NCBI GenBank assembly: GCA_037146675.1
Contig: JBAWWR010000001.1
Location: forward strand, 260-64,259
Source of the DNA: Verrucomicrobiota bacterium
Lineage (GTDB): Bacteria; Verrucomicrobiota; Verrucomicrobiia; Palsa-1439
Length of the DNA: 64,000 nucleotides
Direction of reading: 5' to 3'
How positions within the stretch are numbered: the first letter of the stretch is position 1; each line of letters starts with the position of its first letter. The notes beneath the pieces were generated by a model that ran no database searches, had not been told where the DNA came from, and saw only the letters and a list, made by a program, of their open reading frames with translations. Below are positions 1-64,000 of this stretch, one piece after another. The position numbers were made by a program, and so were the translations under genes.

Positions 1-1399
1 TAGTCAGGATTTCGCGGTCGACTGCCAGCAGCTGGTCGGCAGTCGCCTTCGTGAAAATATCGTGCAAGGTTTTACCCAGTATTTCCTCTTTTGGCCGCCG
101 GTGAAATTGGCTAGCCGCCGTGTTCACCAGCGTGCAGCGGTGGTCCAGATCGAAGGCGAAAACGCTCGACGGCGTGCTGTCGATGATGGAACTCAACAAA
201 TCCCGGCTCGCTTGTAATGCCTGTTCGTTTTCTCGCAGCGCCTCTGTGGTCTGCCGGCGCGCCAGCGCAATGGCCAGATTGTTGGCGATCTGTTCCAACT
301 GGGTAATCATCGCGGAAGTGAACCGGTCCGGCCGGTGGTCATTGAATTGCAACAGGCCGAACACCTCCGTCCCGAGGCGCAACGGAATCAGCGCCACCGA
401 TTGGTAGCCGGCGTGAATGCACTGGTTGCGGGGATTGATCCGCGCATCGTCCGCCGGCGCCAGCTCGAGCAGGCTGCGCGATGCATTGGTCCAGAAACTT
501 CCGTTGGCGGTGAAGCACGGCTGGCTGGGATTCGTCCGCCCGGTAATCACCAAGCCACACATGCACTCGAGCCCGGGGTTACCGGCGGCGTCGCACACGC
601 GCTGACCGGTGGCGTCATAGGCGCAGAGGAAGGTCTCCTTCTGCACAAACTCCTCCGGAAAACCACTGGTCGCATAATACGGATAGTCGCCATTGTTGCG
701 CAAGCGGATGCCGACCGCTTCGCAGCCCGCCCAGTTGTGCAAGGTCCCGGTCAAATCCTGCATGCACTGCCGGTAATCGCCCGGGCTGTTGAGCAACACC
801 AGCAGGTGCGCCGTCAACGCGAGCGACTCCTCCTGTAATTTGCGCGCGGTGATGTCGGTGAGCACAACGTGGCTCACGCTCACCCCGGCCGCGCCCGCCA
901 CCACGCTGGTCGTCAGCAGTCCCCAGAATAGCGCGCCATCAGATTTCACCAGCCGCAGCTCGCACACCTGCGTGGTGCCGATCTCAATGAGCTGTTTGCG
1001 GAACCGAAAAAAGAGGTCTTGATCATCGCGCAGAATGAAGTGCGCTAACGACCGGTTGATCAGCTTGCTCCGCTCCACACCCAGCAGCGTGCCGGCGGTG
1101 AGATTGGCTTCGAGGATGACGCCGGCTTCATTGATGGTGCAATACCCGACCGGCGCCAAGTCATACAGGTCGAAATAGCGCGCGCGAGTGACCTCCAGCT
1201 CCGCCTGCACCTTGCGCAGTTCTTCGTTCTGCATCTCCAGCTCGGTCTGGTGCACCCGCAGTTGATGAACGGTCGCCTCCAGCACTTTGGCCGTGACGGC
1301 CTGAGGAGGCGACGGCAACCGCGCTTCGCCTTCCCGGACGGAATCTTCAGCCCGGTTGCGCAACGCTTCCTTGGCATCGGCCTGTCGTTTATCACCCAC
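1..1399 (-). CDS. PAS-GAF-PAS sensory protein, partial (3' end lies beyond the window start); probable GTG start near 1397-1399
   Basis: Reverse-strand translation is open from about 1399 to position 1. It shows a coiled-coil, a PAS fold (YFDLYDLAPVGYCTINEAGVILEANL), a GAF-like block (CIHAGYQSVALIPLRLGTEVFGLLQFNDHRPDRF) and a second PAS (LLSSIIDSTPSSVFAFDLDHRCTLVNTAAS). The plus-strand ORFs 120..838 are low-complexity antisense artefacts. Confidence 0.55.
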   Translation of the reverse strand, partial: MGDKRQADAKEALRNRAEDSVREGEARLPSPPQAVTAKVLEATVHQLRVHQTELEMQNEELRKVQAELEVTRARYFDLYDLAPVGYCTINEAGVILEANLTAGTLLGVERSKLINRSLAHFILRDDQDLFFRFRKQLIEIGTTQVCELRLVKSDGALFWGLLTTSVVAGAAGVSVSHVVLTDITARKLQEESLALTAHLLVLLNSPGDYRQCMQDLTGTLHNWAGCEAVGIRLRNNGDYPYYATSGFPEEFVQKETFLCAYDATGQRVCDAAGNPGLECMCGLVITGRTNPSQPCFTANGSFWTNASRSLLELAPADDARINPRNQCIHAGYQSVALIPLRLGTEVFGLLQFNDHRPDRFTSAMITQLEQIANNLAIALARRQTTEALRENEQALQASRDLLSSIIDSTPSSVFAFDLDHRCTLVNTAASQFHRRPKEEILGKTLHDIFTKATADQLLAVDREILT

Positions 1400-1503
1400 A
1401 ACGTATAATCGTCACAAAACCGCCGATATGCAATCGGACGACCCCCTGAGATATCTATCGGTGAAAAACCTGAGGCGCAAAGGCGGTTGGGCGTGGGAAA
1501 GGA

Positions 1504-1581
1504 TGGGGTGACCGACGGGATTTGAACCCGCGACAGCCAGATCCACAATCTGGAGCTCTACCAGGCTGAGCTACGGCCACC
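1504..1581 (-). tRNA. tRNA-His (anticodon GTG)
   Basis: Reverse complement reads GGTGGCCGTAGCTCAGCCTGGTAGAGCTCCAGATTGTGGATCTGGCTGTCGCGGGTTCAAATCCCGTCGGTCACCCCA. It forms a cloverleaf with the extra 5' G(-1) typical of tRNA-His, anticodon loop TTGTGGA, and an encoded CCA. Confidence 0.85.
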
Positions 1582-1607
1582 ATCCAAAATCGAGCGCGAC
1601 TTTAGCA

Positions 1608-3332
1608 TTGCAAGCGGAGAGGGTCAAGCTATCGTACGGGCTACCCGTGAACCGCATCCATTTACTCTCTGAACACGTCGCCAACCAAATCGCGGCCGGC
1701 GAAGTGGTGGAGCGTCCCGCATCGGTCGTGAAAGAGCTGCTGGAAAACGCGCTCGACGCCGACTCCCAGCGGATTGTCGTCACCATCAAAGCCGGTGGCC
1801 GCTCGGCAATCGTGGTCGCCGACGACGGCTTTGGGATGAGCCGGGACGATGCGCTGCTCGCGCTCGAACGCCATGCCACCAGCAAAATCACGACCGCCGA
1901 GGATTTGGATAGCATCCGTTCGCTCGGGTTTCGCGGTGAAGCCGTGCCGAGTATTGCCGCCGTGTCGCGATTCACACTCACCAGCCGGGAACGCGGCGCA
2001 CTGGCCGGCACGCAAATCGAAATTGCCGGCGGAAAAATCATTTCCGTCAGCGATGTCGGCACCGCCGAAGGCACGACGGTCGAGGTGCGGAATCTGTTTT
2101 TTAACTTACCGGCGCGCCGCAAATTTCTCCGGTCGGAACAAACCGAGACCGCGCACATCGAACACATCGTCACGCTCTGCGCGCTGGCGCATCCGACGGT
2201 GGCGTTCCGGCTGGTCGTGGATGAGCGGACCCGCTTTGACCTCGCGCCGGCAACTGAACTGGCCGGGCGACTTCGGGAACTTTACGGCCCGCAACTCGTC
2301 GCGCAATTGCTACCGCTGGTCGGGGAGGGGATTCACGGATTTGTCGGCAAGCCCGGCATCAGTCGCGCCGACCGCACGCAGCAACATATTTTCGTCAACG
2401 GCCGCCCCGTCGAAAGCAAGGGCATCAACTACGCGTTGATGGAAGGCTATCATACCGGCCTGATGAAAGGCCGGTTCCCGGTCACGTTTCTGTTTATCGA
2501 GATTGATCCGGCCGCGGTGGATGTGAACATTCACCCGGCCAAGCGCGAAGTCCGGTTCCGCGATGAGTACGCGGTCCGGCAAGCGGTGGTTCGCGCCGTG
2601 CGCCACGCCCTCACACCGGTCGGACCGACATTTCAGCCGGTGACCAATGTCGGCTGGCCAACTGCCGGTCCAGGCGAACCGGCCAACTCAGTGAGCCGGC
2701 CTGACGAGCAGACATCTTTGCCGGTAACGACGGCGGAAGTGCAAACCGAAGAAGGCCGGTGGCGCGTCCTCGGCGTGATTGGTAAGCTTTACGTTTTGAT
2801 CGAGTCCCCGGAAGGGCTCGTGCTGATGGACCAACACGCGGCGCACGAGCGCGTGCTGTTTGAGCGGATGCTCAAGGAATTGACGACTGAATCTGCGCCG
2901 GCGCAAAAGCTGTTATTGCCGGTCACGCTGGAATTGGAGGCGCGCGATGCCGACTTTTTGCGCGGCAATCTCCAGACGCTGCACAAGCTCGGCCTCGGTG
3001 TCAGCGAGTTTGGCGAGCGGACATTTCTGATCGATGCGTTGCCGCCGTATTTCCAATTGGACAATCTCGCGCAGACGTTCCGCGACATCGTGGATGAACT
3101 CCGGCAGACCGGCGAGCAAGTCCACGCCCGCCGGCTGGGTGAAGATAAAATTGCGACGACGGTGTGCCGGCACGCGGTCAAGGCGCGCGATCCATTGCGC
3201 GGCGAAGAGTTGCGCGGTTTGTTGGAGCAGTTGCACCGGTGCGATTTGCCCTACACCTGTCCGCACGGGCGGCCGACGCTGATTCAAATCAGCTACGCCG
3301 AATTGGAAAAGAAGTTCGGTCGGAAAGTCTAA
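1608..3332 (+). CDS. mutL: DNA mismatch repair protein MutL
   Basis: 574 aa. N-terminal GHKL ATPase motifs (NQIAAGEVVERPASVVKELLENALDA, DDGFGMS) and a C-terminal dimerisation/endonuclease region. The start may be slightly downstream of 1608. Confidence 0.9.
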   Translation: MQAERVKLSYGLPVNRIHLLSEHVANQIAAGEVVERPASVVKELLENALDADSQRIVVTIKAGGRSAIVVADDGFGMSRDDALLALERHATSKITTAEDLDSIRSLGFRGEAVPSIAAVSRFTLTSRERGALAGTQIEIAGGKIISVSDVGTAEGTTVEVRNLFFNLPARRKFLRSEQTETAHIEHIVTLCALAHPTVAFRLVVDERTRFDLAPATELAGRLRELYGPQLVAQLLPLVGEGIHGFVGKPGISRADRTQQHIFVNGRPVESKGINYALMEGYHTGLMKGRFPVTFLFIEIDPAAVDVNIHPAKREVRFRDEYAVRQAVVRAVRHALTPVGPTFQPVTNVGWPTAGPGEPANSVSRPDEQTSLPVTTAEVQTEEGRWRVLGVIGKLYVLIESPEGLVLMDQHAAHERVLFERMLKELTTESAPAQKLLLPVTLELEARDADFLRGNLQTLHKLGLGVSEFGERTFLIDALPPYFQLDNLAQTFRDIVDELRQTGEQVHARRLGEDKIATTVCRHAVKARDPLRGEELRGLLEQLHRCDLPYTCPHGRPTLIQISYAELEKKFGRKV

Positions 3333-4265
3333 CTACTCCAGGCGGCGGGCCACGCCAATGTCGGCGGAGATTTGTTCCTGGAGGGCGGCGGCGGACGCGA
3401 ACTTTTGTTCGCCTCTAAGTTTCCGGTGAAACACAATTTCGATTTCCTGACCGTAGATGTCGCGGCTGAAGTCGAGGATGTGGACTTCGAGAACCCGCTG
3501 ATGGCTGCGGCCGGCAAACGTGGGACGCCGACCGAGATTGATGACGCCGGTAAAGGTTTGGCCGGCGACAATCACGCGGGTGGCATACACGCCATCGGGC
3601 GGGAAGGCTTCGTGGTGCGAATCGAGGTTGGCAGTCGGAAAGCCGAGCGTGTGACCAACGCCGTCGCCTTTGACCACGGTGCCGAGGATTGAAAACTGAC
3701 GTCCGAGCATCACGGCGGCCCGGTCGAGGTTGCCGGCAAGGATGTGTTGACGGACGGCGGTGGAGCTGATCATTTCGCCATCGGGCGTAAGGACGGGCGT
3801 GATTTCGGTGACGGTGAAGCCGTGCCGGGGCGCGAGTTGTTCGAGCAAGGCGGGGTTGCCGGCACGGTTGTAACCGAAGTGGAACCGGGTGCCGACGCAG
3901 ACATGCCGGCAGAAGGCGATTTGCTCAATGAAGTTTTCTGCAGTCGTGGCGGCGAAGGCATTGTCGAAGTTAATGAGGATGCAGGCGTCAACGCCGAGCT
4001 GCCGGATGAGCGCGAGTTTGTGGGCGGTGGAAGTGAGCAAGACCGGCGCTTGATCTGGACGCAAAATACGGATGGGGTGGGGGTCGAATGTCAGCGCGAC
4101 CGATAGGCCGGCGGCTTGTTGGGCGGCAGTGCGTGCCTGCCCGATGACGCGCTGGTGGCCGAGGTGGACGCCGTCAAAGACGCCAATGGCGAGATAGACC
4201 GGGCGATTTTCGGCGGCAAGTTCAGCGAGTGTGCGGAAGACTTTCATCGCACGATAGTCGGTCAC
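3333..4265 (-). CDS. ribF: bifunctional riboflavin kinase / FMN adenylyltransferase
   Basis: 310 aa. N-terminal FAD synthetase motif (YLAIGVFDGVHLGHQ) and a C-terminal riboflavin kinase domain. Stop is TAG. 4-nt overlap with truB. Confidence 0.9.
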   Translation of the reverse strand: MTDYRAMKVFRTLAELAAENRPVYLAIGVFDGVHLGHQRVIGQARTAAQQAAGLSVALTFDPHPIRILRPDQAPVLLTSTAHKLALIRQLGVDACILINFDNAFAATTAENFIEQIAFCRHVCVGTRFHFGYNRAGNPALLEQLAPRHGFTVTEITPVLTPDGEMISSTAVRQHILAGNLDRAAVMLGRQFSILGTVVKGDGVGHTLGFPTANLDSHHEAFPPDGVYATRVIVAGQTFTGVINLGRRPTFAGRSHQRVLEVHILDFSRDIYGQEIEIVFHRKLRGEQKFASAAALQEQISADIGVARRLE

Positions 4266-4981
4266 TCCGCTTTGAGGAGCTTAAGGACCGGAATGATGTG
4301 CGGCACGAGTTCGTCGCGTTTTAACTTGAGCAAGTCTTCAAGCTTGTGGGCATTTTGAACGTCGAGCTTGCCGGAGCGGGTGCGGCGCAAGGCGGCCAGG
4401 TGCGCGCCGCAGCCAATTTGTTCCCCAATGTCGTAGCAGAGTGTGCGGACATAGGTGCCTTTGGTGCAGGTGACGCGAAAGTCAATGCACGGCAGGTCGA
4501 TTTTCAAGATTCGGAAATCATAGATGTGAACGAGGCGCGGCTCACGTTCGATGGTCTGGCCTTTGCGGGCAAGTTTGTAAAGCGTCTGACCGCCGATTTT
4601 CTTGGCGCTGACCATCGGCGGAATTTGTTGGATATCGCCGCGAAATTTGGCGATGACGGCTTCGATATCAGCATCAGTTAGCGGTGGGACCGGCTTCTCG
4701 GCGAGCACTTTGCCATCAGCGTCTTGCGAATCGGTCGCAATCCCGAGCCGCATTGTGCCTTCGTAAGATTTGTCATCGGACATTAACCGGTCTTGCAACT
4801 TGGTGGCGCGTTCGAGGACGATGACGAGCAGGCCGGTCGCCGCCGGGTCAAGCGTGCCACAGTGGCCGACTTTCCGGAAACCAAAATGCCGGCGGATGTA
4901 GTCCACCACGTCGTGCGAAGTGAGACGCGTCGGTTTGTCCACGAGCAGAACGCCGTCAAAAGGTGTGAGTTGGGGCAGCAT
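4262..4981 (-). CDS. truB: tRNA pseudouridine(55) synthase TruB
   Basis: 239 aa. GVLLVDKPTRLTSHDVV and HCGTLDPAATGLL catalytic-Asp motif. Confidence 0.9.
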   Translation of the reverse strand: MLPQLTPFDGVLLVDKPTRLTSHDVVDYIRRHFGFRKVGHCGTLDPAATGLLVIVLERATKLQDRLMSDDKSYEGTMRLGIATDSQDADGKVLAEKPVPPLTDADIEAVIAKFRGDIQQIPPMVSAKKIGGQTLYKLARKGQTIEREPRLVHIYDFRILKIDLPCIDFRVTCTKGTYVRTLCYDIGEQIGCGAHLAALRRTRSGKLDVQNAHKLEDLLKLKRDELVPHIIPVLKLLKAE

Positions 4982-4982
4982 G

Positions 4983-5966
4983 TTAGATTCCGGCGGTTGC
5001 GAGCGCGGCAGTAACGGCGGCTAAAACTTTGGTTTCGATTTCTTTTGGCAGACCGGTCAAGCGCGCACCGGCGGCTTCACGGTGGCCGCCGCCGCCGAAA
5101 TGCCGAGCAATACTGTTAACGTCCACTTTCGGGTTTTTGGAGCGGAAGCTGACGCGGAACTTGCCGACTTCTTCGAGTTCCTCGAATAGCAGCGCGACGA
5201 CAACCCCTTCAATGGCGCGGGCGAAATCAATCAAACCTTCGGTATCCTCGCGTTTGGCGCCAGAGTTGGTGAACATGTCGTTCGTGAGCCAGAAATAAGC
5301 GGTGTGCTTGTGATCGGTCAGCTTCAAATCAGCCAGCGCCATTTGGAGCATCCGGAGGCGGGCGTAGGGATAGCTCTCGTAAACGTGCCGGGAAAGCTCG
5401 CCGACGTTGATGCCGGTTTCGACCAGCTCAGCGGCCGCGCGGAGGCAGCTGGCCGTGGTGTTACCAAACATGAAGGACCCGGTATCTGTCGAAATCGCGG
5501 CGAACAAACACTGGGCAATTTCGGGCGTGAGCGTGAAACCGCCGCGCTTGATGAGATCGAAGACGATTTGGCCAGAGGCCGGCGCTGCGGGCACAATCCA
5601 ATTGAGTTGTGCAAATTTCTCATTACTGACGTGGTGGTCGATGTTGATGAAATGCTTCTTGCCAGCGATCTTGTCAGCGGCAGTGCCGACCCGTTGCCAG
5701 GTGGAGGTGTCGAGGGTAATCACGACATCAAAGGCTTTCGGCGTTGCCGGCGGCCGCGTAATGAGATTGGCACCGGGCAGGAACTTGAACTTGGCCGGTA
5801 CCTCATCATCATTCCAAGCTTCGACGGTCTTGCCGAGGCCTTGCAGAACCATTGTCAACGCAAGTTGTGAACCGATAGCGTCACCGTCGGGCCGGTAATG
5901 GTTGAGAATCAGGAACGACTGTTCCCGGCGCATGATGTCGGTGATTTCGTGGCAGAGATCAGTCAT
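4983..5966 (-). CDS. nrnA: DHH-family phosphoesterase (NrnA-like bifunctional oligoribonuclease / pAp phosphatase)
   Basis: 327 aa. DHH motifs (NHYRPDGDAIGS, DHH in NIDHHVSN) and a DHHA1-type C-terminus with GGGH. ATGA overlap with rbfA. Confidence 0.8.
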   Translation of the reverse strand: MTDLCHEITDIMRREQSFLILNHYRPDGDAIGSQLALTMVLQGLGKTVEAWNDDEVPAKFKFLPGANLITRPPATPKAFDVVITLDTSTWQRVGTAADKIAGKKHFINIDHHVSNEKFAQLNWIVPAAPASGQIVFDLIKRGGFTLTPEIAQCLFAAISTDTGSFMFGNTTASCLRAAAELVETGINVGELSRHVYESYPYARLRMLQMALADLKLTDHKHTAYFWLTNDMFTNSGAKREDTEGLIDFARAIEGVVVALLFEELEEVGKFRVSFRSKNPKVDVNSIARHFGGGGHREAAGARLTGLPKEIETKVLAAVTAALATAGI

Positions 5967-6313
5967 GGGGATTCTGACGGCTTGAGTTTGGCGAGCAGCA
6001 TTTCGATGCGCTGGGCGTGGGACTCGGTTTCATCAAGGATAAATTTCAGGCGGGGCGTATATTTCAAAACGATACGTTTAGCCAGTTCGTGCTGAATGTG
6101 GCCGTGCCGCTGTTCCAGTATCGCAATGGCGCGTTTTTTTTGCTCGGCAGTGCCGATAACGCTCACATAGATGCGGCCATCCTTTAAATCGGGAGCGACC
6201 GATGCGGAGGTGACGGTGACAAAACCACAGTCAGTCAAGTTCAACTCCTGCAATACCTCACCAATTTGCTGTTTGACCAACTCCGAGACGCGGACGATAC
6301 GATGATTACTCAT
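5963..6313 (-). CDS. rbfA: ribosome-binding factor A
   Basis: The true start is the internal ATG giving MSNHRIVRVSELVKQQIGEVL (117 aa). The longer listed ORF would overlap infB. A 13-nt gap separates it from the infB stop. Confidence 0.85.
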   Translation of the reverse strand: MSNHRIVRVSELVKQQIGEVLQELNLTDCGFVTVTSASVAPDLKDGRIYVSVIGTAEQKKRAIAILEQRHGHIQHELAKRIVLKYTPRLKFILDETESHAQRIEMLLAKLKPSESP

Positions 6314-6326
6314 TGCGTTCGGGCAC

Positions 6327-8624
6327 CTACAACGACGCGGCGACCTTCTCGATCGTGTAACATTCGATGATGTCACCGGCTTGGTAGTCTTGGAAATTCT
6401 CCAACCGCAACCCGCATTCCGAGCCGGCCTTGACTTCCTTCGCGTCGTCTTGGAAGTGCTTGAGGCTGCCAATGCGGCCTTCATATTGCGCGGCGCGACG
6501 ACGGAGCAAGCGCACGCGACCGGTCCGAGTAATGCGACCGTCGGTCACGTAGCAACCGGCAACCTTCGGCCCGGCTGAAAGCTCGAACACTTTGCGAATC
6601 TCGGCATGGCCGACAATCATTTCCTTGGCGTCCGGTTCTAGGAGGCCGGTCAGCGCCTCTTCGACTTGTTCGAGTAATTCGTAAATGATTGTGTACAGCT
6701 TGATCTGGACGCCTTCGTGGGTGGCCATATCAGTGACGCCACTTTCGGCCTTAACGCGAAAACCAAACAAGACGGCATGTGAGGCAGTTGCCAGTAGGAC
6801 GTCGTTTTCAGTAATATTGCCAACGGCGGCGTGGATGAGCTCCATCTCGATCTTGTCGCTCTTGACCTTACTGAGCGAATCCGCAATGGCTTCGAGCGAG
6901 CCTTGCACGTCGGCTTTCAGAACGATATTAAGCTTCTTCTTCTCGCCGCCATCGATCTGGCTCATCAAGTCCTCGAGTGTCGCGCGCTTGGTTACGCCGT
7001 TCACTTGGACTCGGGCTTCGAGCTTGCGTTGCTCGGAGAGTTCGCGCGCTTCCTTCTCGTTCTTCATCACCGTAAATTCGGCACCGGCCTCCGGTAGTCC
7101 CGACAGGCCGACAATCTTGACCGGAATCGATGGACCAGCCTCTTTCACGCGATTGCCGCGGTCGTCAATCAACGCGCGCACCTTACCGCCGTGCGGGCCA
7201 ATGATGAGCGCATCACCAACCTTGAGAATTCCTTGACGGACCAACACTGTGGCGGTCGGTCCCATACCGGGTTCAACTTGCGCCTCGATGACATTGCCCT
7301 TGGCGATTGCCTTCGAGCTGGCTTTGAGTTCCAAAACATCCGCCTGCAACAGAATCATCTCCAGCAGTAGATCGAGATTTTTCTTCGTCTTGGCCGAGAC
7401 ATCAACGGTAATTGTGTCGCCGCCCCACGACTCGGGGTTTAAACCATATTCCTGCAATTGCTTTTTAACCCGGTCCGGATTAGCCGTCGGCAGATCGCAT
7501 TTATTAACGGCGACAATAATCGGCACCTTGGCCGCTTTGGCGTGGTTAAGAGCCTCCAAAGTCTGCGGCATCACGCCGTCATCAGCACCAACTACCAGTA
7601 CGACAATGTCGGTTACATTGGCACCACGGGAACGCATCTTCGTAAATGCCGCGTGACCCGGTGTGTCGAGGAAGGAAATCTGTTTGCCGTCCGGCAGGCG
7701 GACAATGCTCGCGCCGATATGCTGTGTAATACCGCCGCTTTCGTGCGCCGCCACATCAGTCTTACGAATCGCATCAAGCAACGACGTCTTGCCATGATCG
7801 ACATGCCCCATAACCGTGACAACTGGCGGACGGGGTTGTAAATCTTCTGATTTGACGCCCGGTGCCGGTGTCTCAGCTGGTTTCGGCGTGTGAATGGCGT
7901 ACGCACCGCGTTCGCGTTTTTCCAACTCAAAAACATATCCGCTGCGTTCGCAAATTTTGCGCGCGGCATCTTCGCCAATGGTTTCGTTGAGGTTGGCGAA
8001 AACGTTCAACTCCATCAACTCCCCTAAGAGCAAATGCGGCTTCTTGCTCAGCCGTTGCGCCAAGTCGCGCACGACAATCGGCGGCTTCATCGTGATAACT
8101 TTTTGCCCGGCGTCGTTGATGGTAAATAATGGGCCAATTGGCACAGCAGCTGGCACGACAGGTGGCCGTGGAGCCGGTGGCTTAGGTGCGGGCGGTTTTG
8201 GCGCTATTACCGGTGCTATTACCACTGGTTTAGGTGCTACCGGCGCTTGAATAACGGGTTTCGCCAACGGCCGCGACCAAGACGGTGCAGTTGCCGGCGC
8301 AGGAACAATCGGTTTTGGTAATGGCCGTGGTCCAGCAACTGGCGGTGGTACCGGTGGCAACGGCTTGGCGACAACCGGCTCAATTTTTACAACAACCGGC
8401 GGCAAAGGTGGTGGAGTAGGTGGTACAATCGGCAGCGGTTCCGGGGCTGGAGGCTCCGGGGACGGCAGGACGTAACCGTATTCTTTTTCGATGGACTCCG
8501 CAGTGATATTGTCCACTGTGCTGGAGACGCTCTTGACCGGATAGTTCATGGTCTTGAGCTTTGCCATCATCTCCTTGCTGGAGAGACCGCAATGCTTGGC
8601 TAAGTCGTGAACGCGAATACTCAT
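6327..8624 (-). CDS. infB: translation initiation factor IF-2
   Basis: 765 aa. Includes the GTPase G-domain (VTVMGHVDHGKTSLLD, DTPGH, NKCD) and the C-terminal fMet-tRNA-binding domain. Stop is TAG. ATGA overlap with nusA. Confidence 0.95.
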   Translation of the reverse strand: MSIRVHDLAKHCGLSSKEMMAKLKTMNYPVKSVSSTVDNITAESIEKEYGYVLPSPEPPAPEPLPIVPPTPPPLPPVVVKIEPVVAKPLPPVPPPVAGPRPLPKPIVPAPATAPSWSRPLAKPVIQAPVAPKPVVIAPVIAPKPPAPKPPAPRPPVVPAAVPIGPLFTINDAGQKVITMKPPIVVRDLAQRLSKKPHLLLGELMELNVFANLNETIGEDAARKICERSGYVFELEKRERGAYAIHTPKPAETPAPGVKSEDLQPRPPVVTVMGHVDHGKTSLLDAIRKTDVAAHESGGITQHIGASIVRLPDGKQISFLDTPGHAAFTKMRSRGANVTDIVVLVVGADDGVMPQTLEALNHAKAAKVPIIVAVNKCDLPTANPDRVKKQLQEYGLNPESWGGDTITVDVSAKTKKNLDLLLEMILLQADVLELKASSKAIAKGNVIEAQVEPGMGPTATVLVRQGILKVGDALIIGPHGGKVRALIDDRGNRVKEAGPSIPVKIVGLSGLPEAGAEFTVMKNEKEARELSEQRKLEARVQVNGVTKRATLEDLMSQIDGGEKKKLNIVLKADVQGSLEAIADSLSKVKSDKIEMELIHAAVGNITENDVLLATASHAVLFGFRVKAESGVTDMATHEGVQIKLYTIIYELLEQVEEALTGLLEPDAKEMIVGHAEIRKVFELSAGPKVAGCYVTDGRITRTGRVRLLRRRAAQYEGRIGSLKHFQDDAKEVKAGSECGLRLENFQDYQAGDIIECYTIEKVAASL
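8087..8492 (-). repeat. Pro/Ala/Val-rich low-complexity linker inside the infB N-terminal region
   Basis: Encoded segment PSPEPPAPEPLPIVPPTPPPLPPVVVKIEPVVAKPLPPVPPPVAGPRPLPKPIVPAPATAPS...APKPPAPKPPAPRPPVVPAAVP. Approximate coordinates. Confidence 0.5.
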
Positions 8625-9898
8625 GTTGTGGCTGGTGCACTCCCGGCGGCAGTTTCCCGCCGTTCTTGTTCGGCGACCACCGATTGAAATACGGCAGTGG
8701 CTTTATCTTCACCGACAATATTGCTCAAATCAGCAACGTCAGCCGCTAGTAAACCTTCGAGAGAATGGAAGCCCGATTTCACCAACATCTGCGCAACTTC
8801 GGCTTCGATGCCGGGAATAGCGCACAATTCTTTCACGGCGCGGGCGACCTTGGCATCAAAACCGAGTTCAGCCGTCTCTTCTTTTTCAATGTCCACGTGC
8901 CAGCCGGTCAGCTTCGCAGTCAGTCGCGCGTTTTGGCCTTTTTTACCAATAGCCAACGATAGCTGGTCATTATCAACAATAATGCGAACAGAATGACGGT
9001 CTTCGTCAATAATAAGATTCTTTAATTTCGCCGGCGCCAAAGCGTTGGCGACGTATTGCCGGACGTTCGGATCCCAGCGAATGATGTCAACCTTCTCGCC
9101 GCTCAGTTCGCGAACGATATTTTTGACACGCATGCCCTTCATGCCGACGCAAGCGCCAACCGGATCGACTTTTTCGTTACGCGACCAAACGGCAATTTTA
9201 CTGCGGAACCCAGCTTCGCGAGCGATAGCCTTGATTTCGACTGTCTTATCGGCAATTTCGCTCACTTCAAGCTCAAACAGTTTCTTGATAAAATCTGGAT
9301 GACTGCGCGACAACACGATGTCGGGACCGTGTCCGCCGCTGTCCACGCTGAGAACGTAGGCGCGGATGCGGTCGCCGGGTTGATATTCTTCGGTTGGAAC
9401 GCGTTCACGACTCGGCATGACCGCTTCGATGCGACCCAAATCAACAATCACATCGCTGCGTTCAAAACGGCGCACAGTGCCGGCCAGAATATCGCCGGTG
9501 CGGCCTTTGAACTCATCAAAAACCATGCCCTTTTCAACCTGCCTGATTTTTTGGAGCATTGCCTGTTTGGCCGTTTGTGCGGCAACGCGACCAAAGTTAG
9601 CCGGCGTGACTTCAACATCGACCGTCTCGCCAAGTTGAGCAGTGGGTTTGCGTTTGCGGGCCTCGGAGAGCGAAATCTCGTCGTGCTTGCTAACGACGTT
9701 TTCGACAATCACCAATGTAGCCAGTGCACGGATTGCCCCAGTTTTGCGGTCAATCTCAATGCGGAGCTCGCGGGCCGGGCCGACAGATTTCTTGGAAGCC
9801 TGCAACAAAGCCTGTTCGACGGCTTGAATCAAGATTTCCTTGTCAATACCCTTCTCGCGCTGCAAATATTCTAAGACTGCAATCAGTTCGCCGTTCAT
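8621..9898 (-). CDS. nusA: transcription termination/antitermination factor NusA
   Basis: 425 aa. N-terminal RNAP-binding domain, S1 and KH domains, and a C-terminal acidic region. Confidence 0.95.
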   Translation of the reverse strand: MNGELIAVLEYLQREKGIDKEILIQAVEQALLQASKKSVGPARELRIEIDRKTGAIRALATLVIVENVVSKHDEISLSEARKRKPTAQLGETVDVEVTPANFGRVAAQTAKQAMLQKIRQVEKGMVFDEFKGRTGDILAGTVRRFERSDVIVDLGRIEAVMPSRERVPTEEYQPGDRIRAYVLSVDSGGHGPDIVLSRSHPDFIKKLFELEVSEIADKTVEIKAIAREAGFRSKIAVWSRNEKVDPVGACVGMKGMRVKNIVRELSGEKVDIIRWDPNVRQYVANALAPAKLKNLIIDEDRHSVRIIVDNDQLSLAIGKKGQNARLTAKLTGWHVDIEKEETAELGFDAKVARAVKELCAIPGIEAEVAQMLVKSGFHSLEGLLAADVADLSNIVGEDKATAVFQSVVAEQERRETAAGSAPATT

Positions 9899-9930
9899 GC
9901 GTTACGTTTCCTGTGGCGCTCGGATTGTTC

Positions 9931-9963
9931 GAGAGAACAAAAAAGTGGGTTTTTGACCCACTT
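9931..9963 (-). terminator. Terminator-like hairpin plus T-tract in the nusA 5' leader (minus-strand orientation), a possible attenuator
   Basis: Plus strand reads aagtgggt-ttttg-acccactt: a perfect 8-bp stem with a 5-nt loop. On the minus strand the stem is followed by TTTTGTTCTCTC. It lies about 33 nt upstream of the nusA ATG. Confidence 0.4.
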
Positions 9964-10064
9964 AATCCACTACCGCCAAAATCAACTGACGGGACTATAG
10001 GCAAAGCTTTTGGTGCGGTCAAGAAATTTCCCCGTAGATTGACAGGAGCACCAGTAATGGTAGT

Positions 10065-11141
10065 ATGCGCATCAGTAATATGGGTTGCAAACTTTTCAAT
10101 ACTCGCAGTTCGAAAAATCTAGCTCGGAACGCGGTTCGCCCGCGGTTTGGCTTAGTCTTGGTGTTGACGACGGTGTTTACGGGCGGATGCGGACAGGATG
10201 GAATCAAAACTTATACCGTCCCTAAAGAGGTGCCGGCACGGACTGATTCTCCAGGTCTCGCAGCTCCAGCAGGTGTATCGCCGTTAAAATGGAAGCTCCC
10301 TACCGGATGGCAGGAAGTTCCGTCGAGCAGCATGCGTGTCGCATCTTTCAAGATTACCGGCGCGGACGGCAAGCAAGCCGACGTAAGCGTCATTCCATTG
10401 CCGGGCGGAGCTGGTGGTGATTTAAGTAATGTGAACCGGTGGCGTGGTCAGGTCGGTTTGGCGCCGGTAGCCGAGGAAGAATTGCCAAAACTGACCGACA
10501 CTGTTGAAGTGGATGGTCAACCGGCGGCGCTTTATGAACTAACCGGTGACGCTGTTCGGATTCTGGCCGCCATCCAGCGTCGCGATGGAATGATGTGGTT
10601 TTTTAAAATAACCGGCGATAGTCAGCTCGTGGCGCAGGTAAGGCCGGCGTTTGTAGAGTTTCTCAAGTCAGTCCAATTTGTAACTAGCACCGCAATGCCA
10701 GCAGTAACTTCCGAAGTTGTGACGAGTAATGCTAAACCGAACTGGACCGTGCCGGCAGGTTGGCAGGAGATTTCTGGTGGGCAGTTTCTTGTGGCAAAAT
10801 TTGTGGTTACCGGCGACGGTGGTGCGCAAGCGGCGGTGAATATCAGCTCCTCAGCCGGTGACGGCGGTGGCTTGGCTGCTAATGTGAACCGGTGGCGAAA
10901 ACAGCTTGGGTTAAGCGAGCTCACCGGTGAAGAATTAGCGAAATCTGTGCAATCGATCGGTCCAATTACGCTCGTTGAAATGGCCGGTCAAGATGTGCGC
11001 ACCAGTCAGCCGACAGCGCTTATCGGCGTAATGGTGTCACAGGCCGGGCAGGTTTGGTTTTACAAGTTGATGGGCGACGCGACGGTTGTCGCGGCGCAGA
11101 AGGCGGCGTTCGTTCAGTTCGTACAAGGAGTGAAGTATTAA
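10065..11141 (+). CDS. lipoprotein with two tandem homologous domains, unknown family
   Basis: 358 aa. Signal peptide with lipobox (LVLVLTTVFTGGC). Two about 140-aa repeats share W-x-[LV]-P-x-GWQE, NVNRWR and WF[FY]K motifs. Stop lies 2 nt before the ccsB start. Confidence 0.6.
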   Translation: MRISNMGCKLFNTRSSKNLARNAVRPRFGLVLVLTTVFTGGCGQDGIKTYTVPKEVPARTDSPGLAAPAGVSPLKWKLPTGWQEVPSSSMRVASFKITGADGKQADVSVIPLPGGAGGDLSNVNRWRGQVGLAPVAEEELPKLTDTVEVDGQPAALYELTGDAVRILAAIQRRDGMMWFFKITGDSQLVAQVRPAFVEFLKSVQFVTSTAMPAVTSEVVTSNAKPNWTVPAGWQEISGGQFLVAKFVVTGDGGAQAAVNISSSAGDGGGLAANVNRWRKQLGLSELTGEELAKSVQSIGPITLVEMAGQDVRTSQPTALIGVMVSQAGQVWFYKLMGDATVVAAQKAAFVQFVQGVKY

Positions 11142-11142
11142 G

Positions 11143-12288
11143 ATGCTCGAACGACTTGCTGGTTTTTTCACCTCCCTGCGGTTGACCGTTGTATTGTTAG
11201 CGCTCGGCTTGGTGTTGGTGTTTTGGGGAACAATAGCGCAAGTGCATCTCGGGTTGTACCAGGCGCAGAATGAATTTTTCCGGAGTTTTTTCATTTACTG
11301 GTCACCGGCCGCATCAGGATTGCGGATCCCCGTTTTTCCAGGCGGTTATTTAATCGGTGGGTTGCTGCTGGCTAATTTAGTAGTCTACAACCTTCGCTTT
11401 GATCGATCCGTCAAGCGCCAACCTGGTCTTGTGGTGATTCACATTGGCGTTGGATTGTTGCTCATCGGCCAATTATTAACAGATGTTTTCTCAGCCGAAA
11501 GCATGATGCACATGCGTAATGGTGAGACCAAGAATTACTCAGAGGCATCGAGTCATTTCGAATTGGCTGTGGTGGATAAAACAGAAGTGGCAACGGATCA
11601 AGTCGTGGCAATTCCTGAGGCGTTGCTTCAACGAAAAGCAGTGATTCGCCATCCGAATCTGCCATTCAATATTCAGGTGCGCACATTTTACAGCAACTCA
11701 GCGCTAGTAGAAAAACCGCAAGAAGGTTTTACACAGCTCAACACCTCCGGTGGTTTTGGTGCCGGCGCTTGGTGGCGTGAATTGCCGCACGAAGCTGAAA
11801 CGGATCGACGTGATATGCCGTCCGCCATTGTGGAGCTACGCACTCCGCAGGGTTCGCTGGGAACTTATCTAGTGTCCGCCTACCTTGATCAACCGCAGGT
11901 GGTAAGTCTCAACGGTCGCCAGTACGAGTTGACGTTGCGCCCTGAACGCTTCTACAAACCGTTTAATCTACATCTGGTCGAGTTCCGCCACGATAAGTAT
12001 CCCGGCACAGATATCCCTAAGAACTTTTCCAGCCGCGTTCGTGTGCAGCGACCGGATACCGGCGAAGATCGCGAAGTGTTGATCTATATGAATAATCCAC
12101 TGCGCTACAATGGCGACACTTATTACCAAGCGAGTTTCGATACGGACAATCAAGGCACAGTGTTGCAAGTTGTCCATAATCCCAGCTGGCTCACGCCATA
12201 TTTCTCGTGCGTCCTAGTAGGCTTGGGATTGGTCTGGCAATTCCTACGCCATCTCATCGGATTCGCCGCAAAACGCAAAGCAACATGA
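11143..12288 (+). CDS. ccsB: cytochrome c biogenesis protein CcsB/ResB-like (short form)
   Basis: 381 aa. ResB-like N-terminal TM helix, a periplasmic domain and C-terminal TM helices. The stop overlaps the ccsA ATG (ATGA). Confidence 0.65.
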   Translation: MLERLAGFFTSLRLTVVLLALGLVLVFWGTIAQVHLGLYQAQNEFFRSFFIYWSPAASGLRIPVFPGGYLIGGLLLANLVVYNLRFDRSVKRQPGLVVIHIGVGLLLIGQLLTDVFSAESMMHMRNGETKNYSEASSHFELAVVDKTEVATDQVVAIPEALLQRKAVIRHPNLPFNIQVRTFYSNSALVEKPQEGFTQLNTSGGFGAGAWWRELPHEAETDRRDMPSAIVELRTPQGSLGTYLVSAYLDQPQVVSLNGRQYELTLRPERFYKPFNLHLVEFRHDKYPGTDIPKNFSSRVRVQRPDTGEDREVLIYMNNPLRYNGDTYYQASFDTDNQGTVLQVVHNPSWLTPYFSCVLVGLGLVWQFLRHLIGFAAKRKAT

Positions 12289-14219
12289 AATTTCTACTCA
12301 AGAGTCTGCCGTGGTTGTTTCTGGGGCTATTCGCCGCAGAGATTGGCGTTGTCATGTTGCCGAAGCCAGATGCTGAATTCCACACCGCAGAATTCGGTCG
12401 GCTGCCGGTCTTGCTTAATGGACGAATTCAACCATTTGATTCTGTTGCACGGAATTCACTGCTGCAAATCCGTAGTACCGGTGATGTGCCACTAGAAGAA
12501 GTACCGGCTTGGCAGTTTTGGCACCACCCACAGAAACTGAAATCGACTGCGTGGTTGCTCGAGGTGTTTTTCCTATCAGATGTAGCCGATACGCGGCCGA
12601 TTTTTCTGATTCACCACCCGGACATTATTAGCGAGTTGAAGCTCGGCGAGAAGGGTGTCGAAAAATCCGGTTTGCGCTACTACACGTTTGCCGAACTCGG
12701 ACCGGTCTTGAAGGAGATTTCTGATCAGGCTAACCAAGCGGGAAATATCGATGACGCGCAGCGCACGACATACCAGAAGCAAATACTTAAACTTGCCAAT
12801 GCGCTTGGCTTGTATCAGCAACTCAAAAACAGCATTCAGCCCGAAGGCACTGAGGACTTTGTTAAATTACTGGCGGCTTACCAAGCGGCAGCGCGCGCGC
12901 AGCAAGCGGGGCAAAAAACTGACGCTGAGGCGCTCCGTAAGCTAGCGGCTATCACTCAACAGTTTGAGAATGTCTCAAAAGACGCTTTGCCGCTTGTTAT
13001 TCCGCCCGCTAATCCTGCGGATAAAGATGCCTGGGTCAATGTCGGTACGAGCCTGCTCCGCGCTAATCATGCTGGCGCAGCTCTTCATCCTGCCACCGCA
13101 TTTTTTGCCCGAATGGCGACCACCTTTGGGCGCGATGACGCTGCGGGGTTCAACAGCGCTCTAGCTGATTATCGAAATTGGCTGACACCAAATTTCGCGC
13201 ATGAACTGGCAAAAGGCAGGGCGGAGTTTTATTTCAACCAGATCAAAATCTTTCTGCACGCGACCATTATTTATATTTTTGCCTTTGTACTGGCGGGTGC
13301 TGCCTTGTTGCTCTTTGCTCCGGCACCACGGCTTTCAGAGTCGTTGCGCCGCTCAGCTTATTACCTCATCGGGTTGGCGTTTATCGTGCACACCTTCGGT
13401 CTTATCTTCCGGATGGTGCTAGAAGGTCGCCCGCCGGTCACAAATCTTTATTCGTCCGCCATCTTTATTGGCTGGGGGGCGTGTGGGTTGGGCTGGGTGC
13501 TGGAACGAATTTATAAAATTGGTCTCGGTAGCGCCGTGGCCGGGCTGGCTGGCTTCGTTACACTGCTCATCGCGCACAACCTTGCGCTTGGCGGCGATAC
13601 AATGGAAATGCTCCGCGCCGTCCTCGATACAAACTTCTGGCTGGCTACACATGTAGTGACTGTAACGCTGGGGTATTCCTCAACATTTGTAGCTGGCACA
13701 CTGGCGATGGCGTACGTCGTGCTCGGTGTTTTTACGCCGTTGCTTCTGACAAAAGTTGGCGCAGACAAGGATGCCACACTTAGTTCGGCCTTGGCCAAGA
13801 TGGTCTATGCCATTGTTTGTTTTGCCACATTGTTCAGCTTTATTGGCACCGTGCTTGGCGGCATCTGGGCTGACCAATCGTGGGGGCGTTTCTGGGGGTG
13901 GGACCCGAAAGAAAATGGTGCCTTATTAATCGTTATCTGGAATTCACTTATCCTCCACGCCCGGTGGGGGCGACTGGTAGGCGCGCGCGGTCTGATGAAC
14001 CTTGCGCTCTTTGGTAGCATCGTTACCGCATTCTCCTGGTTCGGCGTAAATATGCTTGGAATCGGCTTGCATAGCTACGGGTTCATGGATGCCGCCTTCA
14101 AATGGCTGATGCTCTTTAATATCAGCCAAGCACTCTTTATTCTACTCGGCCTACTGCCATTGCGCCTGTGGAAAAGCTTGAAGAAGTTAACGCCGGACCA
14201 ACACGCGAACCTGAACTAA
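12285..14219 (+). CDS. ccsA: cytochrome c-type biogenesis protein CcsA with a long N-terminal periplasmic extension
   Basis: C-terminal WWD domain (WGRFWGWDPKENGAL) and a conserved His-containing TM core. An N-terminal extension of about 330 aa follows a TM anchor. Start is taken as the ATG giving MKFLLKSLPWLF, overlapping the ccsB stop. Confidence 0.8.
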   Translation: MKFLLKSLPWLFLGLFAAEIGVVMLPKPDAEFHTAEFGRLPVLLNGRIQPFDSVARNSLLQIRSTGDVPLEEVPAWQFWHHPQKLKSTAWLLEVFFLSDVADTRPIFLIHHPDIISELKLGEKGVEKSGLRYYTFAELGPVLKEISDQANQAGNIDDAQRTTYQKQILKLANALGLYQQLKNSIQPEGTEDFVKLLAAYQAAARAQQAGQKTDAEALRKLAAITQQFENVSKDALPLVIPPANPADKDAWVNVGTSLLRANHAGAALHPATAFFARMATTFGRDDAAGFNSALADYRNWLTPNFAHELAKGRAEFYFNQIKIFLHATIIYIFAFVLAGAALLLFAPAPRLSESLRRSAYYLIGLAFIVHTFGLIFRMVLEGRPPVTNLYSSAIFIGWGACGLGWVLERIYKIGLGSAVAGLAGFVTLLIAHNLALGGDTMEMLRAVLDTNFWLATHVVTVTLGYSSTFVAGTLAMAYVVLGVFTPLLLTKVGADKDATLSSALAKMVYAIVCFATLFSFIGTVLGGIWADQSWGRFWGWDPKENGALLIVIWNSLILHARWGRLVGARGLMNLALFGSIVTAFSWFGVNMLGIGLHSYGFMDAAFKWLMLFNISQALFILLGLLPLRLWKSLKKLTPDQHANLN

Positions 14220-14297
14220 CGCATTCGAATAGCAATCCGTTGACACGCGTGTGAAACCATTGCAAGCCAGTCGGCATCGTGTTATGAAAACTAACAC

Positions 14298-15728
14298 ATG
14301 CAAGGTGGCCATTATAAACCTTCATGGCAGCGTGATACTGAAGTTTTCGTTGTCAGCGCGCTGATTCTTTATCTTCAACTGGTACTGATTCGCTGGATCG
14401 GCACTGAAATTCGTATCTTTGCGTATCTGGGTAATCTTATTTTGGTCGCGTGCTTTTTCGGTACTGGGCTAGGTTGTTATCGCTCAGCACTGCCGGTATC
14501 GTTGACACGACTCGGGATCTACCTCTTACTGTTGACTGGTCTTGTGGCTAATCCACTGCATCTTGAATCTCTGAATTTAAGAAATCTGATTGATTGGCTG
14601 GCTGGGTTCGAAGATTCGCCAATGTGGGGTATGTTTATTGCGCCGCAACAAAGTCGAGTTGTTGTGGCGCTGGGTGTCGTGGGCGGGCTGTTGTATCTCA
14701 TAATCTTTATGTTCGTTCCCATAGGGCAGGTCCTTGGACGTGCCCTTAGTGAGCATCCTCATACAATTCAGGCATATTCTGTCAACATTATCGGTAGTCT
14801 GTCAGGAATCTGGCTATTTGCGGTCATGAGTTGGTGCCGGGCGACTCCGGTGGAATGGTTTGGGTTACTGGCAATTCTCGCAATTGTGTTGGCGTATGTG
14901 ACGGGCCATCGGAACTGGTGGTTCGTGGTTGCGTTAGGAATTATAGTTTGTTTTGTCTGGATCGGACAATCCAGCGGAGTACGCACCATCTGGTCGCCAT
15001 ATCAAAAGCTTGAAGTGCGACACCCTGTTTTAGCGGATTCACTCAAACAGGAGGCGCTTGATGGTGCGATTTACACCATCGCCGCCAACGGCACTGGCTA
15101 TCAACTGATATTGAATCTGGCCGATGATTTTCTGCGCACTCATCCCCGCCTTTACAACTTGGATCAAGCCCGGCTCAGTCATTACAATCTGGCCTTTCAA
15201 TTCAAACCCAGGATCCACCGCCTGCTCATTTTGGGCGCGGGCGCGGGAAACAATGCCGCAGCAGCCTTGCGCCACGGCGTGGAAGAGATTGATTGTGTTG
15301 AAGTCGACTCGGAGATTTACGCGCTGGGTAAAGAACTGCATCCTGAACGACCCTACAACTCACCGCGCGTTCACATGCATGTTACCGATGCGCGAGCGTT
15401 TTTGAAATCGGCAACCGGCTCTTACGACATGATTTGGTTCGCCTTACTCGATGCGCAGCCTGGCTCGTCTTATAGCAACCGGCAGCTTGATCATTATATG
15501 TACACGTTACAATCGTTAAAGGAGGCGCAACGGTTGCTAACACAGGATGGTATTTTGCTGGTAAATCTTGCGTCCCGGCGCAAATGGATTAGCGAGCGGC
15601 TTTACGGGATATTGCAGCAGGTCTTTGACCGGCCCCCAATGAGCTTTCTCCTGGAATTCAACGGCGCGTCGGAATACGGCCCGCCCGGTGAACTCACCCT
15701 GGTGACCGGCAACGGCGCGCCAACCTAG
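14298..15728 (+). CDS. membrane-anchored polyamine aminopropyltransferase (spermidine synthase)-like protein, N-terminal part ending at an in-frame TAG
   Basis: 476 aa. N-terminal multi-TM region plus PABS/SAM-MTase domain (LILGAGAGNNAAAALRHGVEEIDCVEVD, DMIWFALLDAQ). Terminates at TAG 15726-15728, but the frame continues. Confidence 0.75.
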   Translation: MQGGHYKPSWQRDTEVFVVSALILYLQLVLIRWIGTEIRIFAYLGNLILVACFFGTGLGCYRSALPVSLTRLGIYLLLLTGLVANPLHLESLNLRNLIDWLAGFEDSPMWGMFIAPQQSRVVVALGVVGGLLYLIIFMFVPIGQVLGRALSEHPHTIQAYSVNIIGSLSGIWLFAVMSWCRATPVEWFGLLAILAIVLAYVTGHRNWWFVVALGIIVCFVWIGQSSGVRTIWSPYQKLEVRHPVLADSLKQEALDGAIYTIAANGTGYQLILNLADDFLRTHPRLYNLDQARLSHYNLAFQFKPRIHRLLILGAGAGNNAAAALRHGVEEIDCVEVDSEIYALGKELHPERPYNSPRVHMHVTDARAFLKSATGSYDMIWFALLDAQPGSSYSNRQLDHYMYTLQSLKEAQRLLTQDGILLVNLASRRKWISERLYGILQQVFDRPPMSFLLEFNGASEYGPPGELTLVTGNGAPT

Positions 15729-15878
15729 CAAAATCTGCCGACTAACATCGAAGGCGACTATCTTCGGTCATGCCGCTGGCTAGCGCCGTCCCCGGCCACG
15801 ACCCGACTTACGACCGATGACTGGCCGTACCTATATCTTGAGCACGCCAAAATTCCGCGCCTACACTGGCTCGCCGCA

Positions 15879-16463
15879 TTGTCCCTGTTCGGTACAGTCC
15901 TGTTGCTGCGCAACAGGACGTTTGGCGGCCGTGCTAAGTTGAATTGGTATTACTTCTTTTTGGGCGCCGCATTTCTTCTGCTTGAAGTTCAAACAGTTAG
16001 CCGCGCCACACTCCTGTTCGGGATGACATGGATGGTGAATGTAATCGTGATTTCAGCTGTGCTGGGAATGATTCTATTGGCCAATCTCGTCGCCGCGTGT
16101 TGGCCAAAGTGGCCGGTCTGGATTGTTTATGCCGAACTGCTAGCCACAATTGCCGCGTTGGTACTTGTGCCGCTTGATTCCTTCAACTTGCTTACCGGTA
16201 CAATGAAGTTGGTGGCGGCAAGCACATTCCTAACAGCGCCGGCTTTCTTTGCTGGGTTAATTTTCATTCAATCCTTTGCCGTCTGTACCACCAAGTCGCA
16301 GGCGTTGGGTTCCAATCTCATCGGCGCGCTGGTAGGTGGCTTACTCCAATCGCTCTCATTCGTGACCGGGATCCGCTCGCTCATCGTTCTCGATGGAATT
16401 TTTTATCTCATGGTTTTCTGGCTGCGACCGCGCGCTGGTCGCCGATGCAACGTTGCGGCGTAA
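15879..16463 (+). CDS. C-terminal TM portion of the same aminopropyltransferase-like protein (same frame, open from 15729)
   Basis: Same reading frame as 14298..15728. The interval 15729-15878 is open and encodes TTDDWPYLYLEHAKIPRLHWLAALSLF, a motif expected to be contiguous with the PABS domain. This makes the pair a single gene interrupted by one TAG. Confidence 0.5.
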   Translation: MSLFGTVLLLRNRTFGGRAKLNWYYFFLGAAFLLLEVQTVSRATLLFGMTWMVNVIVISAVLGMILLANLVAACWPKWPVWIVYAELLATIAALVLVPLDSFNLLTGTMKLVAASTFLTAPAFFAGLIFIQSFAVCTTKSQALGSNLIGALVGGLLQSLSFVTGIRSLIVLDGIFYLMVFWLRPRAGRRCNVAA

Positions 16464-16663
16464 ATAAAACGCACATTTCAATCCATCTCACGATACAGGC
16501 TTCGGTAATTTGACTACGCGGAACGGCGGCGCCCCCGCCTCATCATGGCAAATTCTGATCTCAGTTGGATGGAAGCCTATGCCTTAGGTGCTTTGACGTG
16601 CTAGGCCTGACAAAGCTTAATATGGACTCGAGACTTAGGCCCGGTGTTTTTTAGCCTGTCAGC

Positions 16664-17248
16664 TTACGGAAGAAATTCTTTGGGATAAGTCCAAGTGGTG
16701 GGGAACTTTCCAGCCTTCTTGGCTTTGAGATAAACGGCGGCCCGGGCTGAGATCGCTTTGGTTTCCGCGGTTTGGATGTGGGTGGCGCACTGCTCACGCG
16801 CGGCATCCTTCAATACCTTCAGCGTTTCATTGATCTTTGCCAGTTGGAGAGTAATGGCTAGCTTGTTGGCTTGTTCCACTTCGGCTGAGATGGTTACGAG
16901 CGGAGCGGGAGTTGGGATTGCGACAGGGAGAATGACCGGAGCGATGACAGCTTTGCGTGTTTTTCTGATTTTCGCAATGGCTGTCTTGGCGCGTGCCTTG
17001 GGCTTGGAGCGAAAGGTGCTGTTTGCTTTCAGCACGCTAGATTTAGTTGCGAGGACGCGGGCTTTATTCTTTGGGTTTCGGCTGAACGGTTTGACGTTGC
17101 GTTTGGTTGACACCTGTCGATCATATGCGAATCGTGGCTGCTTGTCAAAAGCCGACATTAGCGCACGGCTGTACGATGCGTGACAAAAGTGGCAGATGCG
17201 CTGTTTTGTGGTAGCTTGCTGCTTCATGAATTCGTTGTGGCTAATCAT
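16664..17248 (-). CDS. hypothetical Lys/Arg-rich protein
   Basis: 194-aa ORF in a locally lower-GC region. The N-terminus overlaps the cstA 5' end. A likely shorter start would be MSAFDKQ at about 17158. Confidence 0.3.
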   Translation of the reverse strand: MISHNEFMKQQATTKQRICHFCHASYSRALMSAFDKQPRFAYDRQVSTKRNVKPFSRNPKNKARVLATKSSVLKANSTFRSKPKARAKTAIAKIRKTRKAVIAPVILPVAIPTPAPLVTISAEVEQANKLAITLQLAKINETLKVLKDAAREQCATHIQTAETKAISARAAVYLKAKKAGKFPTTWTYPKEFLP

Positions 17249-19052
17249 CGGTGCATTAGCGGCGTTTGCGGTGGCTTACCGGCTCTATGGCGCGTTCCTC
17301 GCAGCTAAGGTCTGTGTTCTCGACGACTCGAAGGTGACACCAGCGCACCGCCTTGAGGACGGGGTTGATTATCATCCGACGAGCAAGCTGGTGCTGTTCG
17401 GCCATCATTTTGCGGCGATTGCAGGGCCGGGGCCGTTGGTTGGGCCGGTTTTGGCAGCGCAATGGGGTTATGCGCCAGGCTTTATCTGGATTGTCATTGG
17501 CGCGTGCTTAGCGGGTGCGGTGCATGATTTTGTGATTCTCTGGGCATCGGTCCGGCAAGATGGGTTGTCGCTGCCGAAGATTGCGCGGGAAAACATCGGG
17601 CCGGTTGCTGGCTTGACGAGTTCGGTGGCAACGCTATTCATCATCATTTGCACGTTAGCGAGTATCGGCTTGGTGGTGGTAAACGCATTGGCGGACAGTT
17701 CGTGGGGGATGTTCACGATTTTGGTGACGATCCCGGCGGCGTTGCTCACCGGGTTGTGGATGTACAAGATTCGGCCCGGCAAGGTCGCGGAGGCGTCGGC
17801 CATCGGTGTGACGATTGTGATGGCGGGTGTGATTTTCGGACGGACATTTGCGAATTCCAGCATGGGACATGCGTTGTTATTCGATAAGACGACGTTGTCA
17901 CTAATGTTGCCGGTGTATGCGTTTGTGGCGGCGTGCTTGCCGGTATGGGTGTTGATGTGTCCGCGCGATTATCTCAGCTCGTACATGAAAATCGGCGTGA
18001 TGGTGGTGCTTGGCGCCGGTCTTTTCGTCGCGCACCCGACGTTAAAGATGCCGGCTCTGACGCCGTTTATTCACGGTGGTGGGCCTGTCATTTCGGGAAC
18101 GGTCTGGCCGTTTGTGTGCATCGTGATTATGTGTGGGGCGATTTCCGGATTCCATGCGCTAGTCGGTTCCGGCACGACGCCGAAGATGATTTACCGGGAA
18201 TCCGACATCCGTGTGATTGGTTACGGCGCAATGCTGGTGGAAGGTTTCGTGGCGGTGCTGGCGTTAGTGGCGGCGTGCGCGTTGGAGCCCGGCGATTATT
18301 TCGCAATCAATACCGCGCCGGAGACTCACGCGTCGATGGTGCAAACGGTCGCGGCACAGCACGGTTGGGATTTGGCGGTGCGCGAGTTGCCGGCGCTGGA
18401 GCAGGGGACGCAGGAGCATCTGGCTGGGCGGGTCGGTGGCGCGGTGACGTTGGCGGTCGGGATGGCGAAGGTGTTTTGCAGCTTACCGGGGCTGAAGCAG
18501 TTGATGAGTTATTGGTACCATTTCATTATCATGTTCGAGGCGTTGTTCATTCTGACATTGCTAGAAACCGGTACGCGGGTGGCGCGGTTTGTGTTTCAGG
18601 AGGCGGCGGCGACGTTCACGCCGAGAGCGGTAATTGGTGGCAAGCCGCATTGGGGCGTGAACATCGCGATGAGTGCGCTGGTCTGCACGGCGTGGGGATA
18701 TATGCTTTTTTCCGGCAATCTGAACACGCTTTGGCGGATGCTTGGTATCGTCAATCAATTACTCGCGTGCATCGCATTGGCGGTCGGAACGACGTGCTTG
18801 CTCCGGTACGCGCCGAAACGCCGGTATGCATTGTGTACCGGTATCCCGTTTGTGTTTTTGCTGGTAACGGTGCTCGTGGCTGGTGTAGAAAGCGTTCACC
18901 AGTGGTGGGGGCAAATTGATACTGCGCCGGCCGGTCAGGTGTTGATGTTGCGGATGACGTGCGTTTTGGCGACGGCGATGCAGGCCTTAACGGTGGTGAT
19001 CGCTCTCGACTCGTTTCGGGCTTGGTACCGGCTCACTAGCCGGCGACACTGA
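17226..19052 (+). CDS. cstA: carbon starvation protein A (CstA family peptide/pyruvate transporter)
   Basis: Start is taken at MNSLWLIIGALAAF. Polytopic membrane protein with the CstA N-terminal signature (DYHPTSKLVLFGHHFAAIAGPGPLVGPVLAAQWGY). Confidence 0.9.
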   Translation: MNSLWLIIGALAAFAVAYRLYGAFLAAKVCVLDDSKVTPAHRLEDGVDYHPTSKLVLFGHHFAAIAGPGPLVGPVLAAQWGYAPGFIWIVIGACLAGAVHDFVILWASVRQDGLSLPKIARENIGPVAGLTSSVATLFIIICTLASIGLVVVNALADSSWGMFTILVTIPAALLTGLWMYKIRPGKVAEASAIGVTIVMAGVIFGRTFANSSMGHALLFDKTTLSLMLPVYAFVAACLPVWVLMCPRDYLSSYMKIGVMVVLGAGLFVAHPTLKMPALTPFIHGGGPVISGTVWPFVCIVIMCGAISGFHALVGSGTTPKMIYRESDIRVIGYGAMLVEGFVAVLALVAACALEPGDYFAINTAPETHASMVQTVAAQHGWDLAVRELPALEQGTQEHLAGRVGGAVTLAVGMAKVFCSLPGLKQLMSYWYHFIIMFEALFILTLLETGTRVARFVFQEAAATFTPRAVIGGKPHWGVNIAMSALVCTAWGYMLFSGNLNTLWRMLGIVNQLLACIALAVGTTCLLRYAPKRRYALCTGIPFVFLLVTVLVAGVESVHQWWGQIDTAPAGQVLMLRMTCVLATAMQALTVVIALDSFRAWYRLTSRRH

Positions 19053-19847
19053 TAAAATCTGCTCGAGCCAACCGAAGATGACGCCCGATAATTCCTTCAC
19101 ACCGGTCAGCATCTCAACGCCGTGCAGATTACCGGAACAGGCGACCAATTCGTTTGATACCACCACCTGCCCGGCGCGATGACGTAATTCAATAAGTCGC
19201 TTGGAAGATTCAAAGGCAAACTCGTCGTCCCGGCTAACCACAATGCAGAGCGGCCGTTTGCCGAATCGGGCAATCACATCATCGGTGCGCAAGTTGCGAT
19301 AGGACAGTCCCGGGCTGAGCAGGATTAGGCCAGCTACTTCGTCATTGAACGCCGCATATCGGAGCGCGAGGTTGGCGCCGAGACTGGAACCAACAATCGC
19401 AATCCGGTGCTTATCGATTCCGGGCTGGCTCGCCAACCAATCGTAAGCTTGATTGACATCGAGCAGCATATCGGTGAAATCCTGCGGACCAAAATTCTGG
19501 TAATCGACCGTCTTAACGCCGTCGGCGGTCAGGCGGCGTGTGCTGTCGCCTTGGCCGCGAAGATCAATAGCGAGGACGGCAATGCCGTTCATCTGAAACA
19601 GTGGGGCGACCGCTCTCCACTCTTCGTGGTTCTTGCCGTACCCGTGTAATAGCAACACCGCCGCCGCTGAATTCGTGGCGACTGGGTAATACACCGCCGC
19701 CAATTCCAAGTCGTCACGCGTTAGCAACTTAATTGGTCGAACATTATCCGCACCAACCTGACCGGCAAGTGCAACGACAAGAATGAAGAGAATTATTCGC
19801 ACGCCGGCCACTCTATCACAGCCGCCAAGGTGGGCAATTGTTTTCAA
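18987..19847 (-). CDS. secreted alpha/beta hydrolase (dienelactone hydrolase / prolyl oligopeptidase-like)
   Basis: 286 aa. Signal peptide, HGYGKNHEEW, nucleophile elbow GSSLGA. 4-nt overlap with the upstream ClC gene. Confidence 0.75.
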   Translation of the reverse strand: MKTIAHLGGCDRVAGVRIILFILVVALAGQVGADNVRPIKLLTRDDLELAAVYYPVATNSAAAVLLLHGYGKNHEEWRAVAPLFQMNGIAVLAIDLRGQGDSTRRLTADGVKTVDYQNFGPQDFTDMLLDVNQAYDWLASQPGIDKHRIAIVGSSLGANLALRYAAFNDEVAGLILLSPGLSYRNLRTDDVIARFGKRPLCIVVSRDDEFAFESSKRLIELRHRAGQVVVSNELVACSGNLHGVEMLTGVKELSGVIFGWLEQILSVSPASEPVPSPKRVESDHHR

Positions 19848-21925
19848 GACGCCGTGAGTGCGCTGACAAAGCGGGTGATCCCATCGCCTTGACCGATGAC
19901 GGCCAGCCGGTCGCCTTCGTGCAATTGCATTTGCGGCCCCGGTAACTCAATCAAATCCTTGCCGGTCACCGGATCGCGCCGTTTGACGGCGAGAACATGG
20001 ACGCCAAAGCTGGACCGCGGTGCGAGTTTGGCGAGCGTCTGCCCGACGCATTGCGAGGGTAACTCAATCGTGTGTAACTCAAATCCTTCCGGTAACTCGA
20101 CAAACATGTCGCGCTTCTCGTCTTGATCTTGGACGACAAAATGGCCGAGCACTTGCCGCTTGCGTAAAATCTCCTGACTGTAGACGCCGATGATGTCGCG
20201 TTTGGACATCCAGCCAATCAGCCTTCGGTCAGTCAAATTATTGACTACCGGTAAGCGCTCGCAATTTTGCTGCCAGAACTTTTCCATCGTATCGGCCAGA
20301 TTATCCGTCGGGATGACAACTTCAAACGTGTCGTCGAGCAGGTCGTGGGCGACGACGGTCTGGAGGGCGTCGCCTTGGCTCAGCATTTCCTTGAGCGCGT
20401 GGAGCCGGATCGCACCGAGGAATTTGCCATTACCGTCGGTTACGTAGAGGAAATTGTACGGCTCCTTAAGGAAGCGTTCGACGACGCCGGTAAAAGGCAC
20501 GGAGTGATTTACGGCAGTGACGTCGTCGTGCATAACGTCGGCAACGCGCAACGACTGCATCACGCTGCCTTCCGGTCCGCGCGGGAGTTTGACGCCACGC
20601 CGCGCGAGCGCCTCGTCATGAATTGATTTGCCGCCAAGCAATCGCGTTGTGAAATGGCTGACAATGCAGACGAACATCAGCGGCAGGACGATTTGATAGG
20701 AATTGGTTTGCTCGAAAATCATCATGATGGCAGTGATCGGTGCGTGGGTCGTGCCGGCTACGATGGCGCCCATACCGACCAATGCATAAGCGCCTTGTTC
20801 AGCAGTGTGCGCCGGGAACAAGAGATGAATGCGATGCCCAAACGCGCCGCCCAGCAACGCGCCAATCATTAACGACGGCATGAACAACCCACCGGCACCA
20901 CCAGAGCCGAACGTCAGCGCCGTTGCCAGCAGTTTGGCGACCAGTAGAATGAGCAGCATCTTAAACGGCAGGCTCACATCCTCGTGCAGCACCATGTTGA
21001 CTGGGTCGTAGCCATTGCCGAACACGTGCGGCAGGAACCAGCCGATGACGCCAAGCAATCCGAAGCCGAGTACCGGTTTAATCCAGCGCGGTCCCGGTAG
21101 TTTCTCAAACACGTCCTCAGTCCAATATAAAATTTTTCCGAACAACAACGAGACCACACCACCGAGAATGCCCAACACGAGATACGCCGGCAGCTCCCAC
21201 GCCGACACCAACTCATAGTGTGGAATTACAAACCGGGGCAGGTTCCCCATCGCACTGCGGAATACCAGTGTCGACAACACCGATGCGACCACAACCGGTC
21301 CGAAGACATCGAGCGCAAAGCTGCCCATCAAAATCTCGAGCGCAAACATCGAGCCACCGATCGGCGAATTGTACACGGCCGCGAGCGCTGCGGCGGCCGC
21401 TGCGCAGACCAGCATCCGCAAATGGCGCGGCTCCAGTCGGAACTGGCGTCCTAATTTTGAGCCTAGTGCTGCCGATAGGCGCATCATCGGGCCTTCGCGT
21501 CCGAGTGATCCACCGGTCGCCAGTGTCGCTAAAGCTGCGCACAACCAACGCAACGTCTCGCCAAGCGAAATGACGCCGCCCTTTAGCGTAATTGCCTGAA
21601 TCAACCGGCCGGTCCCGGCTCCGCGTGTTTCGATTCGTAAGCCCCAGCCAATGATGCCTACCAGAATTCCACCGGCGAGCGGAATTAAAATGCACCACCA
21701 GCGCGGCTCAAGGCTTTGCGCGGCCGCCAACAAACTTGTGCCGCTACCCCAGATATGGTTCTGCAAAAACGCCAGCACATGCGCGACGGCCACCGACACC
21801 AGTCCGACCACCACGCCGACCACCGGTAATAAGAATAGAAACGCGTTCTCGCTCGGCGTGCGCCGCGACAACTGAGCCGCCGCGCGCGCTTGCCAGCCGA
21901 TCAGTCGACTGCGGAGATTACGCAT
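19844..21925 (-). CDS. ClC-family chloride channel/antiporter with tandem CBS domains and a C-terminal TrkA-C (RCK_C) domain
   Basis: 693 aa. ClC selectivity motifs (GSGIP-like GGSLGREGP, GxFxP-like GLFMPS), CBS pair, and a C-terminal LHEGDRLAVIG RCK_C-like segment. Confidence 0.85.
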   Translation of the reverse strand: MRNLRSRLIGWQARAAAQLSRRTPSENAFLFLLPVVGVVVGLVSVAVAHVLAFLQNHIWGSGTSLLAAAQSLEPRWWCILIPLAGGILVGIIGWGLRIETRGAGTGRLIQAITLKGGVISLGETLRWLCAALATLATGGSLGREGPMMRLSAALGSKLGRQFRLEPRHLRMLVCAAAAAALAAVYNSPIGGSMFALEILMGSFALDVFGPVVVASVLSTLVFRSAMGNLPRFVIPHYELVSAWELPAYLVLGILGGVVSLLFGKILYWTEDVFEKLPGPRWIKPVLGFGLLGVIGWFLPHVFGNGYDPVNMVLHEDVSLPFKMLLILLVAKLLATALTFGSGGAGGLFMPSLMIGALLGGAFGHRIHLLFPAHTAEQGAYALVGMGAIVAGTTHAPITAIMMIFEQTNSYQIVLPLMFVCIVSHFTTRLLGGKSIHDEALARRGVKLPRGPEGSVMQSLRVADVMHDDVTAVNHSVPFTGVVERFLKEPYNFLYVTDGNGKFLGAIRLHALKEMLSQGDALQTVVAHDLLDDTFEVVIPTDNLADTMEKFWQQNCERLPVVNNLTDRRLIGWMSKRDIIGVYSQEILRKRQVLGHFVVQDQDEKRDMFVELPEGFELHTIELPSQCVGQTLAKLAPRSSFGVHVLAVKRRDPVTGKDLIELPGPQMQLHEGDRLAVIGQGDGITRFVSALTAS

Positions 21926-21970
21926 ACCGGCTTATCTAACAAACTCCAGCTGATTGCGACAGCAAATTTC

Positions 21971-22234
21971 ATGCTTGCATACTGCCAAAAACACAGCACA
22001 TTTACCGGTGTGAGTGTCACATTACCATCTCATGTAGCGATTGCGGCGCGCGCCTACGAGCTGTATATCCAACGCGGCCGGCTCGATGGCTACGAAGTGG
22101 ATGATTGGCTGCAGGCCGAATACGAGTTGATGCAGTTGCCGGTGGAAAGAATTGCCGAATTGGACGCGCCCAAAGATAAGGATAAGAAGCACCGGTCCTT
22201 GGTGAATGCGGTGCGTTCTGCAATGATGTTCTAG
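21971..22234 (+). CDS. DUF2934-like small protein
   Basis: Motif IAARAYELYIQRGRLDGYEVDDWLQAE, characteristic of DUF2934. Start is taken at the internal ATG (MLAYCQKH). Confidence 0.45.
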   Translation: MLAYCQKHSTFTGVSVTLPSHVAIAARAYELYIQRGRLDGYEVDDWLQAEYELMQLPVERIAELDAPKDKDKKHRSLVNAVRSAMMF

Positions 22235-22246
22235 CCTGATAGAACC

Positions 22247-22513
22247 ATGCCACTCACGACTCCTAACGACCGCTCGCGCGCCAGTGCTACCGATGTCTTT
22301 CGTGATTACGGCATTGGGTCGCTGTTCTTAATAGTCTGGGAAATTTGGTGCATCCGCGACGGCTGGTTTAATCCTGGCTACGACCACATCCCATTCAGCC
22401 GCGCGATGGCATGGATTTCCGCTCCAATCTTAGTTTTCTGTCTAGTTATGGCCATCAGCGCCGGTCTAACGCTTCAAAAAGAGAAGCGCAAAAAACCACC
22501 TGCCGGTAACTGA
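22247..22513 (+). CDS. small hypothetical membrane protein
   Basis: 88-aa ORF with two predicted TM segments. No recognisable family. Confidence 0.35.
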   Translation: MPLTTPNDRSRASATDVFRDYGIGSLFLIVWEIWCIRDGWFNPGYDHIPFSRAMAWISAPILVFCLVMAISAGLTLQKEKRKKPPAGN

Positions 22514-22538
22514 ACACGCTTCTGCACAACCTTTAGAG

Positions 22539-24575
22539 TTGCTCACCGGCGATAAAGTCTTTAGCATTTTCGCCATCAAGACAAAGTTCAATAAAAGTTC
22601 CCGCTGGTTGCGTTGCCTCGGTGTCGGCAATGCCGACCAGCCATCGTTTTTACTGATCGCGCTCTTTGCCTTCGCCAGTATGATCATCATTGGTTATCGT
22701 TTTGCTGTCTGGGATCAACTGTTGTACCTGAGTTTTGTCGACCGGTATTTCCAGCCGATTCTTGATCATCCCGGCGATCTCTACATCAGTCATTTTCTCT
22801 GGCACAGTTACACGACATTCTGGATGCTGATTTACCCAATCAAGCAGCTATTTGGCTGGGAATGGCCGCTTTTTATCATCCACGTGCTGGTCAAGTTTTT
22901 CATCTTCTGGGGTGTCTGGTCGTTGGCCTTCGCGTTGACTAAAGACCGACTGACCGCGTGGCTCAGTGTCCTGCTGATGCTGATGAACAAGGCGGTCATC
23001 GGCGGCGGAGTCAACTTCTACATGGCCGATACAATCACCCGCTACGTCGCGCTGCCATTCATGCTGTTCGGCATTAAAAAACTTTGGGATCGGAAATATC
23101 TCGGCGCGGCGTTGCTTTTCGGAATCGGCGTCCAGATTCACATTTTGACTGTGACCTATTGGTTTTTGGCGATCATTATTGGCATGGGTATTTACCGGTT
23201 TTTTAACGCCACGGCATCTTCGCAGACTGATCAGCAAAACAGGCACCGGCATATCGCCAAGTCAGTCGGGTTGTTTCTTTTGCTGGCGCTTCCGATTATC
23301 ATTTGGTTTGGCATTGCGGAATGGGGAGCGTCGAGCCCTCCGGCAAATGCGGATTTCATCGATTTAATCCACAACCATTTCGGTTACGTATTCCTGACGG
23401 ATTACGACTCCCTAACGTGGAAGACGTTGTTTCTATTTGTTGTGATTATTGTCGTCGCCTTGCGCTACTTACCCCAAAACGACTGCAGCCGCTGGTATCT
23501 GCCGTTCACGTTTGCAATCATCGCGGTCATGGGTATTCACTTCCTGGCCGCTGATGTATTTTTCTGTCACCCCATTCTCAAGCACCAAATGTGTCGCATC
23601 ATCGACCTGCTCGGCCTGTTGACCATGTTTGGCGCGGCGCGAATCCTTGCGGTGCACGCTCAGCGGGCCGGCTGGCAGCGTTGGCTTGCCGCTCCGGTCG
23701 CCGCGTTGTTTCTCGTTGCCACCGTCACGCCGGGAATTAACGCCGTCTTACTTGCCACGGCCACGCTCTTTCTTATCTTGCTCGTTCTTGAGCCTCAACC
23801 CGGTCGCTTTACAATCCCGGCCTTCCTAATCCTGCTCATCTTCATTTTTGCGCAACTTTGTTATCCCGCCAATTTCGGCATCGGTTCATTGCGCCGGCCA
23901 ATCTGGACCCTGCTCATTGTGAGCTTGCTAGCAATTGCGATTTTGTTTTTTACCGGTTGGTTCGCCACGCTGACCAATCGGCGCCTCATTATCAGAAACG
24001 CGACATTTGTCATTTGTTTGACCGGTCTCATATTGCTGGTCGCCTTCGAACGGATTGCCATCGCTGAAATCAGTTCGAATTATTCAAAAGCTCCGCTCAC
24101 CAATCAAGAGCATTGGGACCGCATGGTGCATCGCACACGGGAAAACCTCGATTGGCCGGGGCAGGGGATGCAAACTGATTGGATTCAGTTCCAGCTCTGG
24201 ATTCGCGACAACACGCCGCCCGGTACCATGTTCTTCGTTCCGCCGGGCCTGAATGGTTTCCGCGTTTTCTCACAGCGCAACGCTTTCTTTGAAGGCTACG
24301 ATTGTGAACCGACCATTTTCAACATCAGCTACGCTACTGATCTATTGGAACGCATGAAAGTCTTGGGGTATTCGTCAGCGCCGGCAAGCAGTCGGAATGC
24401 CGCCGATAAGTCCGAGCAAATATATTACGCCGTCAAGCCGTCTGAATGGCAGGAGCTATCACAACAATGGGACGTGCCGTATCTCATCATGAGCCGGCCA
24501 GTGAAGTCGCCATTTCAGAAACTCTACCAACGCGGCGACCTGACACTCTGGCGCATTCCCACGCCAGCACCTTAG
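22539..24575 (+). CDS. large polytopic membrane protein with a C-terminal extracytoplasmic domain (GT-C-like glycosyltransferase candidate)
   Basis: 678 aa. About 12 predicted TM helices, then a soluble C-terminal domain of about 200 aa. Immediately followed by the ABC exporter (19-nt gap). Confidence 0.6.
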   Translation: MLTGDKVFSIFAIKTKFNKSSRWLRCLGVGNADQPSFLLIALFAFASMIIIGYRFAVWDQLLYLSFVDRYFQPILDHPGDLYISHFLWHSYTTFWMLIYPIKQLFGWEWPLFIIHVLVKFFIFWGVWSLAFALTKDRLTAWLSVLLMLMNKAVIGGGVNFYMADTITRYVALPFMLFGIKKLWDRKYLGAALLFGIGVQIHILTVTYWFLAIIIGMGIYRFFNATASSQTDQQNRHRHIAKSVGLFLLLALPIIIWFGIAEWGASSPPANADFIDLIHNHFGYVFLTDYDSLTWKTLFLFVVIIVVALRYLPQNDCSRWYLPFTFAIIAVMGIHFLAADVFFCHPILKHQMCRIIDLLGLLTMFGAARILAVHAQRAGWQRWLAAPVAALFLVATVTPGINAVLLATATLFLILLVLEPQPGRFTIPAFLILLIFIFAQLCYPANFGIGSLRRPIWTLLIVSLLAIAILFFTGWFATLTNRRLIIRNATFVICLTGLILLVAFERIAIAEISSNYSKAPLTNQEHWDRMVHRTRENLDWPGQGMQTDWIQFQLWIRDNTPPGTMFFVPPGLNGFRVFSQRNAFFEGYDCEPTIFNISYATDLLERMKVLGYSSAPASSRNAADKSEQIYYAVKPSEWQELSQQWDVPYLIMSRPVKSPFQKLYQRGDLTLWRIPTPAP

Positions 24576-24593
24576 CTGAGTTGCAATTCCCGC

Positions 24594-26450
24594 TTGTTCA
24601 CACCGGCAGAAGATGCTTACCTCTGCGGTATGGCCGACCGAAATTCTAACTGGATGTTGAGCCGCCGGCTCCTCGCGCTGGCGTGGCGTTACCGGTCAGG
24701 TTGCCTGAAAGTGCTTGGCATCCAAACTGTCATTCTCGCGCTCGGTTTATGCGGGCTCAGTTTTTGGGGGCTCGGCATTGATTATCTCCGCCTCTTGCTC
24801 GCCGGTAAATCAATGCATTGGCCGTTTGGCTGGCAAACGCCAGTGGGCTGGACGCCGGTCATGGTGGTCACGGCCATTGGTGGCGCGATTCTCGGTTTCG
24901 CGGCGATTCGCGCCGTGCTGGGTTATCATTACACAGTCGCGTTGACCGGTCTGACGCAAGGTCGGATCGTCGTGGACTTGCGCGCTGCGGTCTATGACAA
25001 ACTTCAGCGCCTGAGCTTTCGGTTCTTCGACGACAACGCGACCGGCGCCATCATCAACCGCGTCACCGGCGACGTGCAGCAAACCCGCGCGTTCGTGGAC
25101 GATGTAGTGATGCAGCTCATCATCATGGCGTTGTCGCTTTCGGTCTACCTTGTCTACATGCTGAATCTTCATCCCAAGCTGACGCTGGCCTGCCTCGTCA
25201 CGACGCCGGTCCTCTGGTTGATCTCGTCGTATTATTCGCGCATGCTCCAGCCGGAATACCGTCGCAACCGTGAACTCGTGGACGAGATGATCCGTAAACT
25301 GGCCGAGTACATTCAGGGCATCGCGGTCATCAAAGCTTTCGCGCGCGAGCCGGAAGTTACTGCCGACTTCCAAACCGCCAACCGAGCTGTCCGCGACCAG
25401 CAGCAAAAAATCTTCTGGCGCACGAGTCTCTTCGGTCCTGGTATTTCCTTCATCACGCAAATCAACATCTTCATCGCGCTGCTCTACGGCGGCTACCTTG
25501 TCATTTACGACGAATTCCCACTCGGCCTCGGCCTTGTCGTCTTCGTTGGGCTCGTCCAACAATTTTCCGCGCAAGTCCAAAACCTTGCCACCGTCAACAA
25601 CACTGCGCTCCAAAGTCTGACCGGCGCACGACGCGTGTTTGAAATTCTCGATGCGCCGGTGGAAATTCAGTCACCAGCCCGGCCGGTCAAACTGCCGGTA
25701 GTAAAAAGCGGACGGCAAGTCCGGTTCGAACACGTCTGGTTCAGTCACATTCCCGGCGAAATTGTATTGGAGGCAGTGGACTTCGAAGTCAAAGCCGGCC
25801 AGCGCGTCGCCATTCTCGGCGCGACCGGTGCCGGCAAGAGTTCACTGATGAGTCTGATTCCGCGTTTTTATGATCCCACGCGCGGCCGGGTGCTGCTCGA
25901 CGGTGTCGATCTCCGGCAGCTTGATCTCGACGAACTCCGCCGGAACATCGGCACGGTGTTTCAGGAAAGCTTCCTATTCAGCAACACCATTGCCGCCAAC
26001 ATTGCGTTCGGCCATCCCGAAGCCAGCCGGGACCAAATCGAACGCGCCGCGCAGATTGCTTCCGCGCACGAGTTCATCATGCAAATGCCGAAAGACTACG
26101 ACACGGTTTTGCGCGAGACCGGCTCAAATCTGTCCGGCGGCCAAAAGCAACGCCTGGCGCTTGCGCGTGCTATTTTGCTCGATCCACCGATTTTGTTGCT
26201 CGACGATCCCACAGCCGCGGTTGATTCGCAGACCGAAAACGAAATTCTGGAAGCGCTGGACAACGCGATGCGCGGACGGACGACATTTATGGTGGCGCAC
26301 CGGCTCAGCGCGTTGCGCCGGTCGGACTTCGTGGTGGTGCTCGATGGTGGCCGGGTGGCACAAGTCGGTACGCACGCCGAGTTGCTGCGGCTACCGGGCC
26401 ATTACCGGCAGATTGCCGAGCTACAATTTGCCGAAGGCGTTACCGGTTAG
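24594..26450 (+). CDS. ABC transporter, fused permease/ATP-binding protein (MsbA-like exporter)
   Basis: 618 aa. Six-TM domain, Walker A (GATGAGKSSL), signature (LSGGQKQRLALAR), Walker B (LLLDDPTAAVD). Stop is TAG. Confidence 0.9.
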   Translation: MFTPAEDAYLCGMADRNSNWMLSRRLLALAWRYRSGCLKVLGIQTVILALGLCGLSFWGLGIDYLRLLLAGKSMHWPFGWQTPVGWTPVMVVTAIGGAILGFAAIRAVLGYHYTVALTGLTQGRIVVDLRAAVYDKLQRLSFRFFDDNATGAIINRVTGDVQQTRAFVDDVVMQLIIMALSLSVYLVYMLNLHPKLTLACLVTTPVLWLISSYYSRMLQPEYRRNRELVDEMIRKLAEYIQGIAVIKAFAREPEVTADFQTANRAVRDQQQKIFWRTSLFGPGISFITQINIFIALLYGGYLVIYDEFPLGLGLVVFVGLVQQFSAQVQNLATVNNTALQSLTGARRVFEILDAPVEIQSPARPVKLPVVKSGRQVRFEHVWFSHIPGEIVLEAVDFEVKAGQRVAILGATGAGKSSLMSLIPRFYDPTRGRVLLDGVDLRQLDLDELRRNIGTVFQESFLFSNTIAANIAFGHPEASRDQIERAAQIASAHEFIMQMPKDYDTVLRETGSNLSGGQKQRLALARAILLDPPILLLDDPTAAVDSQTENEILEALDNAMRGRTTFMVAHRLSALRRSDFVVVLDGGRVAQVGTHAELLRLPGHYRQIAELQFAEGVTG

Positions 26451-26462
26451 GCGCAGTCTTCT

Positions 26463-26918
26463 TTAGAAACCAGCCGTTCGCGATGGCAGACATTCGACTT
26501 GCCAATTCTCCGCGCGCAATTGGCTCCAATCGTGCTGAATGAGTGGAGAAGGGAAGACCACTTCACCAGCGAGTTGAGACTTGGTGAACCAACCGGCTTC
26601 GATGATGCCTTCCTTTGCGGCTCCTTCAGTCTGGCGCACGGTTCCACCAACGGCGTCGCAAAGCATCCAGACTTTGCTCATCTTGAAGCGTGAACACAGC
26701 AGATCTTCGATGATGACCACGCGCCGAGGCTGAACTTTAACATTTGTCTCCTCCAGCATCTCTCTGACAATGGCCTGAACGACATTCTCATCTTCCTCCA
26801 GCGCGCCGCCGGGACAAACTAGATATGTTCCGCCCTTGGCGTCCCGGTATCTGACAAGCAAGACCGCGTTATCTTTGAATGTAATTCCGCCGGCAGCGAT
26901 TCGATGTGGTTTGCTCAT
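26463..26918 (-). CDS. NUDIX hydrolase
   Basis: 151 aa. Nudix box GGALEEDENVVQAIVREMLEETNV. Confidence 0.8.
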   Translation of the reverse strand: MSKPHRIAAGGITFKDNAVLLVRYRDAKGGTYLVCPGGALEEDENVVQAIVREMLEETNVKVQPRRVVIIEDLLCSRFKMSKVWMLCDAVGGTVRQTEGAAKEGIIEAGWFTKSQLAGEVVFPSPLIQHDWSQLRAENWQVECLPSRTAGF

Positions 26919-27631
26919 ATGTGTTCAGTGAGTTGTGTGGGAGCAACGGCTTCGCGAAGGGCGGCGCCGGGCGGTAAAACTTTGACGGTTGGGATGGCGG
27001 TGAGGCGTCCCAGCAGCTTATCCAAATAGCCGGCACTCAGCGGTCCCCAACCTTCATCCTCCAAACCGTGGCCGGTGTAAATCAGCCAGCCTGATGGTTG
27101 GGATAGCAGGCGCGTGATTTGTTCCTCCAAATGTTGGTCGCAGTTACCGGGGCCAAAGCTAGTCGTGCTGAGGCGCGTCATCTGTGGATACGGCAGTGGA
27201 TTGAAATCGCTGCCGCCGGCACGGAACGCTCGCACCACCGTCGGCAGCCATTGTTCCAATTCAGGAGTCGTGGCGCTATACGGAAAAGCGAAGATGGATT
27301 GATGCGAATCAAAGCCTGATAGTTCAGCTTGAAAGATGGCGAGGCAATCACGGATGAGCGTCTGAGCGGCTGGGAATGGCAGGGCGGCTTTATTGGCGTG
27401 CCGGTAACCATGCGGCTGGATTTCATGACCGCGCGCCTGCAATTCATTCCAGACCGCGAAATCACCCTTCTGCGGTCCGACTTGATATTGGTCCGGCGGC
27501 ACATAATCGACGCGGTGGCCGGTCGCAATCACATTGAAGCACGCGGCGAGATGGTGCTTTTCAAAAACCTCCGCAATCTTCAAATTAGATTTTAAGAATC
27601 CATCATCAAATCCAAGGCTCACAAGGTGCAT
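26915..27631 (-). CDS. polysaccharide deacetylase (CE4)-like protein
   Basis: Start is taken at MHLVSLGFDDGF (NodB-type FDDG motif). The His-rich block HGYRH is present. The longer listed ORF would overlap the downstream NUDIX gene by 130 nt. Confidence 0.65.
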   Translation of the reverse strand: MHLVSLGFDDGFLKSNLKIAEVFEKHHLAACFNVIATGHRVDYVPPDQYQVGPQKGDFAVWNELQARGHEIQPHGYRHANKAALPFPAAQTLIRDCLAIFQAELSGFDSHQSIFAFPYSATTPELEQWLPTVVRAFRAGGSDFNPLPYPQMTRLSTTSFGPGNCDQHLEEQITRLLSQPSGWLIYTGHGLEDEGWGPLSAGYLDKLLGRLTAIPTVKVLPPGAALREAVAPTQLTEHI

Positions 27632-27647
27632 CGTGATATCTCCAATC

Positions 27648-28094
27648 TCAGCCAACAAAAGTGGATTCCAAAAACGGGCCACGCGCGTTCTGATTGTGGC
27701 GGCGAATGATTTCAATGAGCGGAGCTGGAAGGAGGTTGTGGCCGGATAACTCGGATAGACGCGCCCAGAGGAATTCAAGGTGTGGTTCGCGGGATGGTAG
27801 GACCTGGGTGGCAGTGATCCCGTCGAGGGAGGCGAGAAATAAGTGATTCAGTTCGTGTTGCCGGTAGTCGCCGTCGCTCCATTGGTGCTCGACGAGGCCG
27901 AGGTAGTCAGCAACGTGGCAGACACAACCGAGCTCCTCGGCAATCTCGCGACTGAGCGCGTGCGCTAATCCCTCGCCAACTTCAACATGTCCGCCCGGTA
28001 GGAAGGTGTTGGCCGCGCCCTTAGCGCGAGCCAGCAGTATATGGTCATCGACGAGGATGACACCCCGCACCAAGATGTGGATTGAGCTGTTCAT
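27648..28094 (-). CDS. NUDIX hydrolase
   Basis: 148 aa. Nudix box GGHVEVGEGLAHALSREIAEELG. Confidence 0.8.
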   Translation of the reverse strand: MNSSIHILVRGVILVDDHILLARAKGAANTFLPGGHVEVGEGLAHALSREIAEELGCVCHVADYLGLVEHQWSDGDYRQHELNHLFLASLDGITATQVLPSREPHLEFLWARLSELSGHNLLPAPLIEIIRRHNQNARGPFLESTFVG

Positions 28095-28220
28095 TTTATT
28101 GTTAAAACCGTGGTTAATGTTGCACTAGTGGTTAAGTTTTGTCCATCTCCGACAGAGATGTTGACCTTGTAAGGCTGCAAATCGCATAAGCGACTTTGGC
28201 TTGCCTTTTGTGCAGCAACT

Positions 28221-28646
28221 TTGGAGGATGCCAACACGATTATGAGCGACAAAGTAAAGCCAATCGATGACAGCGCGATTTCCGAAGTGCGATTTAAGCA
28301 ATGGCTGGGAGCCGACCCGGCCAATCAGCAGTATTTCACCGAGCTAATGGAAGACATCTTGGGCGGAGAGTATGGCCGGATTCCACCGGAGTTGCATGAC
28401 GCGGCACGGAAAGTTACCGCCAAACTTCATGAGCAACGCTGCATGAAGACGATTGCTGAGAAAACCAAGGTACTTGTGGAAATCTTGGCACGGCAACCGG
28501 AAGTGCTGTTGCCAGAGGAGCGACGGAAACAATCGCAAGCGCTTGCGGACGAGATTACAGATGTGATTCTGGAGTTGCCGGAGCCCCATCGCGGTGCGTT
28601 AGCTAAACTTTACGTGCCGATGTGGGAGAAACTACGCACGCAGTAG
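28221..28646 (+). CDS. hypothetical protein
   Basis: 141-aa acidic, helical ORF with coding-like composition. No recognisable family. Stop is TAG. Confidence 0.4.
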   Translation: MEDANTIMSDKVKPIDDSAISEVRFKQWLGADPANQQYFTELMEDILGGEYGRIPPELHDAARKVTAKLHEQRCMKTIAEKTKVLVEILARQPEVLLPEERRKQSQALADEITDVILELPEPHRGALAKLYVPMWEKLRTQ

Positions 28647-28714
28647 TCAGTCCAAATACGTCCCGAAGTCCGGCTTGTCTTGCCGGAAGTGGTCGGCGTG
28701 AGTAGCTTCAATAA

Positions 28715-29983
28715 ATGTCTGATCACGATCCATATGCGGCGTTACGACACCGGAGCTTTCGGTTGTTTATAACCGGGACGCTGCTGGCAAATCTCGGCTC
28801 GCAGATGTTGACGGTGGCGGTGGGTTGGGAGCTTTACGAGCGCACCCACTCGGCAATGGCGTTGGGGTGGGTGGGCTTTATCCAGTTTTTACCGATCATC
28901 TTGTTGGCGCTACCGGCGGGGCATTTGGCGGATCGATTGGAGCGACGGCGAATCGTGATGATCGCACAGAGTTTCACGGCAAGCGCGGCATTAGGATTGG
29001 CAATATTTTCATATCTAGACAGCGACGTGCGCTGGATGTATTTGTGTTTATTTCTTACCGGCACGGCTCGCGCGGTGGCGATGCCGTCAGCACAATCAAT
29101 GATGCCGTTGCTGGTGCCACGGAATTTATTCAGCAATGCGGTGACCTGGCGGACCAGTGCATTTCATCTAGCCAGCACGGTGGGACCGGCGTTGGGCGGA
29201 CTGTTAATTGCGCAATGTCGACTACCGGCGGTGGTCTATGGAACGAATGCAGTATTAACACTCGCAGGCGTAGCCTGTCTGGCCGGCGTGCAGACGCGCG
29301 CGACGGAGCCGACGACCGCCACGCTGTCGATACGAACATTGCTGGCCGGCGCACGGTTTGTCTGGCAGACAAAATTAATCCTAGCCACGATGACGCTTGA
29401 TTTGTTTGCGGTATTGCTCGGTGGAGCGACGGCATTGTTGCCGGTATATGCGAAAGACATTTTGCACGTGGGACCGACCGGGTTGGGCTGGTTGCGCGCG
29501 GCGCCGGCAATTGGGGCGCTTGGGATGGGGTTGTGTTTAGCACATCGGCCGCCGTTGAAGCGGGCCGGGCCGGCAATGTTGGCGGCCGTGCTTGGGTTCG
29601 GTTTGGCGACAATCGTGTTTGGTATCTCGCGAAATTATGTGTTGTCGCTGGCGATGTTGTTCCTGACCGGCGTGCTTGATAACATCAGCGTGGTGATTCG
29701 GCACACGCTAATCCAGACGGCGACGCCGGATGCGTTGCGCGGACGGGTGTCAGCGGTGAATGGCTTGTTTATCAGTTGCTCGAATGAGTTGGGCGGGTTC
29801 GAATCGGGGCTGGTGGCCGCCTGTTTTACCACCGTGGTGTCGGTCGTATCCGGCGGGGTGGGGACGATTCTCGTGGTGCTCGGCGTCGCCGGCCTGTGGC
29901 CGCAATTGCGGAAGTTAAAGAAATTACAGCCAGCCGCAACGCCGATCAGCGAAGAGGAAGATGCAGAACGCCCCAGCGCCTAA
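28715..29983 (+). CDS. MFS transporter
   Basis: 422 aa. 12 TM helices, MFS motif A-like GHLADRLERRRI. Confidence 0.85.
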   Translation: MSDHDPYAALRHRSFRLFITGTLLANLGSQMLTVAVGWELYERTHSAMALGWVGFIQFLPIILLALPAGHLADRLERRRIVMIAQSFTASAALGLAIFSYLDSDVRWMYLCLFLTGTARAVAMPSAQSMMPLLVPRNLFSNAVTWRTSAFHLASTVGPALGGLLIAQCRLPAVVYGTNAVLTLAGVACLAGVQTRATEPTTATLSIRTLLAGARFVWQTKLILATMTLDLFAVLLGGATALLPVYAKDILHVGPTGLGWLRAAPAIGALGMGLCLAHRPPLKRAGPAMLAAVLGFGLATIVFGISRNYVLSLAMLFLTGVLDNISVVIRHTLIQTATPDALRGRVSAVNGLFISCSNELGGFESGLVAACFTTVVSVVSGGVGTILVVLGVAGLWPQLRKLKKLQPAATPISEEEDAERPSA

Positions 29984-29986
29984 TAC

Positions 29987-31060
29987 TTATTGAAAAATAT
30001 AAGACGGCAGGAAGTACATCTTGCCGGTTTGCATCTTGAGCGGGTTGGGGGTGATTTGAATCTGTAGCTTGCTGGCGTGGCTCTGCCCAAATAGTTGCAG
30101 TAAATGCCGGAGCGAGAATGGCGTGTAGTATTGGACGACTTTGGCCTTCTCAATCCCGGCCTTTTCTTTTGCGATGTCCACGGCGTCTTCAAAGTAACCG
30201 AGTTCATCCACCAGCTTGGCGGTCAACGCCTGCTTGCCGGACATAATGCGGCCATCGGCAAAGCCGTTTTTCAATTCGTCCACATCGATGTCACGCTCAT
30301 CCGCAACGATGCCGACGAACTTGTCGTACACTTCCATGATCAGGTCATTGACGAGTTTGGTCTCCTCGTCGGTCGGCGCGCGCGTGGGGTTGAGGATGTC
30401 TTTCAGCTTGCCGGATTTGAAGACATAGGAACGGACGCCAATCTTGTGCATCAGACTTTCCTTGTCCTCAAACGGGCCGAAGTTCAACGTCTCCATAATG
30501 ACGCCGATGCTGGCGGTAATGCTCATCTCGTTGGCGACGATGTAATCGGTGCCCATCGCGGCATAAAATGCGCCGGAAGCACCGACGGTCTCAATGCAGG
30601 AGATGATTTTCATCACGCGGTTCGTGTCGTTGCGCACTTCGATCAAGGCCCGGTAAATCGCATCGGACGCCACGACTTCGCCGCCGGGTGAGTTGATGCG
30701 TAGCACGATGGCTTTCACACGCTTGTCGGCCACGGCTTGGTCGAGTTGGTCTTTCAAGTCGGTCACCATACCGGAGCCATTACCGGACTCATCGCCGTCG
30801 AAGCCAATCACGCCGCTCAGATCGATCTCTACAATTTTGTCGTGGGCATCTTCATCGCCAGTGACGAACCGTTCCTGGAAACGCGACCGGTGTGTGTCGT
30901 GCGATCCAAAACCGTCGAGCAGCGCCAGCTTCGCCAGCATTCCGAGATTGGTGAGCACGCTGAGGACAAAGAAAAACGAGATGATAACCGCATACACAAT
31001 CCAGCCGGTGCGTTTCGGTGCCGGCTTCGGTGCAGTCAGTATGGGTGGTAATTCATTCAT
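29987..31060 (-). CDS. sppA: signal peptide peptidase SppA (36K type)
   Basis: ClpP/crotonase fold with catalytic Ser motif (GASGAFYAAMG). N-terminal TM anchor. Start is taken at MNELPP. The alternative upstream ATG at 31162 would overlap trpG. Confidence 0.85.
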   Translation of the reverse strand: MNELPPILTAPKPAPKRTGWIVYAVIISFFFVLSVLTNLGMLAKLALLDGFGSHDTHRSRFQERFVTGDEDAHDKIVEIDLSGVIGFDGDESGNGSGMVTDLKDQLDQAVADKRVKAIVLRINSPGGEVVASDAIYRALIEVRNDTNRVMKIISCIETVGASGAFYAAMGTDYIVANEMSITASIGVIMETLNFGPFEDKESLMHKIGVRSYVFKSGKLKDILNPTRAPTDEETKLVNDLIMEVYDKFVGIVADERDIDVDELKNGFADGRIMSGKQALTAKLVDELGYFEDAVDIAKEKAGIEKAKVVQYYTPFSLRHLLQLFGQSHASKLQIQITPNPLKMQTGKMYFLPSYIFQ

Positions 31061-31148
31061 AGCGGTTAAAGTGCCGTAGCCGTCCCGGCGTAGCAAGTGG
31101 AAATTTCTGCTTGGCCGCCAGCGAGCTTTCGCATACTTTGACGCCGGC

Positions 31149-31718
31149 ATGTTGCTCGTCATCGATAACTACGACAGCTTTACCTACAACCTCGTCCAGT
31201 ACCTCGGCGAACTGGGCGTAACGTTGCGGGTCTTTCGGAATAACGAAATCACGCTCGAGCAGATTCGCAAGCTACAACCCGACCGGATTCTAATTTCACC
31301 GGGGCCGTGCTCGCCAGCTGAAGCCGGCCTTTCCAACGATGTGATTCGCACTTTTGGGCCGGTCATTCCGACGTTGGGAGTCTGTCTTGGCCACCAGTGC
31401 ATCGGACACGTTTTCGGCGGCAAGGTTGTCCGGGCTGATCGCCTGATGCACGGCAAGACCTCGCCGGTTCATCACACCGGTGATCCGTTGTTTGCCGGTA
31501 TGCCGTCGCCATTCACCGCGACCCGGTATCATTCGCTGGTGATCAAACGCGACACAATGCCGGCTGATCTGACAATCATTGCCGAGACACGACCGGAGCT
31601 GGAAGTGATGGGGATCCGCCACAAAAAACTCCCTATCTGGGGTGTGCAATTCCATCCCGAATCTATCCTCACGGAAAACGGCAAGCAGATCTTGGCGAAT
31701 TTCTTGACGCTCCGGTAG
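31149..31718 (+). CDS. trpG: anthranilate synthase component II / aminodeoxychorismate synthase glutamine amidotransferase
   Basis: 189 aa. Class I GATase triad (GVCLGHQ, HPES). Confidence 0.85.
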
Positions 31719-31788
31719 TCCGTCGATGCGCTGGCGGTCTGAAGCCGGCGTTGACTTTCATGCGAGGTTGTGGTGAGTTTACGGCGCC

Positions 31789-32899
31789 ATGATTGAGGAC
31801 CTGAAAGCCAAACTGACCGATCTCCAACAGCGCCATGTGGCGTTGGGGAGGTATCTTTGACCCGGCACGGCTCCGTAATCGACTCGGTGAACTTGAAACG
31901 ATAATGGCCGACGCGGCATTCTGGAACGACCAGACCGCGGCCCGCAAGATTCTCGACGAAGCCAGCGACATCCGCCGCAAGCTCGCCAGCATTGACGAAC
32001 TCGCCCGGCGGATTTCCGATTGTGAGGTATTGGTCGAGCTCGGCGAATCCGAAGTCGAGATTACGAAGGAAGTCGACGAAACCGAAAAGCGGTTCACGCA
32101 ATTCGAATTGGAAATCCTGCTCGGCCAACCGCACGACAAATCCAACGCCATCTTCAACATTCATGCCGGCGCCGGCGGTACTGAAAGCTGCGATTGGGCG
32201 AACATGATGCTGCGCATGTACCAGCGGTATTGTGAAAGCCGCGGGTTCAAGGTCGAAGTAGTGGATATCCAACAAGGTGACGAAGCCGGCATCAAGAGTG
32301 TAACTTTAATGGTGACTGGTGATTATGCTTTCGGGTTTCTGAAGGCCGAACGCGGCGTTCATCGGTTGGTTCGGATTTCACCATTTGATTCCAACAAACG
32401 CCGGCACACATCATTCGCCAGTGTGGATGCTGTCGCTGAAATTGCCGACGCCGAAGTGGAATTAAAAATGGAAGACGTGCGCGTTGACACGTTCCGCTCC
32501 GGCGGTAAAGGCGGTCAGAATGTCAATAAACTCGAAACCGCTATCCGCATGACGCACGGTCCGACCGGCCTTGTTGTTCAGTGCCAAAGCGAACGCAGTC
32601 AGCATCAGAATCGCGAAATCGCAATCAAACTTTTAAAATCGCGCCTTTATGAAAAGCAGCAGGATGAAAAGCGCGCCGCACTAGAGAAATACTACGGCGA
32701 AAAAGGGGCCATCGCCTGGGGTAGCCAGATTCGCAGCTACGTTTTTCAGCCATATCAGATGGTCAAGGATCTCCGCACCGGCTGCCAGACCAGCGATGTG
32801 CAAGCCGTGATGGACGGCGCACTCGAACCTTTTATCAGCTCGTGGCTCAAGGCCGGCCAGCCCCGTCAACGCAAACAAGGTGTCAGCGATGAAGACTGA
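31789..32899 (+). CDS. prfB: peptide chain release factor 2, expressed through a +1 programmed ribosomal frameshift
   Basis: Frame-1 ORF MIEDLKAKLTDLQQRHVALGRYL ends at TGA 31858-31860. Frame-2 continues DPARLRNRLGELETIMADAAFW... through the SPF and GGQ (SGGKGGQNVNK) motifs. Confidence 0.9.
31846..31861 (+). promoter_or_regulatory. prfB autoregulatory +1 frameshift site (internal SD-like GGGAGG, then TAT CTT TGA C)
   Basis: Sequence gggagg tat ctt tga c. Same architecture as the canonical E. coli prfB site AGGGGG TAT CTT TGA C. Confidence 0.85.
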
Positions 32900-33656
32900 C
32901 ATTCTTGCTCAAATTGTCTCCGAAAAACGACTGGAAGTTGCTCGGCTGAGTCCGCAACTCAAACACAATGTCACTGCCCGTCAGGATTGCCGTGACTTTG
33001 CTGGTGCGCTCCGTCGTCAAAAAGGCGTCGCACTGATCGCCGAAATCAAAAAGGCGTCGCCGTCTGCCGGTGTCATTCGAGCGGATTTCGATCCGGTCCG
33101 AATTGCCGGCGAGTACGAGGCCGGCGGCGCGACGGTATTGTCGGTATTGACCGACAAAAGTTTTTTTCAAGGTCAGCTCGATTACCTGCGGCAGATCCGG
33201 GAGGTCGTCCAGTTGCCGTTGCTTCGAAAAGATTTCATCATCGACGAGTTGCAAATTTACGAAGCAGTCGCTGCCGGTGCTGACGCGGTGTTGCTGATTG
33301 CGGCGATTCTCGACGATGCACAACTCAAAGTTTACCGGCAGTTGGCCGGACAACTCAAGCTTGCCGCGCTGGTTGAAGTGCACGACGAGCGAGAATTGGC
33401 GCGTGCCTTGGATGCCGGGGCGGAAATCATCGGGATCAATAATCGCAACCTGAAAACATTCCAAGTGGATTTGGCCACGACGGAGAAATTGGCTGTCCAG
33501 ATACCGGCTGGTAAAATCATCGTCGCTGAAAGTGGGATTCGCACACGGCAGGATGTGACACGCGTGGCGGCGGCAGGTGTGCACGCGATTTTGGTTGGCG
33601 AATCGCTAATGCGCAGCGACAACATTGCCGGCAAGGTTAAGGAGTTACTCGGATGA
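32880..33656 (+). CDS. trpC: indole-3-glycerol phosphate synthase
   Basis: 258 aa. LIAEIKKASPSAG and NNRNLKTF motifs. Confidence 0.9.
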   Translation: MSAMKTDILAQIVSEKRLEVARLSPQLKHNVTARQDCRDFAGALRRQKGVALIAEIKKASPSAGVIRADFDPVRIAGEYEAGGATVLSVLTDKSFFQGQLDYLRQIREVVQLPLLRKDFIIDELQIYEAVAAGADAVLLIAAILDDAQLKVYRQLAGQLKLAALVEVHDERELARALDAGAEIIGINNRNLKTFQVDLATTEKLAVQIPAGKIIVAESGIRTRQDVTRVAAAGVHAILVGESLMRSDNIAGKVKELLG

Positions 33657-34273
33657 CGCCCCGAGTTAAAATCTGTGGCATTACTAATCTAGCTGACGCC
33701 CAGTTGGCGGTGGAATTTGGCGCGGATGCACTTGGGTTTATTTTTTACCGGCAAAGCAAACGGTCTGTCACACCAGAGATTGCGGCAGAGATTTGCGCTG
33801 CGTTGCCGCCGTTTGTGGCGAAGGTCGGCGTGTTTGTGAACGAATCGGCAGATGGTATCCAGCAAATTCTGACTGATTGCCGGTTGGATGCGGTACAGCT
33901 GCACGGCGAGGAGTTGCCGTCGTTTTGCCAGCAGTTTCAAACGAAAGTTATCAAGGCAATCCGTGTGCGCGATGCGGATTCACTGCGGGTGGCAGCGGAG
34001 TACGATGTTGACGCTCTGCTGCTCGATACTTACACTGCGGAGCAACGGGGCGGGACCGGCCAGACGTTTGATTGGACACTGGCGCAGCAAGCGAAAACAT
34101 CGCTACGGCCGCCAATCATTTTGTCCGGCGGATTGACGCCGGAAAGTATTAGGGCGGCGATTCGGCAGGCCGAGCCGTTTGCGGTGGATGTGGCTAGCGG
34201 CGTGGAAAGCGAGCCCGGGCGTAAGGATCCGGAGAAATTGCGGAGATTTTTTAAAGCGTGCAGACAAACTTAA
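33653..34273 (+). CDS. trpF: phosphoribosylanthranilate isomerase
   Basis: 206 aa. VKICGIT N-terminus and LLLDT motif. 4-nt overlap with trpC. Confidence 0.9.
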
Positions 34274-35460
34274 AATCAGTTCCTGATCAGGCTGGTCACT
34301 TTGGACCGTACGGCGGAATGTACGTGCCGGAGACGTTGATGGCGCCGTTGCAGGAGTTGGCGCGAGAATACGCCAAGGCGCGGCGCGACCGGAAGTTCCG
34401 ACAAGAGTTGGACTATTACTTGCGTGACTACGTTGGACGCCCGACGCCGTTGTATTTTGCAGAACGGCTGACGCGCGAACTGCGTGGACCGAGGATTTAT
34501 CTCAAGCGCGAAGATTTACTGCATACCGGCGCACACAAGATCAATAATGCCATCGGCCAGATTCTATTGGCGAAACGGATGGGCAAGCGGCGCATCATTG
34601 CCGAGACGGGCGCGGGACAACACGGCGTGGCAACGGCAACGGTTGCGGCAATGTTCGGTATGGAATGCGTCGTGTACATGGGCGAAGTGGACATGGCCCG
34701 ACAAGCGCTAAATGTCTATCGGATGCGGTTACTCGGCGCAGAGGTACGCAGCGTGGCGGCGGGACAACGGACGTTGAAAGAAGCCATCAGCGAGGCAATT
34801 CGCGATTGGGTGACGAATGTGCGCTCGACGCATTACATTCTTGGGAGCGTGCTTGGCGCGCATCCGTATCCCATGATGGTCCGAGATTTCCAGTCGGTCA
34901 TCGGCCGTGAAGCGCGCCGGCAATTTCTGGCCAAAGAGAAGCGCTTACCGGATGCGCTGGTGGCGTGTGTCGGCGGCGGATCGAATTCGATTGGGTTGTT
35001 TCACGCGTTTTTGAAAGACCGGCACGTTCGGATGATTGGCGTCGAAGGCGGCGGTCGGGGAATCAAGCCGGGGCAGCACGCGGCCCGGTTTCAGAAAGGT
35101 GGGTCGCTCGGCGTGTTGCAGGGTACGAGGACGTTTGTACTGCAGGACCGCGATGGACAGATCATGTTGACGCATTCGGTCAGTGCCGGACTGGATTACG
35201 CGGCGGTCGGTCCTGAACATAGTTATTTGCGGGATTTGAAGCGCATCGAGTACAGCTACGCAACAGACTCCGAGGCGTTAGATGCGTTCCAATTTTGCTC
35301 GCGTGCCGAGGGAATTATTCCGGCATTGGAATCGGCGCACGCGATTGCGTATGTGATGAAACACGCCAGGCAACTCGGCAAGCGTTCGGCGATCATCGTC
35401 AATTTGAGCGGGCGAGGGGATAAGGATGTGACACAGGTAGCGGAGTTGTTGAAGCTATGA
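34258..35460 (+). CDS. trpB: tryptophan synthase beta chain
   Basis: 400 aa. PLP-lysine region [13 protein letters not shown] and GGGSNSIG. Confidence 0.95.
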
Positions 35461-35771
35461 TGTGGAAAATCAAATGTCCGCATTGCACTGGTTTTGTCGG
35501 TCCACTAATGGGTGGGTTGCGTGATGACTACTACGGTCGCGGTCGATTATGTGGCTCGTGCGGGACGATTTGGCGGATGAGCGCGAGTGGATACCAGACC
35601 ATGATTTTCTCGGTGCTGATTGTATTTTGCGTTGGTGTTTGGGCGTTGTACCACTGGCTCCAGCAGCTAACTGCTGATATCTGTTGTGTGGTGTGGGTAT
35701 TGGCGTGGCTGGTTTTCCTTTGGCCGTTGGTTTATAGAACCTTGTGGCGAATGCGAGTGAAAAAACCATGA
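35457..35771 (+). CDS. small zinc-ribbon membrane protein, hypothetical
   Basis: 104 aa. CPHC...CGSC zinc ribbon followed by two TM helices. ATGA-type overlap with trpB. Confidence 0.45.
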
Positions 35772-36646
35772 TGCGATCAATGACCGGCTATGGCCGCGGC
35801 GAATGTGCGAAGGACGGATTCAAGTTTACCGTCGAGCTAAACTCCATCAATCGCAAGCAAAGCGACATCGCTATCAACCTGCCGAAAGAATTTATCGAAC
35901 TCGAGCCGCGCATTCGTGATGAAATCAATGCGCACCTCTCCCGTGGTCGCATTAACGCCGTCGTCGCCTACCACCGCGCACGGCAAGGCGACGGGGCAGT
36001 GGAATTGGACGAACCGCTGGCGTTGGCGTATCTGAAAGCGATTCAACGGCTCCAAATACGGACAAAGCTCAACGGCGCAGTCACAATTGATACGCTGTTG
36101 CGGGTGCCGGGTGTTTTAAAGTCGACCGAACCAACGATTGACACCGAGACGGTCTGGCCATCAGTTGAACAGGCATTGAAGCGCGCGCTTGGCCAACTCG
36201 TGAAGATGCGCGAGAAAGAAGGCAAGTTTCTTGCCGGCGACCTGACCGGGCGACTTGATGCGCTGGCGGCTGGCGTCGCGCACATCCGGCAAGTCGCGCC
36301 AAGCATCGTCAGTCATTACCGGACGCAACTCCATGCGCGCATCAAAGATGCCGGCCTAACCGTGCCGCTCGATGACGAGCGATTGTGCAAGGAAGTCGTT
36401 CTTTTCGCCGACCGTTGCGACATCACTGAGGAACTCACTCGTCTAGAAAGTCATTTTCAACAGTTTCGGGATTGCCTCAAATCTACAGAACCGGTTGGCC
36501 GCACGCTGGATTTTCTCTCTCAGGAAATGAACCGGGAACTGAATACCATCGGCTCGAAAGCCAATGCTGTTGAGATTTCGCAGGTTGTCGTCCGCTTGAA
36601 GGCTGAGCTGGAAAAGATCCGCGAGCAAATCCAAAACATCGAATGA
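35768..36646 (+). CDS. yicC: YicC-family protein
   Basis: Start is taken at MMRSMTGYG (the classic YicC N-terminus). Ends with the DUF1732-like C-terminus. Confidence 0.85.
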   Translation: MMRSMTGYGRGECAKDGFKFTVELNSINRKQSDIAINLPKEFIELEPRIRDEINAHLSRGRINAVVAYHRARQGDGAVELDEPLALAYLKAIQRLQIRTKLNGAVTIDTLLRVPGVLKSTEPTIDTETVWPSVEQALKRALGQLVKMREKEGKFLAGDLTGRLDALAAGVAHIRQVAPSIVSHYRTQLHARIKDAGLTVPLDDERLCKEVVLFADRCDITEELTRLESHFQQFRDCLKSTEPVGRTLDFLSQEMNRELNTIGSKANAVEISQVVVRLKAELEKIREQIQNIE

Positions 36647-37293
36647 CCACTCCGCGTACCGGCTTGATTGTTGTTGTCTCCGCCCCATCCGGCGGCGGGA
36701 AGAGTTCGCTCTGCCAGCGGCTTTTGAACTGGTCGCCGAATCTGGGTTATTCCGTTTCGTGCACCACGCGCCCGCCACGCGGCGGCGAGCAATACGGTCA
36801 GGATTATTTCTTTCTGACGCAGCCCGACTTTGAAGCAAAGATTGCCGCTGGCGAATTCCTCGAATACGCCCACTACAACGGCTACTACTACGGCACACCA
36901 CGCACATTCATCGAAGCGCAACTCACTGCCGGCAAGGACGTCTTGCTTGACGTCGAAGTGCAAGGGGCAAGTCAGTTGATGCAGCGCGTGCGCACCGGCG
37001 CCTTCGCCTATCCAGACGCGCTTGTGACGGTTTTTCTTATGCCGCCGTCGCTTGAATTGCTCGAAACCCGGTTGCGCCGACGTGGGACTGACAGCGACGA
37101 AACCATCCGCAAGCGCCTTACGATTGCGAAACGCGAGATGACCCACTGGCCTGAATACGACTATGTCATCGTCAGTGGGTGCCTCGACGACGACTTCGCG
37201 CAAGGCAAGGCGATTGTCATCGCCGAGAAATGCCGAGCGGTGCGCTTACCGAAGGAGACTCAAGTATGGCAGCAAAACGAACTCTCGTTTTAG
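36643..37293 (+). CDS. gmk: guanylate kinase
   Basis: 216 aa. P-loop SAPSGGGKSS and a tandem-Y (YYYG-type) guanylate-binding motif. Confidence 0.9.
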   Translation: MTTPRTGLIVVVSAPSGGGKSSLCQRLLNWSPNLGYSVSCTTRPPRGGEQYGQDYFFLTQPDFEAKIAAGEFLEYAHYNGYYYGTPRTFIEAQLTAGKDVLLDVEVQGASQLMQRVRTGAFAYPDALVTVFLMPPSLELLETRLRRRGTDSDETIRKRLTIAKREMTHWPEYDYVIVSGCLDDDFAQGKAIVIAEKCRAVRLPKETQVWQQNELSF

Positions 37294-37814
37294 GAATTAC
37301 CGGCTCCATTGCCGCATACAAAGCCGCCGATCTCGCCAGCCATTTCAAAAAATCCGGCCACGATGTGCACTGCGTGATGACCAAGGACGCGATGCATTTC
37401 ATCACGCCACTGACGCTTCAAACACTTTCCCAGCACCCGGTCATCCTTGATCTTTTTGGTGAAATACCGGAATGGAAACCTACCCACTTGCCGGTCGCCG
37501 ACACTGCTGACTTGTTGCTCATCGCGCCGGCAACTGCCAACATTATTGCCAAACTCGCTCATGGACTCGCCGACGACGCACTCTCAACGGTCGCGCTCGC
37601 GTTGCGGCCAGAAGCGAAAGTGGTCATCGCGCCAGCTATGAACGGCAAAATGTGGTTGCACCCGGCGACCCAAGCCAACGTCAAACTCCTGACCGACCGC
37701 GGCGTCGAATTCATCGGTCCAGACCAAGGCATGCTAGCCTGCGGTTATGAAGGTCTTGGCCGGCTCTGGCCGGTGGAAAAGATCGTCGCACGCGTCCAAG
37801 AACTTTTGTTGTGA
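37266..37814 (+). CDS. coaC: phosphopantothenoylcysteine decarboxylase (flavoprotein, CoaC), a separate gene
   Basis: Start MAAKRTLVLGITGSIAAYKA. PAMN motif (APAMNGKMW). Stop TGA overlaps the GTG start of coaB (GTGA). Confidence 0.85.
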   Translation: MAAKRTLVLGITGSIAAYKAADLASHFKKSGHDVHCVMTKDAMHFITPLTLQTLSQHPVILDLFGEIPEWKPTHLPVADTADLLLIAPATANIIAKLAHGLADDALSTVALALRPEAKVVIAPAMNGKMWLHPATQANVKLLTDRGVEFIGPDQGMLACGYEGLGRLWPVEKIVARVQELLL

Positions 37815-38518
37815 AATCGCTGCGCTTTCTGATCACTGCCGGGCCGACTCGTGAGTTTTTCGATCCGATTCGGTATCTAACCAACCGGTCCTCCGGCAAG
37901 ATGGGCTACGCCATTGCTGCCGCCTGCCGGAAAGTGTCACCACATGTCACGCTCGTAACCGGTCCGGTGACGTTACCGGCTCCTACTGGCGTGGACTGTG
38001 TCCCGGTAACGACCGCCGCCGAAATGGCGCGTGAAGTCTTTCGCCGGTACTCGAAGACCGACGTGGTGATTATGACCGCTGCGGTCTGCGACTACCGTCC
38101 CTGGCAAGTTTCCATGCAAAAGATCAAGAAGACCGGTAAACGATTGCGCCTCGAACTCGAACCGACGACCGACATTTTATTAGAGCTTGGTAAACGCAAG
38201 CGCCGGCAAGTCTTGGTCGGTTTTGCGGCGGAGACAGACAATCTCAAACGGCACGCGCTCGATAAATTGCGACGTAAGCGGTTGGATTTGATTGTGGCGA
38301 ACGACGCGAGCGCATTTGAAAGCGACACCAATCGCGTGACGCTGTTCTTTGCTGATGGTTGCGTGGAGCGCTTGCCGGAGATGACGAAGCGAAAAGTTGC
38401 CAGTGAATTAGTGCAGCGGATTACCGGACTTCGTAAATCGTCATGCCAGACAGCAACTTCGGATAAAAGTCGGTGCTCTTCTGCGGCATCCGTGACTTGG
38501 CGTCGGCAATCGCTTTGA
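37811..38518 (+). CDS. coaB: phosphopantothenate--cysteine ligase (CoaB), a separate gene
   Basis: GTG start. ITAGPTREFFDPIRYLTNRSSGKMG and a DFL-type C-terminus. The C-terminal tail of the listed ORF overlaps the DUF1015 gene and may be shorter. Confidence 0.8.
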   Translation: MKSLRFLITAGPTREFFDPIRYLTNRSSGKMGYAIAAACRKVSPHVTLVTGPVTLPAPTGVDCVPVTTAAEMAREVFRRYSKTDVVIMTAAVCDYRPWQVSMQKIKKTGKRLRLELEPTTDILLELGKRKRRQVLVGFAAETDNLKRHALDKLRRKRLDLIVANDASAFESDTNRVTLFFADGCVERLPEMTKRKVASELVQRITGLRKSSCQTATSDKSRCSSAASVTWRRQSL

Positions 38519-39677
38519 CATCCAAAACCGGCGTTGGTGTCAGGAAGAACGCCAGTTGCGCTTTGCCGCCGGTCACTTTCGCGACAGCTTGATCAGGTTC
38601 GCGCCAGTAGCTTACATTCGATTCCTCGCGCAACCGGACTTCGTCGATGCCGAGTAATGCTTCCAGAATCGCCACGTGGAGAATCGCTACGTCGAGCGTA
38701 TCCCACAGTGGCGGCTTGCCGGTAAAGAGCGGTTGGAGCGCAGCGAGGTTTTTCGGACACAAGACGGTGAAGCCGGTGCCGTCGTGCATGCCAATCAGAT
38801 GCGGCGCGGCTTTCATCGTCGCGAGCATGGCCGGTAGTGACGATTGTGTTTTGATTTCGAATTGCTGCGCCAGCTTGCCGGTGAATTGCTGACGGTCGAA
38901 CCCGGTCAGATTGGCGACGGTGCGATGCGTTGGCAGGACGACGAGGCCGGGATCGCTCATGTCGACGAGCGTGGCCATGACGAACTTCGATGCTTCGGTG
39001 CCGGTTTCGTCCCGGTAGGCGAGGGCGGTCTCGTACCGGTGATGGCCGTCGGCGATATAGAGCTTGGCGTCGCGCAAAATCTCCTGCGCGTTGCGAATGG
39101 CGACCGGGTCGGTGATTTCCCAGATTCGGTTCGTGACCTGGTAATCATCCAGCGCTTCAATGGTCGGCTTGCCGGTAGGACGCGCGAGCACCGGCCGGGC
39201 CGGTTTTGGATAGAGCATGAAAATGTGGCCTTGTTGAGAGCCGCACGCGCGCAGCAAAGCAATTCGATCGGCCTTGGGTTTGGACAATGTGTGTTCGTGC
39301 GGCAGGATTACGCCTTCATCCCAGCGATGTAGGCGAACACGCGCGATGAGGCCGGTGCGAATCTTGGTGCCGGAACCGTCAGGGGCGGCAAATTCTTGTT
39401 CAAGGTAATACAAGGCCGGTTGCTCTGCACTGCGGAGAATGCCGTCTTTACGCCAAGACTGATAAAGGTCGCTGGCGCGAGTGTATTTGTTGCGCTGATC
39501 GGAGTCGCCGGGCTCTTCCTTGCCGAGCTCGATGCGGATGAGATTGTACGGTGAGCGTTGGAGGTAACGCTCGCGCATTTCTGGGGTAATTTTGTCGTAC
39601 GGTTGCGTCAGCACGTCGCTGGGGTTGACGCGTTGCGTGTTGTAGAGGACGCCGTGGAAAGGTTGAATGTCAGCCAT
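38421..39677 (-). CDS. DUF1015 family protein
   Basis: Start is taken at MADIQPFHGVLYN (typical DUF1015 N-terminus). About 418 aa. Confidence 0.75.
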   Translation of the reverse strand: MADIQPFHGVLYNTQRVNPSDVLTQPYDKITPEMRERYLQRSPYNLIRIELGKEEPGDSDQRNKYTRASDLYQSWRKDGILRSAEQPALYYLEQEFAAPDGSGTKIRTGLIARVRLHRWDEGVILPHEHTLSKPKADRIALLRACGSQQGHIFMLYPKPARPVLARPTGKPTIEALDDYQVTNRIWEITDPVAIRNAQEILRDAKLYIADGHHRYETALAYRDETGTEASKFVMATLVDMSDPGLVVLPTHRTVANLTGFDRQQFTGKLAQQFEIKTQSSLPAMLATMKAAPHLIGMHDGTGFTVLCPKNLAALQPLFTGKPPLWDTLDVAILHVAILEALLGIDEVRLREESNVSYWREPDQAVAKVTGGKAQLAFFLTPTPVLDVKAIADAKSRMPQKSTDFYPKLLSGMTIYEVR

Positions 39678-39735
39678 GATGGGGCGGATAGTAGGCGGCA
39701 ACACGCGCAGCGTCAAGCGGCGCGGCGCAATCTAC

Positions 39736-40314
39736 TCACTGACGGACTGCTTCGACCTTAATTTCGATGGCAACATCTTCGCCGACCATCAGGCCACCAG
39801 CTTCCAAGACTTTATTATAGGTCAGACCATAGTCTTTGCGGTTGAGCGTGGTCGTGGCGGCGAAGGCGATGCGAGTCTTGCCCCACGGATCTTTGATTGG
39901 ACCTTTAACTGTGACCGGCACACGGATGTCTTTGGTCACGCCGTGCATTGTAAATTTGCCGACAAACACCGGTTTGCCTTCTTCCACAAGAATAGATGAG
40001 CTGGTAAAGCTAAGCGTGGGAAATGTCTCCACGTCGAAGAAATCTGCGCCGCGAAGATGCTCATCGCGCTTTGCGATACCGGTGTCGATGCTCTTGGCTT
40101 GAATAATGCCATTGCCGCCGGTAACGAGCGTTTTAAGCGCCGGGTCAACCGTCAATTCGCCTTCAAATTCATTGAAGCGCCCGGTCACATCGCTGATGAC
40201 CAGATGCGCGATAGAGAAGCCGACCGTTGAGTGGGACGGATCAATCTTGTACGTGTCCGCCATGACGACACCGGCCAAGCTGAGAATGACTGCGACGACA
40301 GTGAGAGGTTTCAT
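39736..40314 (-). CDS. yceI: YceI-family periplasmic polyisoprenoid-binding protein
   Basis: 192 aa. Signal peptide and YceI-like beta-barrel signature (YKIDPSHSTVGFSIAHLVISDVTGRF). Confidence 0.85.
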   Translation of the reverse strand: MKPLTVVAVILSLAGVVMADTYKIDPSHSTVGFSIAHLVISDVTGRFNEFEGELTVDPALKTLVTGGNGIIQAKSIDTGIAKRDEHLRGADFFDVETFPTLSFTSSSILVEEGKPVFVGKFTMHGVTKDIRVPVTVKGPIKDPWGKTRIAFAATTTLNRKDYGLTYNKVLEAGGLMVGEDVAIEIKVEAVRQ

Positions 40315-40368
40315 AATTGTTTCCTTTTGATTGATTGTAAATGTGGCGCAATAAACATACTTGTCAAC

Positions 40369-40923
40369 TCAGGGCTGCCTATTGGCCGGCACGAAGTTGT
40401 ACCGAGCGCAGCGCGTCAGGCAAATCTCGTTACCAAACTGCAGGTCGTTTGTTCCGAGTAGTGCGACCCACTGCGTCGCAGTGGCGTTGACCACGCAGTT
40501 CGAACCCGGTGCCGGCAAGTTCACACGCCCCTGCGCGATGGCGTTGGTCAGCCAGTTGCCGTCCAATTCGGCAAAGCGTAATTGCTTGCCGGCCAAATCA
40601 GCCCGGTAAAGATGATGGTAAGCATCGCTGCTGACTTGCATGTCGCAATATAGTTTGCCGGTCACTTGAAAAAACACCAACGCCCCGGTGACGGTGCTGT
40701 CATCCGAATACAATCGCAATCGTACCGGGTCAGTACCAGTCAGAACCCATGTCGAATCTATCTCGAGGCGGTGGCTGGCGCGATTGGTCCGCAGCGCATC
40801 CCATTCGCCGATGGCGGACGGCAAGGTAATGCGCGTCGAGTCAGTATAAAACGGATTGGGCGAATTCACCGTCAGCCAACACCCGGTCAGACCGACTAGC
40901 ATCAACGGTAAAAAGCGTTTCAC
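40369..40923 (-). CDS. hypothetical lipoprotein
   Basis: 184 aa. Signal peptide with lipobox (LVGLTGC). No recognisable family. Confidence 0.5.
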   Translation of the reverse strand: MKRFLPLMLVGLTGCWLTVNSPNPFYTDSTRITLPSAIGEWDALRTNRASHRLEIDSTWVLTGTDPVRLRLYSDDSTVTGALVFFQVTGKLYCDMQVSSDAYHHLYRADLAGKQLRFAELDGNWLTNAIAQGRVNLPAPGSNCVVNATATQWVALLGTNDLQFGNEICLTRCARYNFVPANRQP

Positions 40924-41007
40924 GCCGGTAGTCTAAGCCGACCAGCCGGTACCCGCAAGGGCCTAGATTTTCTCGCAATCGGTATTTGAATTGGCATACT
41001 GCGAGCA

Positions 41008-41472
41008 ATGAAAGCCGAACGTCAACGTCCTTGGAGTAGTACCCATGAGCTGCATGACGCCCGTCGCGAATTGACAAAAATTCGCCGCCACCGTTCCGAG
41101 CGGATGCTGCTGCTCTCGATTATTTTCGTGCCGATGATGATTTACGTCGCCTACATTCTCGGCCGGAGCCTGCTTTACATGCAAGGCGTGCTGCGTTTCG
41201 CGACCAACATCACGACCATGTCGCCCGCCGACGTCAAAACGTCGGCCAACCGGTTTGCGCACGATCTCGACAGCAGCAATCCCATGATCCGCAATGGCTC
41301 AATTACGGCGTTAAAAATTGCTACCCGCTGGAACCTTGGCAGTGATGCCGGCGCGTGGGCGGAGATGTGGGCGAAACAGCAACCGGTCTGGGAGTATCAC
41401 CGACCCACCACCAATGCGCCACCGCCGCCGCCTGACTGGCGCAAATTAATTCCGCCCGACGTCAAACCATAA
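41008..41472 (+). CDS. hypothetical membrane protein with a Pro-rich C-terminus
   Basis: 154 aa. One TM helix. PPPPPDWRKLIPPDVKP tail. Confidence 0.4.
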   Translation: MKAERQRPWSSTHELHDARRELTKIRRHRSERMLLLSIIFVPMMIYVAYILGRSLLYMQGVLRFATNITTMSPADVKTSANRFAHDLDSSNPMIRNGSITALKIATRWNLGSDAGAWAEMWAKQQPVWEYHRPTTNAPPPPPDWRKLIPPDVKP

Positions 41473-41478
41473 GCGCGG

Positions 41479-42285
41479 TCAGCGTGGTGGTTGATTGAAA
41501 AACTGCCACAGCGCTTGCCGGTAAATCGCGCGGCTCTGCCAAAACGCATCATTGTGTCCACCGTGCAATTCCACCAACTGCTTTGGCTCCGGTGCCGCCG
41601 CCAGCAACCGTTCAGCGTATTGAAACGGGAACATCTCGTCGTGCCGGCTGTGAAAAATCAACAACGGCGCGCTGAGTCGATCCATTTTGTGAATCGTGTC
41701 GTACCGGTTGCGCACGATCCAGCGCACCGGTAACAGCGGAAACAATTTCTGGCCAACTTCCGCCACCGAGGTGAAGGCTTCCTCGATGATCACACCGCCC
41801 ACCGGCACGTGCGTTGCCAATTCCACCGCCACCGCCGAGCCGAGTGATTCGCCGTACACGACGATGTTGCGCGGCGCGCGGTTCAGGGTTTTGGTCAGGT
41901 AATCGTAAGCTGCACGCGCATCCCGGTAAGTGCCGGCTTCGCTCGGCGTCCCGCCGCTGCGGCCATAACCCCGGTAATCAATGGCGCAAACCTCCGCGCC
42001 CGCATCAAGCAGGATTGCGATCTTCGCGCGCCGATTCCAAAGGTTACCGGCATTGCCGTGCAGGAACAATACCGTCACTTTGGCCGCCGGCGCGGGAATG
42101 AACCAGCCGTGAATCGGCACGCTATCGCTGGCGGTCAGATTGAGGTCGGTAATACCGGCCGGCGTGATGAACGGTGTGCGATCCGGGTAATAAATTAGCT
42201 TGGGCTCGCGCCACATCAAGTAGAGGCAGAATCCCGCCAACGCAATGGCAATCACTCTGAGCGAAGCGATGATTAGTTTTCGCAT
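41479..42285 (-). CDS. alpha/beta hydrolase
   Basis: 268 aa. N-terminal TM/signal segment, LHGNAGN, nucleophile elbow GESLGS, C-terminal His. Confidence 0.8.
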   Translation of the reverse strand: MRKLIIASLRVIAIALAGFCLYLMWREPKLIYYPDRTPFITPAGITDLNLTASDSVPIHGWFIPAPAAKVTVLFLHGNAGNLWNRRAKIAILLDAGAEVCAIDYRGYGRSGGTPSEAGTYRDARAAYDYLTKTLNRAPRNIVVYGESLGSAVAVELATHVPVGGVIIEEAFTSVAEVGQKLFPLLPVRWIVRNRYDTIHKMDRLSAPLLIFHSRHDEMFPFQYAERLLAAAPEPKQLVELHGGHNDAFWQSRAIYRQALWQFFNQPPR

Positions 42286-42364
42286 AATCTAGTTGCGAAC
42301 CAGTATGCACGCGGAGTCGCGCCACGCCAATCTGAATTCATAGGCGGCGACCGCTCGACAGAAT

Positions 42365-43126
42365 GTGGGCGCTCGGTTATTGTGCCAGCCAATGTCGCCA
42401 ACTGCAACATCGCCGCGTGTCGCGGTCATCACCTGCAAGGTGTTGGAGGAAGAGATTGACCGTTTTGCCGACGGGCTGACGCACATTGTCCGGATCGAGA
42501 AACTCGATTACGCCTTGCACGTCGAGCCGGACAAACTCCGCGCCACGCTGCAAGCCACCATTGACCGCGTCGAGGCGGAGACGAACGCCGAGATTATCGT
42601 TCTCGGTTACGGCTTGTGCAGTCGCGGCACCGAGGGCGTGAAGACGAACCGTTGCCGGCTCGTCATCGCCCGCGCCCACGATTGCATCACGCACTTGCTC
42701 GGCTCGAAAGAGCGTTATGCCGAATATGTAAAGCAGCATCCCGGCACCTATTGGTATAGCGTCGGCTGGAATAAGCATCACGTTCCGCCCGGCAAGGAAC
42801 GCCACGACCAATACCGGCGCGAGTACGTCGAGAAATATGGCGAGGATAACGCCGACTTTTTGATGGAGACCGAACAGGCTTGGTTCAAATCCTACAACAA
42901 CGCCGCATTCGTTCACCTCGGTGTCGGCGACGTTGACCGGCAACAGGCGTACACCAAACAATGCGCGGACTGGCTCGGCTGGAAATGCGATTGCCAAGCC
43001 GGTAACCCGGCCTTACTCAAAGATTTACTTACCGGCCCGTGGGATAACTCCCGCTTTCTTGTCGTTGAACCCGGCCAGACCTTTCGGATGGTGGCCGATG
43101 ATCGCGTGATCGAGCCAGTGCCATGA
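42365..43126 (+). CDS. DUF1638 domain protein
   Basis: GTG start at 42365, or ATG at 42392. About 245 aa. DUF1638-like pattern with conserved Cys/His (ITCKVLEEEID, LGYGLCSRG, HDCITHLLG). TGA overlaps the ATG of the next gene. Confidence 0.7.
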   Translation: MGARLLCQPMSPTATSPRVAVITCKVLEEEIDRFADGLTHIVRIEKLDYALHVEPDKLRATLQATIDRVEAETNAEIIVLGYGLCSRGTEGVKTNRCRLVIARAHDCITHLLGSKERYAEYVKQHPGTYWYSVGWNKHHVPPGKERHDQYRREYVEKYGEDNADFLMETEQAWFKSYNNAAFVHLGVGDVDRQQAYTKQCADWLGWKCDCQAGNPALLKDLLTGPWDNSRFLVVEPGQTFRMVADDRVIEPVP

Positions 43127-44859
43127 ACCTCACCATCGAGACCGCCAAAGGACGGCAACTCCTCACCGTGACCGACACGGAACGCGCGTTGCGCCTGAGC
43201 GACTTGCTCCGGCGGAAACATTTCCCACTCAACACCCGTTGCGGTCAGCGCGGCCTGTGCGACGGTTGCGTGATTGAGTTGCTGGCCGGCCATCTCACCA
43301 ACATGGCCACCGGCGAAACCATTGCCGGCACCGGTCAGGCCGTGCGCGGTTGCGAATACCGGCTCGCGCACGATGGGCCGGTCACGATGCGCATCCCGCC
43401 GCGGTCGTTGCTCGCCTACGAACCGCAAGTCGTCAGCGAATTCAAAACCAACGTCCCGCGCGCCCACGATCCACTCTGGCAGCAAGTCGCGATACCGGCG
43501 AACGGCCTGGCTGGCATCCAACGCCGGCGGCCGTTGCGGAGCGCGGTAGAACTACCGGCCGGCGCCGTGGCAACGCTGGAATACCGGTGCGATCACTGGC
43601 TGGTGACCGGCGTGTCAACGACACCAGAACCGCAACCGCTCGGCGTGGCGGTGGACATCGGCACGACGACGGTGGCGTTGCTCGTTTGCGATTTACGCGA
43701 TGGACGGGTGCTTGCCGGCGCGGCGAACTTTAACCGGCAAATGCACCTCGGCGACGATGTGCTGACGCGCATCAACCTGTGCAGCACCGACCCGACGCAA
43801 CTCAAGCATTTACAGGATTTGATCATCGAGGAAACGCTGAAGCCGTTGCTCAACGAGGCACTCGGTAAGGTCGGCGCGACGCTGGCGCAAGTCAGGTGTA
43901 TGACCGTCGCGGCAAACACGACGATGCTCCATCTGTTTGCCGGTATCGATCCGTCTTCAATGGGACTGGCGCCGTTCACAGCGACTTTTTTAGAGCACCG
44001 GCTCGTGACGGTGCCGGGTTGGCCGTTCACGATTCATCTGCTGCCGGGCGCGGCGGCGTATGTCGGTGCCGATTTAACGGCGGGAGCGTTTGCGACCGGG
44101 TTGGTGTACGACGAAGGTCCGTCTTTGCTGGTGGACGTCGGGACAAATGGCGAAATTATTCTTAAACGCGGTCAGCATCTTTCTGGTTGTGCGACGGCGG
44201 CCGGGCCGGCATTTGAAGGAGCCGGCCTGACCAACGGCGTGCGCGCCACAGATGGCGCGATTGCGCATATCAAATTGGAAGGCAACCCGTTTGCGGTCAC
44301 GATTGAAAAAATCGGGCAGGAGATGCCGATCGGTTTGTGCGGGACGGCGTACGTGGATTTTCTGGCGGATGGACGGGCGGCCGACTTGCTCAACGAACGC
44401 GGCCGGTTTACCGAAGCGTTTACCGAGCAGACCATGCCGTGGAAGGATTACGGGCGGGCACTGCGCGTGGCGACCGGTATCGGCAAGTCTGATATCGTAG
44501 TGACGGAGGTTGACATTGCCGGCTTGTTGCAGGCGAAAGCCGCCATCGCCGCCGGCATTCTGACATTGCTCGAACGCAGCGGTTTGACGCCGGCACAGAT
44601 TAAGAAACTCTACCTTGCCGGCGGCTTTGGCTTGCACCTCAACCGGGTCAATGCGATTGCGTGCGGGTTGTTACCGGGATTTGTACCAGAACAAATTGAG
44701 GTGGTCGGTAACACGAGCCTTGCCGGCGCGTATCTGGCACTGCTGGATTGCGGCGCGTTGGATGAGATTGCGAAGGCCGGCAAGAAGATGGATGTGGTGG
44801 AGTTGAATCTGGATGCCGGCTTTGAAGACCGGTACATCGAGCAGTTGTCACTGCCGTAA
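43123..44859 (+). CDS. RACo-type reductive activator of corrinoid enzymes (N-terminal [2Fe-2S] ferredoxin plus ASKHA/DUF4445 ATPase)
   Basis: 578 aa. Ferredoxin Cys cluster CGQRGLCDGCVIELL...C, then a sugar-kinase/Hsp70/actin-fold region (VDIGTTTVAL, VDVGTNGEI, AGGFGLHL). Confidence 0.8.
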   Translation: MNLTIETAKGRQLLTVTDTERALRLSDLLRRKHFPLNTRCGQRGLCDGCVIELLAGHLTNMATGETIAGTGQAVRGCEYRLAHDGPVTMRIPPRSLLAYEPQVVSEFKTNVPRAHDPLWQQVAIPANGLAGIQRRRPLRSAVELPAGAVATLEYRCDHWLVTGVSTTPEPQPLGVAVDIGTTTVALLVCDLRDGRVLAGAANFNRQMHLGDDVLTRINLCSTDPTQLKHLQDLIIEETLKPLLNEALGKVGATLAQVRCMTVAANTTMLHLFAGIDPSSMGLAPFTATFLEHRLVTVPGWPFTIHLLPGAAAYVGADLTAGAFATGLVYDEGPSLLVDVGTNGEIILKRGQHLSGCATAAGPAFEGAGLTNGVRATDGAIAHIKLEGNPFAVTIEKIGQEMPIGLCGTAYVDFLADGRAADLLNERGRFTEAFTEQTMPWKDYGRALRVATGIGKSDIVVTEVDIAGLLQAKAAIAAGILTLLERSGLTPAQIKKLYLAGGFGLHLNRVNAIACGLLPGFVPEQIEVVGNTSLAGAYLALLDCGALDEIAKAGKKMDVVELNLDAGFEDRYIEQLSLP

Positions 44860-44861
44860 GG

Positions 44862-44939
44862 TGGTCGGGACGACAGGATTTGAACCTGCGACCTCCTACG
44901 CCCAAGGCAGGCGCTCTAATCCAAGCTGAGCTACGTCCC
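44862..44939 (-). tRNA. tRNA-Pro (anticodon TGG)
   Basis: Reverse complement reads GGGACGTAGCTCAGCTTGGATTAGAGCGCCTGCCTTGGGCGTAGGAGGTCGCAGGTTCAAATCCTGTCGTCCCGACCA. Anticodon loop is CTTGGGC. CCA is encoded. Confidence 0.85.
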
Positions 44940-45121
44940 GTCTCAGTTAGTATTGTCGGGAAATTTCGTCCGGGGCAAGTCAATTGTCAAAGAGACGTCG
45001 AGAAATCTTCCGCCATTTATCGCCGCAACGGAAGCGGACAAGAGTGCTAACGAAGGTTATTTTGATGCCGCCCTAATTTGACTATTGTGGCGAGGTGTGA
45101 AATTATGATTCAGGTAATATT

Positions 45122-46144
45122 ATGCCAGAACTAAGAAAAGACCCAGTAATCGGACGGTGGGTAATCATTGCGACTGAGCGTGGCAAGCGTCCCAGCGACT
45201 ATGCCGTGCCGGTCAACGAAGTGCTTGATCCCGCCAAAAATCCATTTGCCGAAGGCAACGAAGCCCTGACGCCGCCGGAGATTTTCGCATTTCGCGATCC
45301 GCGTAGCAAACCCAATAGCCCCGGCTGGCAGGTGCGCGTCGTCGCCAATAAGTTTCCGTCATTGCGCATCGAAGGCGGACTGGAAAAAGAAGGGCAGGGG
45401 GTATACGACAAGATGAACGGCGTCGGTGCGCACGAAGTCATCATCGAAACGCCCAACCCAAATCTCCAGCTCGAAGAGCAGCCGATTGAAGGCGTGGCGC
45501 GAGTGTTGGAGGCCTACAAAATTCGGATGCAAGACCTGAGCCATGATGCGCGGTTCCGGTATATCTTGGTTTTCAAAAACCACGGACGGCAAGCCGGCGC
45601 ATCACTCGCGCATCCGCACTCGCAGTTGATCGCCACGCCTATTACTCCAAAACGGGTGAAGGAAAAACTGACCGGCGCGATGCAATACTATGCGTACAAA
45701 GACCGCTGTATCTTCGAGGATATCCTCCGCCAGGAAATCCGTGACGGCACGCGCCTTGTTTATGAAAACACCGGTTTCGTCGCGTTCTGCCCGTTCGCGT
45801 CGCGCTTCCCGTTTGAAATTACGATTATGCCGCGCCGCCAATCGGCCTACTATGTTGACATTCATCCCGACGAGTTGCTGCTACTTGCCGATGCACTCAA
45901 GGTCACCCTCCAAAAACTCGCCAAGGCACTCGGGCAACCGCAGTACAACTTCATCATCCACACCGGCCCGGCCCGGTATCCGCATCCCGGCTACTGGACG
46001 ACCATCGATCACGATTACCGGTGGCATATTGAAATCCTGCCACGACTGACGCAGATTGCCGGCTTTGAGTCCGGCACCGGCTTCTACATCAACCCGACGC
46101 CGCCGGAAGAAGCCGCCAAGTATCTGCGCGAAATCACGACCTAA
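45122..46144 (+). CDS. galT: galactose-1-phosphate uridylyltransferase-like (GalT / HIT-family nucleotidyltransferase)
   Basis: 340 aa. Tandem HIT-like halves. Active-site HPHSQ motif. Confidence 0.8.
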   Translation: MPELRKDPVIGRWVIIATERGKRPSDYAVPVNEVLDPAKNPFAEGNEALTPPEIFAFRDPRSKPNSPGWQVRVVANKFPSLRIEGGLEKEGQGVYDKMNGVGAHEVIIETPNPNLQLEEQPIEGVARVLEAYKIRMQDLSHDARFRYILVFKNHGRQAGASLAHPHSQLIATPITPKRVKEKLTGAMQYYAYKDRCIFEDILRQEIRDGTRLVYENTGFVAFCPFASRFPFEITIMPRRQSAYYVDIHPDELLLLADALKVTLQKLAKALGQPQYNFIIHTGPARYPHPGYWTTIDHDYRWHIEILPRLTQIAGFESGTGFYINPTPPEEAAKYLREITT

Positions 46145-46163
46145 ACTCGCGCCGCTTACGCCT

Positions 46164-48326
46164 ATGCCACTCAACGTCGCCTTGCTGTGGCACATGCACC
46201 AGCCGTCCTACGTCGACCCAGTGCGCGGCGCGGCGTTAATGCCGTGGGTGCGACTGCATGCCACGAAAGGCTATCTCGACATGATCTGGATGGTCGAGCA
46301 GGTCCCGGGCTTTCGCTGCACCTTCAACATCACGCCGGTCCTCATCCAGCAAATTGAAGAACTCGCCGCTGGCAAGGTGCGCGACCTCTGGCACGAACTC
46401 GCCGCCACGCCGGCTGATGCGCTTACGCCTGAGCAACAATCCGCTGCGCTCGAGCATTTCTTCAAGGCAAACCACACCCACATGATTCGGCCGCACGCCC
46501 GCTATTGGGCGCTGCTGCACAAACGCGGTTCGCAGCCATCGGCGGATGGTTACGCCAAAATTGCCGGCAGCTTTACTCCGCAGGATTACCGGGATTTGCA
46601 GGCATGGTTCAATCTCGCCTGGTTTGGCTACGCCGGTGATCGACTCTATCCGGAAATCGCCGCGCTCAAACGCAAAGGCGAAAACTTTAGCGAAGTCGAC
46701 AAGCAAATCATTTTTGACGCACAGCTTGATGTTCTGAAAAATGTTCTGGGTTATTACAGGGCGTTGGCAGAACGCGGGCAAATCGAAATCACCACCACGC
46801 CGTTTTACCACCCGATTTTGCCGCTTGTGCATAACACCGAATTCGCGCGTCGGTGTCTACCAGGCGCGAAGTTACCGTCGCAATTCTCGCACCCCGAAGA
46901 TGTCCGCGCGCAATTGATACTGGCCCGGCAACTCCATACGAAAACTTTCGGCGTGCCACCGCGCGGCCTCTGGCCGTCGGAAGGGTCCGTTTGTCCGGAA
47001 TTGATTCCGGTCTTGCAGGAACTCGGCTTCGAATGGTTCGCCACCGACGAGGAAATCCTCTGGCGCAGTCTCGCCGCAAGCGATCCCGGAATGACCTCCG
47101 ACCGGAATCAACTTTTTCAAGCCTACCGGGTCAGTTTCGGCGGCACCAACATTAACGCCGTCTTCCGTGAACGCGCGCTCAGCGATTTCGTCGGATTCAC
47201 CGCGTCGCGCAACGAACCAGCCGCCGCCGCCGCGTTTATGATTGAACATTTCGAGCGCATTGCTCAAAACGGAACGGGCAGGGGAGAACTACTGTGTGCC
47301 GTCGTGCTGGACGGCGAAAATGCGTGGGAACATTTTCCCGATGGTGGTGAGGCTTTTCTCCGGGAGTTGTATGAGCGCATCGCCAGACATCCCGATTTGC
47401 ACGCCACGACCGTCCACGATTATCTTGTCGCACAACCACCTACCGCAACCGTGCCGACGTTACATACCGGTTCGTGGATTAACGCTAATTTTCAGATTTG
47501 GATCGGCCATCCGGAAGACAACCGAGGTTGGGAACTGCTCGGCCAAACCCGCGCCTTTCTCCAGAGCAAAATCAGCTGCGGTGAGTTGACCGACGACCAA
47601 CAACGCCGCGCACTTGACGAAATCTACGCCGCCGAAGGTAGCGATTGGTTCTGGTGGTATGGCGACGAGTTTGTGACCGACAACGATTTGCTGTTTGACG
47701 AATTATTCCGAACGCACCTGCAAAACGTCTACAACATTTGCGGCGTCCCGGTCCCGAGCGTGTTGAAGATTCACATTTGCCGGTCCGAAGTCGTACACGA
47801 AGCCCGTCAGCCAACTGACCTGATACAGCCGGTCATCGACGGTCAGGCGACGTCGTTTTATGAATGGATCGGCGCCGGCGTGTATGAAGCCGGTCGAGCG
47901 ATGGGTGCGATGTATCAAGCTGAACGGTTGATCGACAAAATCCATTTCGGCTTCAGCACTGAGCAATTGTTTCTACGAATCGATTTTCGCAAGGATGCCG
48001 AATTACCACCGCGTGCAAGTCTCCGCATCCAGTTTCTCCAACCACAAATCGCAACTCTTGTAATACCGGTATTAACGACTGGCATTGCCGGCGGTCAATT
48101 GATTGTCGGGGAGTCCCCGCCGGTGGTAATTCCTGAAATCCGATACGATACAATAGTCGAACTGGCTTTGCCGTTTGCTAAGCTCGACTGGCAACCGCGG
48201 CAACAGGTTGCATTTTTTGTCCAATTCCTTGCCAATGAGATCGACCTCGAGCGCCACCCGGAAGTCGGCTCGTTAACCGTGGCGCTGCCAGACGAACGGT
48301 TTGAAACCGAAAACTGGCGCGTTTGA
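46164..48326 (+). CDS. glycoside hydrolase family 57 alpha-glucan-active enzyme
   Basis: Start MPLNVALLWHMHQPSY (GH57 N-terminal signature). About 720 aa with a C-terminal extension. Confidence 0.8.
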   Translation: MPLNVALLWHMHQPSYVDPVRGAALMPWVRLHATKGYLDMIWMVEQVPGFRCTFNITPVLIQQIEELAAGKVRDLWHELAATPADALTPEQQSAALEHFFKANHTHMIRPHARYWALLHKRGSQPSADGYAKIAGSFTPQDYRDLQAWFNLAWFGYAGDRLYPEIAALKRKGENFSEVDKQIIFDAQLDVLKNVLGYYRALAERGQIEITTTPFYHPILPLVHNTEFARRCLPGAKLPSQFSHPEDVRAQLILARQLHTKTFGVPPRGLWPSEGSVCPELIPVLQELGFEWFATDEEILWRSLAASDPGMTSDRNQLFQAYRVSFGGTNINAVFRERALSDFVGFTASRNEPAAAAAFMIEHFERIAQNGTGRGELLCAVVLDGENAWEHFPDGGEAFLRELYERIARHPDLHATTVHDYLVAQPPTATVPTLHTGSWINANFQIWIGHPEDNRGWELLGQTRAFLQSKISCGELTDDQQRRALDEIYAAEGSDWFWWYGDEFVTDNDLLFDELFRTHLQNVYNICGVPVPSVLKIHICRSEVVHEARQPTDLIQPVIDGQATSFYEWIGAGVYEAGRAMGAMYQAERLIDKIHFGFSTEQLFLRIDFRKDAELPPRASLRIQFLQPQIATLVIPVLTTGIAGGQLIVGESPPVVIPEIRYDTIVELALPFAKLDWQPRQQVAFFVQFLANEIDLERHPEVGSLTVALPDERFETENWRV

Positions 48327-48436
48327 AATACGCACACGGCGATACACAACGCTAGACTGAATTAGATATAATCTCTATTGTGCGACGTTGATAATGCGGG
48401 TTTGGTTTGTGAGAATCGCTAGTCTGTTATCGGTTG

Positions 48437-48754
48437 TTAAGGCCTGACTTTCGCTTGGCAGCCTTTTTGCCAGCCGGGAAAGTTCCAGAGATTTGGGAAA
48501 TCTCGGCACTGCTGAGGTTTGACTGCCTGAACGCGGCAATCATCGCCATCAAGAAATTCACACGCACCGTTTTTGTGCTCCAGCAACATCAACCCACGCC
48601 GATCAGGCGCAAGCTGAGTGTGCTGTTGGATGAAGTCTTCCGCCGTTAATCCGAGGTGGTTCGCCATCCGGTCAACTTCTTCGTTGGTTACGTGTACCGG
48701 TCCAGGCCACCGGCAACAAGCCGTGCACCGTTGACACTCGTGGGTTACCGGCAT
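48437..48754 (-). CDS. YkgJ-family (UPF0153) Zn/Fe-S cluster protein
   Basis: 105 aa. CxxCxxCC motif (CQRCTACC) with additional Cys. Confidence 0.7.
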
Positions 48755-50364
48755 CGACGATACCGACGAATAAGCGCATTGGTCGAACTGTCGTGACTGA
48801 GTGCTGAATCACCGGCGGCTTGCAACTCCGGGACGATTTGTTTCGCCAAAACCTTGCCAAGCTCGACGCCCCACTGGTCAAACGAGCCGACGTTCCAAAT
48901 CACGCCTTGCGTGAAGACCACGTGCTCATACAGCGCCACCAACTTGCCAAGCACTGTCGGCGTGAGTCGTTCAATGAGCAGCGTGTTCGACGGCCGGTTG
49001 CCTACAAATGTCCGATGCGGCACGAACCAGTCCGGTACGCCATCGGCTTTGACTTGCTCGGCGGTCTTGCCGAATGCTAGCGCTTCGCTTTGCGCAAACA
49101 GATTCGCCATCAGCAAATCGTGATGTGCGTCCGTCGGGTTCAAGCTTTTGGCAAAACCGATAAAATCGCATGGAATGAGTTTTGTGCCTTGGTGAATGAG
49201 TTGGTAGAACGAATGTTGGCCGTTAGTGCCCGGCTCGCCCCAGTAAATGGCACCGGTCTGATAGTCGACACTCGTGCCGTCAAGCGTGACCGATTTGCCG
49301 TTGCTCTCCATCGTCAACTGCTGGAGGTACGCCGGGAAGCGTTTCAGATATTGGTCGTACGGCAATACCGCCATTGTCTCCGCGTTGAAAAAATTCGTGT
49401 ACCAAACCCCCAACAATCCCATCAGCGCCGGTATGTTCTGCCCGAATGGTGCCGTCCGGTAATGCTCGTCCATCGTATGGAAACCGGCGAGCAGTTCGCG
49501 GAAATTATTTGGCCCGATGGCGATCATCGTCGAAAGCCCGATCGCCGAGTCCAGCGAATACCGCCCCCCTACCCAATCCCAGAACCCAAACATGTTCGCA
49601 GTATCAATGCCGAATTGGCTAACCTCTTTTGCGTTAGTCGAAACCGCCACAAAATGTTTACCAACCGCTTGCTCGTCGCGCAACGCAGCCAGCAACCACT
49701 GCCGGGCCGAATGCGCGTTAGTCATCGTTTCCTGCGTCGTGAAAGTTTTCGACGAAACGATAAACAGCGTCTCATCTGCCGACAGGTCGCGCGTTGCCTC
49801 GACGAAATCGGTGCCGTCCACATTAGCGACAAACCGGAACGTCAGATCGCGCTGGCTGTAATGCCGGAGCGCTTCGTAGGCCATGACCGGCCCGAGGTCG
49901 GAACCGCCGATGCCGATGTTAACGATGTTCCGAATCTGCTTACCGGTGTGCCCGAGCCACTTACCGGCACGAACCCGGTCGGCAAAGACAGCCATCCGGT
50001 CGAGAACGGCGTGAACTTCCGGCACCACATTTTTGCCGTCCACAATAATGCTGGCGGTGCGCGGCGCACGCAAGGCGGTATGCAACACAGCGCGGTTCTC
50101 GGTGAGATTAATCTTATCGCCGCGGAACATCGCTCCAATCCGGTCGCGCAACTTGCAATCTTCCGCCAATGCGACGAGCAAGCGGATAGTCTCGTCCGTT
50201 ACCCGATTTTTTGAGTAATCGAGGTAGAGACCGTCCGCTTCGACAGTGAGGCGTTCACCGCGTTTTGGATCACCGGCAAAGAGTTGCCGGAGATGCAAAT
50301 CTTGGACTTGCCGGTAATGCGCGGTGAGCGCTTGCCACGTGGCACGTTGCGTCAAATTAGTCAT
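48745..50364 (-). CDS. pgi: glucose-6-phosphate isomerase
   Basis: Start is taken at [17 protein letters not shown] (539 aa). PGI signature regions (GGRYSLWSAIG-like [11 protein letters not shown]). Confidence 0.9.
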
Positions 50365-51286
50365 GGCTCGCCAAAAATCTTTCTGCATCAATCGCGGCGG
50401 CGCAGCCGGTGCCGGCGGCGGTAATGGCTTGCCGGTAGGTTTTATCAACACAATCCCCGGCCGCAAAAACGCCGGTTACATTGGTGTTTGTGCCCTGCCG
50501 GCAGATGATGTAACCATCGGCATCGCATTCAATCTGATCGGCAAAAACCGCAGTGCTCGGCACATGGCCAATGGCACCGAAAACGCCGGCACAGGCCAGT
50601 TCGCTGACGGCGTTGGTCTGGACGTTGCGGAGTTTGACGCCGGTCACCTTGTCCTGCTTCACATCGAGAACTTCCGTGACGACGCTATTCCAGACCGGTT
50701 GGATCTTGGGATTGCCCAGCACCCGGTCGGCCATAATTTTGGAAGCACGGAGTTGATCTCGCCGGTGAATGAGATAAACCTTCGAACCAAAATGCGTGAG
50801 GTAGTTCGCTTCTTCGCAGGCGGAATCGCCACCACCGACAACGACGAGCGGCTGGTTGCGAAAACACGGCAAGGCGCCATCGCAAGTGGCGCAATAGGTC
50901 ACACCTTTGCGTTCAAGCTCAGTTTCGCCGGGGACGCCGAGATGCCGGTGTGATGCGCCGACAGCGATGATGACGGTTTGGCTTTCGAAAAGTTGGTCGT
51001 CAGCCCAGAGTCTGAATGGCCGACTGCTGAAATCAACCTTGGTAATCTGGACACCATATTCGACGCGCGTGCCGAAACGCTCGGCCTGTTTCTGCATGCG
51101 CATCATCATCTCGACGCCATCAATTCCTTCCGGGAAACCGGGGAAATTTTCAACGACGCCGGTGGTGGTGAGAAGTCCGCCGGGTTGGCCACCGGTTAAG
51201 AGCAATGGTTTAAGGTTGGCGCGCGCGGTGTAAATTGCGGAGGTCCAGCCGGCGCAACCGGAACCAATGATGATGACGTTTTCCAT
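50357..51286 (-). CDS. trxB: thioredoxin-disulfide reductase
   Basis: 309 aa. FAD GSGxAG (IIGSGCAG), redox-active CATC, NADPH GGGDSA. Confidence 0.9.
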
Positions 51287-51426
51287 ATTTTATATATCCG
51301 CGCTAAGTTGTGATGCGAACATATCTCACGGCCTGATTATTGGTCAAGCCCGTGGTGCCGGTCGGGCTGTTGCGCTGTAGTAGAAAAAACTAGGCAGGCT
51401 CACCACAATTCGCGCATAATGCCGGT

Positions 51427-51807
51427 ATGACCAAATCCGACAAGCTCAACGAAATCTTCCAGATGCATCAAGCCCTCAATCTCAAAATCGGCGTAGACAC
51501 CGCCAGCATGACTGACGAGCAGCGCCAGCAATGGGTTTTGAATTACTGCCGTGCGATGACCCAAGAGATTGCCGAGCTGACCGACAGCGTTCCGTGGAAA
51601 TGGTGGGCCAAGTACCAGAAGTTTGACAAACAAAACGCCCGCGTCGAGGTAATTGACTTGCTGCATTTTCTGATTTCCATCGCCCAAGTTCTGGAAATGA
51701 CGCCGGAAGATTTCTACGCTGCCTATGCCAAAAAGCACCAAGTCAACCTTGACCGGCAAGCAAGCGGTTACCAGACAAAAGACGAAAACGACAGCCGGCA
51801 CATCTAA
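51427..51807 (+). CDS. dimeric dUTPase-like (all-alpha NTP pyrophosphatase, DUF550/dUTPase_2)
   Basis: 126 aa. EIAELTDSVPWKWW motif typical of the dimeric dUTPase family. Confidence 0.65.
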   Translation: MTKSDKLNEIFQMHQALNLKIGVDTASMTDEQRQQWVLNYCRAMTQEIAELTDSVPWKWWAKYQKFDKQNARVEVIDLLHFLISIAQVLEMTPEDFYAAYAKKHQVNLDRQASGYQTKDENDSRHI

Positions 51808-51826
51808 TTTCTCCCACCCCGCCCAA

Positions 51827-52999
51827 ATGAAATTGCTCTACCTCGATTGTTTTGCCGGCATCAGCGGCGATATGCTACTTGGCGCGCTGCTTGATCTGGG
51901 CGTTCCGGAAGACGCGCTGCGGCAGGAGCTCGCCAAGCTTGCGCTGCCTGGCTATTCCATCGCGACGCGGCGCGTGATGAAGCAAAACATTGCGGCGACA
52001 AAATTTGATTGCCAGGAAGAACACCGGCACCACCACCACCGCGGATTCACGGAGATTGCCAGTCTGATTACCGGCAGTACTTTGGCGGAACCGGTCAAGC
52101 GCCGCGCGATTAGCGTCTTTCGCCGACTCGGCGAGGTGGAGGCGAAGATTCATGCCGTGCCGCTGGAGAAAATCCATTTTCACGAAATCGGCGCGGTGGA
52201 TTCCATCGTCGATATTGTCGGCGCATGCATTGCTCTGGAATTACTTAGTGTGACTGCGGTACAAGCCAGTCCCCTGCCCTGCGGTTCAGGTTTTGTCGAA
52301 ACGGCGCACGGCAAATTCCCGGTACCGGCACCGGCAACGCTTGAACTACTGCGTGGCGTGCCGGTCGTGCCATCGAATATCACTGCGGAATTGGTGACCC
52401 CAACTGGCGCGGCATTGCTGGCGGAATTTTGCAGCCGGTATGGCGCGCTGCCGGCGCTGGTGATTGATAAAATCGGTTACGGCGCCGGAACGCGCGACCT
52501 ACCGGGATTGCCAAATGTTTTACGCGCTGTGCTCGGGCAGACAACGGAATTGACGGTAGCGGATACGGTGGCGGTTGTTGAGGCAAACATCGACGACATG
52601 AACCCGGAGTTTTTTGGCGAGGTGATGGAGCGATTGTTGGCGACCGGCGTGTTGGATGTGTTTTGGACGCCGGTGCAGATGAAGAAGAATCGGCCCGGCA
52701 CACTGTTGACGGCGTTGTGTGAGACCGGCGACGCAGACCGGGTAGCGGAGGTGGTGTTGACGCACACGACAAGTTTCGGAGTGCGAATTCACGAGGCACG
52801 CCGGCGCACGCTGGCACGTGAAATTGTGCTAGTCAGAACCCGACATGGCGAAATTGCTGTGAAAATTGGCCGCCTGAATGGCAACGTGGTGCAGCGTTCG
52901 CCGGAGTTTGAGTCGTGCCGGCGCACGGCGGCGGAGGTTGGTGTGCCGGTAAAAGACGTGTATAACGAAGCCGCGCGAGCGGCAGGAGACCTGCGATGA
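51827..52999 (+). CDS. larC: LarC-family nickel-insertion protein (DUF111)
   Basis: Start MKLLYLDCFAGISGDMLLGALLDLG (the LarC N-terminus). About 390 aa. Confidence 0.8.
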   Translation: MKLLYLDCFAGISGDMLLGALLDLGVPEDALRQELAKLALPGYSIATRRVMKQNIAATKFDCQEEHRHHHHRGFTEIASLITGSTLAEPVKRRAISVFRRLGEVEAKIHAVPLEKIHFHEIGAVDSIVDIVGACIALELLSVTAVQASPLPCGSGFVETAHGKFPVPAPATLELLRGVPVVPSNITAELVTPTGAALLAEFCSRYGALPALVIDKIGYGAGTRDLPGLPNVLRAVLGQTTELTVADTVAVVEANIDDMNPEFFGEVMERLLATGVLDVFWTPVQMKKNRPGTLLTALCETGDADRVAEVVLTHTTSFGVRIHEARRRTLAREIVLVRTRHGEIAVKIGRLNGNVVQRSPEFESCRRTAAEVGVPVKDVYNEAARAAGDLR

Positions 53000-53172
53000 T
53001 TGATAAAGAACTGCTCGAAATTTTGGCCTGTCCGAAATGCAAGGCCGATGTGAAACTCGAAGGTGACTGGATTGTCTGCACCAACCCGCAGTGCGGGCTG
53101 CGATACCCGGTCCGCGACGGCATTCCGGTGATGCTGATCGACGAAGCCGAGCAGCCGGCAACAACGAAGTAA
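52996..53172 (+). CDS. Trm112-like small zinc-ribbon protein (UPF0434)
   Basis: 58 aa. MIDKELLEILACPKCKADVKLEGDWIVCTNPQCGLRYPVRDGIPVMLIDEA. ATGA overlap with the larC stop. Below the ORF-track length cutoff. Confidence 0.65.
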   Translation: MIDKELLEILACPKCKADVKLEGDWIVCTNPQCGLRYPVRDGIPVMLIDEAEQPATTK

Positions 53173-53189
53173 GCCGCGAACTTCAGCGC

Positions 53190-53927
53190 ATGAGTCAGGT
53201 AGCTTTGTCGGTAATCGTTCCGGCGTGGAACGAGGAGAAACGCGTCGGGCGCGCGATCGCATCGTTGCAGCGCGCGGCAGCGGTGTACGCACGTGACCGC
53301 AGTGCGGTCGCCGAGATTATCGTTGTTGATAACAACAGCTCCGATCGCACCGGCGAGGTGGCACGGCAATGCGGCGCGACGGTCGTGTTTGAACCAATCA
53401 ATAACATCGGCAAGGCGCGCAATGCCGGCGTAAAGGCGGCCACCGGCAAGTACGTCGCCTTTTGTGACGCCGACAATGAAGTCACTGAAAACTTACTCGT
53501 CCTCATCCACGATCATCTTGAAGATCTGAAAATCGCCGGCGGCGGAACATGGATCGTGCCGGCCACGCGAACCTTGAAGGTTCGTTTTTTCTATTTTCTC
53601 TGGGGTATTTACGTTCGGTGTAGCCGGGTCGGCGTCGGCATGATGCACTGCCGGAAGGCGGACTTTGCGGCGTGTGGTGGATTTGACGAAACGATTTATG
53701 CCGCTGAGGATCTGCAATTGGCTTACGCACTCAAGAAACTCGGCCGGCCGCGCGGGCAAAAATTTAAACTGCTGCACAAAGGTTGGATTATCACTTCGAC
53801 GCGCAAGATTGATCAGACGCCATTATTGGAAATGCTTGGCAAGCTAATCGGCTTTGGATTTGGGTTGCAGAAGAAGATTCGCAGCAAGAAATACTGCGAG
53901 CGTTGGTACGAGAAGGCCGCTCGTTGA
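53190..53927 (+). CDS. family 2 glycosyltransferase
   Basis: Start MSQVALSVIVPAWNEE. DxD (CDADN). About 245 aa. Confidence 0.8.
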   Translation: MSQVALSVIVPAWNEEKRVGRAIASLQRAAAVYARDRSAVAEIIVVDNNSSDRTGEVARQCGATVVFEPINNIGKARNAGVKAATGKYVAFCDADNEVTENLLVLIHDHLEDLKIAGGGTWIVPATRTLKVRFFYFLWGIYVRCSRVGVGMMHCRKADFAACGGFDETIYAAEDLQLAYALKKLGRPRGQKFKLLHKGWIITSTRKIDQTPLLEMLGKLIGFGFGLQKKIRSKKYCERWYEKAAR

Positions 53928-53993
53928 CAAGTGGTCATTGCCGGACTACGTTGCCCGCCAGTTGGCTAATCAACTCAATAAAAGGAATTCATC

Positions 53994-54587
53994 ATGACAC
54001 ATCAACTCCCAAAACTACCGTACGCACTCGACGCTCTCGAACCGCACATTGACGCGACTACCATCGGGATCCACTACGGCAAACATCACCAGACCTACGC
54101 CGACAACCTAAACAAGCTCGTCCCCGGTACCGAGTTTGCTGTTGCCTCGTTGGAAGAGATCGTCCTCAAGGCGCAAGGCCCGATTTTTAACAATGCCGCA
54201 CAGGTGTGGAATCACACTTTCTACTGGGAAGGTATGAAGCCCAACGGCGGCGGCGAACCACAAGGCGAACTGCGTGCGGCAATCGAGAAATCATTCAGCA
54301 ACTTTGCCGGCTTCAAGGAACAACTCTCCAAGATTTCCGTGACGCAATTTGGTTCTGGCTGGGGCTGGTTAGTCAAAAAGAAAGACGGTGTCCTCGCCGT
54401 GGTCCAGACCGGAAACGCCGCGAATCCGTTGACCACCGGTGACGTGCCCCTTTTGACCTGCGACGTCTGGGAACACGCCTACTACCTCAAGTATCAGAAT
54501 CGCCGAGCCGATTACGTCGGCTCGTGGTGGAACGTCATCAACTGGGATGCCGTCGCTGCACGCTTCAACGCCGCGAACAAAAAATAA
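53994..54587 (+). CDS. Fe/Mn superoxide dismutase
   Basis: 197 aa. LPYALDALEPHID, HHQTY and DVWEHAYY motifs. Confidence 0.95.
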   Translation: MTHQLPKLPYALDALEPHIDATTIGIHYGKHHQTYADNLNKLVPGTEFAVASLEEIVLKAQGPIFNNAAQVWNHTFYWEGMKPNGGGEPQGELRAAIEKSFSNFAGFKEQLSKISVTQFGSGWGWLVKKKDGVLAVVQTGNAANPLTTGDVPLLTCDVWEHAYYLKYQNRRADYVGSWWNVINWDAVAARFNAANKK

Positions 54588-54607
54588 GCGCCTCACGGCC
54601 TTACCCG

Positions 54608-55489
54608 CTATTCGCTCTTTCCGGCAACCGGCAATTGTAGATGCTGGATGATGGGGTTGCCGGATATGAGGAAACCGGACTGCATCGAAGCCCGGTAGTT
54701 CCGCGGTGAGAGGCCGTACACCTTGTGGAACTTATTTGAGAAGTGGTACGGCGATGCGAAACCGACGGTATCGGCCACTTCTCGAATCGGCAGATTGCTG
54801 CGCACCAGCAACGACGCGGCGCGCTCTAACCGGGCGAGACCGGCGCATTCGAGCGGACCGAGATTGAGGTGGCGGCGAAACAGTCGACACAGATATTCAG
54901 GCGAGACGTGTGCTGCTTTGGCCAGTGCCGGCAATGTAATTGGTGCCGGTGGATCATGGGCGAGCGCCTGGCGAATCGCTCGCAGCGCGTTTTGGATGGC
55001 CGGCGGAAGATTCTCCAACGGCTCGAGCGCAACCGCCGTTTGGTTGCCGAGATAGCCGCGCAACATCAATGTGACTGCCGCCTCCAATAACGGTGCGTGG
55101 TCCGGTGTCTGGTTTTGTGCCATTCCAATGACATATCGGAACAGCGGTCGAAGAATATCTTCCGACGCCATGGTTCGCGATAGTGGCCATTCATTCAATG
55201 GCGGCCAGCCGGGATCTGAATAGTCAAAGCTGAAATGAAAAAAAGCCTGAATGGTGCGCCGCGTTGAATCCCAATCATAACGATCGGTGATGCCGGGGCG
55301 CCCGAGCAACACAGTGCCGGCAGGTGCTTCAATTGGCCGTCCATCAAAGCTGGCCTTGGCGTGGCCATCAATAATCCACACAAATTCAAAATCGTGTAAT
55401 AGCCGTGGACCGAATGTTGCGCCCGGTGGATAGGCAGCAATACCGGCGTTGCCGACGAGTAAGCCTTCAGTTGTGACGGAGCTCGACAT
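54608..55489 (-). CDS. AraC-family transcriptional regulator (cupin-like sensor plus HTH_AraC)
   Basis: 293 aa. C-terminal AraC HTH signature (EVADTVGFASPYHFSNKFHKVYGLSP). Divergent from the corrinoid gene cluster. Confidence 0.85.
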   Translation of the reverse strand: MSSSVTTEGLLVGNAGIAAYPPGATFGPRLLHDFEFVWIIDGHAKASFDGRPIEAPAGTVLLGRPGITDRYDWDSTRRTIQAFFHFSFDYSDPGWPPLNEWPLSRTMASEDILRPLFRYVIGMAQNQTPDHAPLLEAAVTLMLRGYLGNQTAVALEPLENLPPAIQNALRAIRQALAHDPPAPITLPALAKAAHVSPEYLCRLFRRHLNLGPLECAGLARLERAASLLVRSNLPIREVADTVGFASPYHFSNKFHKVYGLSPRNYRASMQSGFLISGNPIIQHLQLPVAGKSE

Positions 55490-55545
55490 GTCAATTACCG
55501 GTAGGTTTCCGTAATTTTAAGGTATTGTCAAGAATGCGGACTTCT

Positions 55546-55564
55546 GATAGTTCTGACGATAGTT
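55546..55564 (+). promoter_or_regulatory. candidate AraC-type operator: direct repeat GATAGTT-N5-GATAGTT in the divergent intergenic region
   Basis: ctGATAGTTctgacGATAGTTgcgac lies between the AraC start (55489) and the corrinoid-protein start (55627). An SD aggag sits 8 nt before ATG 55627. Confidence 0.3.
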
Positions 55565-55626
55565 GCGACTTGCCGACGGTTGTAGCTGGTCAATTCACAG
55601 CAGGCGCAACACTAACAGGAGACAAA

Positions 55627-56259
55627 ATGAGCGACCTACAGAAATTGTCCGAGTTCGTGGAAAAAGGCAACCGCAACGAAGCGAAGCGGTTGACCAATGA
55701 GCTGCTCGCTGCCGGAATGAAGCCCCTCGATGTTGTCGAACAAGGCTTGGTGCCTGGGATGAATTCCATCGGTGAGAAATTCAAAAACAACCAGATTTTT
55801 GTCCCCGAAATGTTGATCGCCGCCCGTGCCATGAAAGAATGCATGGCCATCCTCGAACCCCTGCTTGTTGAAGCCGGTATCAAGCCCAAATTCACCGCCG
55901 TAGTTGGCACGGTCCAGGGCGACCTCCACGACATCGGCAAAAACCTGGTGGCGATGATGTGGAAGGGCGCCAACTTCGGCGTCGTCGACCTCGGCACCAA
56001 CGTGTCGCCGGAAAAATTCATCGCTGCTGCCAAAGAACACAACGCCCAAGTCATTGGCCTTTCCGCATTGCTCACCACCACCATGCCGGCGATGAAGACC
56101 ACAATTGCCGCCGTTAAAGCCGCCGGTCTCAAGGGCGTCAAAGTCGTCATCGGCGGCGCGCCAATCACTAACGAGTTCGCTATGGAAATCGGTGCCGACG
56201 GTTTCGCGCCCGATGCCGCGAGCGCCGTGGATATGGTCCGGAAACTTATGGCGGCGTAA
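55627..56259 (+). CDS. corrinoid (cobalamin-binding) protein, MtaC/MtbC-like
   Basis: 210 aa. B12-binding_2 helical cap plus Rossmann B12-binding domain with the DxHxxG motif (GDLHDIGKN). Confidence 0.85.
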   Translation: MSDLQKLSEFVEKGNRNEAKRLTNELLAAGMKPLDVVEQGLVPGMNSIGEKFKNNQIFVPEMLIAARAMKECMAILEPLLVEAGIKPKFTAVVGTVQGDLHDIGKNLVAMMWKGANFGVVDLGTNVSPEKFIAAAKEHNAQVIGLSALLTTTMPAMKTTIAAVKAAGLKGVKVVIGGAPITNEFAMEIGADGFAPDAASAVDMVRKLMAA

Positions 56260-56284
56260 GCGCGCCCCCACGAACAAATTAGCC

Positions 56285-57238
56285 GTGACTCCACGCGAAC
56301 GCTTTATTGCCGCGTTAGAATGCCGTCCACTCACCGGTCGCGTTCCGCATTTTGAGCTCGTGTTTTTTCTGACGATGGAAGCGTTTGGTAAGGTCCACCC
56401 GAGTCATCGCAGTTACCATCAGTGGTTGCAAATGGAAGAAAAAGAACGCGCCTTGCACCGGCGCGACATGGCGGACCTCTACCTCGCCACGGCGGAACGC
56501 TTTGAGCACAGCGCGATTTTTATCCACCCCAATCCGAACAATATCGAAGAGACTTGCCGACTCATCGATCTGATTCGCGAACGCAGCGGCGATCGATACT
56601 TCTTGATGCGGCACGGCGACGCAACGTTCGAATTACCAAATGGCGAACGGATGGTCGAATTTGCTTACCGTCTGGCGGACGAACCGGAGAAAGTCCACGC
56701 CGAGGCGCAGGCAGCAGTGGACGGCGCATTACAACGTGCTGAAGCCTACGCCAAGCATGGCGAACTGGATGGCTTTGCACTGTGCTCAGATTACTGCTTC
56801 AATTCCGGTCCATTTCTTAGCCCGGCACAGTTTGGTGAATTCATCACGCCCTATCTCGCCAAACTTACAAAAGGTTACCGGGATCTCGGTTTCTACGTTA
56901 TCAAGCACACCGACGGCAACATTATGCCGGTCCTCGACCAGCTGGTGCAGACCAATCCGCACGCGCTTCACTCGCTCGATCCCCAAGGCGGCGTGGACAT
57001 GGCGGAGATTAAAAGGCTCGTTGGCCAGAAAGTCTGCCTCATTGGCAATGTCAACTGCGGCTTGGTTGATACCGGCACTGATGAGCAAGTCATTGAGTCT
57101 ACCCGTTACGCTCTACGGCACGGGATGCCGGGTGGTGGTTATATTTTCTCAACGAGCAATTGCATCTATACCGGCATGCGTTTGGCCCGGTATGAACTAA
57201 TGCTCGATGTCTGGCGCAAAGAAGGCAACTATTCGTGA
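56285..57238 (+). CDS. UroD/MtaA-superfamily methyltransferase-like protein, paralog 1
   Basis: GTG start (MTPRERFIAALECRPL). About 317 aa. Conserved HTDG block (VIKHTDGNIMPVLDQL). 4-nt overlap with the next gene. Confidence 0.8.
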   Translation: MTPRERFIAALECRPLTGRVPHFELVFFLTMEAFGKVHPSHRSYHQWLQMEEKERALHRRDMADLYLATAERFEHSAIFIHPNPNNIEETCRLIDLIRERSGDRYFLMRHGDATFELPNGERMVEFAYRLADEPEKVHAEAQAAVDGALQRAEAYAKHGELDGFALCSDYCFNSGPFLSPAQFGEFITPYLAKLTKGYRDLGFYVIKHTDGNIMPVLDQLVQTNPHALHSLDPQGGVDMAEIKRLVGQKVCLIGNVNCGLVDTGTDEQVIESTRYALRHGMPGGGYIFSTSNCIYTGMRLARYELMLDVWRKEGNYS

Positions 57239-58347
57239 CCGCGTTCCGGGAGCTCACCGGTTGGACCGCTAATCTACAGAGAATTGCCAGTCAGCCGCTT
57301 GAGTTTTGTCCCGATTTACCAGCCATCGCGCGCCGGTATGAAGCGTGGTGGGCGTGCGCCTGCACTGACCGTCCGATTTTCATCGGCTCCGCCAACGCCA
57401 ATCCCGCCCGCCCGATTACCAAGCGGTTGGAATTGCTCCACCGTCCCGAGGAATGGTTTGCCGCCAAACTGCAAGACCTGCATCAAACCTACCGGGTCGG
57501 CGATGCGTTGCCGCACATTCGCGCCGACTTCGGTCCGGTCTTACTGGGTGGCTTGTTGGGTGGCACAATCGAGTTTGGTTCTGGCACGACTTGGACGCAC
57601 CCGTTTATCAACGACGACTGGTCGAACGCACCAGATTGGCAATTACGCGACGACCATCCCCTGCTCCAACGGCTCCGCCAACTGACGGAATTGGTTGCCC
57701 AAGATTGTGCTGGCCGGTACCTCGTCTGCACGCCGGACCTTGGTGGGTCGGCGGATGTGCTGCTGAATTTGCGCGGCTCGTCGGCGTTATGTCTTGATGT
57801 GGTCGAACAATCTGACCGAGTGCGTGGCGCGATTGAGGCAATCTATCCGGTGTGGGAACGTACGTTCACGGAGCTTTATCGAATTGCCACTACGAACAAC
57901 GCCGGTTTAATTCATTGGCTGGGATTATGGGCGAGTCGTCCGTATATGATCCCGGCGTGTGACTTCAATTTCTTAATCGGCCCGGACGAATTTGAAAAGA
58001 TCTGCTTACCGGACATTGCCAAACAAGCTGCAACCGCTGGCCGCGCTGTATTTCATCTCGATGGTCCCGGCGCGGCTCGACATATTGATGCGTTGCTGGA
58101 AGTGCCAGAGTTACAGGCAATCCAGTTCGTCCCCGGCAGCGTGACGCCGTCGGTACTGCCGTGGGTGTCGATGTTCCGAAAAATTCAGACGGCCGGGCGC
58201 GCCTTATACGTCGTCAGCCCGGTCGATGAAGTGTTGGCTCTCTGTGACGCCTTGCGGCCGGAAGGATTGGCCATTAACTGCTGGCCGAGCACGCCGCGGG
58301 CTGCCGACGACCTATTTGCACAATTTTCGCGGAGATACAACACGTGA
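57235..58347 (+). CDS. UroD/MtaA-superfamily-like protein, divergent subgroup, paralog 2
   Basis: 370 aa. HLDG block (AVFHLDGPGAARHIDALLEV). Clearly homologous to 61457..62551 (shared RYLV..PDL and CDF motifs). Confidence 0.7.
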   Translation: MTAFRELTGWTANLQRIASQPLEFCPDLPAIARRYEAWWACACTDRPIFIGSANANPARPITKRLELLHRPEEWFAAKLQDLHQTYRVGDALPHIRADFGPVLLGGLLGGTIEFGSGTTWTHPFINDDWSNAPDWQLRDDHPLLQRLRQLTELVAQDCAGRYLVCTPDLGGSADVLLNLRGSSALCLDVVEQSDRVRGAIEAIYPVWERTFTELYRIATTNNAGLIHWLGLWASRPYMIPACDFNFLIGPDEFEKICLPDIAKQAATAGRAVFHLDGPGAARHIDALLEVPELQAIQFVPGSVTPSVLPWVSMFRKIQTAGRALYVVSPVDEVLALCDALRPEGLAINCWPSTPRAADDLFAQFSRRYNT

Positions 58348-59354
58348 CATCACGGGATCTTGTTCGGCAAACATTGAATTGGGAAAATCCGCTCCGGGTG
58401 CCGCGCGAATTGTGGATGTTACCGGCGGCAACGGCGAAGTATCCAGCGGAATGCGTCGCATTGGCGCGCGAGTTCCCTGCGGACTTTGCCGGCATTGACG
58501 GGCACACGCGCGAACTGGCGCCGACAAAAGGCGACTGGTACGCAGTCGGCGAGTACGTGGATGCGTGGGGCTGCACGTTCATCAACATCCAATACGGCGT
58601 CCACGGCGAAGTGAAAGACCCGCTGGTGAAAGATTGGATGACCGACCGCGCGAGGATTCATATACCACGCGAGTGGCTGACAATTGACCGGGATGCAATC
58701 AATCGCGATTGCGCGGCGACGACTTTGTACACAGCTGGCGGGGCAAACCCGCGCCCATTTGAACAACTCCAGTTTTTACGCGGCACGGAAAATCTGTTCA
58801 TGGATTTGCTGGACCCGGAGCCGGTCATGCAGGCGTGCGTGAGCGAGATGCACGAGTTTTACTGCGAACAATTAACGCGCTGGGCCAAGACCGACGTGGA
58901 TTCGCTGCGGTTCATGGATGACTGGGGTTCGCAACGCGCACTGCTAATCGCGCCGGCGTTGTGGCGGCAATGGTTCAAGCCGCTGTACCGGGATTACGTT
59001 CAAATCGCGCACAGCCACGGCAAAAAGATTTTCATGCATTCCGACGGCTACATTCTCGATATCATCCCGGATCTAATCGAGATCGGTGTGGACGCGTTGA
59101 ACTCGCAAATTTTCTGCATGGGACTGGACCGGCTGACGCCGTTTGCCGGTAAGATCACGTTTTGGGGTGAGATCGACCGGCAATGCCTGTTGTCGGAAGG
59201 GACACCGGCGGAGATTGACCAAGCGGTGCGCAACGTGCACCGGCAGCTTTGGCGCAACGGTGGTTGCATCGCGCAATGCGAATTCGGCCCCGGCGGCAAG
59301 CCGGCAAATGTCCGGCAAGCCTTTCAATCGTGGAATGAGGTTACACAAGCATGA
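58344..59354 (+). CDS. UroD/MtaA-superfamily methyltransferase-like protein, paralog 3
   Basis: 336 aa. N-terminus MTSRDLVRQTLNWENPLRVP and HSDG block (IFMHSDGYILDIIPDLIEIGVDALN). Confidence 0.8.
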   Translation: MTSRDLVRQTLNWENPLRVPRELWMLPAATAKYPAECVALAREFPADFAGIDGHTRELAPTKGDWYAVGEYVDAWGCTFINIQYGVHGEVKDPLVKDWMTDRARIHIPREWLTIDRDAINRDCAATTLYTAGGANPRPFEQLQFLRGTENLFMDLLDPEPVMQACVSEMHEFYCEQLTRWAKTDVDSLRFMDDWGSQRALLIAPALWRQWFKPLYRDYVQIAHSHGKKIFMHSDGYILDIIPDLIEIGVDALNSQIFCMGLDRLTPFAGKITFWGEIDRQCLLSEGTPAEIDQAVRNVHRQLWRNGGCIAQCEFGPGGKPANVRQAFQSWNEVTQA

Positions 59355-60397
59355 CACCACGCGAACGCTGGTTGGCCTTATTTGATGGGCGTAAGCCGGA
59401 CCGGCACGTCACCGACTACTGGGCGACTAACGAGTTCCACGCCAAACTCCGACAAGCTGTCTGTATTACCGGCGACAGCGACAAGCCGCTGTTGGAAAAA
59501 CTCGGCATTGACCGGCCATTTCATCTCGGGCCAACTTGGAAATACAAACATCATCCCGATGATCCGTTGGCGAACGAATGGGGCATCCGGTTTGCAGAGG
59601 TTGACTACGGCACCGGCAGCTACGGCGAGGCAGTGCACTTCCCGTTGGCAAAATGCGACAGCACAGCTGACGTTCATGCGTTTCACTGGCCAAGCCCCGA
59701 CGACTACGATTATTCCGGCATCGCCGAAAAGCTCAGACAGAACAACGGTTACCGGATTGTCAAAGGCGGTAGCTATGAGCCGTTTTTGTTGTACTGCTGG
59801 ATGCGTGGAATGGAGCAAGCTTTCGAAGACATGCTCGTTAATCCGGAGATTATTACCGCAGCGCTGGGATATATTTTTGATTTCCACTACGAACTCAACC
59901 GGCGCATCTGGCAGGCTGGAAAGATTGACATGATGTATCTCGCTGAAGACCTTGGTGGCCAGACTGGACCGTTGATCAGTTTGGAGGCTTACCGTCGCTT
60001 TTTGCTGCCAAATCAGAAAAAGGTAGCAGCACTGGCGCGGTCGTTTGGCATCCGCGTGTTTTACCACACCGATGGCGCAGCGCGAATGTTCCTCCCGGAC
60101 CTCGTCAACGAAGTCGGGATCGATATCCTCAATCCGTTGCAATGGCGGTGCCCCGGCATGGACTTGTCGGGCTTGGTGCGCGATTACGGTGACCGGCTGA
60201 TCTTCCACGGCGGGATTGATAACCAGCAAACGCTCCCGTTCGGCACGGTGGAAGACGTACGCAAGGAAGTTCGCGAAGTCGCGGCGGTCATGCGCGATTC
60301 ACGGTGGATTTGCGCGCCGTGCCACAACATCCAAAGCGTCAGCCCGGCCGCGAATGTCATCGCCATGTACGAAACTATTCGGGAAATTCTAGTATGA
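59351..60397 (+). CDS. UroD/MtaA-superfamily methyltransferase-like protein, paralog 4
   Basis: 348 aa. N-terminus MTPRERWLALFDGRKPD and HTDG block (VFYHTDGAARMFLPDLVNEVGIDILN). Confidence 0.8.
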   Translation: MTPRERWLALFDGRKPDRHVTDYWATNEFHAKLRQAVCITGDSDKPLLEKLGIDRPFHLGPTWKYKHHPDDPLANEWGIRFAEVDYGTGSYGEAVHFPLAKCDSTADVHAFHWPSPDDYDYSGIAEKLRQNNGYRIVKGGSYEPFLLYCWMRGMEQAFEDMLVNPEIITAALGYIFDFHYELNRRIWQAGKIDMMYLAEDLGGQTGPLISLEAYRRFLLPNQKKVAALARSFGIRVFYHTDGAARMFLPDLVNEVGIDILNPLQWRCPGMDLSGLVRDYGDRLIFHGGIDNQQTLPFGTVEDVRKEVREVAAVMRDSRWICAPCHNIQSVSPAANVIAMYETIREILV

Positions 60398-61470
60398 AAT
60401 TGACAGGTCAAGAGCGCGTCAACCGCATGTTCGAACGCCGCGACCACGATCGCGTGCCGCGCCACGACTCGTTTTGGGCTGAGACTGTTCAGCGCTGGCA
60501 GAAGGAAGGTCTGACTGGCGGCGCGCCGGCTGCGCTGGAGCGATTGCAAAACGATATTCACAGCTTGAACTGGCTCTGGCCGATGGCGTACCCGGGCCGC
60601 GAGGAAGTTGTGAGCATGGATGCGGAGACGCGCGTAGTGCGCGACGGCAACGGTCGGCTCGCGCGGTTTTGGAATAACAAGAGCGGCACACCGGAACACC
60701 TCGGCTTTGAGTGTGACTCGCGCGAGAAATGGGAGAAAACTTTCAAGCCCGCCTTGCTGTCAACCGGCTTGCAACTCGACCCGGCGGCGATTGCCAAGGA
60801 GTTCCGTAATGGCCGGGCCGGCGGCCGCTGGTGTCATCTAACCGGCGTCGAAGGATTTGAGGAAACTCGCTCGCTCATGGGCGACGAAATTACTTTGATG
60901 GCGATGGTTGAAGATCCTGACTGGGTGCGCGATGTCTCGCGGACATTCACTGATGTCATACTATTCAACCTGAATGCCGCCCTAGCGACTGGCATCGCTC
61001 CGGATGGCCTTTGGATCTACGGCGACATGGCGTTCAAGACTTCCACAATGTGTTCGCCGCAGATGTACCGTGACTTGATCTGGCCTGACCACAAACGTCT
61101 CGCCGATTGGGCGCACGCGCACAACATGAAATTCATCTATCACACCGATGGCGACGTCAACGGCGTGTTGGACATGTACGTCGCCGCCGGCTTCGATTGC
61201 CTACAACCGTTGGAATGCAAAGCCAGCATGGACCTGCGCCGGCTCGCGCCGCAGTACGGCGACCGGCTCGCATTCTTTGGCAATATCGATGTGATGGTCT
61301 TAATGACTAACGACCGTGCCCGCATTGAAGCCGAAGTCAAAGCCAAGCTCGCCGCCGGCATGGCGACCAAGGGTTACATCTATCATTCCGATCACTCTGT
61401 CCCACCGCAAGTGAGTTGGGAAACCTATCAGTTCATCATTTCACTTTTGAATAAATATGGCCGGTACTGA
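60394..61470 (+). CDS. UroD/MtaA-superfamily methyltransferase-like protein, paralog 5
   Basis: 358 aa. ATGA overlap with the previous gene. HTDG block (FIYHTDGDVNGVLDMYVAAGFDCLQPLE). Confidence 0.8.
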   Translation: MKLTGQERVNRMFERRDHDRVPRHDSFWAETVQRWQKEGLTGGAPAALERLQNDIHSLNWLWPMAYPGREEVVSMDAETRVVRDGNGRLARFWNNKSGTPEHLGFECDSREKWEKTFKPALLSTGLQLDPAAIAKEFRNGRAGGRWCHLTGVEGFEETRSLMGDEITLMAMVEDPDWVRDVSRTFTDVILFNLNAALATGIAPDGLWIYGDMAFKTSTMCSPQMYRDLIWPDHKRLADWAHAHNMKFIYHTDGDVNGVLDMYVAAGFDCLQPLECKASMDLRRLAPQYGDRLAFFGNIDVMVLMTNDRARIEAEVKAKLAAGMATKGYIYHSDHSVPPQVSWETYQFIISLLNKYGRY

Positions 61471-62551
61471 ACCAACCCTCGCTTGGAAACCAGATTGGGG
61501 CGTGGCACGCGCCGCACTGACCGGCTGGTGGGAACACCGGGCGTTGGCGTTGCATGTCACTGCGCCGAAAGATCAGCCGTGGGAAAACATCCCCCACCCC
61601 GGTCAACCACGAGATCTCCAGCAACAATGGGCAGATGTTCCGCATTGGGTGGCCCGCAACATGGCTGAGGCCGCGCGCATATTTTACGGTGGCGTAGCTT
61701 TCCCGCGGTTATGGGCCGACATCGGCGGGCCCGGCAGCCTCGGCTTATTTCTCGGCGCGAAAGGCGTGCTCGCTCCGAGTACCGTCTGGTACGAGCCGGT
61801 TATTCACGAACCCGAATCATTCCCGGTATTGCGGCTCGACAAAACCTGCGACTGGTGGCGCCGGCACTTCGCGCTCATCGAACTCGCTCAACAACAGGCG
61901 CGCGGCCGGTATCTCGTCGGTTTCCCTGACCTGATCGAGAACGTTGATACGCTTGCCCAGCTGCGCGACGGCCAATTATTGCTGACGGATTTACTCGAGC
62001 GCCCGGCCTGGGTGCAGGCGAAGCTCGCGGAAATCAACACCGCCTTCTTCGAGTGCTACGATGCGTTTTGGCAAAAGCTCCGTGATCCGTGGGGCGGTTC
62101 AGCCTGGGACGCGTTTGAACTCTGGGGCCCCGGTAAGATTGCCAAGCTGCAATGTGATTTTTCCTGCATGATTTCCGAACAGATGTTCCGCGAGTTCGTC
62201 GTTCCCGGCCTGACCGAGCAATGCGAGTGGCTGGACTATTCGCTCTACCACCTCGACGGGACCAACGCTGTTCACCAACTAAACGCCTTGCTGGAAATCG
62301 AAGCGCTCGATGCCATTGAATGGACGCCGCAAGCCGGTCTGCCCGGCGGCGGTACGCCACAATGGTATGATCTCTACCGGCGCATCAAAGCCGCCGGTAA
62401 GAGCGTCCAGGCCGTTGGTGTCCAACCAGAAGAAGTTATGCCGCTTATTGACGCTGTCGGTGCCGAAGGTTTGTTCATCTGGGTCAACGCGTCGACCGAA
62501 ACAGTCGCGCGTGCCCTGCTCCACCGGACCGGCTGGCAAGGTGATGTCTGA
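61457..62551 (+). CDS. UroD/MtaA-superfamily-like protein, divergent subgroup, paralog 6
   Basis: 364 aa. HLDG block (SLYHLDGTNAVHQLNALLEIEALDAIEW). Homologous to 57235..58347. Confidence 0.7.
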   Translation: MAGTEPTLAWKPDWGVARAALTGWWEHRALALHVTAPKDQPWENIPHPGQPRDLQQQWADVPHWVARNMAEAARIFYGGVAFPRLWADIGGPGSLGLFLGAKGVLAPSTVWYEPVIHEPESFPVLRLDKTCDWWRRHFALIELAQQQARGRYLVGFPDLIENVDTLAQLRDGQLLLTDLLERPAWVQAKLAEINTAFFECYDAFWQKLRDPWGGSAWDAFELWGPGKIAKLQCDFSCMISEQMFREFVVPGLTEQCEWLDYSLYHLDGTNAVHQLNALLEIEALDAIEWTPQAGLPGGGTPQWYDLYRRIKAAGKSVQAVGVQPEEVMPLIDAVGAEGLFIWVNASTETVARALLHRTGWQGDV

Positions 62552-62743
62552 CCTCGCAACCGTTGGGTTTCGTCAGCAAGCATTAGTTAAAGCCAACGCC
62601 GAACTGACCAAACTAAAATGCGGCATTATATGTTCACCAGACTTAGTGTGATATTTTTACTTGGGTTACTGACACCGTTCCACCCCGGCTTCGGTCAAGA
62701 ACCACCAATGCCGCTGGGCACACCGACGGAGCCACAAGACTAG

Positions 62744-64000
62744 TGGCCGACGCAGCCGAGCAAGCTTCCATTTGTTCACACGCTGTTTACCAGCGACATG
62801 GTACTGCAACGTGACGTCGCCGATCCGATCTGGGGCTGGAGCAGACCGGGTGATCAGATTACGGTCACCGTTCAGCATTCCAAGGGACCCGGCGAGACCG
62901 CGACGGCCGTGGCCGGCGCGGACGGCAAATGGGTGACGAAGATCGGCCCGTTGCCGGCGGGTGGGCCAGTATCGCTCGCCATTCAAGGGGCCACGCAGAA
63001 GGTTGTGTTGACGAATGTGCTGGTGGGCGATGTCTGGCTGTGTGCAGGCCAATCGAACATGCTCATCCCGGTGCGCACGGCGGCCAACGCCGAGGATGAA
63101 ATTAAGCAGGGCAACCATCCGGAAATCCGCTCGTTCACCGTGGGCTTCTGGCCGTCGTTAGTGCCGGTGGCGGTTCCATTACCGTCGGTCTGGGACGTCT
63201 GTACCCCGGCCAAGGTGGGCGCATTCAGTGCCGTCGGTTACTACTTCGCGCGCGAAATCAACCAGGTCGAGAAGATCCCGATCGGCATCATCCACAGCTC
63301 CGTCGGCGCGACCACAGCCGAGGTTTGGATCAGCGGCGACGGGCTGCGCAAGCACATGCCCCATGACTTTCACGCGCCGCTTGACCGGCTGGCCAAGGAG
63401 AGCGGTGAGCCGGGCCGTGATTATTTCCAAGACGTTGAGAACTGGGCCGCGACCGTCGACCAGGCCAGCGCCCAGCAGTATTACACCTCCGCGACCACCG
63501 TGAACACGAACGACTGGCAGAACCTCCCGGTGCCGAAGCCGTGGAAAGAAGCCGGGCTGACCAACTTCAACGGGCTGGTCTGGTTCCGCACCTCCGTCGA
63601 GATTCCGGACGCTATGGCTGGGAAGCCAGTGATCATCTCCCTGTCGCAAATCGCCAGCACCGACATTACTTGGTTTAACGGCCGGCTGGTGGGCGTCACG
63701 CAAATCAGTGGCCGGCACCGCAAGTACCAGATTGACGGTGAATGGGTGAAGCCCGGCAAGAACCTGCTGGTCGTGGCCGTGGTCAGCTCGAATGCGTCCG
63801 CCGGCTTCTTTGGCGCGGGCCAGAATATGACCGTGCGTTCCACGACCGAAGACAAGAGCATCCCGCTTGCCGGGACGTGGCAGGTCAAACCGGGAACAGC
63901 CATGAAAGACATCACTCTGCCTTTCCCCCGGCCGCAACTGGGCTATTACAAAACCATTACCGGCCTGTACAACGGGATGATCGGGCCGCTGGCGCCCTTT
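62744..64000 (+). CDS. sialate O-acetylesterase-like (SASA/DUF303 SGNH-type carbohydrate esterase), partial at the window end, preceded in frame by a TAG
   Basis: FTSDMVLQRD N-terminus and GDVWLCAGQSNM catalytic Ser motif. An in-frame upstream segment 62630..62740 encodes a signal-peptide-like MFTRLSVIFLLGLLTPFHPGFGQ, but it is separated from the mature region by TAG at 62741-62743. Confidence 0.7.

Follow-up and report, generated by a model that had tools for sequence, protein, structure and literature searches.

What is the role of an uncharacterized lipoprotein gene situated directly ahead of the two genes of a cytochrome c synthase? Descriptions of system II usually comprise CcsB and CcsA plus thiol-redox helpers. 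The path of the apocytochrome to the WWD site and the control of periplasmic chamber opening are stated open questions (PMC13645880, PMC10663686). A periplasmic partner conserved and co-translated with the synthase across a phylum would give a handle on both apocytochrome access and chamber opening. In hundreds of Verrucomicrobiota genomes, a lipoprotein with two PsbP-like domains is encoded ahead of ccsB-ccsA, and this genomic linkage makes it a credible candidate for a third partner of the synthase. The locus described here is part of a 64-kb stretch of Verrucomicrobiota DNA (the window).

The lipoprotein gene and its product

10039–10066, + strand: promoter-like element (TTGACA, 16-nt spacer, TG-extended TAGTAT) in the divergent nusA-lipoprotein intergenic region
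10065–11141, + strand: lipoprotein gene, a 358-aa reading frame in the ORF list; likely true start ATG 10080, giving 353 aa
10065–10190, + strand: predicted signal peptide and lipobox, a hydrophobic stretch followed by ...VFTGGC; Cys42 codon at 10188–10190

The 358-aa reading frame on the + strand had been read as a lipoprotein gene with a lipobox, and the product indeed displays the predicted signal peptide, lipobox and cysteine at the cleavage site that are expected of bacterial lipoproteins. Of 30 homologues, at least 90% retain Cys42, and the homologues have the consensus L-[AST]-[AGS]-G-C. ATG 10080 (Met6) is more likely to be the start codon than ATG 10065, since the N-termini of homologues read M[DS]RKLLNT and the promoter-like element overlaps the 10065 ATG. 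This element has 10 of 12 matches to the consensus in a consensus scan, with a site count not above shuffle expectation, and it is weak evidence for a promoter. It had been stated that there is no Cys outside the lipobox. This is correct for the mature protein, where the lipidated Cys is the sole Cys, but a second one, C8, is present in the pre-cleavage leader, either ahead of the signal peptide or within it. Histidine is absent from the window protein altogether.

A protein 100% identical to the window lipoprotein (P0001) is found in public MAGs, where it is named ‘hypothetical’, as it is in all sources. Scans of both Pfam and NCBIfam gave no significant match.

Two tandem PsbP/Mog1-like domains

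10281–10679, + strand: PsbP/Mog1-like domain 1, aa 73–205
10737–11138, + strand: PsbP/Mog1-like domain 2, aa 225–358; 36% identical to domain 1, with the same predicted topology (pLDDT 85–97)

The lipoprotein was originally read as having two tandem homologous domains on the basis of shared GWQE, NVNRWR and WFxK motifs. The duplication is well supported by sequence comparison: the halves are 36% identical across 137 aa (E 7e-32), each domain is about 135 aa, and the motif pairs are located at aa 81 and 232 (GWQE), 122 and 273 (NVNRWR), and 178 and 331 (WFFK/WFYK).

An AF2 model of the lipoprotein has two confident domains. As modelled, the domain fold is Mog1/PsbP-like, i.e. the alpha-beta-alpha sandwich common to PsbP, Mog1, LpqN and DcrB, and its nearest structural neighbours are LpqN and DcrB. 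At the sequence level, the window lipoprotein has no match at E <= 0.1 to Pfam PsbP_2 (PF18933) or PsbP (PF01789), and a search of PDB sequences with the profile of family A1 also gave no match. Only one of 30 diverse relatives passes PsbP_2, through domain 1 of the protein P0136 (29.1 bits, cut-off 27), and the same domain matches the lipoprotein family profile at 8e-32, which provides a sequence bridge to PsbP_2. With one relative in 30 passing, the family therefore represents a divergent, uncatalogued branch of the superfamily that lies outside these Pfam families. A known fold thus emerges from structure prediction and profile searches of the repeat domain, with P0136 the only link to Pfam among the 30 relatives. 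The lipoprotein is novel, as had been claimed, in being unannotated, but not in its fold.

A split form of CcsBA

11143–12288, + strand: ccsB (resB-like), 381 aa; four predicted TM segments and a periplasmic domain, PD1
12285–13319, + strand: N-terminal extension of ccsA; one TM helix and a mostly helical periplasmic domain, equivalent to PD2
13320–14219, + strand: ccsA core, the WWD heme-handling domain (Pfam PF01578, 80.3 bits)

The three genes are closely packed, and the coordinates agree with the sequence-only reading in this respect. The lipoprotein stop codon (TAA, 11139–11141) is separated from the ccsB ATG at 11143 by a 1-nt spacer, and the ccsB stop codon (TGA, 12286–12288) overlaps the ccsA ATG at 12285 to form ATGA.

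CcsB belongs to Pfam ResB (PF05140; 48.2 bits, cut-off 24.6) and aligns to the CcsB part of Helicobacter hepaticus CcsBA (7s9y). Its His100 occupies the TM-His1 position, lining up with the TM histidine of 7s9y, and is shared without exception by 137 of 137 homologues. CcsA (644 aa) belongs to Cytochrom_C_asm (PF01578), with aa 386–596 scoring 80.3 bits against a cut-off of 29.9. Residues 364–599 match TIGR03144, the system II CcsB equivalog (CcsA in the other nomenclature), with 130.6 bits (E 8e-38), below the equivalog cut-off of 187.6. By these matches the window CcsA is a divergent long form that is clearly homologous to TIGR03144, and public MAG annotations nevertheless name the long-form protein CcsA. 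Since the Pfam and TIGR03144 domains start at aa 386 and 364, approximately 345–360 N-terminal residues precede the core; the short CcsB and extended CcsA first reported are real. The WWD motif is WGRFWGWD (aa 533–540). His456, His558 and His596 correspond in the 7s9y alignment to P-His1, TM-His2 and P-His2, and do not vary in sets of 23 and 30 homologues; the roles of these histidines are as described (PMC6299221).

The gene pair had also been termed atypically partitioned, which is misleading. The CcsA profile aligns to residues 376–811 of Bacteroides thetaiotaomicron CcsBA (25vk; profile positions 206–645) and to residues 535–925 of H. hepaticus CcsBA, and the N-terminal FGrlPvl..GRiqP motif has a weak match in the fused-CcsBA alignment. 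A CcsA structure predicted from database homologues matches 7s9z by Foldseek over 671 columns (E 8.5e-11, TMq 0.52), with a model pLDDT of only 69.5, which is moderate. The profile alignment and the Foldseek comparison of the model indicate that the extension is homologous to PD2 of the fused Helicobacter and Bacteroides CcsBA, and that the window CcsB and CcsA have the fused-type PD1+PD2 architecture (PD1 and PD2 are defined in PMC10663686). Natural cleavage of fused CcsBA occurs at residue 368 in H. hepaticus and within P241–L268 in B. thetaiotaomicron (PMC13645880, PMC6299221); the window ccsB/ccsA boundary coincides with this cleavage site. The long CcsA is the routine form in Verrucomicrobiota, and the window ccsB/ccsA represents a known type of enzyme that is split in an unremarkable way. 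From the alignments it is a complete split PD1+PD2 CcsBA, having all four heme-ligand histidines and the WWD motif.

CcsB and CcsA together span the whole of the fused proteins of H. hepaticus (PDB 7S9Y/7S9Z) and B. thetaiotaomicron (25vk), CcsB contributing TM-His1 and PD1, and CcsA contributing PD2, WWD, P-His1, TM-His2 and P-His2. Unlike the fused CcsBA, the window halves are encoded by separate, translationally coupled genes, and ahead of them lies a conserved lipoprotein gene, of which the examined literature on fused CcsBA makes no mention. ResB/ResC of Bacillus subtilis, CcsB/CcsA of Bordetella and chloroplast Ccs1/CcsA share the pathway, PF05140/PF01578, the histidines and the WWD motif with the window pair. 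However, canonical ResB/CcsB is longer than the window CcsB, and canonical CcsA lacks the TM plus PD2 extension of about 345 aa. Canonical operons usually contain a thioredoxin-like ResA/CcsX or depend on one, whereas the window neighbourhood has no such gene. As had been noted for ResA/CcsX, none is adjacent: the trio is flanked by nusA, upstream on the other strand, and by a membrane spermidine-synthase-like gene downstream of ccsA. No thioredoxin-like, CcdA or c-type cytochrome gene was found near the trio in the window.

It should be pointed out that at one other locus (L079) ccsB and ccsA appear fused in frame, and this looks like a frameshift.

Linkage of the lipoprotein gene to ccsB-ccsA

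The lipoprotein family consists of 8,761 clusters at 50% identity and is apparently from Verrucomicrobiota. A synteny survey, which had been suggested from the single locus, shows ccsB immediately downstream of the lipoprotein gene in 146 of 153 informative loci (95%). These comprise 79 loci from species-representative genomes (74 linked) and 74 metagenome loci (72 linked). The median gap between the lipoprotein stop and the ccsB start is 1 nt, and the gap is 10 nt or less in 47 of 75 loci, while genes flanking the trio vary from genome to genome. The linkage holds down to approximately 30–38% identity, and is also seen with a three-domain member from an Opitutaceae-labelled MAG and with the family members P0153, P0275 and P0346. 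One genome, at locus L028, has two complete tandem copies of the lipoprotein-ccsB-ccsA trio. The proposal that the three genes form one operon is thus extended to a conserved unit, and because they behave as such, there is good genomic reason to connect the lipoprotein functionally with system II.

Copies not linked to ccsBA are a small minority, and two of the MAGs that have them also have a linked copy. A paralogue clade adjoins kdpD-N/Usp and mdoG, and one orphan copy precedes a flavin-reductase gene; a check of the loci without ccsB for a hidden divergent ResB/CcsA pair found none, only these genes downstream. Since paralogues adjoin kdpD-N/mdoG and flavin reductase, the PsbP-like lipoprotein fold is not restricted to Ccs. 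Occurrence of the family away from ccsBA was named at the outset as refuting a role in system II; this clade and the one orphan bear that out in part.

Lipoprotein and CcsB subtypes agree only loosely (26 discordant loci, r = 0.28), and mirror-tree or subtype congruence was rejected as support for co-evolution.

Possible roles of the lipoprotein

On the basis of genomic linkage and predicted fold, we lean towards a lipoprotein that is made together with CcsB and CcsA and acts on the system II cytochrome c synthase as an extrinsic partner with no catalytic role. It is perhaps best read as a protein-binding extrinsic subunit or assembly factor. A membrane-anchored periplasmic lipoprotein with two tandem PsbP/Mog1-fold modules would be produced together with CcsB and CcsA, and the modules would sit above the WWD active site, docked on a periplasmic domain of CcsB (PD1, beta cap), of CcsA (PD2), or of both. 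Once docked, they may lend the complex stability or promote its assembly, or assist in gating or in presenting unfolded apocytochrome; the lipoprotein itself would neither ligate heme iron nor perform thiol chemistry. There are parallels for such docking: PSII and NDH bind PsbP and PnsL1 at their lumenal face, and MmpL transporters bind LpqN through their periplasmic loops. In this type of CcsBA, substrate is known to gain access at the PD1/PD2 periplasmic chamber (PMC10663686, PMC13645880). Counting against the extrinsic-partner reading, fused CcsBA of the PD1/PD2 type is reported to be active as a recombinant protein in E. coli (PMC10663686), and haem attachment can be reconstituted in vitro with purified CcsBA on its own, so that a partner of this kind is not needed in general. 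The paralogues away from ccsBA and the loose agreement of subtypes also count against it.

The lumenal extrinsic proteins PsbP, PnsL1 and PsbP-like (PPL, PPD) have no significant sequence match to the window protein, which differs from them in having two tandem domains and a predicted lipid anchor, in coming from a non-photosynthetic phylum, and in having a heme lyase as candidate partner instead of PSII or NDH. Mycobacterial LpqN/Mtc28/Apa and the DcrB lipoproteins of E. coli and Salmonella are 7–15% identical to the window lipoprotein, and unlike it are single-domain proteins with other partners and no link to cytochrome maturation.

In a stronger form of this proposal, the lipoprotein would be an obligatory third synthase subunit in Verrucomicrobiota, acting as a PsbP-fold cap or gate of the PD1/PD2 chamber or as a recruiter of apocytochrome. 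This is a tentative idea that we consider doubtful. A literature search on PsbP-like or lipoprotein partners of system II, or on Verrucomicrobia Ccs, found nothing relevant. If the obligatory-subunit reading is true, a heme lyase would for the first time have an extrinsic subunit of PsbP type, and Verrucomicrobiota would have their first new component of system II; if the lipoprotein is dispensable, the finding shrinks to a lineage-specific operon curiosity.

The PsbP-like modules might instead act as an apocytochrome c holdase, binding unfolded Sec-exported apocytochromes and passing CXXCH segments to the WWD site, with no stable association with CcsBA. This seems unlikely, as no substrate-binding feature is identifiable in the lipoprotein, and the 64-kb window has no c-type cytochrome gene, apart from two chance CXXCH matches.

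Still less probable is a functionally unrelated envelope lipoprotein that has a lipid or envelope role like that of LpqN/DcrB and no more than a transcript in common with ccsBA. The very large size of the family fits such a role, as do the envelope-biogenesis functions of LpqN and DcrB and the paralogues near flavin reductase and kdpD-N/mdoG, mdoG being an osmoregulated periplasmic glucan gene. However, neutral hitch-hiking rarely outlasts the divergence seen here, where 95% of informative loci keep the gene directly 5′ of ccsB with near-zero spacing, at about 30–100% identity and amid changing flanks, and where the whole trio has been duplicated as a unit.

Weakest is the suggestion, made in the sequence-only reading, of a heme chaperone, i.e. 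a CcmE-like periplasmic acceptor that takes heme exported by CcsBA and holds or delivers it. We consider it very improbable, because apart from the lipobox Cys no His, Cys, Met or Tyr column that might provide an axial ligand is invariant across diverse members (families A1, A4 and A6), several relatives have zero His like the window protein, and in system II heme is understood to be handed straight on from the TM site to the WWD site, with no soluble carrier in between (PMC10663686, PMC6299221). CcmE of system I and ResA/CcsX/CcmG resemble the candidate lipoprotein in being membrane-anchored periplasmic accessories encoded with heme-lyase genes. However, CcmE adopts an OB fold and carries a His that binds heme covalently, and ResA/CcsX have a thioredoxin fold with CXXC; neither these folds nor these residues are found in the window lipoprotein. 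With no CXXC and a PsbP-like fold, it falls outside the ResA/CcsX/CcmG group of thiol-disulfide oxidoreductases.

With the extrinsic-partner reading, the helper role of the PsbP fold would reach cofactor-rich membrane complexes beyond photosynthesis. The lipoprotein further marks out a large domain family that lacks a Pfam entry and numbers more than 8,700 clusters at 50% identity.

Gene organization

The region at window 10065-14219 is filled by three same-strand open reading frames (ORF listing), and a promoter-like element is found at its upstream end:

10039-10066: promoter-like element TTGACA-16-TAGTAT, overlapping the first ATG of the lipoprotein ORF
10065-11141, + strand: lipoprotein ORF, 358 aa
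11143-12288, + strand: ccsB, 381 aa
12285-14219, + strand: ccsA, in-operon ATG at 12285, 644 aa

A single base separates the lipoprotein stop codon TAA (11139-11141) from the ccsB ATG, and the ccsB stop codon TGA (12286-12288) overlaps the ccsA ATG in the sequence ATGA. Because the promoter-like element lies over the first ATG, and lipoprotein homologues begin with M[DS]RKLLNT, the true lipoprotein start is probably ATG 10080. Upstream of the trio, on the opposite strand, are nusA and infB. Directly 3′ of ccsA are a membrane-bound multi-TM protein, whose methyltransferase domain is spermidine-synthase-like, and then a second membrane ORF (14298-15728 and 15879-16463); this pairing is not kept beside the trio in other genomes.

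Near the trio, the 64-kb window has no gene for a c-type cytochrome, CcdA/DsbD or a thioredoxin-like protein, and the sequence-only reading was thus correct in noting that no thioredoxin-like gene is adjacent. CXXCH has only two matches among the window ORFs, at 16664-17248 (−) and 59351-60397 (+). Neither ORF resembles a secreted cytochrome, one being a basic, low-complexity protein, and therefore the window encodes no obvious substrate of the synthase.

Conservation of the linkage to ccsB and ccsA

The lipoprotein is encoded in at least 590 species-representative genomes. Among the 80 best genome loci, ccsB is directly downstream in 74 of 79 informative loci, the five exceptions being paralogue copies, and ccsB is followed by ccsA at every locus where the contig continues. 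A metagenome set of 80 loci was seeded from the most divergent members (~30–37% identity to the seed); here ccsB directly follows in 72 of 74 informative loci, and the exceptions are one paralogue and one orphan. The linkage first read from the window thus extends to 146 of 153 informative loci (95%), with seven exceptions. The distance from lipoprotein stop to ccsB start has a median of 1 nt and is ≤10 nt in 47 of 75 loci. Flanking genes vary by genome (for example CstA, multiheme cytochromes, SecA, PFK, or Rieske/cytochrome b and hemA), which shows that it is the trio that is conserved as a unit.

ResB also comes next after a three-domain member found in a MAG labelled Opitutaceae. Locus L028 (2489-11287) has two complete trios in tandem with near-zero spacing within each set; identities between the sets are 38% for the lipoprotein, 42% for CcsB and 53% for CcsA. 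The arrangement recalls the substrate-dedicated CcsBA paralogues of Wolinella.

In some genomes the trio adjoins multiheme cytochrome genes (Cytochrome_C554, Paired_CXXCH) or a divergent Rieske/cytochrome b-c pair and hemA (L001 1162-5874; L086 78-5356; the contig encoding homologue P0153). In L001 an unannotated 712-aa ORF separates the cytochromes from the lipoprotein gene.

The lipoprotein family and its fold

The lipoprotein N-terminus has a hydrophobic segment closing in ...VFTGGC, and at least 90% of homologues keep Cys42, which belongs to a lipobox of the form L-[AST]-[AGS]-G-C. The duplication described in the sequence-only reading is well supported: the two halves of the mature protein are 36% identical to each other (E 7e-32) and have GWQE, NVNRWR and WF[FY]K in common. 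Its statement on cysteines also holds, as the mature window protein contains the lipidated Cys alone; it has zero His.

A word-indexed search gave at least 3,004 relatives; every one is unnamed or ‘hypothetical’, and none has a Pfam domain. Named relatives originate from Verrucomicrobiota/Limisphaerales MAGs. When a single-domain profile was run exhaustively against 1.84 billion cluster representatives, the matching proteins numbered 8,761 at E ≤ 1e-3, 5,835 at ≤ 1e-10 and 2,123 at ≤ 1e-30, most with two domains and some with three or more matched stretches. Labels of other taxa (Bifidobacteriaceae, Binatia, Acidoferrum, Sulfotelmatobacter, Limnocylindrales, delta proteobacterium) are attached to loci L010, L015, L021, L022, L028, L030, L035, L036, L055, L056, L073 and L080. 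Since those labelled as other phyla (Bifidobacteriaceae, Binatia, Acidoferrum) show unchanged trio synteny and ~45–55% identity, mislabelling or contamination of the MAG bins is the probable explanation.

The AlphaFold2 model, for which 30 homologues were used, has two confident domains (aa ~73-205 and ~225-358; pLDDT mostly 85–97), each consisting of three strands, two helices, four strands and one helix. The fold comparison lists, with unlabelled figures, LpqN (12.0), BT_1490 (11.4), Mog1 (10.9), Mtc28 (10.8), Apa (10.2), cyanobacterial PsbP (10.1), SciW/Eag (9.8), Tsi3 (9.8), PnsL1 (9.1) and DcrB (7.9). At the sequence level, domain 1 of P0136, a three-domain relative, passes the Pfam PsbP_2 threshold (29.1 bits; cut-off 27) and also matches the lipoprotein family's own domain profile (8e-32). 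This bridge places the lipoprotein in a known fold superfamily, of which it is a divergent, uncatalogued branch and not a new fold. The novelty originally claimed therefore applies to the family, which has no significant match in Pfam and NCBIfam scans and none when its profile is compared with PDB sequences, but not to the PsbP/Mog1-like fold. The product is thus a predicted lipid-anchored protein of the periplasm that carries two PsbP-fold modules, and its expression is coupled to that of a complete CcsB/CcsA.

CcsB and CcsA

CcsB matches Pfam ResB and also the corresponding part of H. hepaticus CcsBA, and its His100, at the TM-His1 position, is invariant (137/137 homologues). CcsA has a Pfam WWD-family domain (aa 386-596) with WGRFWGWD at aa 533-540; its invariant His456, His558 and His596 align to P-His1, TM-His2 and P-His2. 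What these histidines do has been described (PMC6299221). The TIGR03144 score is below the equivalog cut-off (130.6 vs 187.6), and thus CcsA is a divergent long form.

The partition between the two proteins had been considered atypical; it is accounted for by known biology. With a profile of 23 CcsA homologues, 206-645 aligns to B. thetaiotaomicron CcsBA 376-811, past the core into the N-terminal extension, and 243-634 aligns to H. hepaticus CcsBA 535-925. An N-terminal FGrlPvl..GRiqP.dS motif is weakly matched in both fused proteins, directly behind their CcsB part. The AF2 model of CcsA (pLDDT 69.5) aligns with the H. hepaticus structure 7S9Z over 671 columns (E 8.5e-11, TMq 0.52). Both fused proteins are naturally cleaved into a CcsB and a CcsA fragment, the cut lying at residue 368 in H. 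hepaticus (PMC6299221) and between P241 and L268 in B. thetaiotaomicron (PMC13645880). The window ccsB/ccsA boundary maps to this cleavage region, and therefore the pair is a genetically split equivalent of the type with two periplasmic domains (PD1+PD2). CcsA of 640–710 aa is the routine Verrucomicrobiota form, annotated plainly as CcsA.

Possible role of the lipoprotein

Literature searches retrieved no account of a system II partner that is PsbP-like or a lipoprotein, and no work on Ccs in Verrucomicrobia. What emerges is a phylum-wide variant, not described before, of the operon of a well-known system, and also a large uncatalogued domain family of known fold. We infer the lipoprotein's function from linkage and fold only. 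Proteins of the PsbP/Mog1 fold act as binders and not as catalysts: PsbP and PnsL1 attach to lumenal faces of PSII and NDH, LpqN contacts exporter loops, Eag/SciW hold hydrophobic segments, and Tsi3 and TplEi bind effectors. The most economical model, and on balance a probable one, is that the lipoprotein serves the periplasmic PD1/PD2 region as an extrinsic partner. There it might stabilize or assemble the complex, or aid apocytochrome presentation. The obvious candidate for an interaction surface is the invariant glycine-rich loop followed by NxNRWR, together with the WFxK strand.

As an alternative, a free apocytochrome holdase is unlikely. The chances are slimmer still that the product is an envelope lipoprotein of unrelated function hitch-hiking in the operon. 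Copies away from ccsBA do occur. A paralogue clade (L053, L055, L066, L070, L083, L150), ~47% identical to the window lipoprotein, is followed by a KdpD-N/Usp protein (92–94% identical between loci) and then MdoG/OpgG, with no ccsBA (e.g. L053 3354-7672; L083 6784-10805). Two MAGs have both the paralogue and the ccsBA-linked copy (L061+L083, L063+L070). An orphan copy in L154 (5965-7641) lies 6 nt ahead of a flavin-reductase-like gene (PF01613), and ccsBA does not occur within 6 kb of it. A heme carrier is the least probable, as the lipoprotein offers no residues that could well ligate heme iron or carry out thiol chemistry.

Other observations

An argument from lipoprotein/CcsB co-evolution was rejected, as the subtypes do not track (26 discordant loci, r = 0.28).

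Most Limisphaerales homologues in the lipoprotein alignment (A1) have ‘LPxGHPD(I/V)S’ in both linkers, immediately ahead of the respective PsbP-like domain (e.g. P0070, P0084, P0120; L083 6784-7938); the window lipoprotein (10065-11141) has short linkers without it. The motif might be a tag, specific to a clade, that binds metal, heme or a partner, or it might be mere linker composition.

In L079 (7957-11307), ccsB and ccsA share a single reading frame across a garbled junction; the probable cause is a frameshift or an error of assembly, not a natural fusion. The lipoprotein P0188 has a C-terminus that matches the N-terminus of CcsB, and is probably a read-through across the 1-nt spacer.

What the first reader, a model, noticed from the sequence alone, without database searches (positions are those of the whole stretch)
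15700..15900. Single in-frame TAG splits a membrane polyamine-aminopropyltransferase-like gene
ORFs 14298..15728 and 15879..16463 are in the same frame. The only interruption is TAG at 15726-15728. The 150 nt between them are open and encode TTDDWPYLYLEHAKIPRLHWLAALSLF, which continues directly into the C-terminal TM region of the second ORF. So an otherwise intact gene of about 720 codons is interrupted by one amber codon. This is either a recent pseudogene, a base-call or assembly error, or a stop-codon readthrough site. TAG is a functional terminator elsewhere in the window (infB, ribF, the ABC transporter), so general recoding is unlikely.
Basis: seen in the sequence. Interest (0 to 1): 0.5.

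Follow-up and report, generated by a model that had tools for sequence, protein, structure and literature searches.

The report
Nonsense-mutation pseudogene of a membrane enzyme
A single TGG-to-TAG mutation has cut a roughly 720-codon membrane enzyme gene in two in an uncultivated Verrucomicrobiota bacterium; it is real and shared by every strain sampled, but it looks like an ordinary decaying pseudogene, not a recoding site.

Summary
ORF 14298..15728 ends at TAG 15726-15728. The same frame stays open for 150 nt and continues into ORF 15879..16463. Together they match, end to end, a family of about 710-720 aa single-chain proteins: a transmembrane (TM) bundle, a spermidine-synthase-fold domain, then a second TM bundle.

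All 109 full-length homologues run straight through the TAG column. The closest one (67% identity) has Trp (TGG) there, so one G>A transition explains the stop.

It is not a base-call error. The TAG is present in five other assemblies from different samples (at least three haplotypes, 99.4-100% nucleotide identity). A sixth contig has the same 476 aa + 150 nt + 194 aa layout. No intact allele was found.

TAG is a normal terminator in the window (ribF, infB and others). I found no tRNA-CUA, no RNA structure and no Rfam hit. The invariant DDWPYLYL motif lies in the stretch that has no start codon, so a working two-gene split is unlikely.

Polymorphism among TAG-bearing strains is replacement-rich (10 nonsynonymous : 7 synonymous, against 6:20 in cstA+CLC). 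It hits near-invariant residues (P338S, F424L, V699D/G).

Best reading: a nonsense pseudogene fixed in this population and drifting. Interest is low.

The parts
14298..15725 (+). Upstream fragment (476 codons). It holds the N-terminal transmembrane bundle (about 7 helices, residues ~9-223) and the spermidine-synthase-fold domain (residues ~229-471).
   Evidence: ORF list and translation. Pfam PF01564 scores 41.3 bits against a cut-off of 22.9, at residues 298-421. Hydropathy. AlphaFold model of homologue P0002 and its PDB matches to SpeE structures. NCBI annotates this ORF as MEI8313821.1, hypothetical protein.
15726..15728 (+). Premature amber stop (TAG), probably derived from Trp TGG by one G>A transition.
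   Evidence: It is the only stop in the frame. P0002 reads ACC TGG CAG where the window reads ACC TAG CAA. The column is a sense codon in 109/109 full-length homologues. The TAG is present in L004, L005, L006, L007 and L008.
15729..15878 (+). A 150-nt open in-frame stretch with no ATG/GTG/TTG. It encodes the linker helix and the family's invariant TTDDWPYLYL...IP.LH motif.
   Evidence: Translation. The ORF listing places the first start codon after the TAG at 15879. Residues D507, D508, W509, P510 and P520 are (near-)invariant in the 109 homologues. No promoter-like or terminator-like site lies in this stretch. The RNA fold z-score is +0.67.
15879..16463 (+). Downstream ORF (194 codons from TTG). 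It corresponds to the C-terminal transmembrane bundle of the ancestral gene and is probably untranslated.
   Evidence: It is co-linear with residues ~528-717 of the homologues. Hydropathy peaks lie at 582-709. The model shows helices 520-707. NCBI calls only a 143-aa piece, MEI8313822.1.
15309..15309 (+). Derived replacement P338S, found on the TAG-bearing window haplotype only.
   Evidence: The window has TCG where L004 and L005 have CCG. Pro occurs in 109/109 homologues.
15567..15567 (+). Derived replacement F424L, found on the window haplotype only.
   Evidence: The window has CTT where L004 and L005 have TTT. Phe occurs in 108/109 homologues.
16393..16393 (+). Codon 699 reads Asp (window) or Gly (other haplotypes) where the family has Val, inside a transmembrane helix.
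   Evidence: GAT against GGT. Val occurs in 105/109 homologues.

Best explanation
This is a pseudogene made by a single nonsense mutation. The ancestral gene encoded one polypeptide of about 720 aa: an N-terminal TM bundle, a spermidine-synthase-fold domain, a DDWPYLYL linker and a C-terminal TM bundle. A G>A transition changed Trp-477 (TGG) to TAG. Translation now stops after the last beta-strand of the soluble domain. The product is a 476-aa fragment that lacks the invariant linker motif and the whole C-terminal TM bundle. The downstream 244 codons are still open only because too little time has passed for further stops or indels to appear. The allele is fixed, or nearly so, in this species-level population of an uncultivated Verrucomicrobiota bacterium, and the locus is now drifting. 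Shown here: the stop, its presence in several strains and samples, the single-gene architecture of all homologues, the TGG in the nearest homologue, and normal use of TAG as a terminator. Inferred: loss of function, absence of translation downstream of the TAG, and relaxed selection.
For: (1) All 109 full-length homologues (680-800 aa) are continuous through alignment column 477, and none of the shorter hits ends there.
(2) The nearest intact homologue, P0002, has ACC TGG CAG where the window has ACC TAG CAA.
(3) The TAG is present in L004, L005, L006, L007 and L008, which come from five other samples. The P0001 contig has the same 476 aa + 150 nt + 194 aa layout. There are at least three nucleotide haplotypes at 99.4-100% identity.
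(4) No intact allele was found. Nothing lies between 67% and 98% identity in the 5.8-billion-protein search, and a 178-aa query spanning the site found no fragment above 90% identity that crosses it.
(5) Window against L004 gives 8 nonsynonymous: 4 synonymous differences, pN/pS about 0.6. The neighbours give 0.07 (cstA) and 0.08 (CLC). Counting distinct polymorphisms gives 10:7 against 6:20 in cstA+CLC (Fisher p=0.026) and against 13:28 in all four neighbouring genes (p=0.078). An omega of 0.08 is rejected (p=0.0005), while omega=1 fits.
(6) On the TAG background the window haplotype carries derived states at (near-)invariant positions: P338S (109/109 Pro), F424L (108/109 Phe), and V699D, or G in other haplotypes (105/109 Val). 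Three of the 10 replacement polymorphisms fall in the 20% of positions that are at least 95% conserved, which is what random placement would give.
(7) The window protein departs from at least 95%-conserved columns 9 times. The median for intact homologues is 1, and only 4 of 109 reach 9.
(8) A relative-rate test shows the part after the TAG is faster in the window lineage than in P0002 (25:15), while the part before it is not (30:51). Fisher p ranges from 0.003 to 0.11 depending on the outgroup.
(9) The invariant DDWPYLYL motif lies in the 150 nt that have no start codon, so no separately initiated product could contain it.
(10) The family occurs as tandem paralogues in a related contig, three copies in L009, so losing one copy is plausibly tolerated.
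(11) The AF2 model of P0002 (pLDDT 90.5, pTM 0.92) is one compact assembly. The TAG position falls just after strand 466-471, so the truncation removes helix 484-491 and all helices from 520 to 707.
Against: There is no second stop, frameshift or indel anywhere in 2166 nt in any haplotype, and the DDWPYLYL motif is still perfect.

The polymorphism counts are small, and pN/pS of 0.3-0.5 cannot be excluded. Two neighbouring genes also have high ratios (hydrolase 3:2, orf164 4:6).

The N-terminal part is not accelerated on the long branch since the split from P0002. The 476-aa fragment could therefore have stayed useful for some time.

Diversity between the window and L004 is patchy. There are no differences in 14318-15042 or in 15568-16392, even at synonymous sites. 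This points to recombination or recent shared ancestry and weakens any rate argument.

Only 64 kb of the genome were available. I could not check for a suppressor tRNA elsewhere or for an intact paralogue in the same genome.
Confidence: 0.8

Rival explanations
1. The gene was truncated but the truncated product still works. The 476-aa product (N-terminal TM bundle plus catalytic-fold domain) keeps a function on its own, much like the shorter PRK03612-type membrane-anchored SpeE proteins (model length 522) that lack a C-terminal TM bundle. Only the region downstream of the TAG is dead.
For: The upstream part shows no acceleration relative to P0002 since their split (30:51), whereas the downstream part does (25:15). 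The L004/L005 haplotype keeps consensus residues at codons 287, 338, 354, 407 and 424 of the upstream part, and P0001 also at 393. NCBIfam contains a 522-position membrane-type polyamine aminopropyltransferase model, PRK03612, that partly matches residues 299-425.
Against: The window haplotype has replaced two (near-)invariant residues of the catalytic-fold domain, P338S and F424L. Seven of the 11 differences from L004 in the upstream part are replacements. The model of the intact homologue is one compact unit (pTM 0.92), which suggests the two TM bundles pack together. No natural member of this family ending near column 477 was found among the hits examined.
Confidence: 0.12
2. TAG 15726 is read through, either as a programmed event or through a suppressor: a near-cognate tRNA, a suppressor tRNA, or pyrrolysine. 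Some full-length protein is still made, and that keeps the downstream frame intact.
For: The downstream 244 codons are open and about 75% identical to P0002. The invariant motif is intact. The TAG is shared by all haplotypes, and no intact allele was seen. The base after the stop is C (TAG-C). From my own recollection of the E. coli literature, this tends to be a weaker termination context; I did not test it here.
Against: The stop is confined to one species-level population, and 109/109 homologues have a sense codon at this column. TAG ends at least six other genes at their homologous C-termini. No other gene in the window is interrupted by an in-frame stop. There is no tRNA-CUA in the window. 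There is no stable RNA structure downstream (z=+0.67) and no Rfam hit. Conserved residues downstream have been lost in this lineage: H551Y, R601C, D665T, V699D/G. An open downstream frame is expected anyway for a young pseudogene.
Confidence: 0.05
3. The TAG is a sequencing or assembly artefact, and the real genome has a sense codon there.
For: The window comes from a metagenome-assembled genome. A single-base difference is all that is needed.
Against: The same TAG appears in assemblies from five other samples that were made by different pipelines (ENA, JGI, Logan) and differ by 0-13 SNPs across the gene. A further contig has the identical ORF layout.
Confidence: 0.01
4. This is a natural two-gene architecture, in which the family is normally or sometimes encoded as separate N- and C-terminal genes.
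For: A second search found C-terminal-only ORFs of 260-310 aa on long contigs (P0157, P0158, P0162). They start near column 470.
Against: In L011 and L012 the whole gene is present but hops between frames (3>1>2>3 and 2>1>3), and the neighbouring genes are fragmented too. That pattern indicates long-read indel errors. L010 holds only a C-terminal remnant next to transposase genes. In the window, the conserved motif lies upstream of the first possible start codon.
Confidence: 0.02

Closest known systems
Nonsense-mutation pseudogenes in bacterial genomes ('split' genes annotated as two adjacent hypothetical proteins)
   Same: One premature stop lies in an otherwise co-linear gene. The ancestral sense codon is one transition away (TGG>TAG). 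The gene belongs to a family that is multi-copy in related genomes. Replacements are accumulating at conserved sites.
   Different: The allele is shared by every strain sampled across at least six metagenomes, and it has no additional lesions yet. It is older than the strain divergence but young on the scale of gene decay.
Spermidine synthase / polyamine aminopropyltransferase (SpeE; Pfam PF01564; e.g. PDB 1uir, 6o63, 2o06)
   Same: The central domain passes the Pfam gathering score. It aligns to plant SPDS1 at E=4e-7, including the Asp that corresponds to the 'gDG' Asp of SPDS1. The model of the intact homologue superposes on SpeE structures with target-normalised TM-scores of 0.6-0.68.
   Different: The GGGDGG signature is GAGAGN. 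All NCBIfam SpeE equivalog scores are far below their cut-offs (47 against 260 at best). The domain is sandwiched between two TM bundles that match nothing among the top PDB hits. The enzymatic activity is therefore unknown and may not be aminopropyl transfer.
Membrane-anchored SpeE-like proteins of the PRK03612 type (model length 522: N-terminal TM helices plus a SpeE domain)
   Same: An N-terminal TM region is followed by a SpeE-fold domain. The truncated 476-aa product resembles this layout superficially.
   Different: The score is 37 bits against a cut-off of 472. The present family always carries a further DDWPYLYL linker and a C-terminal TM bundle.
Programmed stop-codon readthrough and amber recoding (pyrrolysine; leaky UAG contexts)
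   Same: An in-frame UAG is followed by a long, conserved, open continuation.
   Different: The stop is not conserved across species. There is no stimulatory structure and no suppressor tRNA in the window. TAG is used as an ordinary terminator, and conserved residues downstream are being lost.

Membership tests
Pseudogene by nonsense mutation | Homologues encode one continuous protein across the interrupted position | tested here: met
   109/109 full-length homologues have a sense residue at column 477, and no shorter hit ends there. One tblastn alignment of P0002 spans the TAG.
Pseudogene by nonsense mutation | The stop can be derived from the ancestral sense codon by a single substitution | tested here: met
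   The closest homologue has TGG (Trp) flanked by the same ACC and CAR codons, and TGG>TAG is one G>A transition. Ancestry is inferred from one outgroup at 67% identity. The column is variable in the wider family (L/P/V/I/T/Q).
Pseudogene by nonsense mutation | The stop is real in the DNA, not an assembly error | tested here: met
   The TAG is in L004-L008, which come from five other samples and include several haplotypes. The P0001 contig has the same layout.
Pseudogene by nonsense mutation | Relaxed purifying selection after inactivation | tested here: inconclusive
   10 nonsynonymous: 7 synonymous against 6:20 in cstA+CLC (p=0.026) and 13:28 in four neighbouring genes (p=0.078). Derived P338S, F424L and V699D/G at (near-)invariant columns. 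Nine departures at columns that are at least 95% conserved, against a median of 1. The result is suggestive, but counts are small and diversity is patchy.
Pseudogene by nonsense mutation | No full-length protein is produced | not testable with these tools
   This needs proteomics or ribosome profiling of the source community.
Programmed readthrough / amber recoding | The in-frame stop is conserved at the same position in diverged orthologues | tested here: not met
   The stop occurs only in one population that is at least 99.4% identical. All other homologues (67% identity or less) have sense codons.
Programmed readthrough / amber recoding | A decoding agent exists (suppressor or Pyl tRNA-CUA) or TAG is reassigned genome-wide | tested here: not met
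   The window holds only tRNA-His and tRNA-Pro. TAG ends ribF, infB, a GATase gene and others at the ends of their profiles. No other gene is interrupted. The remainder of the genome was not available.
Programmed readthrough / amber recoding | A stimulatory RNA element lies downstream of the stop | tested here: not met
   The fold of 15720-15850 has z=+0.67, and 150 of 200 shuffles fold at least as well. No relevant Rfam match at E up to 1.
Programmed readthrough / amber recoding | Purifying selection on the codons downstream of the stop within stop-bearing lineages | tested here: inconclusive
   Only 2 nonsynonymous and 2 synonymous polymorphisms lie downstream. On the long branch, the downstream part is faster than in P0002.
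Spermidine synthase / polyamine aminopropyltransferase (SpeE) | Match to the PF01564 domain above the gathering score | tested here: met
   41.3 bits against a cut-off of 22.9, residues 298-421.
Spermidine synthase / polyamine aminopropyltransferase (SpeE) | SpeE fold (N-terminal beta domain plus Rossmann-like domain) | tested here: met
   Tested on the intact homologue P0002. Foldseek matches 1uir, 3anx, 2o06 and 6o63 at E 1e-8 to 1e-7, with target-normalised TM-scores of 0.6-0.68.
Spermidine synthase / polyamine aminopropyltransferase (SpeE) | GGGDGG motif, whose Asp selects decarboxylated SAM (this role is from my own knowledge of SpeE structures) | tested here: not met
   The window and the family consensus read GAGAGN where SPDS1 reads GGGDGG.
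Spermidine synthase / polyamine aminopropyltransferase (SpeE) | Reaches an NCBIfam equivalog cut-off for SpeE | tested here: not met
   The best score is 47.4 bits against a cut-off of 260 (NF002010). PRK03612 scores 37.4 against 472.
Natural split (two-gene) architecture | The downstream module has its own start codon upstream of its conserved motif, and the split is seen in accurate genomes of relatives | tested here: not met
   There is no ATG/GTG/TTG in 15729-15878, which encodes DDWPYLYL. The apparent split homologues are frameshifted long-read contigs or a remnant.

The most novel reading that the evidence does not exclude
The TAG allele may be maintained, not merely tolerated. One version is that low-level readthrough of TAG-C supplies a small, possibly regulated, amount of full-length enzyme alongside an abundant truncated form. 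Another is that the loss-of-function allele swept adaptively through the population by recombination. Either would fit its presence in every haplotype and the SNP-free stretch around it (15568-16392 between the window and L004).
Probability: 0.05. Interest if true: 0.5.

Novelty: new member of a known kind. Interest (0 to 1): 0.15.

Why it matters
This finding matters mainly for annotation. The two adjacent 'hypothetical proteins' in the NCBI record (MEI8313821.1 and MEI8313822.1) are the two halves of one inactivated gene and should be flagged as a pseudogene.

It is also a clean small example of a nonsense allele fixed across strains of an uncultivated Verrucomicrobiota species, caught before any secondary lesion has appeared.

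The family itself (TM bundle, SpeE-fold domain without the GGGDGG motif, DDWPYLYL linker, TM bundle, often in tandem copies) has no established function. It is more interesting than the stop codon. If readthrough were shown, it would be a rare bacterial case, but nothing here points that way.

Tried and rejected
(1) Base-call or assembly error. Rejected: the TAG is in five other assemblies, plus one contig with the same layout.

(2) Global TAG reassignment. Rejected: TAG terminates ribF, infB, a GATase gene, an ABC transporter and an AraC-type regulator at or near their profile ends. No other gene in the window is interrupted. The one other same-frame pair (22539..24575 and 24594..26450) is two complete genes.

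(3) Suppressor tRNA. None in the window. The rest of the genome could not be searched.

(4) Readthrough-stimulating RNA or a known RNA family. No structure signal and no Rfam hit.

(5) Internal promoter, terminator or restart. Nothing lies between the ORFs, and there is no start codon in the 150-nt gap.

(6) Naturally split homologues. P0157, P0158 and P0162 looked like candidates but are frameshifted long-read contigs or a remnant.

(7) Intact allele in the population. Not found with the full-length query or with a 178-aa query spanning the site.

(8) GTDB genome scan with peptide patterns from the protein: no relative found. JGI metagenome scan with a 29-nt pattern around the TAG: no match. 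Neither scan added relatives.

(9) Whether P0002 is a paralogue in the same genome. Unresolved. It sits in a different gene neighbourhood. The Obg protein encoded next to it has no NCBI member in its 90% cluster, which hints at a different organism. One look-up was wasted on wrong minus-strand coordinates.

(10) Literature search for this membrane SpeE-like family: nothing relevant.
Full report
OBSERVATION

The window has an ORF at 14298..15728 (476 aa, ATG start) that ends in TAG at 15726-15728. A second ORF at 15879..16463 (194 aa, TTG start) lies in the same frame. Translating 14298..16463 in one frame gives 722 codons with a single internal stop. The other two frames of this stretch are closed.

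WHAT THE GENE IS

The joined product hits Pfam PF01564 (Spermine_synth) at 41.3 bits against a cut-off of 22.9, at residues 298-421. It does not come near any NCBIfam SpeE equivalog cut-off: the best score is 47 against 260.

A search of 5.8 billion proteins returned 695 relatives. The top ones are 700-740 aa single proteins, mostly from Verrucomicrobiota metagenome bins, named 'spermidine synthase' or 'SAM-dependent methyltransferase' by their sources. An exact look-up identifies the window as an NCBI MAG, 'Verrucomicrobiota bacterium'. There the two pieces are annotated as separate hypothetical proteins: MEI8313821.1 (476 aa) and MEI8313822.1 (143 aa).

An AlphaFold model of the closest intact homologue, P0002, was built from a 91-sequence alignment. 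It is confident (pLDDT 90.5, pTM 0.92). It shows about seven N-terminal helices (9-223), a beta/alpha domain (229-471), a short helix (484-491), an extended segment carrying the invariant DDWPY motif, and then seven helices from 520 to 707. The middle domain superposes on spermidine synthase and aminopropyltransferase structures (1uir, 3anx, 2o06, 6o63) with target-normalised TM-scores of 0.6-0.68.

In the alignment to plant SPDS1, the GGGDGG motif is GAGAGN in this family, while the Asp corresponding to the 'gDG' Asp of SPDS1 is kept. So the fold is SpeE-like, but the activity is unknown. 'Polyamine aminopropyltransferase' should not be taken literally.

IS THE SPLIT NATURAL?

No. In an alignment of 109 full-length homologues, every sequence has a sense residue at column 477 (L 34, P 23, V 17, and others). 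Residues 505-523 (TTDDWPYLYL..IP.LH) are the most conserved block of the family. That block is encoded in the 150-nt stretch with no ATG/GTG/TTG, so neither ORF could contain it. Hits shorter than 680 aa are N-terminally truncated and pass through column 477.

A second search turned up C-terminal-only ORFs on long contigs that start near column 470. Their loci explain them. In L011 and L012 the whole gene is present but hops between reading frames, and the neighbouring genes are fragmented as well, which is typical of long-read indel errors. L010 holds only a remnant next to transposase genes.

WHERE THE STOP CAME FROM

P0002 (67% identity) reads GNGLPT-W-QDLP where the window reads GNGAPT-*-QNLP. 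At the DNA level this is ACC TGG CAG against ACC TAG CAA. One G>A transition is enough. The unusual sequence just after the stop (IEGDYLRSC) is shared with P0002, so it is lineage-specific and not decay.

IS IT AN ERROR?

No. The exact downstream ORF and close variants of it occur on contigs from other samples. Five of those contigs have DNA available. L007 and L008 are identical to the window over the gene. L004, L005 and L006 differ by 12, 13 and 6 substitutions, with no indels. All five read TAG at the same codon. A further contig (P0001, 98% identical protein) has the same layout of 476 aa, 150 nt and 194 aa.

No intact allele was seen. Nothing lies between 67% and 98% identity in the full-length search. 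A 178-aa query centred on the site found no hit above 90% identity that crosses it.

IS TAG RECODED OR READ THROUGH?

TAG ends six other long ORFs in the window. For ribF, infB and a GATase gene, the Pfam profiles reach their final positions 2-12 residues before the TAG. A scan for single stops flanked by at least 100 open codons on each side found no other interrupted gene. The only other real-gene case (TAG at 24573) separates two complete genes.

The window has only tRNA-His and tRNA-Pro. The 131 nt around and after the stop fold no better than shuffled sequence (z=+0.67). There is no Rfam match and no promoter-like or terminator-like site between the ORFs. Nothing positive supports readthrough. 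Basal leakiness cannot be excluded from sequence.

IS THE LOCUS STILL UNDER SELECTION?

Between the window and L004 the gene has 8 replacement and 4 silent differences, pN/pS about 0.6. The neighbours give 2:9 in cstA (0.07) and 2:8 in the CLC channel gene (0.08). Two other neighbours are less constrained: the hydrolase gene at 3:2 and an unknown 164-aa ORF at 4:6. Counting distinct polymorphisms over all haplotypes gives 10:7 for the split gene, against 6:20 for cstA+CLC (p=0.026) and 13:28 for all four neighbours (p=0.078). An omega of 0.08 is rejected (p=0.0005), omega=0.25 is marginal (p=0.085), and omega=1 fits.

Polarising the differences with the family alignment is more telling. At nearly every replacement site the window haplotype carries the derived state. 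Two examples are P338S, where 109/109 homologues have Pro, and F424L, where 108/109 have Phe. Codon 699 is Asp or Gly in the TAG-bearing strains, where 105/109 homologues have Val. Three of the ten replacement polymorphisms fall in the 20% of positions that are at least 95% conserved, which matches random placement.

Overall the window protein departs from such columns 9 times, against a median of 1 for intact homologues. On the longer branch since the split from P0002, the part after the stop has changed more in the window lineage (25:15). It has lost conserved residues there (H551Y, R601C, D665T, E684Q). The part before the stop has not changed more (30:51).

Caveats apply. The counts are small. 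Differences between the window and L004 are clustered: none in 14318-15042 or in 15568-16392, and 11 in 15043-15567. That pattern indicates mosaic ancestry, not protein-level constraint, because silent sites are equally invariant there.

CONCLUSION

The simplest account that fits everything is a TGG>TAG nonsense mutation that inactivated one member of a family which is multi-copy in related genomes. Three tandem copies are present in L009. The allele is shared by all sampled strains of this species and the locus is drifting, but it is still too young to show frameshifts or further stops.

A residual function for the 476-aa fragment is possible (about 0.1). Selected readthrough is unlikely (about 0.05). 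Sequencing error and a natural split are effectively excluded. I put the pseudogene reading at about 0.8.

The finding is real but ordinary. Its practical consequence is an annotation correction.

Noticed in passing
window 14318-22463 compared with L004: SNPs between the two haplotypes are strongly clustered. There are none in 14318-15042 or in 15568-16392 (about 6.5 and 7.3 expected; P about 0.002 and 0.0007). There are 11 in 15043-15567, then about 1 per 125 nt from 16393 onward. This looks like recombination mosaicism. The SNP-free stretch includes the TAG.
   Followed up: partly
window 16664-17248 (-): A Lys/Ala-rich ORF (164-194 aa) with no Pfam family has the highest silent-site diversity of the neighbourhood (pS 0.049). 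In one assembly the gene caller places a plus-strand 109-aa ORF here instead (L007 4976-5305), so the coding strand is uncertain.
   Followed up: no
window 16464-16663: The intergenic stretch after the split gene carries 7 SNPs in about 130 nt between haplotypes (16473-16601). This is the densest cluster in the compared region.
   Followed up: no
window 22539-26450: A DUF6798 gene (22539..24575) and an ABC transporter gene (24594..26450) are in the same frame, separated by TAG plus 18 nt. Both look complete, so this is a coincidence and not a second interrupted gene.
   Followed up: yes
L009 3513-10046: Three tandem paralogues (716, 740 and 724 aa) of the same TM / SpeE-fold / TM family lie head to tail in a 112-kb JGI contig, next to a PMT_2-like gene. 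The family's function is unknown.
   Followed up: partly
L010, L011, L012: In long-read-style contigs this family's gene and many neighbouring genes (DUF1501, BPD_transp_2, Peripla_BP_6) are broken into pieces by frameshifts. L010 keeps only a C-terminal remnant beside DDE transposase genes.
   Followed up: yes
window 14094-14381: Several independent assemblies begin at or just upstream of this gene: L004 at 14318, L005 at 14381, and the P0001 contig about 204 nt upstream of the start codon. This suggests an assembly-breaking variable or repeated region between ccsA and this gene.
   Followed up: no
window 11143-14219: The ResB-like ORF (11143..12288) and the CcsA-like ORF (12207..14219) overlap by 82 nt as listed. 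Another caller starts CcsA later (644 aa), so the listed GTG start at 12207 is probably too early.
   Followed up: no
L001/L002 compared with the window: The closest intact homologue, P0002, sits in a completely different gene neighbourhood (TRAM/tRNA-U5 methyltransferase, GYF_2, Obg, MscL, nuoABC). It also co-occurs with the split gene in at least four samples. Whether it is a paralogue in the same genome or belongs to a related organism is unresolved. The Obg protein encoded next to it has no NCBI member in its 90% cluster.
   Followed up: partly

Follow-up and report, generated by a model that had tools for sequence, protein, structure and literature searches.

The locus analysed here, part of a 64,000-nucleotide window (the whole stretch of DNA examined) from a Verrucomicrobiota bacterium, is probably a corrinoid-dependent methyl-transfer operon that works as a modular hub. 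Such a system had been proposed in the preliminary description of this DNA, and cross-phylum synteny now lends it strong contextual support, as orthologues of the corrinoid gene (cor) lie beside methyltransferase machinery in three phyla. This is a known kind of system in a new form, uncharacterised in these phyla, and a literature search found no paper on such a cluster in Verrucomicrobiota, Planctomycetota, or Armatimonadota. The locus exemplifies a widespread, unstudied kind of gene cluster, present in common bacteria of fresh water and soil, that probably demethylates several compounds and passes the methyl groups on to methionine or folate metabolism. Its features are as follows.

54608 to 55489, minus strand: AraC/XylS-family regulator, 293 aa, divergent from the operon (Pfam HTH_18 77 bits, HTH_AraC 63 bits)
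55490 to 55626, no strand: divergent control region with repeats and conserved blocks, putative operator or promoter
55627 to 56259, plus strand: corrinoid (B12-binding) carrier, 210 aa (PF02607 B12-binding_2 82.9 bits, PF02310 B12-binding 96.1 bits)
56285 to 57238, plus strand: g1, UroD-family, 317 aa, HTDG at 208, GTG start (Pfam URO-D 66.1 bits)
57235 to 58347, plus strand: g2, divergent UroD-fold, 370 aa, HLDG at 274 (AF2 model, pLDDT 92.3)
58344 to 59354, plus strand: g3, UroD-family, 336 aa, HSDG at 232 (Pfam URO-D 38.4 bits)
59351 to 60397, plus strand: g4, UroD-family, 348 aa, HTDG at 239 (Pfam URO-D 67.5 bits)
60394 to 61470, plus strand: g5, UroD-family, 358 aa, HTDG at 250 (Pfam URO-D 64.9 bits)
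61457 to 62551, plus strand: g6, divergent, g2 family, 364 aa, HLDG at 265 (28.6% identity to g2, E 3e-30)

The regulator, the corrinoid gene, and the six coupled genes (56285 to 62551) all lie at their predicted coordinates. Within g1-g6, each junction has overlapping start and stop codons, four times by 4 nt (GTGA, GTGA, ATGA, ATGA) and once by 14 nt, where five 4-nt overlaps and one of 14 nt had been claimed, and 25 nt separate the corrinoid gene from g1. This arrangement supports the proposed single translationally coupled operon, with a genuine corrinoid carrier at its head. Promoter-like and terminator-like sites in the operon region show no excess over chance. As had been described, the carrier has the B12-binding domains and the DxHxxG motif, here DLHDIG beginning at residue 99 and followed by SxL and then GG. 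Among NCBIfam models, MtgC_2 matches it best, at 203 bits against a cut-off of 370; its nearest solved structure is 1Y80 (E 7e-58), annotated as a 'predicted cobalamin binding protein', and 343 relatives occur in a species-representative genome set.

The regulator has AraC-type DNA-binding domains and a weak AraC_binding domain (Pfam, 22 bits). Its divergent pairing with the operon is kept elsewhere: orthologues (64-93% identity) and the corrinoid gene form head-to-head pairs at 13 of the 80 orthologous loci, and also in three close metagenomic relatives (L089, L090, and L094). A repeat search of the control region located a 16-nt direct repeat, GTCAATTnnCnGnAGG, at 55490-55505 and 55589-55604, and a 12-nt tandem, GATAGTTSYGAC, at 55546-55569; a conserved block, GGTATTGTCAAGAA, at 55521-55534 contains a -35-like TTGTCA. 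The repeated GATAGTT reported for this region is indeed there in two copies 12 nt apart, which are really part of the tandem, but the window shows no enrichment of the 7-mer (4 found, 2.9 expected), and orthologous promoters conserve it only in part. When 14 orthologous intergenic regions are aligned, the GTATTGTCA core persists in all of them with one or two changes, while only close relatives retain the 16-mer pair and the tandem. These elements may include the operator or promoter of the operon.

All six downstream proteins carry the H-[TSL]-D-G core block reported for them, and the canonical H-x-C motif occurs in none. Their assignment to the UroD/MtaA type holds in part. Pfam URO-D is matched by g1, g3, g4, and g5 only (38-67 bits), across the C-terminal half only, whereas g2 and g6 have no credible Pfam or NCBIfam match. 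Judged from its model, g2 appears UroD-like at the fold level only: Foldseek returned the MtaA-like methyltransferase 4ay8/4ay7 first (E 9e-9) and HemE structures next. Similarity to g2 would place g6 in the same fold family. Searched against the PDB, the g4-family and g2-family profiles gave no credible match. The claimed likeness to MtaA/CmuA rather than HemE is borne out for g1, g4, and g5, the Pfam-positive paralogs with more than one NCBIfam match, in which MtaA/CmuA-type profiles outscore HemE (g1: PRK06252 49 bits and mtaA_cmuA 46.7 versus hemE 21.2; g4: mtaA_cmuA 47.2 and no hemE match), but all six fall below every curated NCBIfam cut-off, including those for MtaA/CmuA and HemE (at most 49 bits versus 235-400). 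All six enzymes fall into non-canonical subfamilies that have H-x-D-G.

Alternatively, the UroD-fold proteins could be decarboxylases or some other kind of TIM-barrel enzyme with, for example, glycan-derived substrates, and a corrinoid neighbour that is incidental or regulatory. The replaced Cys of H-x-C and the failure of every paralog to pass a curated methyltransferase cut-off would fit this, as would the matching of the g5 model by HemE structures as well as by MtaA, and the presence of lone g2 and g4 orthologues beside transporters, sulfatases, or glycosyltransferases. We nevertheless consider it very unlikely, given that hemE profile scores are absent or under the MtaA/CmuA-type scores, that Pfam matches are confined to the C-terminal half, and that synteny of these subfamilies with the carrier, RACo, MtaB, and homocysteine methyltransferase recurs in three phyla. 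HemE has the N-terminal signature MRQAGR (PROSITE), which is found in none of the six. A lone gene may moreover use a carrier encoded elsewhere in the genome; in Fontivita the two lie about 1 Mb from each other.

Recent tandem duplication had been proposed from near-identical MTPRER N-termini. The paralogs are, however, mutually 21-29% identical, with no significant BLASTP similarity between the g2/g6 pair and the other four, and an MTPRER-like N-terminus is also present in other URO-D subfamilies from related loci. Each paralog has orthologues at 45-90% identity, which for five of them occur in other phyla, a pattern that points to ancient subfamilies instead of recent duplicates. Verrucomicrobiota and Planctomycetota have g1 orthologues (72-92% identity) in their cor clusters, and the GTG start of g1 is supported by an orthologue in another MAG (L115) likewise called at 317 aa. 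The g4 orthologues (57-65%) come from the same two phyla, and the family's invariant residues include H239, D241, C267, C321, C324, and H325. Members of the g2 family (2744 representatives at 50% identity) lie inside the cor clusters of L009, L048, L050, L060, L089, L090, L094, L097, L105, and L115; stand-alone copies also exist, and some orthologues of g2 and of g4 lie more than 10 kb from any corrinoid gene. Orthologues of g6 (61-76%) are found in the cor clusters of L010, L017, and L097. Single paralogs (g3, g6) are gained or lost among close relatives, as expected of substrate modules; g3, for instance, is present in L089 and absent in L009 and L090. One natural strain variant has a nonsense codon in g2, indicating that strong selection does not act on every paralog.

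We compared 80 genomes from Verrucomicrobiota, Planctomycetota, and Armatimonadota with orthologous corrinoid proteins (61-95% identical). One carrier with six paralogs had been thought unusual, yet one carrier with many paralogs is common in these phyla, since UroD-family genes lie near cor in 63 of the 80 genomes, with up to 8 per locus, and L115 has 12 UroD-like genes (cor-MtaB-12 UroD-like genes-HcyMT, then RACo). Multi-paralog MtaA-like clusters have also been published for anaerobic Firmicutes (PMC10418091). Conservation of the gene neighbourhood is evident across the three phyla: RACo orthologues adjoin the cor orthologue in 50 of 80 loci and DUF1638 orthologues in 46, the MetH-type homocysteine S-methyltransferase (HcyMT, PF02574) is present in 36, MtaB in 18, and pterin-binding/MTHFR genes in 7. 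A particularly full example is L097 (cor-MtaB-g5-g6-g4-U6-U5-g2-g6like-HcyMT).

The carrier's most conserved partner is g5, with orthologues (50-77% identity) in 28 of the 80 cor loci, spread over three phyla; its best 120 database relatives are at least 67% identical. Minimal g5 modules are cor-HcyMT-g5-DUF1638-RACo (L018) and cor-g5-HcyMT (L070). PDB matches to the g5-family profile are marginal (E 0.005-2), and since HemE and MtaA structures match the AF2 model (pLDDT 90.8) about equally (TM 0.65-0.70), structure search does not separate methyltransferase from decarboxylase. The HTDG of g5 aligns with HICG of the MtaA-like 4ay7. In MtaA, H-x-C is a zinc-binding motif, and the H-x-D-G of g5 at the aligned position suggests that the metal site is different or absent. 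An HSDH motif (H331/D333/H334) lies near the C-terminus. A pterin-binding gene occurs in none of the 28 g5 loci and in 7 loci overall, an avoidance with a naive p of about 0.04 that phylogeny confounds. Possibly, g5 takes the slot of MetH's folate module.

In the mechanism that we propose, the AraC-type regulator would act on a promoter driving one B12 carrier and six coupled UroD-family or UroD-fold enzymes, and a RACo activase, with DUF1638, would keep the carrier cobalt in the active Co(I) state. Several paralogs, g1-g4 and g6, would be substrate-specific methyl donor:corrinoid methyltransferases (MT-I), each demethylating a different compound to leave CH3-Co(III) on the carrier, from which the methyl group would pass to homocysteine or tetrahydrofolate. 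More speculatively, g5 may be the folate-side enzyme (MT-II, possibly reversible), because it sits where the pterin-binding module sits in split MetH systems. A homocysteine methyltransferase, absent from the window, would close the cycle in related genomes. Precedents have been published: UroD-superfamily MT-I enzymes act on methoxy-aromatics and haloalkanes (PMC13222342), and in aerobes a stand-alone corrinoid hub, with RamA and DUF1638, serves methionine synthesis and betaine demethylation (PMC12478193, PMC5764234). Possible donors are methoxylated aromatics, methanol-related compounds, methyl-sulfur compounds, and methylated sugars. The suggested link to polysaccharides or methyl-sugars finds no specific support, as the CE20-like esterase adjoining the locus is not conserved beside such clusters.

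The same machinery might instead be mainly anabolic, a split B12-dependent methionine synthase in which the carrier is the MetH B12 module and g5, possibly with others, supplies methyl groups from folate or alternative donors without catabolic demethylation. PF02574, the MetH homocysteine module, follows the UroD genes in 36 of the 80 loci, L018 mirrors the genetically defined split MetH with RamA-like and DUF1638 proteins (PMC5764234), and one Ruegeria carrier serves methionine synthesis and catabolism alike (PMC12478193). However, the window has no recognised pterin-binding (MT-II) or PF02574 gene, 6-12 different paralogs, controlled by a regulator of AraC type that is presumably inducible, are difficult to explain by a single housekeeping reaction, and the linkage of the AraC-cor pair to MTHFR, formate-THF ligase, and an MFS transporter in close Verrucomicrobiota relatives looks like C1 oxidation; we regard a mainly anabolic role as unlikely. 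Methyl flow could also run outward, from methyl-folate or methanol to small thiols, selenides, metalloids, or phenols for detoxification or volatile formation, as proposed for type 1 mlp clusters. Corrinoid methyl transfer is reversible, MtaB would provide methanol-derived methyl groups in 18 of the 80 loci, and several MtaA-like proteins with a corrinoid protein and Ram/RACE parallel clusters proposed for methyl-sulfur and selenide metabolism (PMC10418091). This appears improbable for the present locus, whose six enzymes have H-x-D-G and not MtaA's H-x-C for thiol-activating zinc, and which lacks the H-x-C-G subfamilies (U5, U8) of related operons; the usual terminal gene is, moreover, a homocysteine or folate acceptor module.

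Missed in the preliminary description were two genes located 11 kb upstream of the operon, at 42365-44859.

42365 to 43126, plus strand: DUF1638 protein, 253 aa, corrinoid methyltransferase accessory factor (PF07796 139 bits)
43123 to 44859, plus strand: RACo/RamA-type reductive activase of corrinoid proteins, 578 aa (RACo_C_ter 231.6 bits, Raco_middle 136.6 bits)

Mutants of the DUF1638 gene in P. inhibens are rescued by added methionine (PMC5764234). The two genes overlap by 4 nt. The close relatives L010 and L015 have the arrangement RACo-DUF1638-AraC<>cor, whereas in the window the pair is separated from the operon and has the opposite relative orientation.

The ORF map reproduces the gene coordinates of the preliminary description: an AraC-family regulator gene, the gene for a corrinoid (B12-binding) carrier, cor, and six coupled genes 3' of cor, g1-g6.

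Genes of the AraC-cor locus (window positions)
54608-55489, reverse strand: AraC-family regulator
55627-56259, forward strand: cor, 210-aa protein with B12-binding_2 and B12-binding domains
56285-57238, forward strand: g1, Pfam URO-D at 66 bits
57235-58347, forward strand: g2, no Pfam or NCBIfam match, UroD-like fold in its model
58344-59354, forward strand: g3, Pfam URO-D at 38 bits
59351-60397, forward strand: g4, Pfam URO-D at 68 bits
60394-61470, forward strand: g5, Pfam URO-D at 65 bits
61457-62551, forward strand: g6, no Pfam or NCBIfam match, g2 family by sequence

Profile searches support both the AraC-family assignment, through HTH_18/HTH_AraC domains accompanied by a weak AraC_binding domain, and the B12-binding corrinoid protein, with PF02607 and PF02310 above threshold. 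The cor protein combines a B12 cap with a Rossmann B12-binding domain carrying DxHxxG (DLHDIG from residue 99, then SxL and GG). Among solved structures the nearest to it is 1Y80 (E 7e-58), whose annotation reads 'predicted cobalamin binding protein'; in NCBIfam its best match is the MtgC_2 model, at 203 bits where the cut-off is 370. A 25-nt gap separates cor from g1, and the junctions among g1-g6 consist of four 4-nt overlaps (GTGA, GTGA, ATGA, ATGA), rather than the five first counted, and one 14-nt overlap; from these overlaps we infer that the operon is co-transcribed. Promoter-like (sigma-70) and terminator-like sites are no more frequent in the scanned region than expected by chance, and neither a cobalamin riboswitch nor any other Rfam element was found in the window. 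Near-identical copies of the locus occur in an ENA assembly, in NCBI MAG GCA_964588885.1 and in two further samples. Horizontal acquisition of the operon was considered and rejected, as its GC content (0.56-0.59) is the same as that of the window and housekeeping genes lie on its flanks.

All six downstream proteins carry the H-[TSL]-D-G core block described for them. The URO-D signature likewise attributed to all six holds for g1, g3, g4 and g5, which reach Pfam URO-D with the C-terminal half of the model only, from profile position 139 at the earliest; neither Pfam nor NCBIfam offers a credible match for g2 or g6. Modelled with AlphaFold (28 homologues, pLDDT 92) and compared with the PDB by Foldseek, g2 is closest to the MtaA-like methyltransferase 4ay8/4ay7 and then to HemE structures, at TM about 0.6. 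Because this model has a UroD-like fold and the two proteins g2 and g6 share 28.6% identity (E 3e-30), they constitute a divergent UroD-fold family that has no Pfam model, g2 by its model and g6 by its similarity to g2. A full HMMER scan places 2,744 representatives at 50% identity in this family, 858 of them at E<=1e-30; one member is mislabelled 'Trimethylamine corrinoid protein 2' in one source. The g5 model (pLDDT 90.8) is about as close to HemE as to MtaA (TM 0.65-0.70), so the fold does not decide function, and the fold search separated no methyltransferase clade from a decarboxylase clade.

On NCBIfam models, g1, g4 and g5 score 40-49 bits for methylcobalamin:CoM/MtaA-CmuA types versus 0-23 bits for hemE. 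The best MtaA/CmuA-type scores are 49 bits for g1, 47 for g4, 40 for g5 and 16 for g3, with curated cut-offs of 235-600, and the MtaA/CmuA-type profiles (TIGR01463, methylcobamide:CoM) do not match g2 or g6. The hemE profile (TIGR01464, cut-off 303) gives 21.2 bits for g1, 22.8 for g5 and no score for g2, g3, g4 or g6. The motif MRQAGR, part of the N-terminal substrate-binding signature of HemE (PxWxMRQAGR in PROSITE), is absent from all six paralogs. These profile scores lean toward the MtaA/CmuA type over hemE for g1, g4 and g5, all far under the curated cut-offs. Enzymes of the MtaA/MtbA type bind zinc through H-x-C...C. None of g1-g6 has the MtaA-type H-x-C, all being H-x-D-G, and HTDG of g5 aligns with HICG of MtaA-like 4ay7, Asp replacing Cys; H-x-C-G (MtaA-like) subfamilies are present in related operons and absent from the window operon, which has H-x-D-G subfamilies only. 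Searches of the PDB with phmmer and profiles gave no credible match for g2 or g4, and the g5 profile found only marginal matches, to HemE, MtaA and CdmB (the last at E 2.1). The g2/g6 and g5 profiles align weakly with each other (hhalign probability 16%), HLDG falling on HTDG.

By cut-offs and motifs, the paralogs thus belong to neither MtaA/CmuA nor HemE. They are TIM-barrel enzymes beside cor, of the UroD family (g1, g3, g4, g5), of UroD fold (g2) or similar to g2 (g6), in conserved synteny and with scores under every curated methyltransferase cut-off; we regard them as putative methyltransferases. Annotation of the products of such clusters goes no further than 'uroporphyrinogen decarboxylase family' or 'hypothetical'.

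The paralogs had been attributed to recent tandem duplication, a view their divergence contradicts. Pairwise identity is 21-29% (21.5-29% among g1, g3, g4 and g5), and BLASTP found no significant similarity between g2/g6 and those four. Each paralog has orthologues at 45-90% identity, five of the six (all except g3) in other phyla as well: 58-91% for g2, 56-86% for g4, at least 67% among the best 120 matches for g5, and 61-92% in related loci for g1, g3 and g6. The MTPRER N-terminus, cited as a sign of duplication, recurs in other URO-D subfamilies of related loci and is therefore a family feature. Since orthologues are far closer than neighbours, and since MTPRER is such a feature, the cluster is, by sequence comparison, an assembly of ancient subfamilies. 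Three close relatives (L009, L089 and L090, cor 88-95% identical) differ in whether they have g3 and g6, which indicates modular gain and loss. A JGI metagenome variant (L003:5782-6894, equivalent to window 57235-58347) carries a nonsense change, E254*, in g2 through a SNP at window 57994, which splits the gene calls into 253 aa and 84 aa; at least one paralog is thus dispensable in some populations.

Orthologues of g2 or g4 also occur as single genes, at 59-65% identity, in Anaerobaca lacustris (L006), Hydrogenedentes (L007) and Fontivita pretiosa (L005), where no corrinoid gene lies closer than 10 kb. The Anaerobaca gene lies directly 3' of an SSF transporter with a sulfatase near, and the Fontivita gene follows a PIG-L deacetylase and a glycosyltransferase. 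Such stand-alone genes favor the alternative that these UroD-fold enzymes have no methyltransferase role, a reading contradicted by synteny across three phyla.

A scan for the corrinoid protein, using one genome per species, returned 343 relatives, of which we analyzed the best 80 (61-95% identity). These belong to Verrucomicrobiota, Planctomycetota (Phycisphaerae, Tepidisphaerales, Pirellulaceae) and Armatimonadota. Cultured Fontivita pretiosa is among the species with an orthologue of the corrinoid protein (L055), and MAGs of Lacunisphaera, Nibricoccus, Fimbriimonas and Chthonomonas carry the cluster. Neighbor families were confirmed with Pfam.

Neighbors up to 10 kb from the corrinoid gene in the best 80 of 343 relatives
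At least one UroD-family gene (up to 8): 63 of 80 loci
RACo (corrinoid reductive activase): 50 of 80 loci
DUF1638: 46 of 80 loci
MetH-type homocysteine S-methyltransferase (HcyMT, PF02574): 36 of 80 loci
MtaB: 18 of 80 loci
AraC orthologue: 13 of 80 loci
Pterin-binding protein plus MTHFR: 7 of 80 loci

A Verrucomicrobiae MAG (L115:1-18824) contains a 15-gene coupled operon, cor-MtaB-12 UroD-like genes-HcyMT, and another locus (L097) reads cor-MtaB-g5-g6-g4-U6-U5-g2-g6like-HcyMT, where U5 and U6 are further URO-D subfamilies. Given these counts and examples, one carrier with many UroD paralogs, at first considered unusual, is a common conserved layout in these phyla. A sulfatase and RACo adjoin the L115 operon, within which a 398-aa protein (L115:11082-12278) has no detected family. 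The MtaB homologue of related loci scores 545 bits on PF12176, the UroD-family genes then being in the MtaA position. Close Verrucomicrobiota relatives that retain AraC-cor and have no g1-g6 possess MTHFR, HcyMT and formate-THF ligase in their place, along with a pterin-binding protein and an MFS transporter. Specifically, in six Verrucomicrobiota loci (L015, L016, L019, L020, L023 and L030) MTHFR (with DUF5981) and a pterin-binding protein lie within 10 kb downstream of cor, and several of this set have formate-THF ligase, the MFS transporter and HcyMT; the AraC partner is kept in L015, L016, L019-L021 and L023 of the MTHFR-linked relatives. This set forms a folate C1-oxidation-like module that replaces g1-g6. 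Homologues of MtaB and of the pterin-binding (PF00809) and homocysteine (PF02574) modules of split methionine synthase are all absent from the 64-kb window, and we found within it no recognised acceptor methyltransferase, either MT-II (methyl-corrinoid:acceptor methyltransferase) or a homocysteine/thiol enzyme. Our literature search turned up no paper on such clusters in PVC bacteria or Armatimonadota. Being widespread rather than peculiar to one genome, the locus is more ordinary than at first considered; it is uncharacterised and testable.

The preliminary description had missed a DUF1638 gene and a RACo gene about 11 kb upstream of the operon.

Activase region (window positions)
42365-43126, forward strand (that of the operon): DUF1638 protein gene
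43123-44859, forward strand: RACo/RamA-type corrinoid reductive activase, RACo_C_ter 231.6 bits, Raco_middle 136.6 bits
44865-44940, reverse strand: tRNA gene, after RACo

The DUF1638 and RACo genes share a 4-nt overlap, and the RACo gene provides the window with the reductive activase (RamA/RACo) of three-component systems. Close relatives (L010, L015) have the order RACo-DUF1638-AraC<>cor, with the pair directly upstream of AraC on the opposite strand, implying that in the window the pair is displaced and inverted relative to the operon by a rearrangement in this lineage. The window has the stand-alone corrinoid protein and RamA-like/DUF1638 partners of a split MetH/MtgC hub, with the partners 11 kb off here and adjacent in 46-50 of the 80 loci. 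In Phaeobacter, RamA-like and DUF1638 proteins are genetically tied to a split B12-dependent methionine synthase (PMC5764234), and in Ruegeria their abundance rises with the MtgC corrinoid hub (PMC12478193).

Of the 80 loci, 28 contain a g5 orthologue (50-77% identical); these loci span the three phyla, and the g5 gene mostly comes immediately after cor. Three loci present minimal modules: cor-HcyMT-g5-DUF1638-RACo (L018), RACo-DUF1638<>cor-g5-HcyMT (L070) and cor-U6-HcyMT (L072), U6 being the nearest relative of g5. Compared one-to-one with split MetH (Hcy, pterin and B12 modules, RamA-like, DUF1638), g5 or U6 occupies the place of the pterin-binding module. None of the 28 g5 loci also has a pterin-binding gene, versus 7 pterin loci (naive p ~0.04, in a phylogenetically confounded sample). 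This arrangement, which is only suggestive, makes g5 a candidate for the MT-II otherwise missing from the window operon.

The divergent AraC-cor pair is conserved whatever the downstream genes. In an alignment of 14 orthologous intergenic regions, the most conserved block is GGTATTGTCAAGAA (55521-55534), which includes a -35-like TTGTCA and whose core GTATTGTCA persists with one or two differences. The repeated GATAGTT reported for this region is present as a 12-nt tandem (55546-55569), beginning about 15 nt downstream of the TTGTCA hexamer; it is only partly conserved, and the 7-mer is unenriched (4 versus 2.9 expected in the window). A 16-nt direct repeat, GTCAATTnnCnGnAGG, flanks the putative cor promoter on both sides (55490-55505 and 55589-55604), its first copy adjoining the araC start codon. 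Both copies are kept among close relatives and are mutually identical in L009, one of these, and the repeat is a better candidate operator than the GATAGTT tandem.

An Fe/Mn-SOD gene (53994-54587) and cytochrome c biogenesis genes point to a respiring, oxygen-tolerant host. The latter, ResB-like and CcsA-like, follow a 358-aa ORF without a Pfam match; the ORF and these genes together lie in 10065-14219.

The putative system is, in the way it would work, like O-demethylase/Cdm, MtaABC and MtgBCDE/split-MetH systems, and in architecture it resembles type 1 mlp clusters. Acetogens and Desulfitobacterium have many paralogs per genome of MT-I, the methyl donor:corrinoid methyltransferase. In the O-demethylase and dehalogenase systems of anaerobes, an MT-I (OdmB, VdmB, MtvB, MtoB or CdmB) acts with a corrinoid protein, an MT-II and an activating enzyme. 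The window shares with them a small two-domain corrinoid carrier, UroD-superfamily TIM-barrel enzymes (putative MT-I) and a reductive activase that depends on ATP (PMC13222342). Methoxylated aromatics or haloalkanes are the substrates of the MT-I enzymes published for this superfamily, which work with or without zinc (PMC13222342). Unlike these systems, the window operon has no pterin-binding MT-II, its paralogs are not detectably close to CdmB, and its regulator is of AraC type. Furthermore, 6-12 MT-I-like genes accompany a single carrier in one operon, and the hosts are Verrucomicrobiota, Planctomycetota and Armatimonadota, with SOD and cytochrome c biogenesis in the window, as opposed to strict anaerobes. 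As in MtaABC, MtaB stands beside orthologous cor in 18 of 80 loci; the window, however, has no MtaB and no paralog with H-x-C or at the MtaA cut-off, and coenzyme M is an unlikely acceptor because the hosts are bacteria. HemE shares the TIM-barrel fold (Foldseek TM 0.6-0.7) and differs in profile score (22.8 bits at most versus 303), N-terminal signature and operon partner, here a B12 carrier and not haem genes.

The split methionine synthase/MtgBCDE hub of Rhodobacterales (Phaeobacter, Ruegeria; PMC5764234, PMC12478193) also uses a corrinoid protein that stands alone and is helped by RamA-like and DUF1638 proteins; it occurs in aerobes, and its homocysteine module is shared by related loci, though not by the window. 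These likenesses bear on an alternative in which the locus is a purely anabolic split methionine synthase. Unlike split MetH, the pterin module is missing wherever g5 is present among the 80 loci, and unlike the MtgC hub, cor falls at 203 of 370 bits and the donor enzymes in the window are UroD-fold, MtgB belonging to the MttB superfamily. A further alternative, outward methylation of thiols or selenide, has been proposed for type 1 mlp clusters (Kountz & Balskus, PMC10418091), which likewise have one corrinoid protein, a Ram/RACE activase and several UroD-superfamily MtaA-like paralogs of distinct ancient lineages, and no folate methyltransferase. Those clusters occur in obligate anaerobes, mostly Firmicutes (PMC10418091), and Mlps are ~30% identical to coenzyme M methyltransferases (PMC10418091), whereas the window proteins, none above 49 bits on an MtaA-type profile and none with H-x-C, are far remoter.

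From what we observed, namely gene order, domains, folds, motifs and synteny, we infer every step of the following mechanism. The carrier and six enzymes would be expressed under AraC control, and RACo, with DUF1638, would regenerate Co(I). Several paralogs would methylate the carrier, each from different donors, and the methyl group would pass on to folate or homocysteine, possibly via g5 and a homocysteine methyltransferase encoded elsewhere. The boldest reading, an improbable one, is that g1-g4 and the g2/g6 family without a Pfam model, as UroD-fold subfamilies with H-x-D-G, are a new class of corrinoid-dependent demethylases in Verrucomicrobiota, Planctomycetota and Armatimonadota that are abundant and oxygen-tolerant in fresh water and soil, where lignin-derived aromatics or methylated sugars of plants or algae would supply the O-methyl groups. 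In this scheme the pterin-binding module of methionine synthase would be replaced by a UroD-fold protein, g5 (with its relative U6), and one B12 carrier would link many donors to methionine and folate C1 metabolism.

Hundreds of genomes have such clusters (343 corrinoid-protein relatives among species representatives), from very common heterotrophs of lakes, peat, soil and groundwater. If the clusters harvest methyl groups, they would represent an unrecognised B12-dependent route of methoxy/methyl turnover outside strict anaerobes and would couple the vitamin B12 demand of these phyla to their carbon and methionine metabolism. The repertoire of corrinoid methyltransferases would also grow by several new enzyme subfamilies, one of ~2,700 sequence clusters without a Pfam model. 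Whether a UroD-fold protein stands in place of the MetH folate module is directly testable on g5.

The operon is followed by an esterase gene.

Gene 3' of the operon (window positions)
62618-64000, forward strand: CE20-like carbohydrate/sialate O-acetylesterase, 702 aa, signal peptide (PDB 9ega, E 6e-130)

We rejected this esterase as a conserved glycan link, as it lies beside cor in no other locus, bar one partial match; because it is not conserved context, the idea of methyl-sugar donors stays speculative. Codon 42 of the esterase is TAG in the window (SNP 62742) and TGG (Trp) in two near-identical loci (L001, L002), representing either a W42* nonsense variant of the strain or a sequencing error.

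Follow-up and report, generated by a model that had tools for sequence, protein, structure and literature searches.

The window, a stretch of 64,000 nucleotides that matches a Verrucomicrobiota metagenome-assembled genome (MAG) at NCBI, ends inside a gene for a carbohydrate esterase whose reading frame is interrupted by an in-frame TAG. The full esterase gene has about 702 codons, the last ~240 of which lie beyond the window, and the TAG falls between an N-terminal leader and the mature enzyme. The features of this locus are as follows.

62618 to 62743, plus strand: leader open reading frame (ORF) of the esterase gene, signal peptide and Pro-rich linker, closed by TAG
62642 to 62680, plus strand: hydrophobic core of the signal peptide, LSVIFLLGLLTPF, 13 residues
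62741 to 62743, plus strand: in-frame TAG, which differs from TGG (Trp) by a G-to-A change at 62742 private to the window
62744 to 64000, plus strand: rest of the CE20 carbohydrate esterase (annotated as 'sialate O-acetylesterase'), cut by the window end
62798 to 62800, plus strand: internal ATG (Met61), the NCBI start of MEI8313872.1
63047 to 63061, plus strand: GQSNM motif with the SGNH catalytic serine (block I), matched to its counterpart in the 9ega alignment
63515 to 63790, plus strand: GH2_N-like segment, a sugar-binding β-sandwich family (PF02837, E=5.3e-08)

The leader can be read from either of two in-frame start codons: ATG 62618 (MRHYMFTR...), chosen by the gene callers of the sibling contigs (independent assemblies of the same species, described below), or ATG 62630, which yield 41 and 37 codons, respectively. 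Its translation, MRHYMFTRLSVIFLLGLLTPFHPGFGQEPPMPLGTPTEPQD, divides into three regions, MRHYMFTR / LSVIFLLGLLTPF / HPGFG|Q, and displays the traits of a Sec-type signal peptide, namely a basic n-region, an h-region within the range of 10–15 residues and small residues at positions -3 and -1 (G-F-G|QEPP). An 11-mer Kyte-Doolittle scan places its hydropathy maximum at 2.6. The signal-peptide pattern is kept in 11 orthologues, the ...FGQEPP motif is likewise conserved in orthologues, and signal peptidase I would be predicted to cleave after GFG, at 62695|62696. An exact look-up of the 41-residue leader peptide returned zero records, and residues 1–41 of two intact 702-residue sibling proteins (P0262 and P0267) are identical to the leader in the window. 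A prior reading made from the letters alone (hereafter the sequence-only reading) had ATG 62630 open a secretion leader, which these Sec-like regions bear out, with ATG 62618 as an additional in-frame start.

Past the TAG, the frame remains open for 419 codons up to the window end and encodes WPTQPSKLPFVHTLFTSDMVLQRD..., followed by GDVWLCAGQSNM at 63026–63061. The window fragment scores 27.2 bits against the Pfam SASA family (PF03629; cut-off 24.8 bits), and its homologues carry precomputed PF03629 matches. In an intact sibling protein (P0264), residues 52–697 align to residues 28–643 of PDB entry 9ega with E=5.8e-130, and the same protein was also aligned to 9h4u and 7kmm. In these CE20 esterases, an ancillary β-sandwich is inserted into the SGNH domain (PMC12313940). 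The PF02837 match and the alignment of P0264 with 9ega show the same build, with β-sandwiches on the N- and C-terminal sides of an SGNH domain that a GH2_N-like ancillary domain interrupts. The product of the gene is a putative secreted CE20 carbohydrate O-acetylesterase, and the sequence-only reading was right that the frame goes on beyond 62741–62743 into a SASA-family enzyme. With the known members PpCE20_II (9EGA), Fl8CE20_II (9H4U) and XacXaeA (7KMM), the intact sibling shares a near end-to-end alignment to 9EGA, the GQSNM motif and the inserted β-sandwich; in contrast to these known CE20 enzymes, a premature TAG between signal peptide and mature enzyme is present only in the MAG studied here. 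The alignment to solved CE20 structures begins at residue ~46–52, right after the leader and linker, so the first ~45–50 residues represent the export signal and a Pro-rich spacer.

The public annotation starts further downstream. The internal ATG at 62798 sits 55 nt past the TAG, no Shine-Dalgarno-like sequence was found ahead of it (upstream sequence CGCTGTTTACCAGCGAC), and starting at this Met61 leaves out residues at the beginning of the alignment with the N-terminal β-sandwich of the solved CE20 structures. The NCBI protein built from it, MEI8313872.1 (P0261), is described as 'sialate O-acetylesterase, partial', has 636 residues, starts with MVLQRD and runs off the contig end. This is the outcome that the sequence-only reading anticipated under standard decoding, an enzyme begun at an internal Met and devoid of its export signal. 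MEI8313872.1 thus under-represents a protein that elsewhere in the species is a normal exported CE20 esterase.

The region directly upstream of the esterase gene (54608–62551) holds an AraC-type regulator on the minus strand, a protein with a B12-binding domain, four URO-D/MtaA-like methyltransferase paralogues and two proteins without Pfam matches, in a gene order that is conserved in the sibling contigs. By its predicted gene content, it resembles a gene cluster for corrinoid-dependent methyl transfer or demethylation that lies beside a glycan esterase. The esterase has corrinoid/MtaA-like methyltransferases as neighbours and not a xylan or xyloglucan utilisation locus, which sets it apart from PpCE20_II, Fl8CE20_II and XacXaeA.

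The TAG codon in sibling assemblies and orthologues

Independent assemblies of the same species were retrieved by exact look-up of the 364-residue protein encoded next to the esterase (MEI8313871.1 of the NCBI MAG, which has locus tags WCG79_...). Their nucleotide identities to the window are listed below.

L009: ENA ERZ4224321, NODE_29, 218 kb, 48x; 99.98% identity to the window
L012: Logan SRR12676969; one mismatch to the window in 2,931 bp, at base 62742
L010: NCBI GCA_964588885.1; 99.55% identity
L011: JGI 3300081887; 99.35% identity
L001: ENA BUCK21-1; 98.6% identity

Four of these assemblies (L001, L009, L010 and L012) are all the other same-species assemblies with DNA at 62741–62743, and all four read GAC TGG TGG where the window reads GAC TAG TGG. 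We compared 32,635 window positions at which two or more siblings have DNA without gaps, and just one base, the A at 62742, proved private to the window. With TGG in the siblings and no other private base, the TAG is therefore a private G-to-A transition at a conserved Trp codon.

The conservation of this Trp extends well beyond the siblings. In the cluster of proteins defined at 90% identity, all eight intact members (698–702 residues) carry PQDWWPTQ, and P0261, from the NCBI MAG, is alone in being truncated. A search of 5.8 billion proteins yielded orthologues of 670–702 residues; those that include their N-terminus join the same leader, FGQEPP...PQD linker and mature enzyme within a single ORF, and it is on the strength of this arrangement that the leader is assigned to the esterase gene. 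Among 11 tabulated distant orthologues that bear the leader (63–85% identity), the position of the TAG is occupied by W in 10 and by T in one. This comparison with orthologues, which the sequence-only reading had proposed, shows that the leader-stop-enzyme layout is not a product of chance: the 41 residues ahead of the TAG and those behind it are collinear with a single unbroken ORF in all orthologues. A scan of genome contigs for the esterase returned relatives at no more than 72% identity and a 36-residue fragment (L006). The frame past the TAG displays no decay: it is open, has zero indels relative to the siblings and retains an intact GQSNM motif.

The esterase gene also varies between strains in a separate manner. 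In some of them (L010, esterase gene at 9822–11930; P0267 and P0268), the segment of the ancillary domain at residues ~335–450 is swapped for a version near-identical to that of the sister-species protein P0004, while outside this segment the protein does not differ from the window type. The swapped segment has the look of a tract acquired by recombination within the putative substrate-binding domain, and it explains the high count of single-nucleotide variants (SNVs) of the esterase gene in the comparison of nonsynonymous and synonymous differences given below.

Use of TAG as a stop codon and a second interrupted gene

The sequence-only reading counted two amber-interrupted genes in the 64 kb, and a second one is indeed present, in a gene for a membrane-bound protein resembling spermidine synthase. 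Its features, together with two TAG codons that served as controls, are as follows.

14298 to 16463, plus strand: membrane-bound spermidine-synthase-like gene with an in-frame TAG
15726 to 15728, plus strand: TAG fixed in the species, 30 codons before a TTDDWPYLY motif
6327 to 6329, minus strand: control, TAG ending the translation initiation factor IF-2 at its canonical C-terminus
24573 to 24575, plus strand: control, TAG ending a DUF6798 membrane protein

TAG as a stop: TAG is a normal stop codon in this organism, which uses standard decoding. A census of the ~56 ORFs of the window judged to be genes gave 27 TGA, 20 TAA and 9 TAG stops, the last including the two in-frame cases; TAG therefore closes 7 of the ~54 other genes, and the depletion expected of a reassigned codon is not seen. 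The TAG that ends IF-2 stands where the protein should end, as its last 150 residues align to within 1–5 residues of the ends of full-length solved chains (569/571, 839/840 and 885/890). The TAG at 24573 was considered as the site of another interrupted gene and rejected, as the ABC exporter encoded downstream in this frame begins with an N-terminus of its own and forms a separate gene call in the siblings. ARAGORN detected only tRNA-His and tRNA-Pro in the 64-kb window, hence no tRNA(CUA), and no tRNA at all in six sibling loci (the scan covered the 64 kb and ~20 kb of sibling flanks); no pyl genes were found in the window. The contexts of the two in-frame TAGs differ, GAC TAG TGG (TAG-T) in the esterase gene versus ACC TAG CAA (TAG-C) in the spermidine-synthase-like gene, and no stable downstream RNA was predicted when 120 nt from each were compared with shuffled sequences (z=-0.30 for 62741–62860; z=+0.43 for 15726–15845).

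Genuine UAG recoding is characterized by a UAG that is conserved across relatives, a dedicated tRNA(CUA), and a use of TAG stops that is depleted or altered. It is known from pyrrolysine, which occurs in methylamine methyltransferases, from the reassignment of TAG in some phages and from natural amber suppressor tRNAs. With these systems the esterase gene shares an in-frame UAG beyond which homology continues. It differs from them in that its codon is TGG in the siblings, TAG ends essential genes, and tRNA(CUA) was unseen in the loci scanned. In particular, the conservation of UAG that marks programmed readthrough is missing at 62741, where the siblings have TGG and the intact members of the cluster have W.

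The spermidine-synthase-like gene: The TAG at 15726, unlike that of the esterase gene, is shared by the species. It was seen in seven assemblies (L013, L014, L015, L016, L097, L098 and L099) and is implied for the contig of P0223, a protein that ends there. The 244 codons that follow are intact and include the near-invariant TTDDWPYLY motif. Homologues of this gene are single ORFs of 700–723 residues; the nearest intact one (P0121, 71% identity, in another genomic context) has ACC TGG CAG at the corresponding site (L007). In JGI relatives, among the matches listed, the frame is open for ~500 codons upstream of the motif in most of those in which the motif was located. No relatives at 71%–97% identity to the gene were found in the databases searched, a third homology search found neither split nor intact relatives at 75–95% identity outside the species, and a scan of metagenome contigs with the C-terminal part gave no relative above 68% identity among the matches listed.

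Strain differences in this gene amount to 10 nonsynonymous and 7 synonymous changes, compared with 53 and 101 elsewhere (Fisher p=0.06), a non-significant trend in the direction that a gene under relaxed constraint might display. The TAG at 15726 most likely marks a fixed pseudogene or a split gene, with a small opening left for a low level of readthrough maintained at this codon. This species-fixed TAG is the sole element of residual biological interest in the window.

Two short C-terminal fragments on long contigs, P0287 and P0348, were considered as independent cases of a split gene and rejected, as their source assemblies are full of fragmented genes and apparently indel-rich. In L100 (ENA ERZ25039454) and L102 (ERZ25039463), many genes are in 2–4 pieces, among them those for a sulfatase, a TRAM methyltransferase and the spermidine-synthase-like protein. 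These two assemblies look indel-rich, and the short 'split' homologues that they contain are therefore not readable as biological splits.

Origin and consequences of the esterase TAG

The esterase TAG is, with high probability, either a nonsense allele of the ordinary kind or an error in the consensus, and not a recoding signal. It consists of a single G-to-A transition, from TGG (Trp) to TAG, in an otherwise intact gene for a secreted CE20 esterase. Translation from ATG 62618 or ATG 62630 would end at the amber codon after a leader peptide of 37–41 residues, and the exported esterase, and with it the function of the gene, would therefore be lost in this genotype. At most, inefficient reinitiation at ATG 62798 might supply a leaderless enzyme that is slightly clipped at its N-terminus. 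Like ordinary amber alleles and young pseudogenes in natural bacterial populations and MAG consensus sequences, the esterase TAG goes back to one transition, seen in one assembly whose gene is otherwise undecayed and which uses TAG in the standard way; no feature distinguishes it from them, and it was its position exactly between the leader and the mature domain that caught the eye.

The sequence-only reading had argued that two amber-interrupted genes in 64 kb exceed the expectation for a clean isolate genome, and offered assembly or sequencing quality on the one hand and context-specific TAG readthrough on the other. Its premise does not apply to an environmental MAG, for which two disrupted genes among ~56 are ordinary, as environmental genomes usually carry pseudogenes at such a load. 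That both in-frame TAGs derive from TGG reflects how common G-to-A transitions are and not a change of the code. The first half of its explanation stands in the wider form of an error or a variant, given a private base at 62742 and TGG in the siblings; the second half falls, as the TAG is unconserved and serves as a normal stop.

Allele or consensus error: Within this explanation, we lean towards the A at 62742 being a real, probably rare, loss-of-function allele. If it were instead a pure error of assembly or consensus, the organism would have TGG and a normal exported enzyme, a possibility that we regard as about half as likely as a true allele. It would fit with base 62742 being the only private base in the 32.6 kb compared, with the G found at this position in SRR12676969 (L012), which matches the window at every other base, and with an esterase gene that carries no other damage. 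However, substitution errors are rare in a short-read consensus, and the siblings differ from one another by 1–5 real SNVs per 21 kb, a density similar to that of the window, so that strain variation would be expected to give one private SNV; our lean towards a true allele rests on this similarity. A real allele would capture, at one moment, a loss-of-function variant that segregates in a lake population of Verrucomicrobiota, and would be unremarkable. For quality control, the lesson is that an in-frame stop in a single MAG consensus calls for a comparison with sibling assemblies before recoding is proposed; for the esterase TAG, this comparison settles the recoding question.

Readthrough: A partial decoding of UAG, for instance as Trp or Gln, through a context-specific effect or a suppressor tRNA, would render both interrupted genes full-length. 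It would account for two in-frame TAGs in 64 kb that are both TGG in relatives, and for the fixation of the TAG at 15726 in all strains ahead of 244 intact codons with the TTDDWPYLY motif. Set against this are the absence of the esterase TAG even from a sibling 99.98% identical to the window, the use of TAG to end IF-2 and other genes at an undepleted rate (9 of 56 stops, 7 once the two in-frame cases are set aside), the dissimilar contexts of the two codons and the lack of a stimulatory structure after either, as well as a search for tRNA(CUA) that was negative in the window and in six sibling loci. The ratio of 10:7 versus 53:101 in the spermidine-synthase-like gene, at p=0.06, leans toward decay. 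We therefore consider such readthrough in this organism very improbable, and hold it just as improbable that the species tolerates a low level of UAG decoding, by a near-cognate or suppressor tRNA and possibly as Trp. Were such decoding to take place, the spermidine-synthase-like gene would stay functional and the change from TGG to TAG in the esterase gene would be nearly neutral.

Change of localisation: Slightly less probable still is that the nonsense codon was selected because it lets ATG 62798 give rise to an esterase that lacks the leader and stays in the cytoplasm. The in-frame ATG 55 nt after the TAG and the NCBI annotation from this codon would agree with such a product. However, no ribosome-binding sequence precedes ATG 62798, a start at Met61 cuts into residues aligned to the N-terminal β-sandwich, the allele occurs in a single assembly, and all orthologues keep the leader.

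Pyrrolysine: Insertion of pyrrolysine, or another programmed recoding of UAG, at the esterase codon has almost no probability: an in-frame UAG and adjoining corrinoid/MtaA-like methyltransferases, a theme loosely associated with pyrrolysine-using organisms, are outweighed by a codon that is TGG in the siblings and W in 10 of 11 distant orthologues, by a site in the Pro-rich linker after a signal peptide and not in the active site of a methylamine methyltransferase, and by a window with neither pyl genes nor tRNA(CUA) and no structure downstream of the codon.

As a separate observation on the sibling contigs, NODE_29 (218 kb) and NODE_1551 (28 kb), two independent metagenome contigs (L009, L013, L014), have the same gene at the window coordinate +259. 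As the contig coordinates are identical, both contigs appear to start at one and the same point, ~259 bp ahead of position 1 of the window. The partial esterase P0261, at 636 residues, is consistent with the NCBI MAG contig (64,963 bp) having the same start, which suggests a repeat or an assembly breakpoint just upstream of the window.
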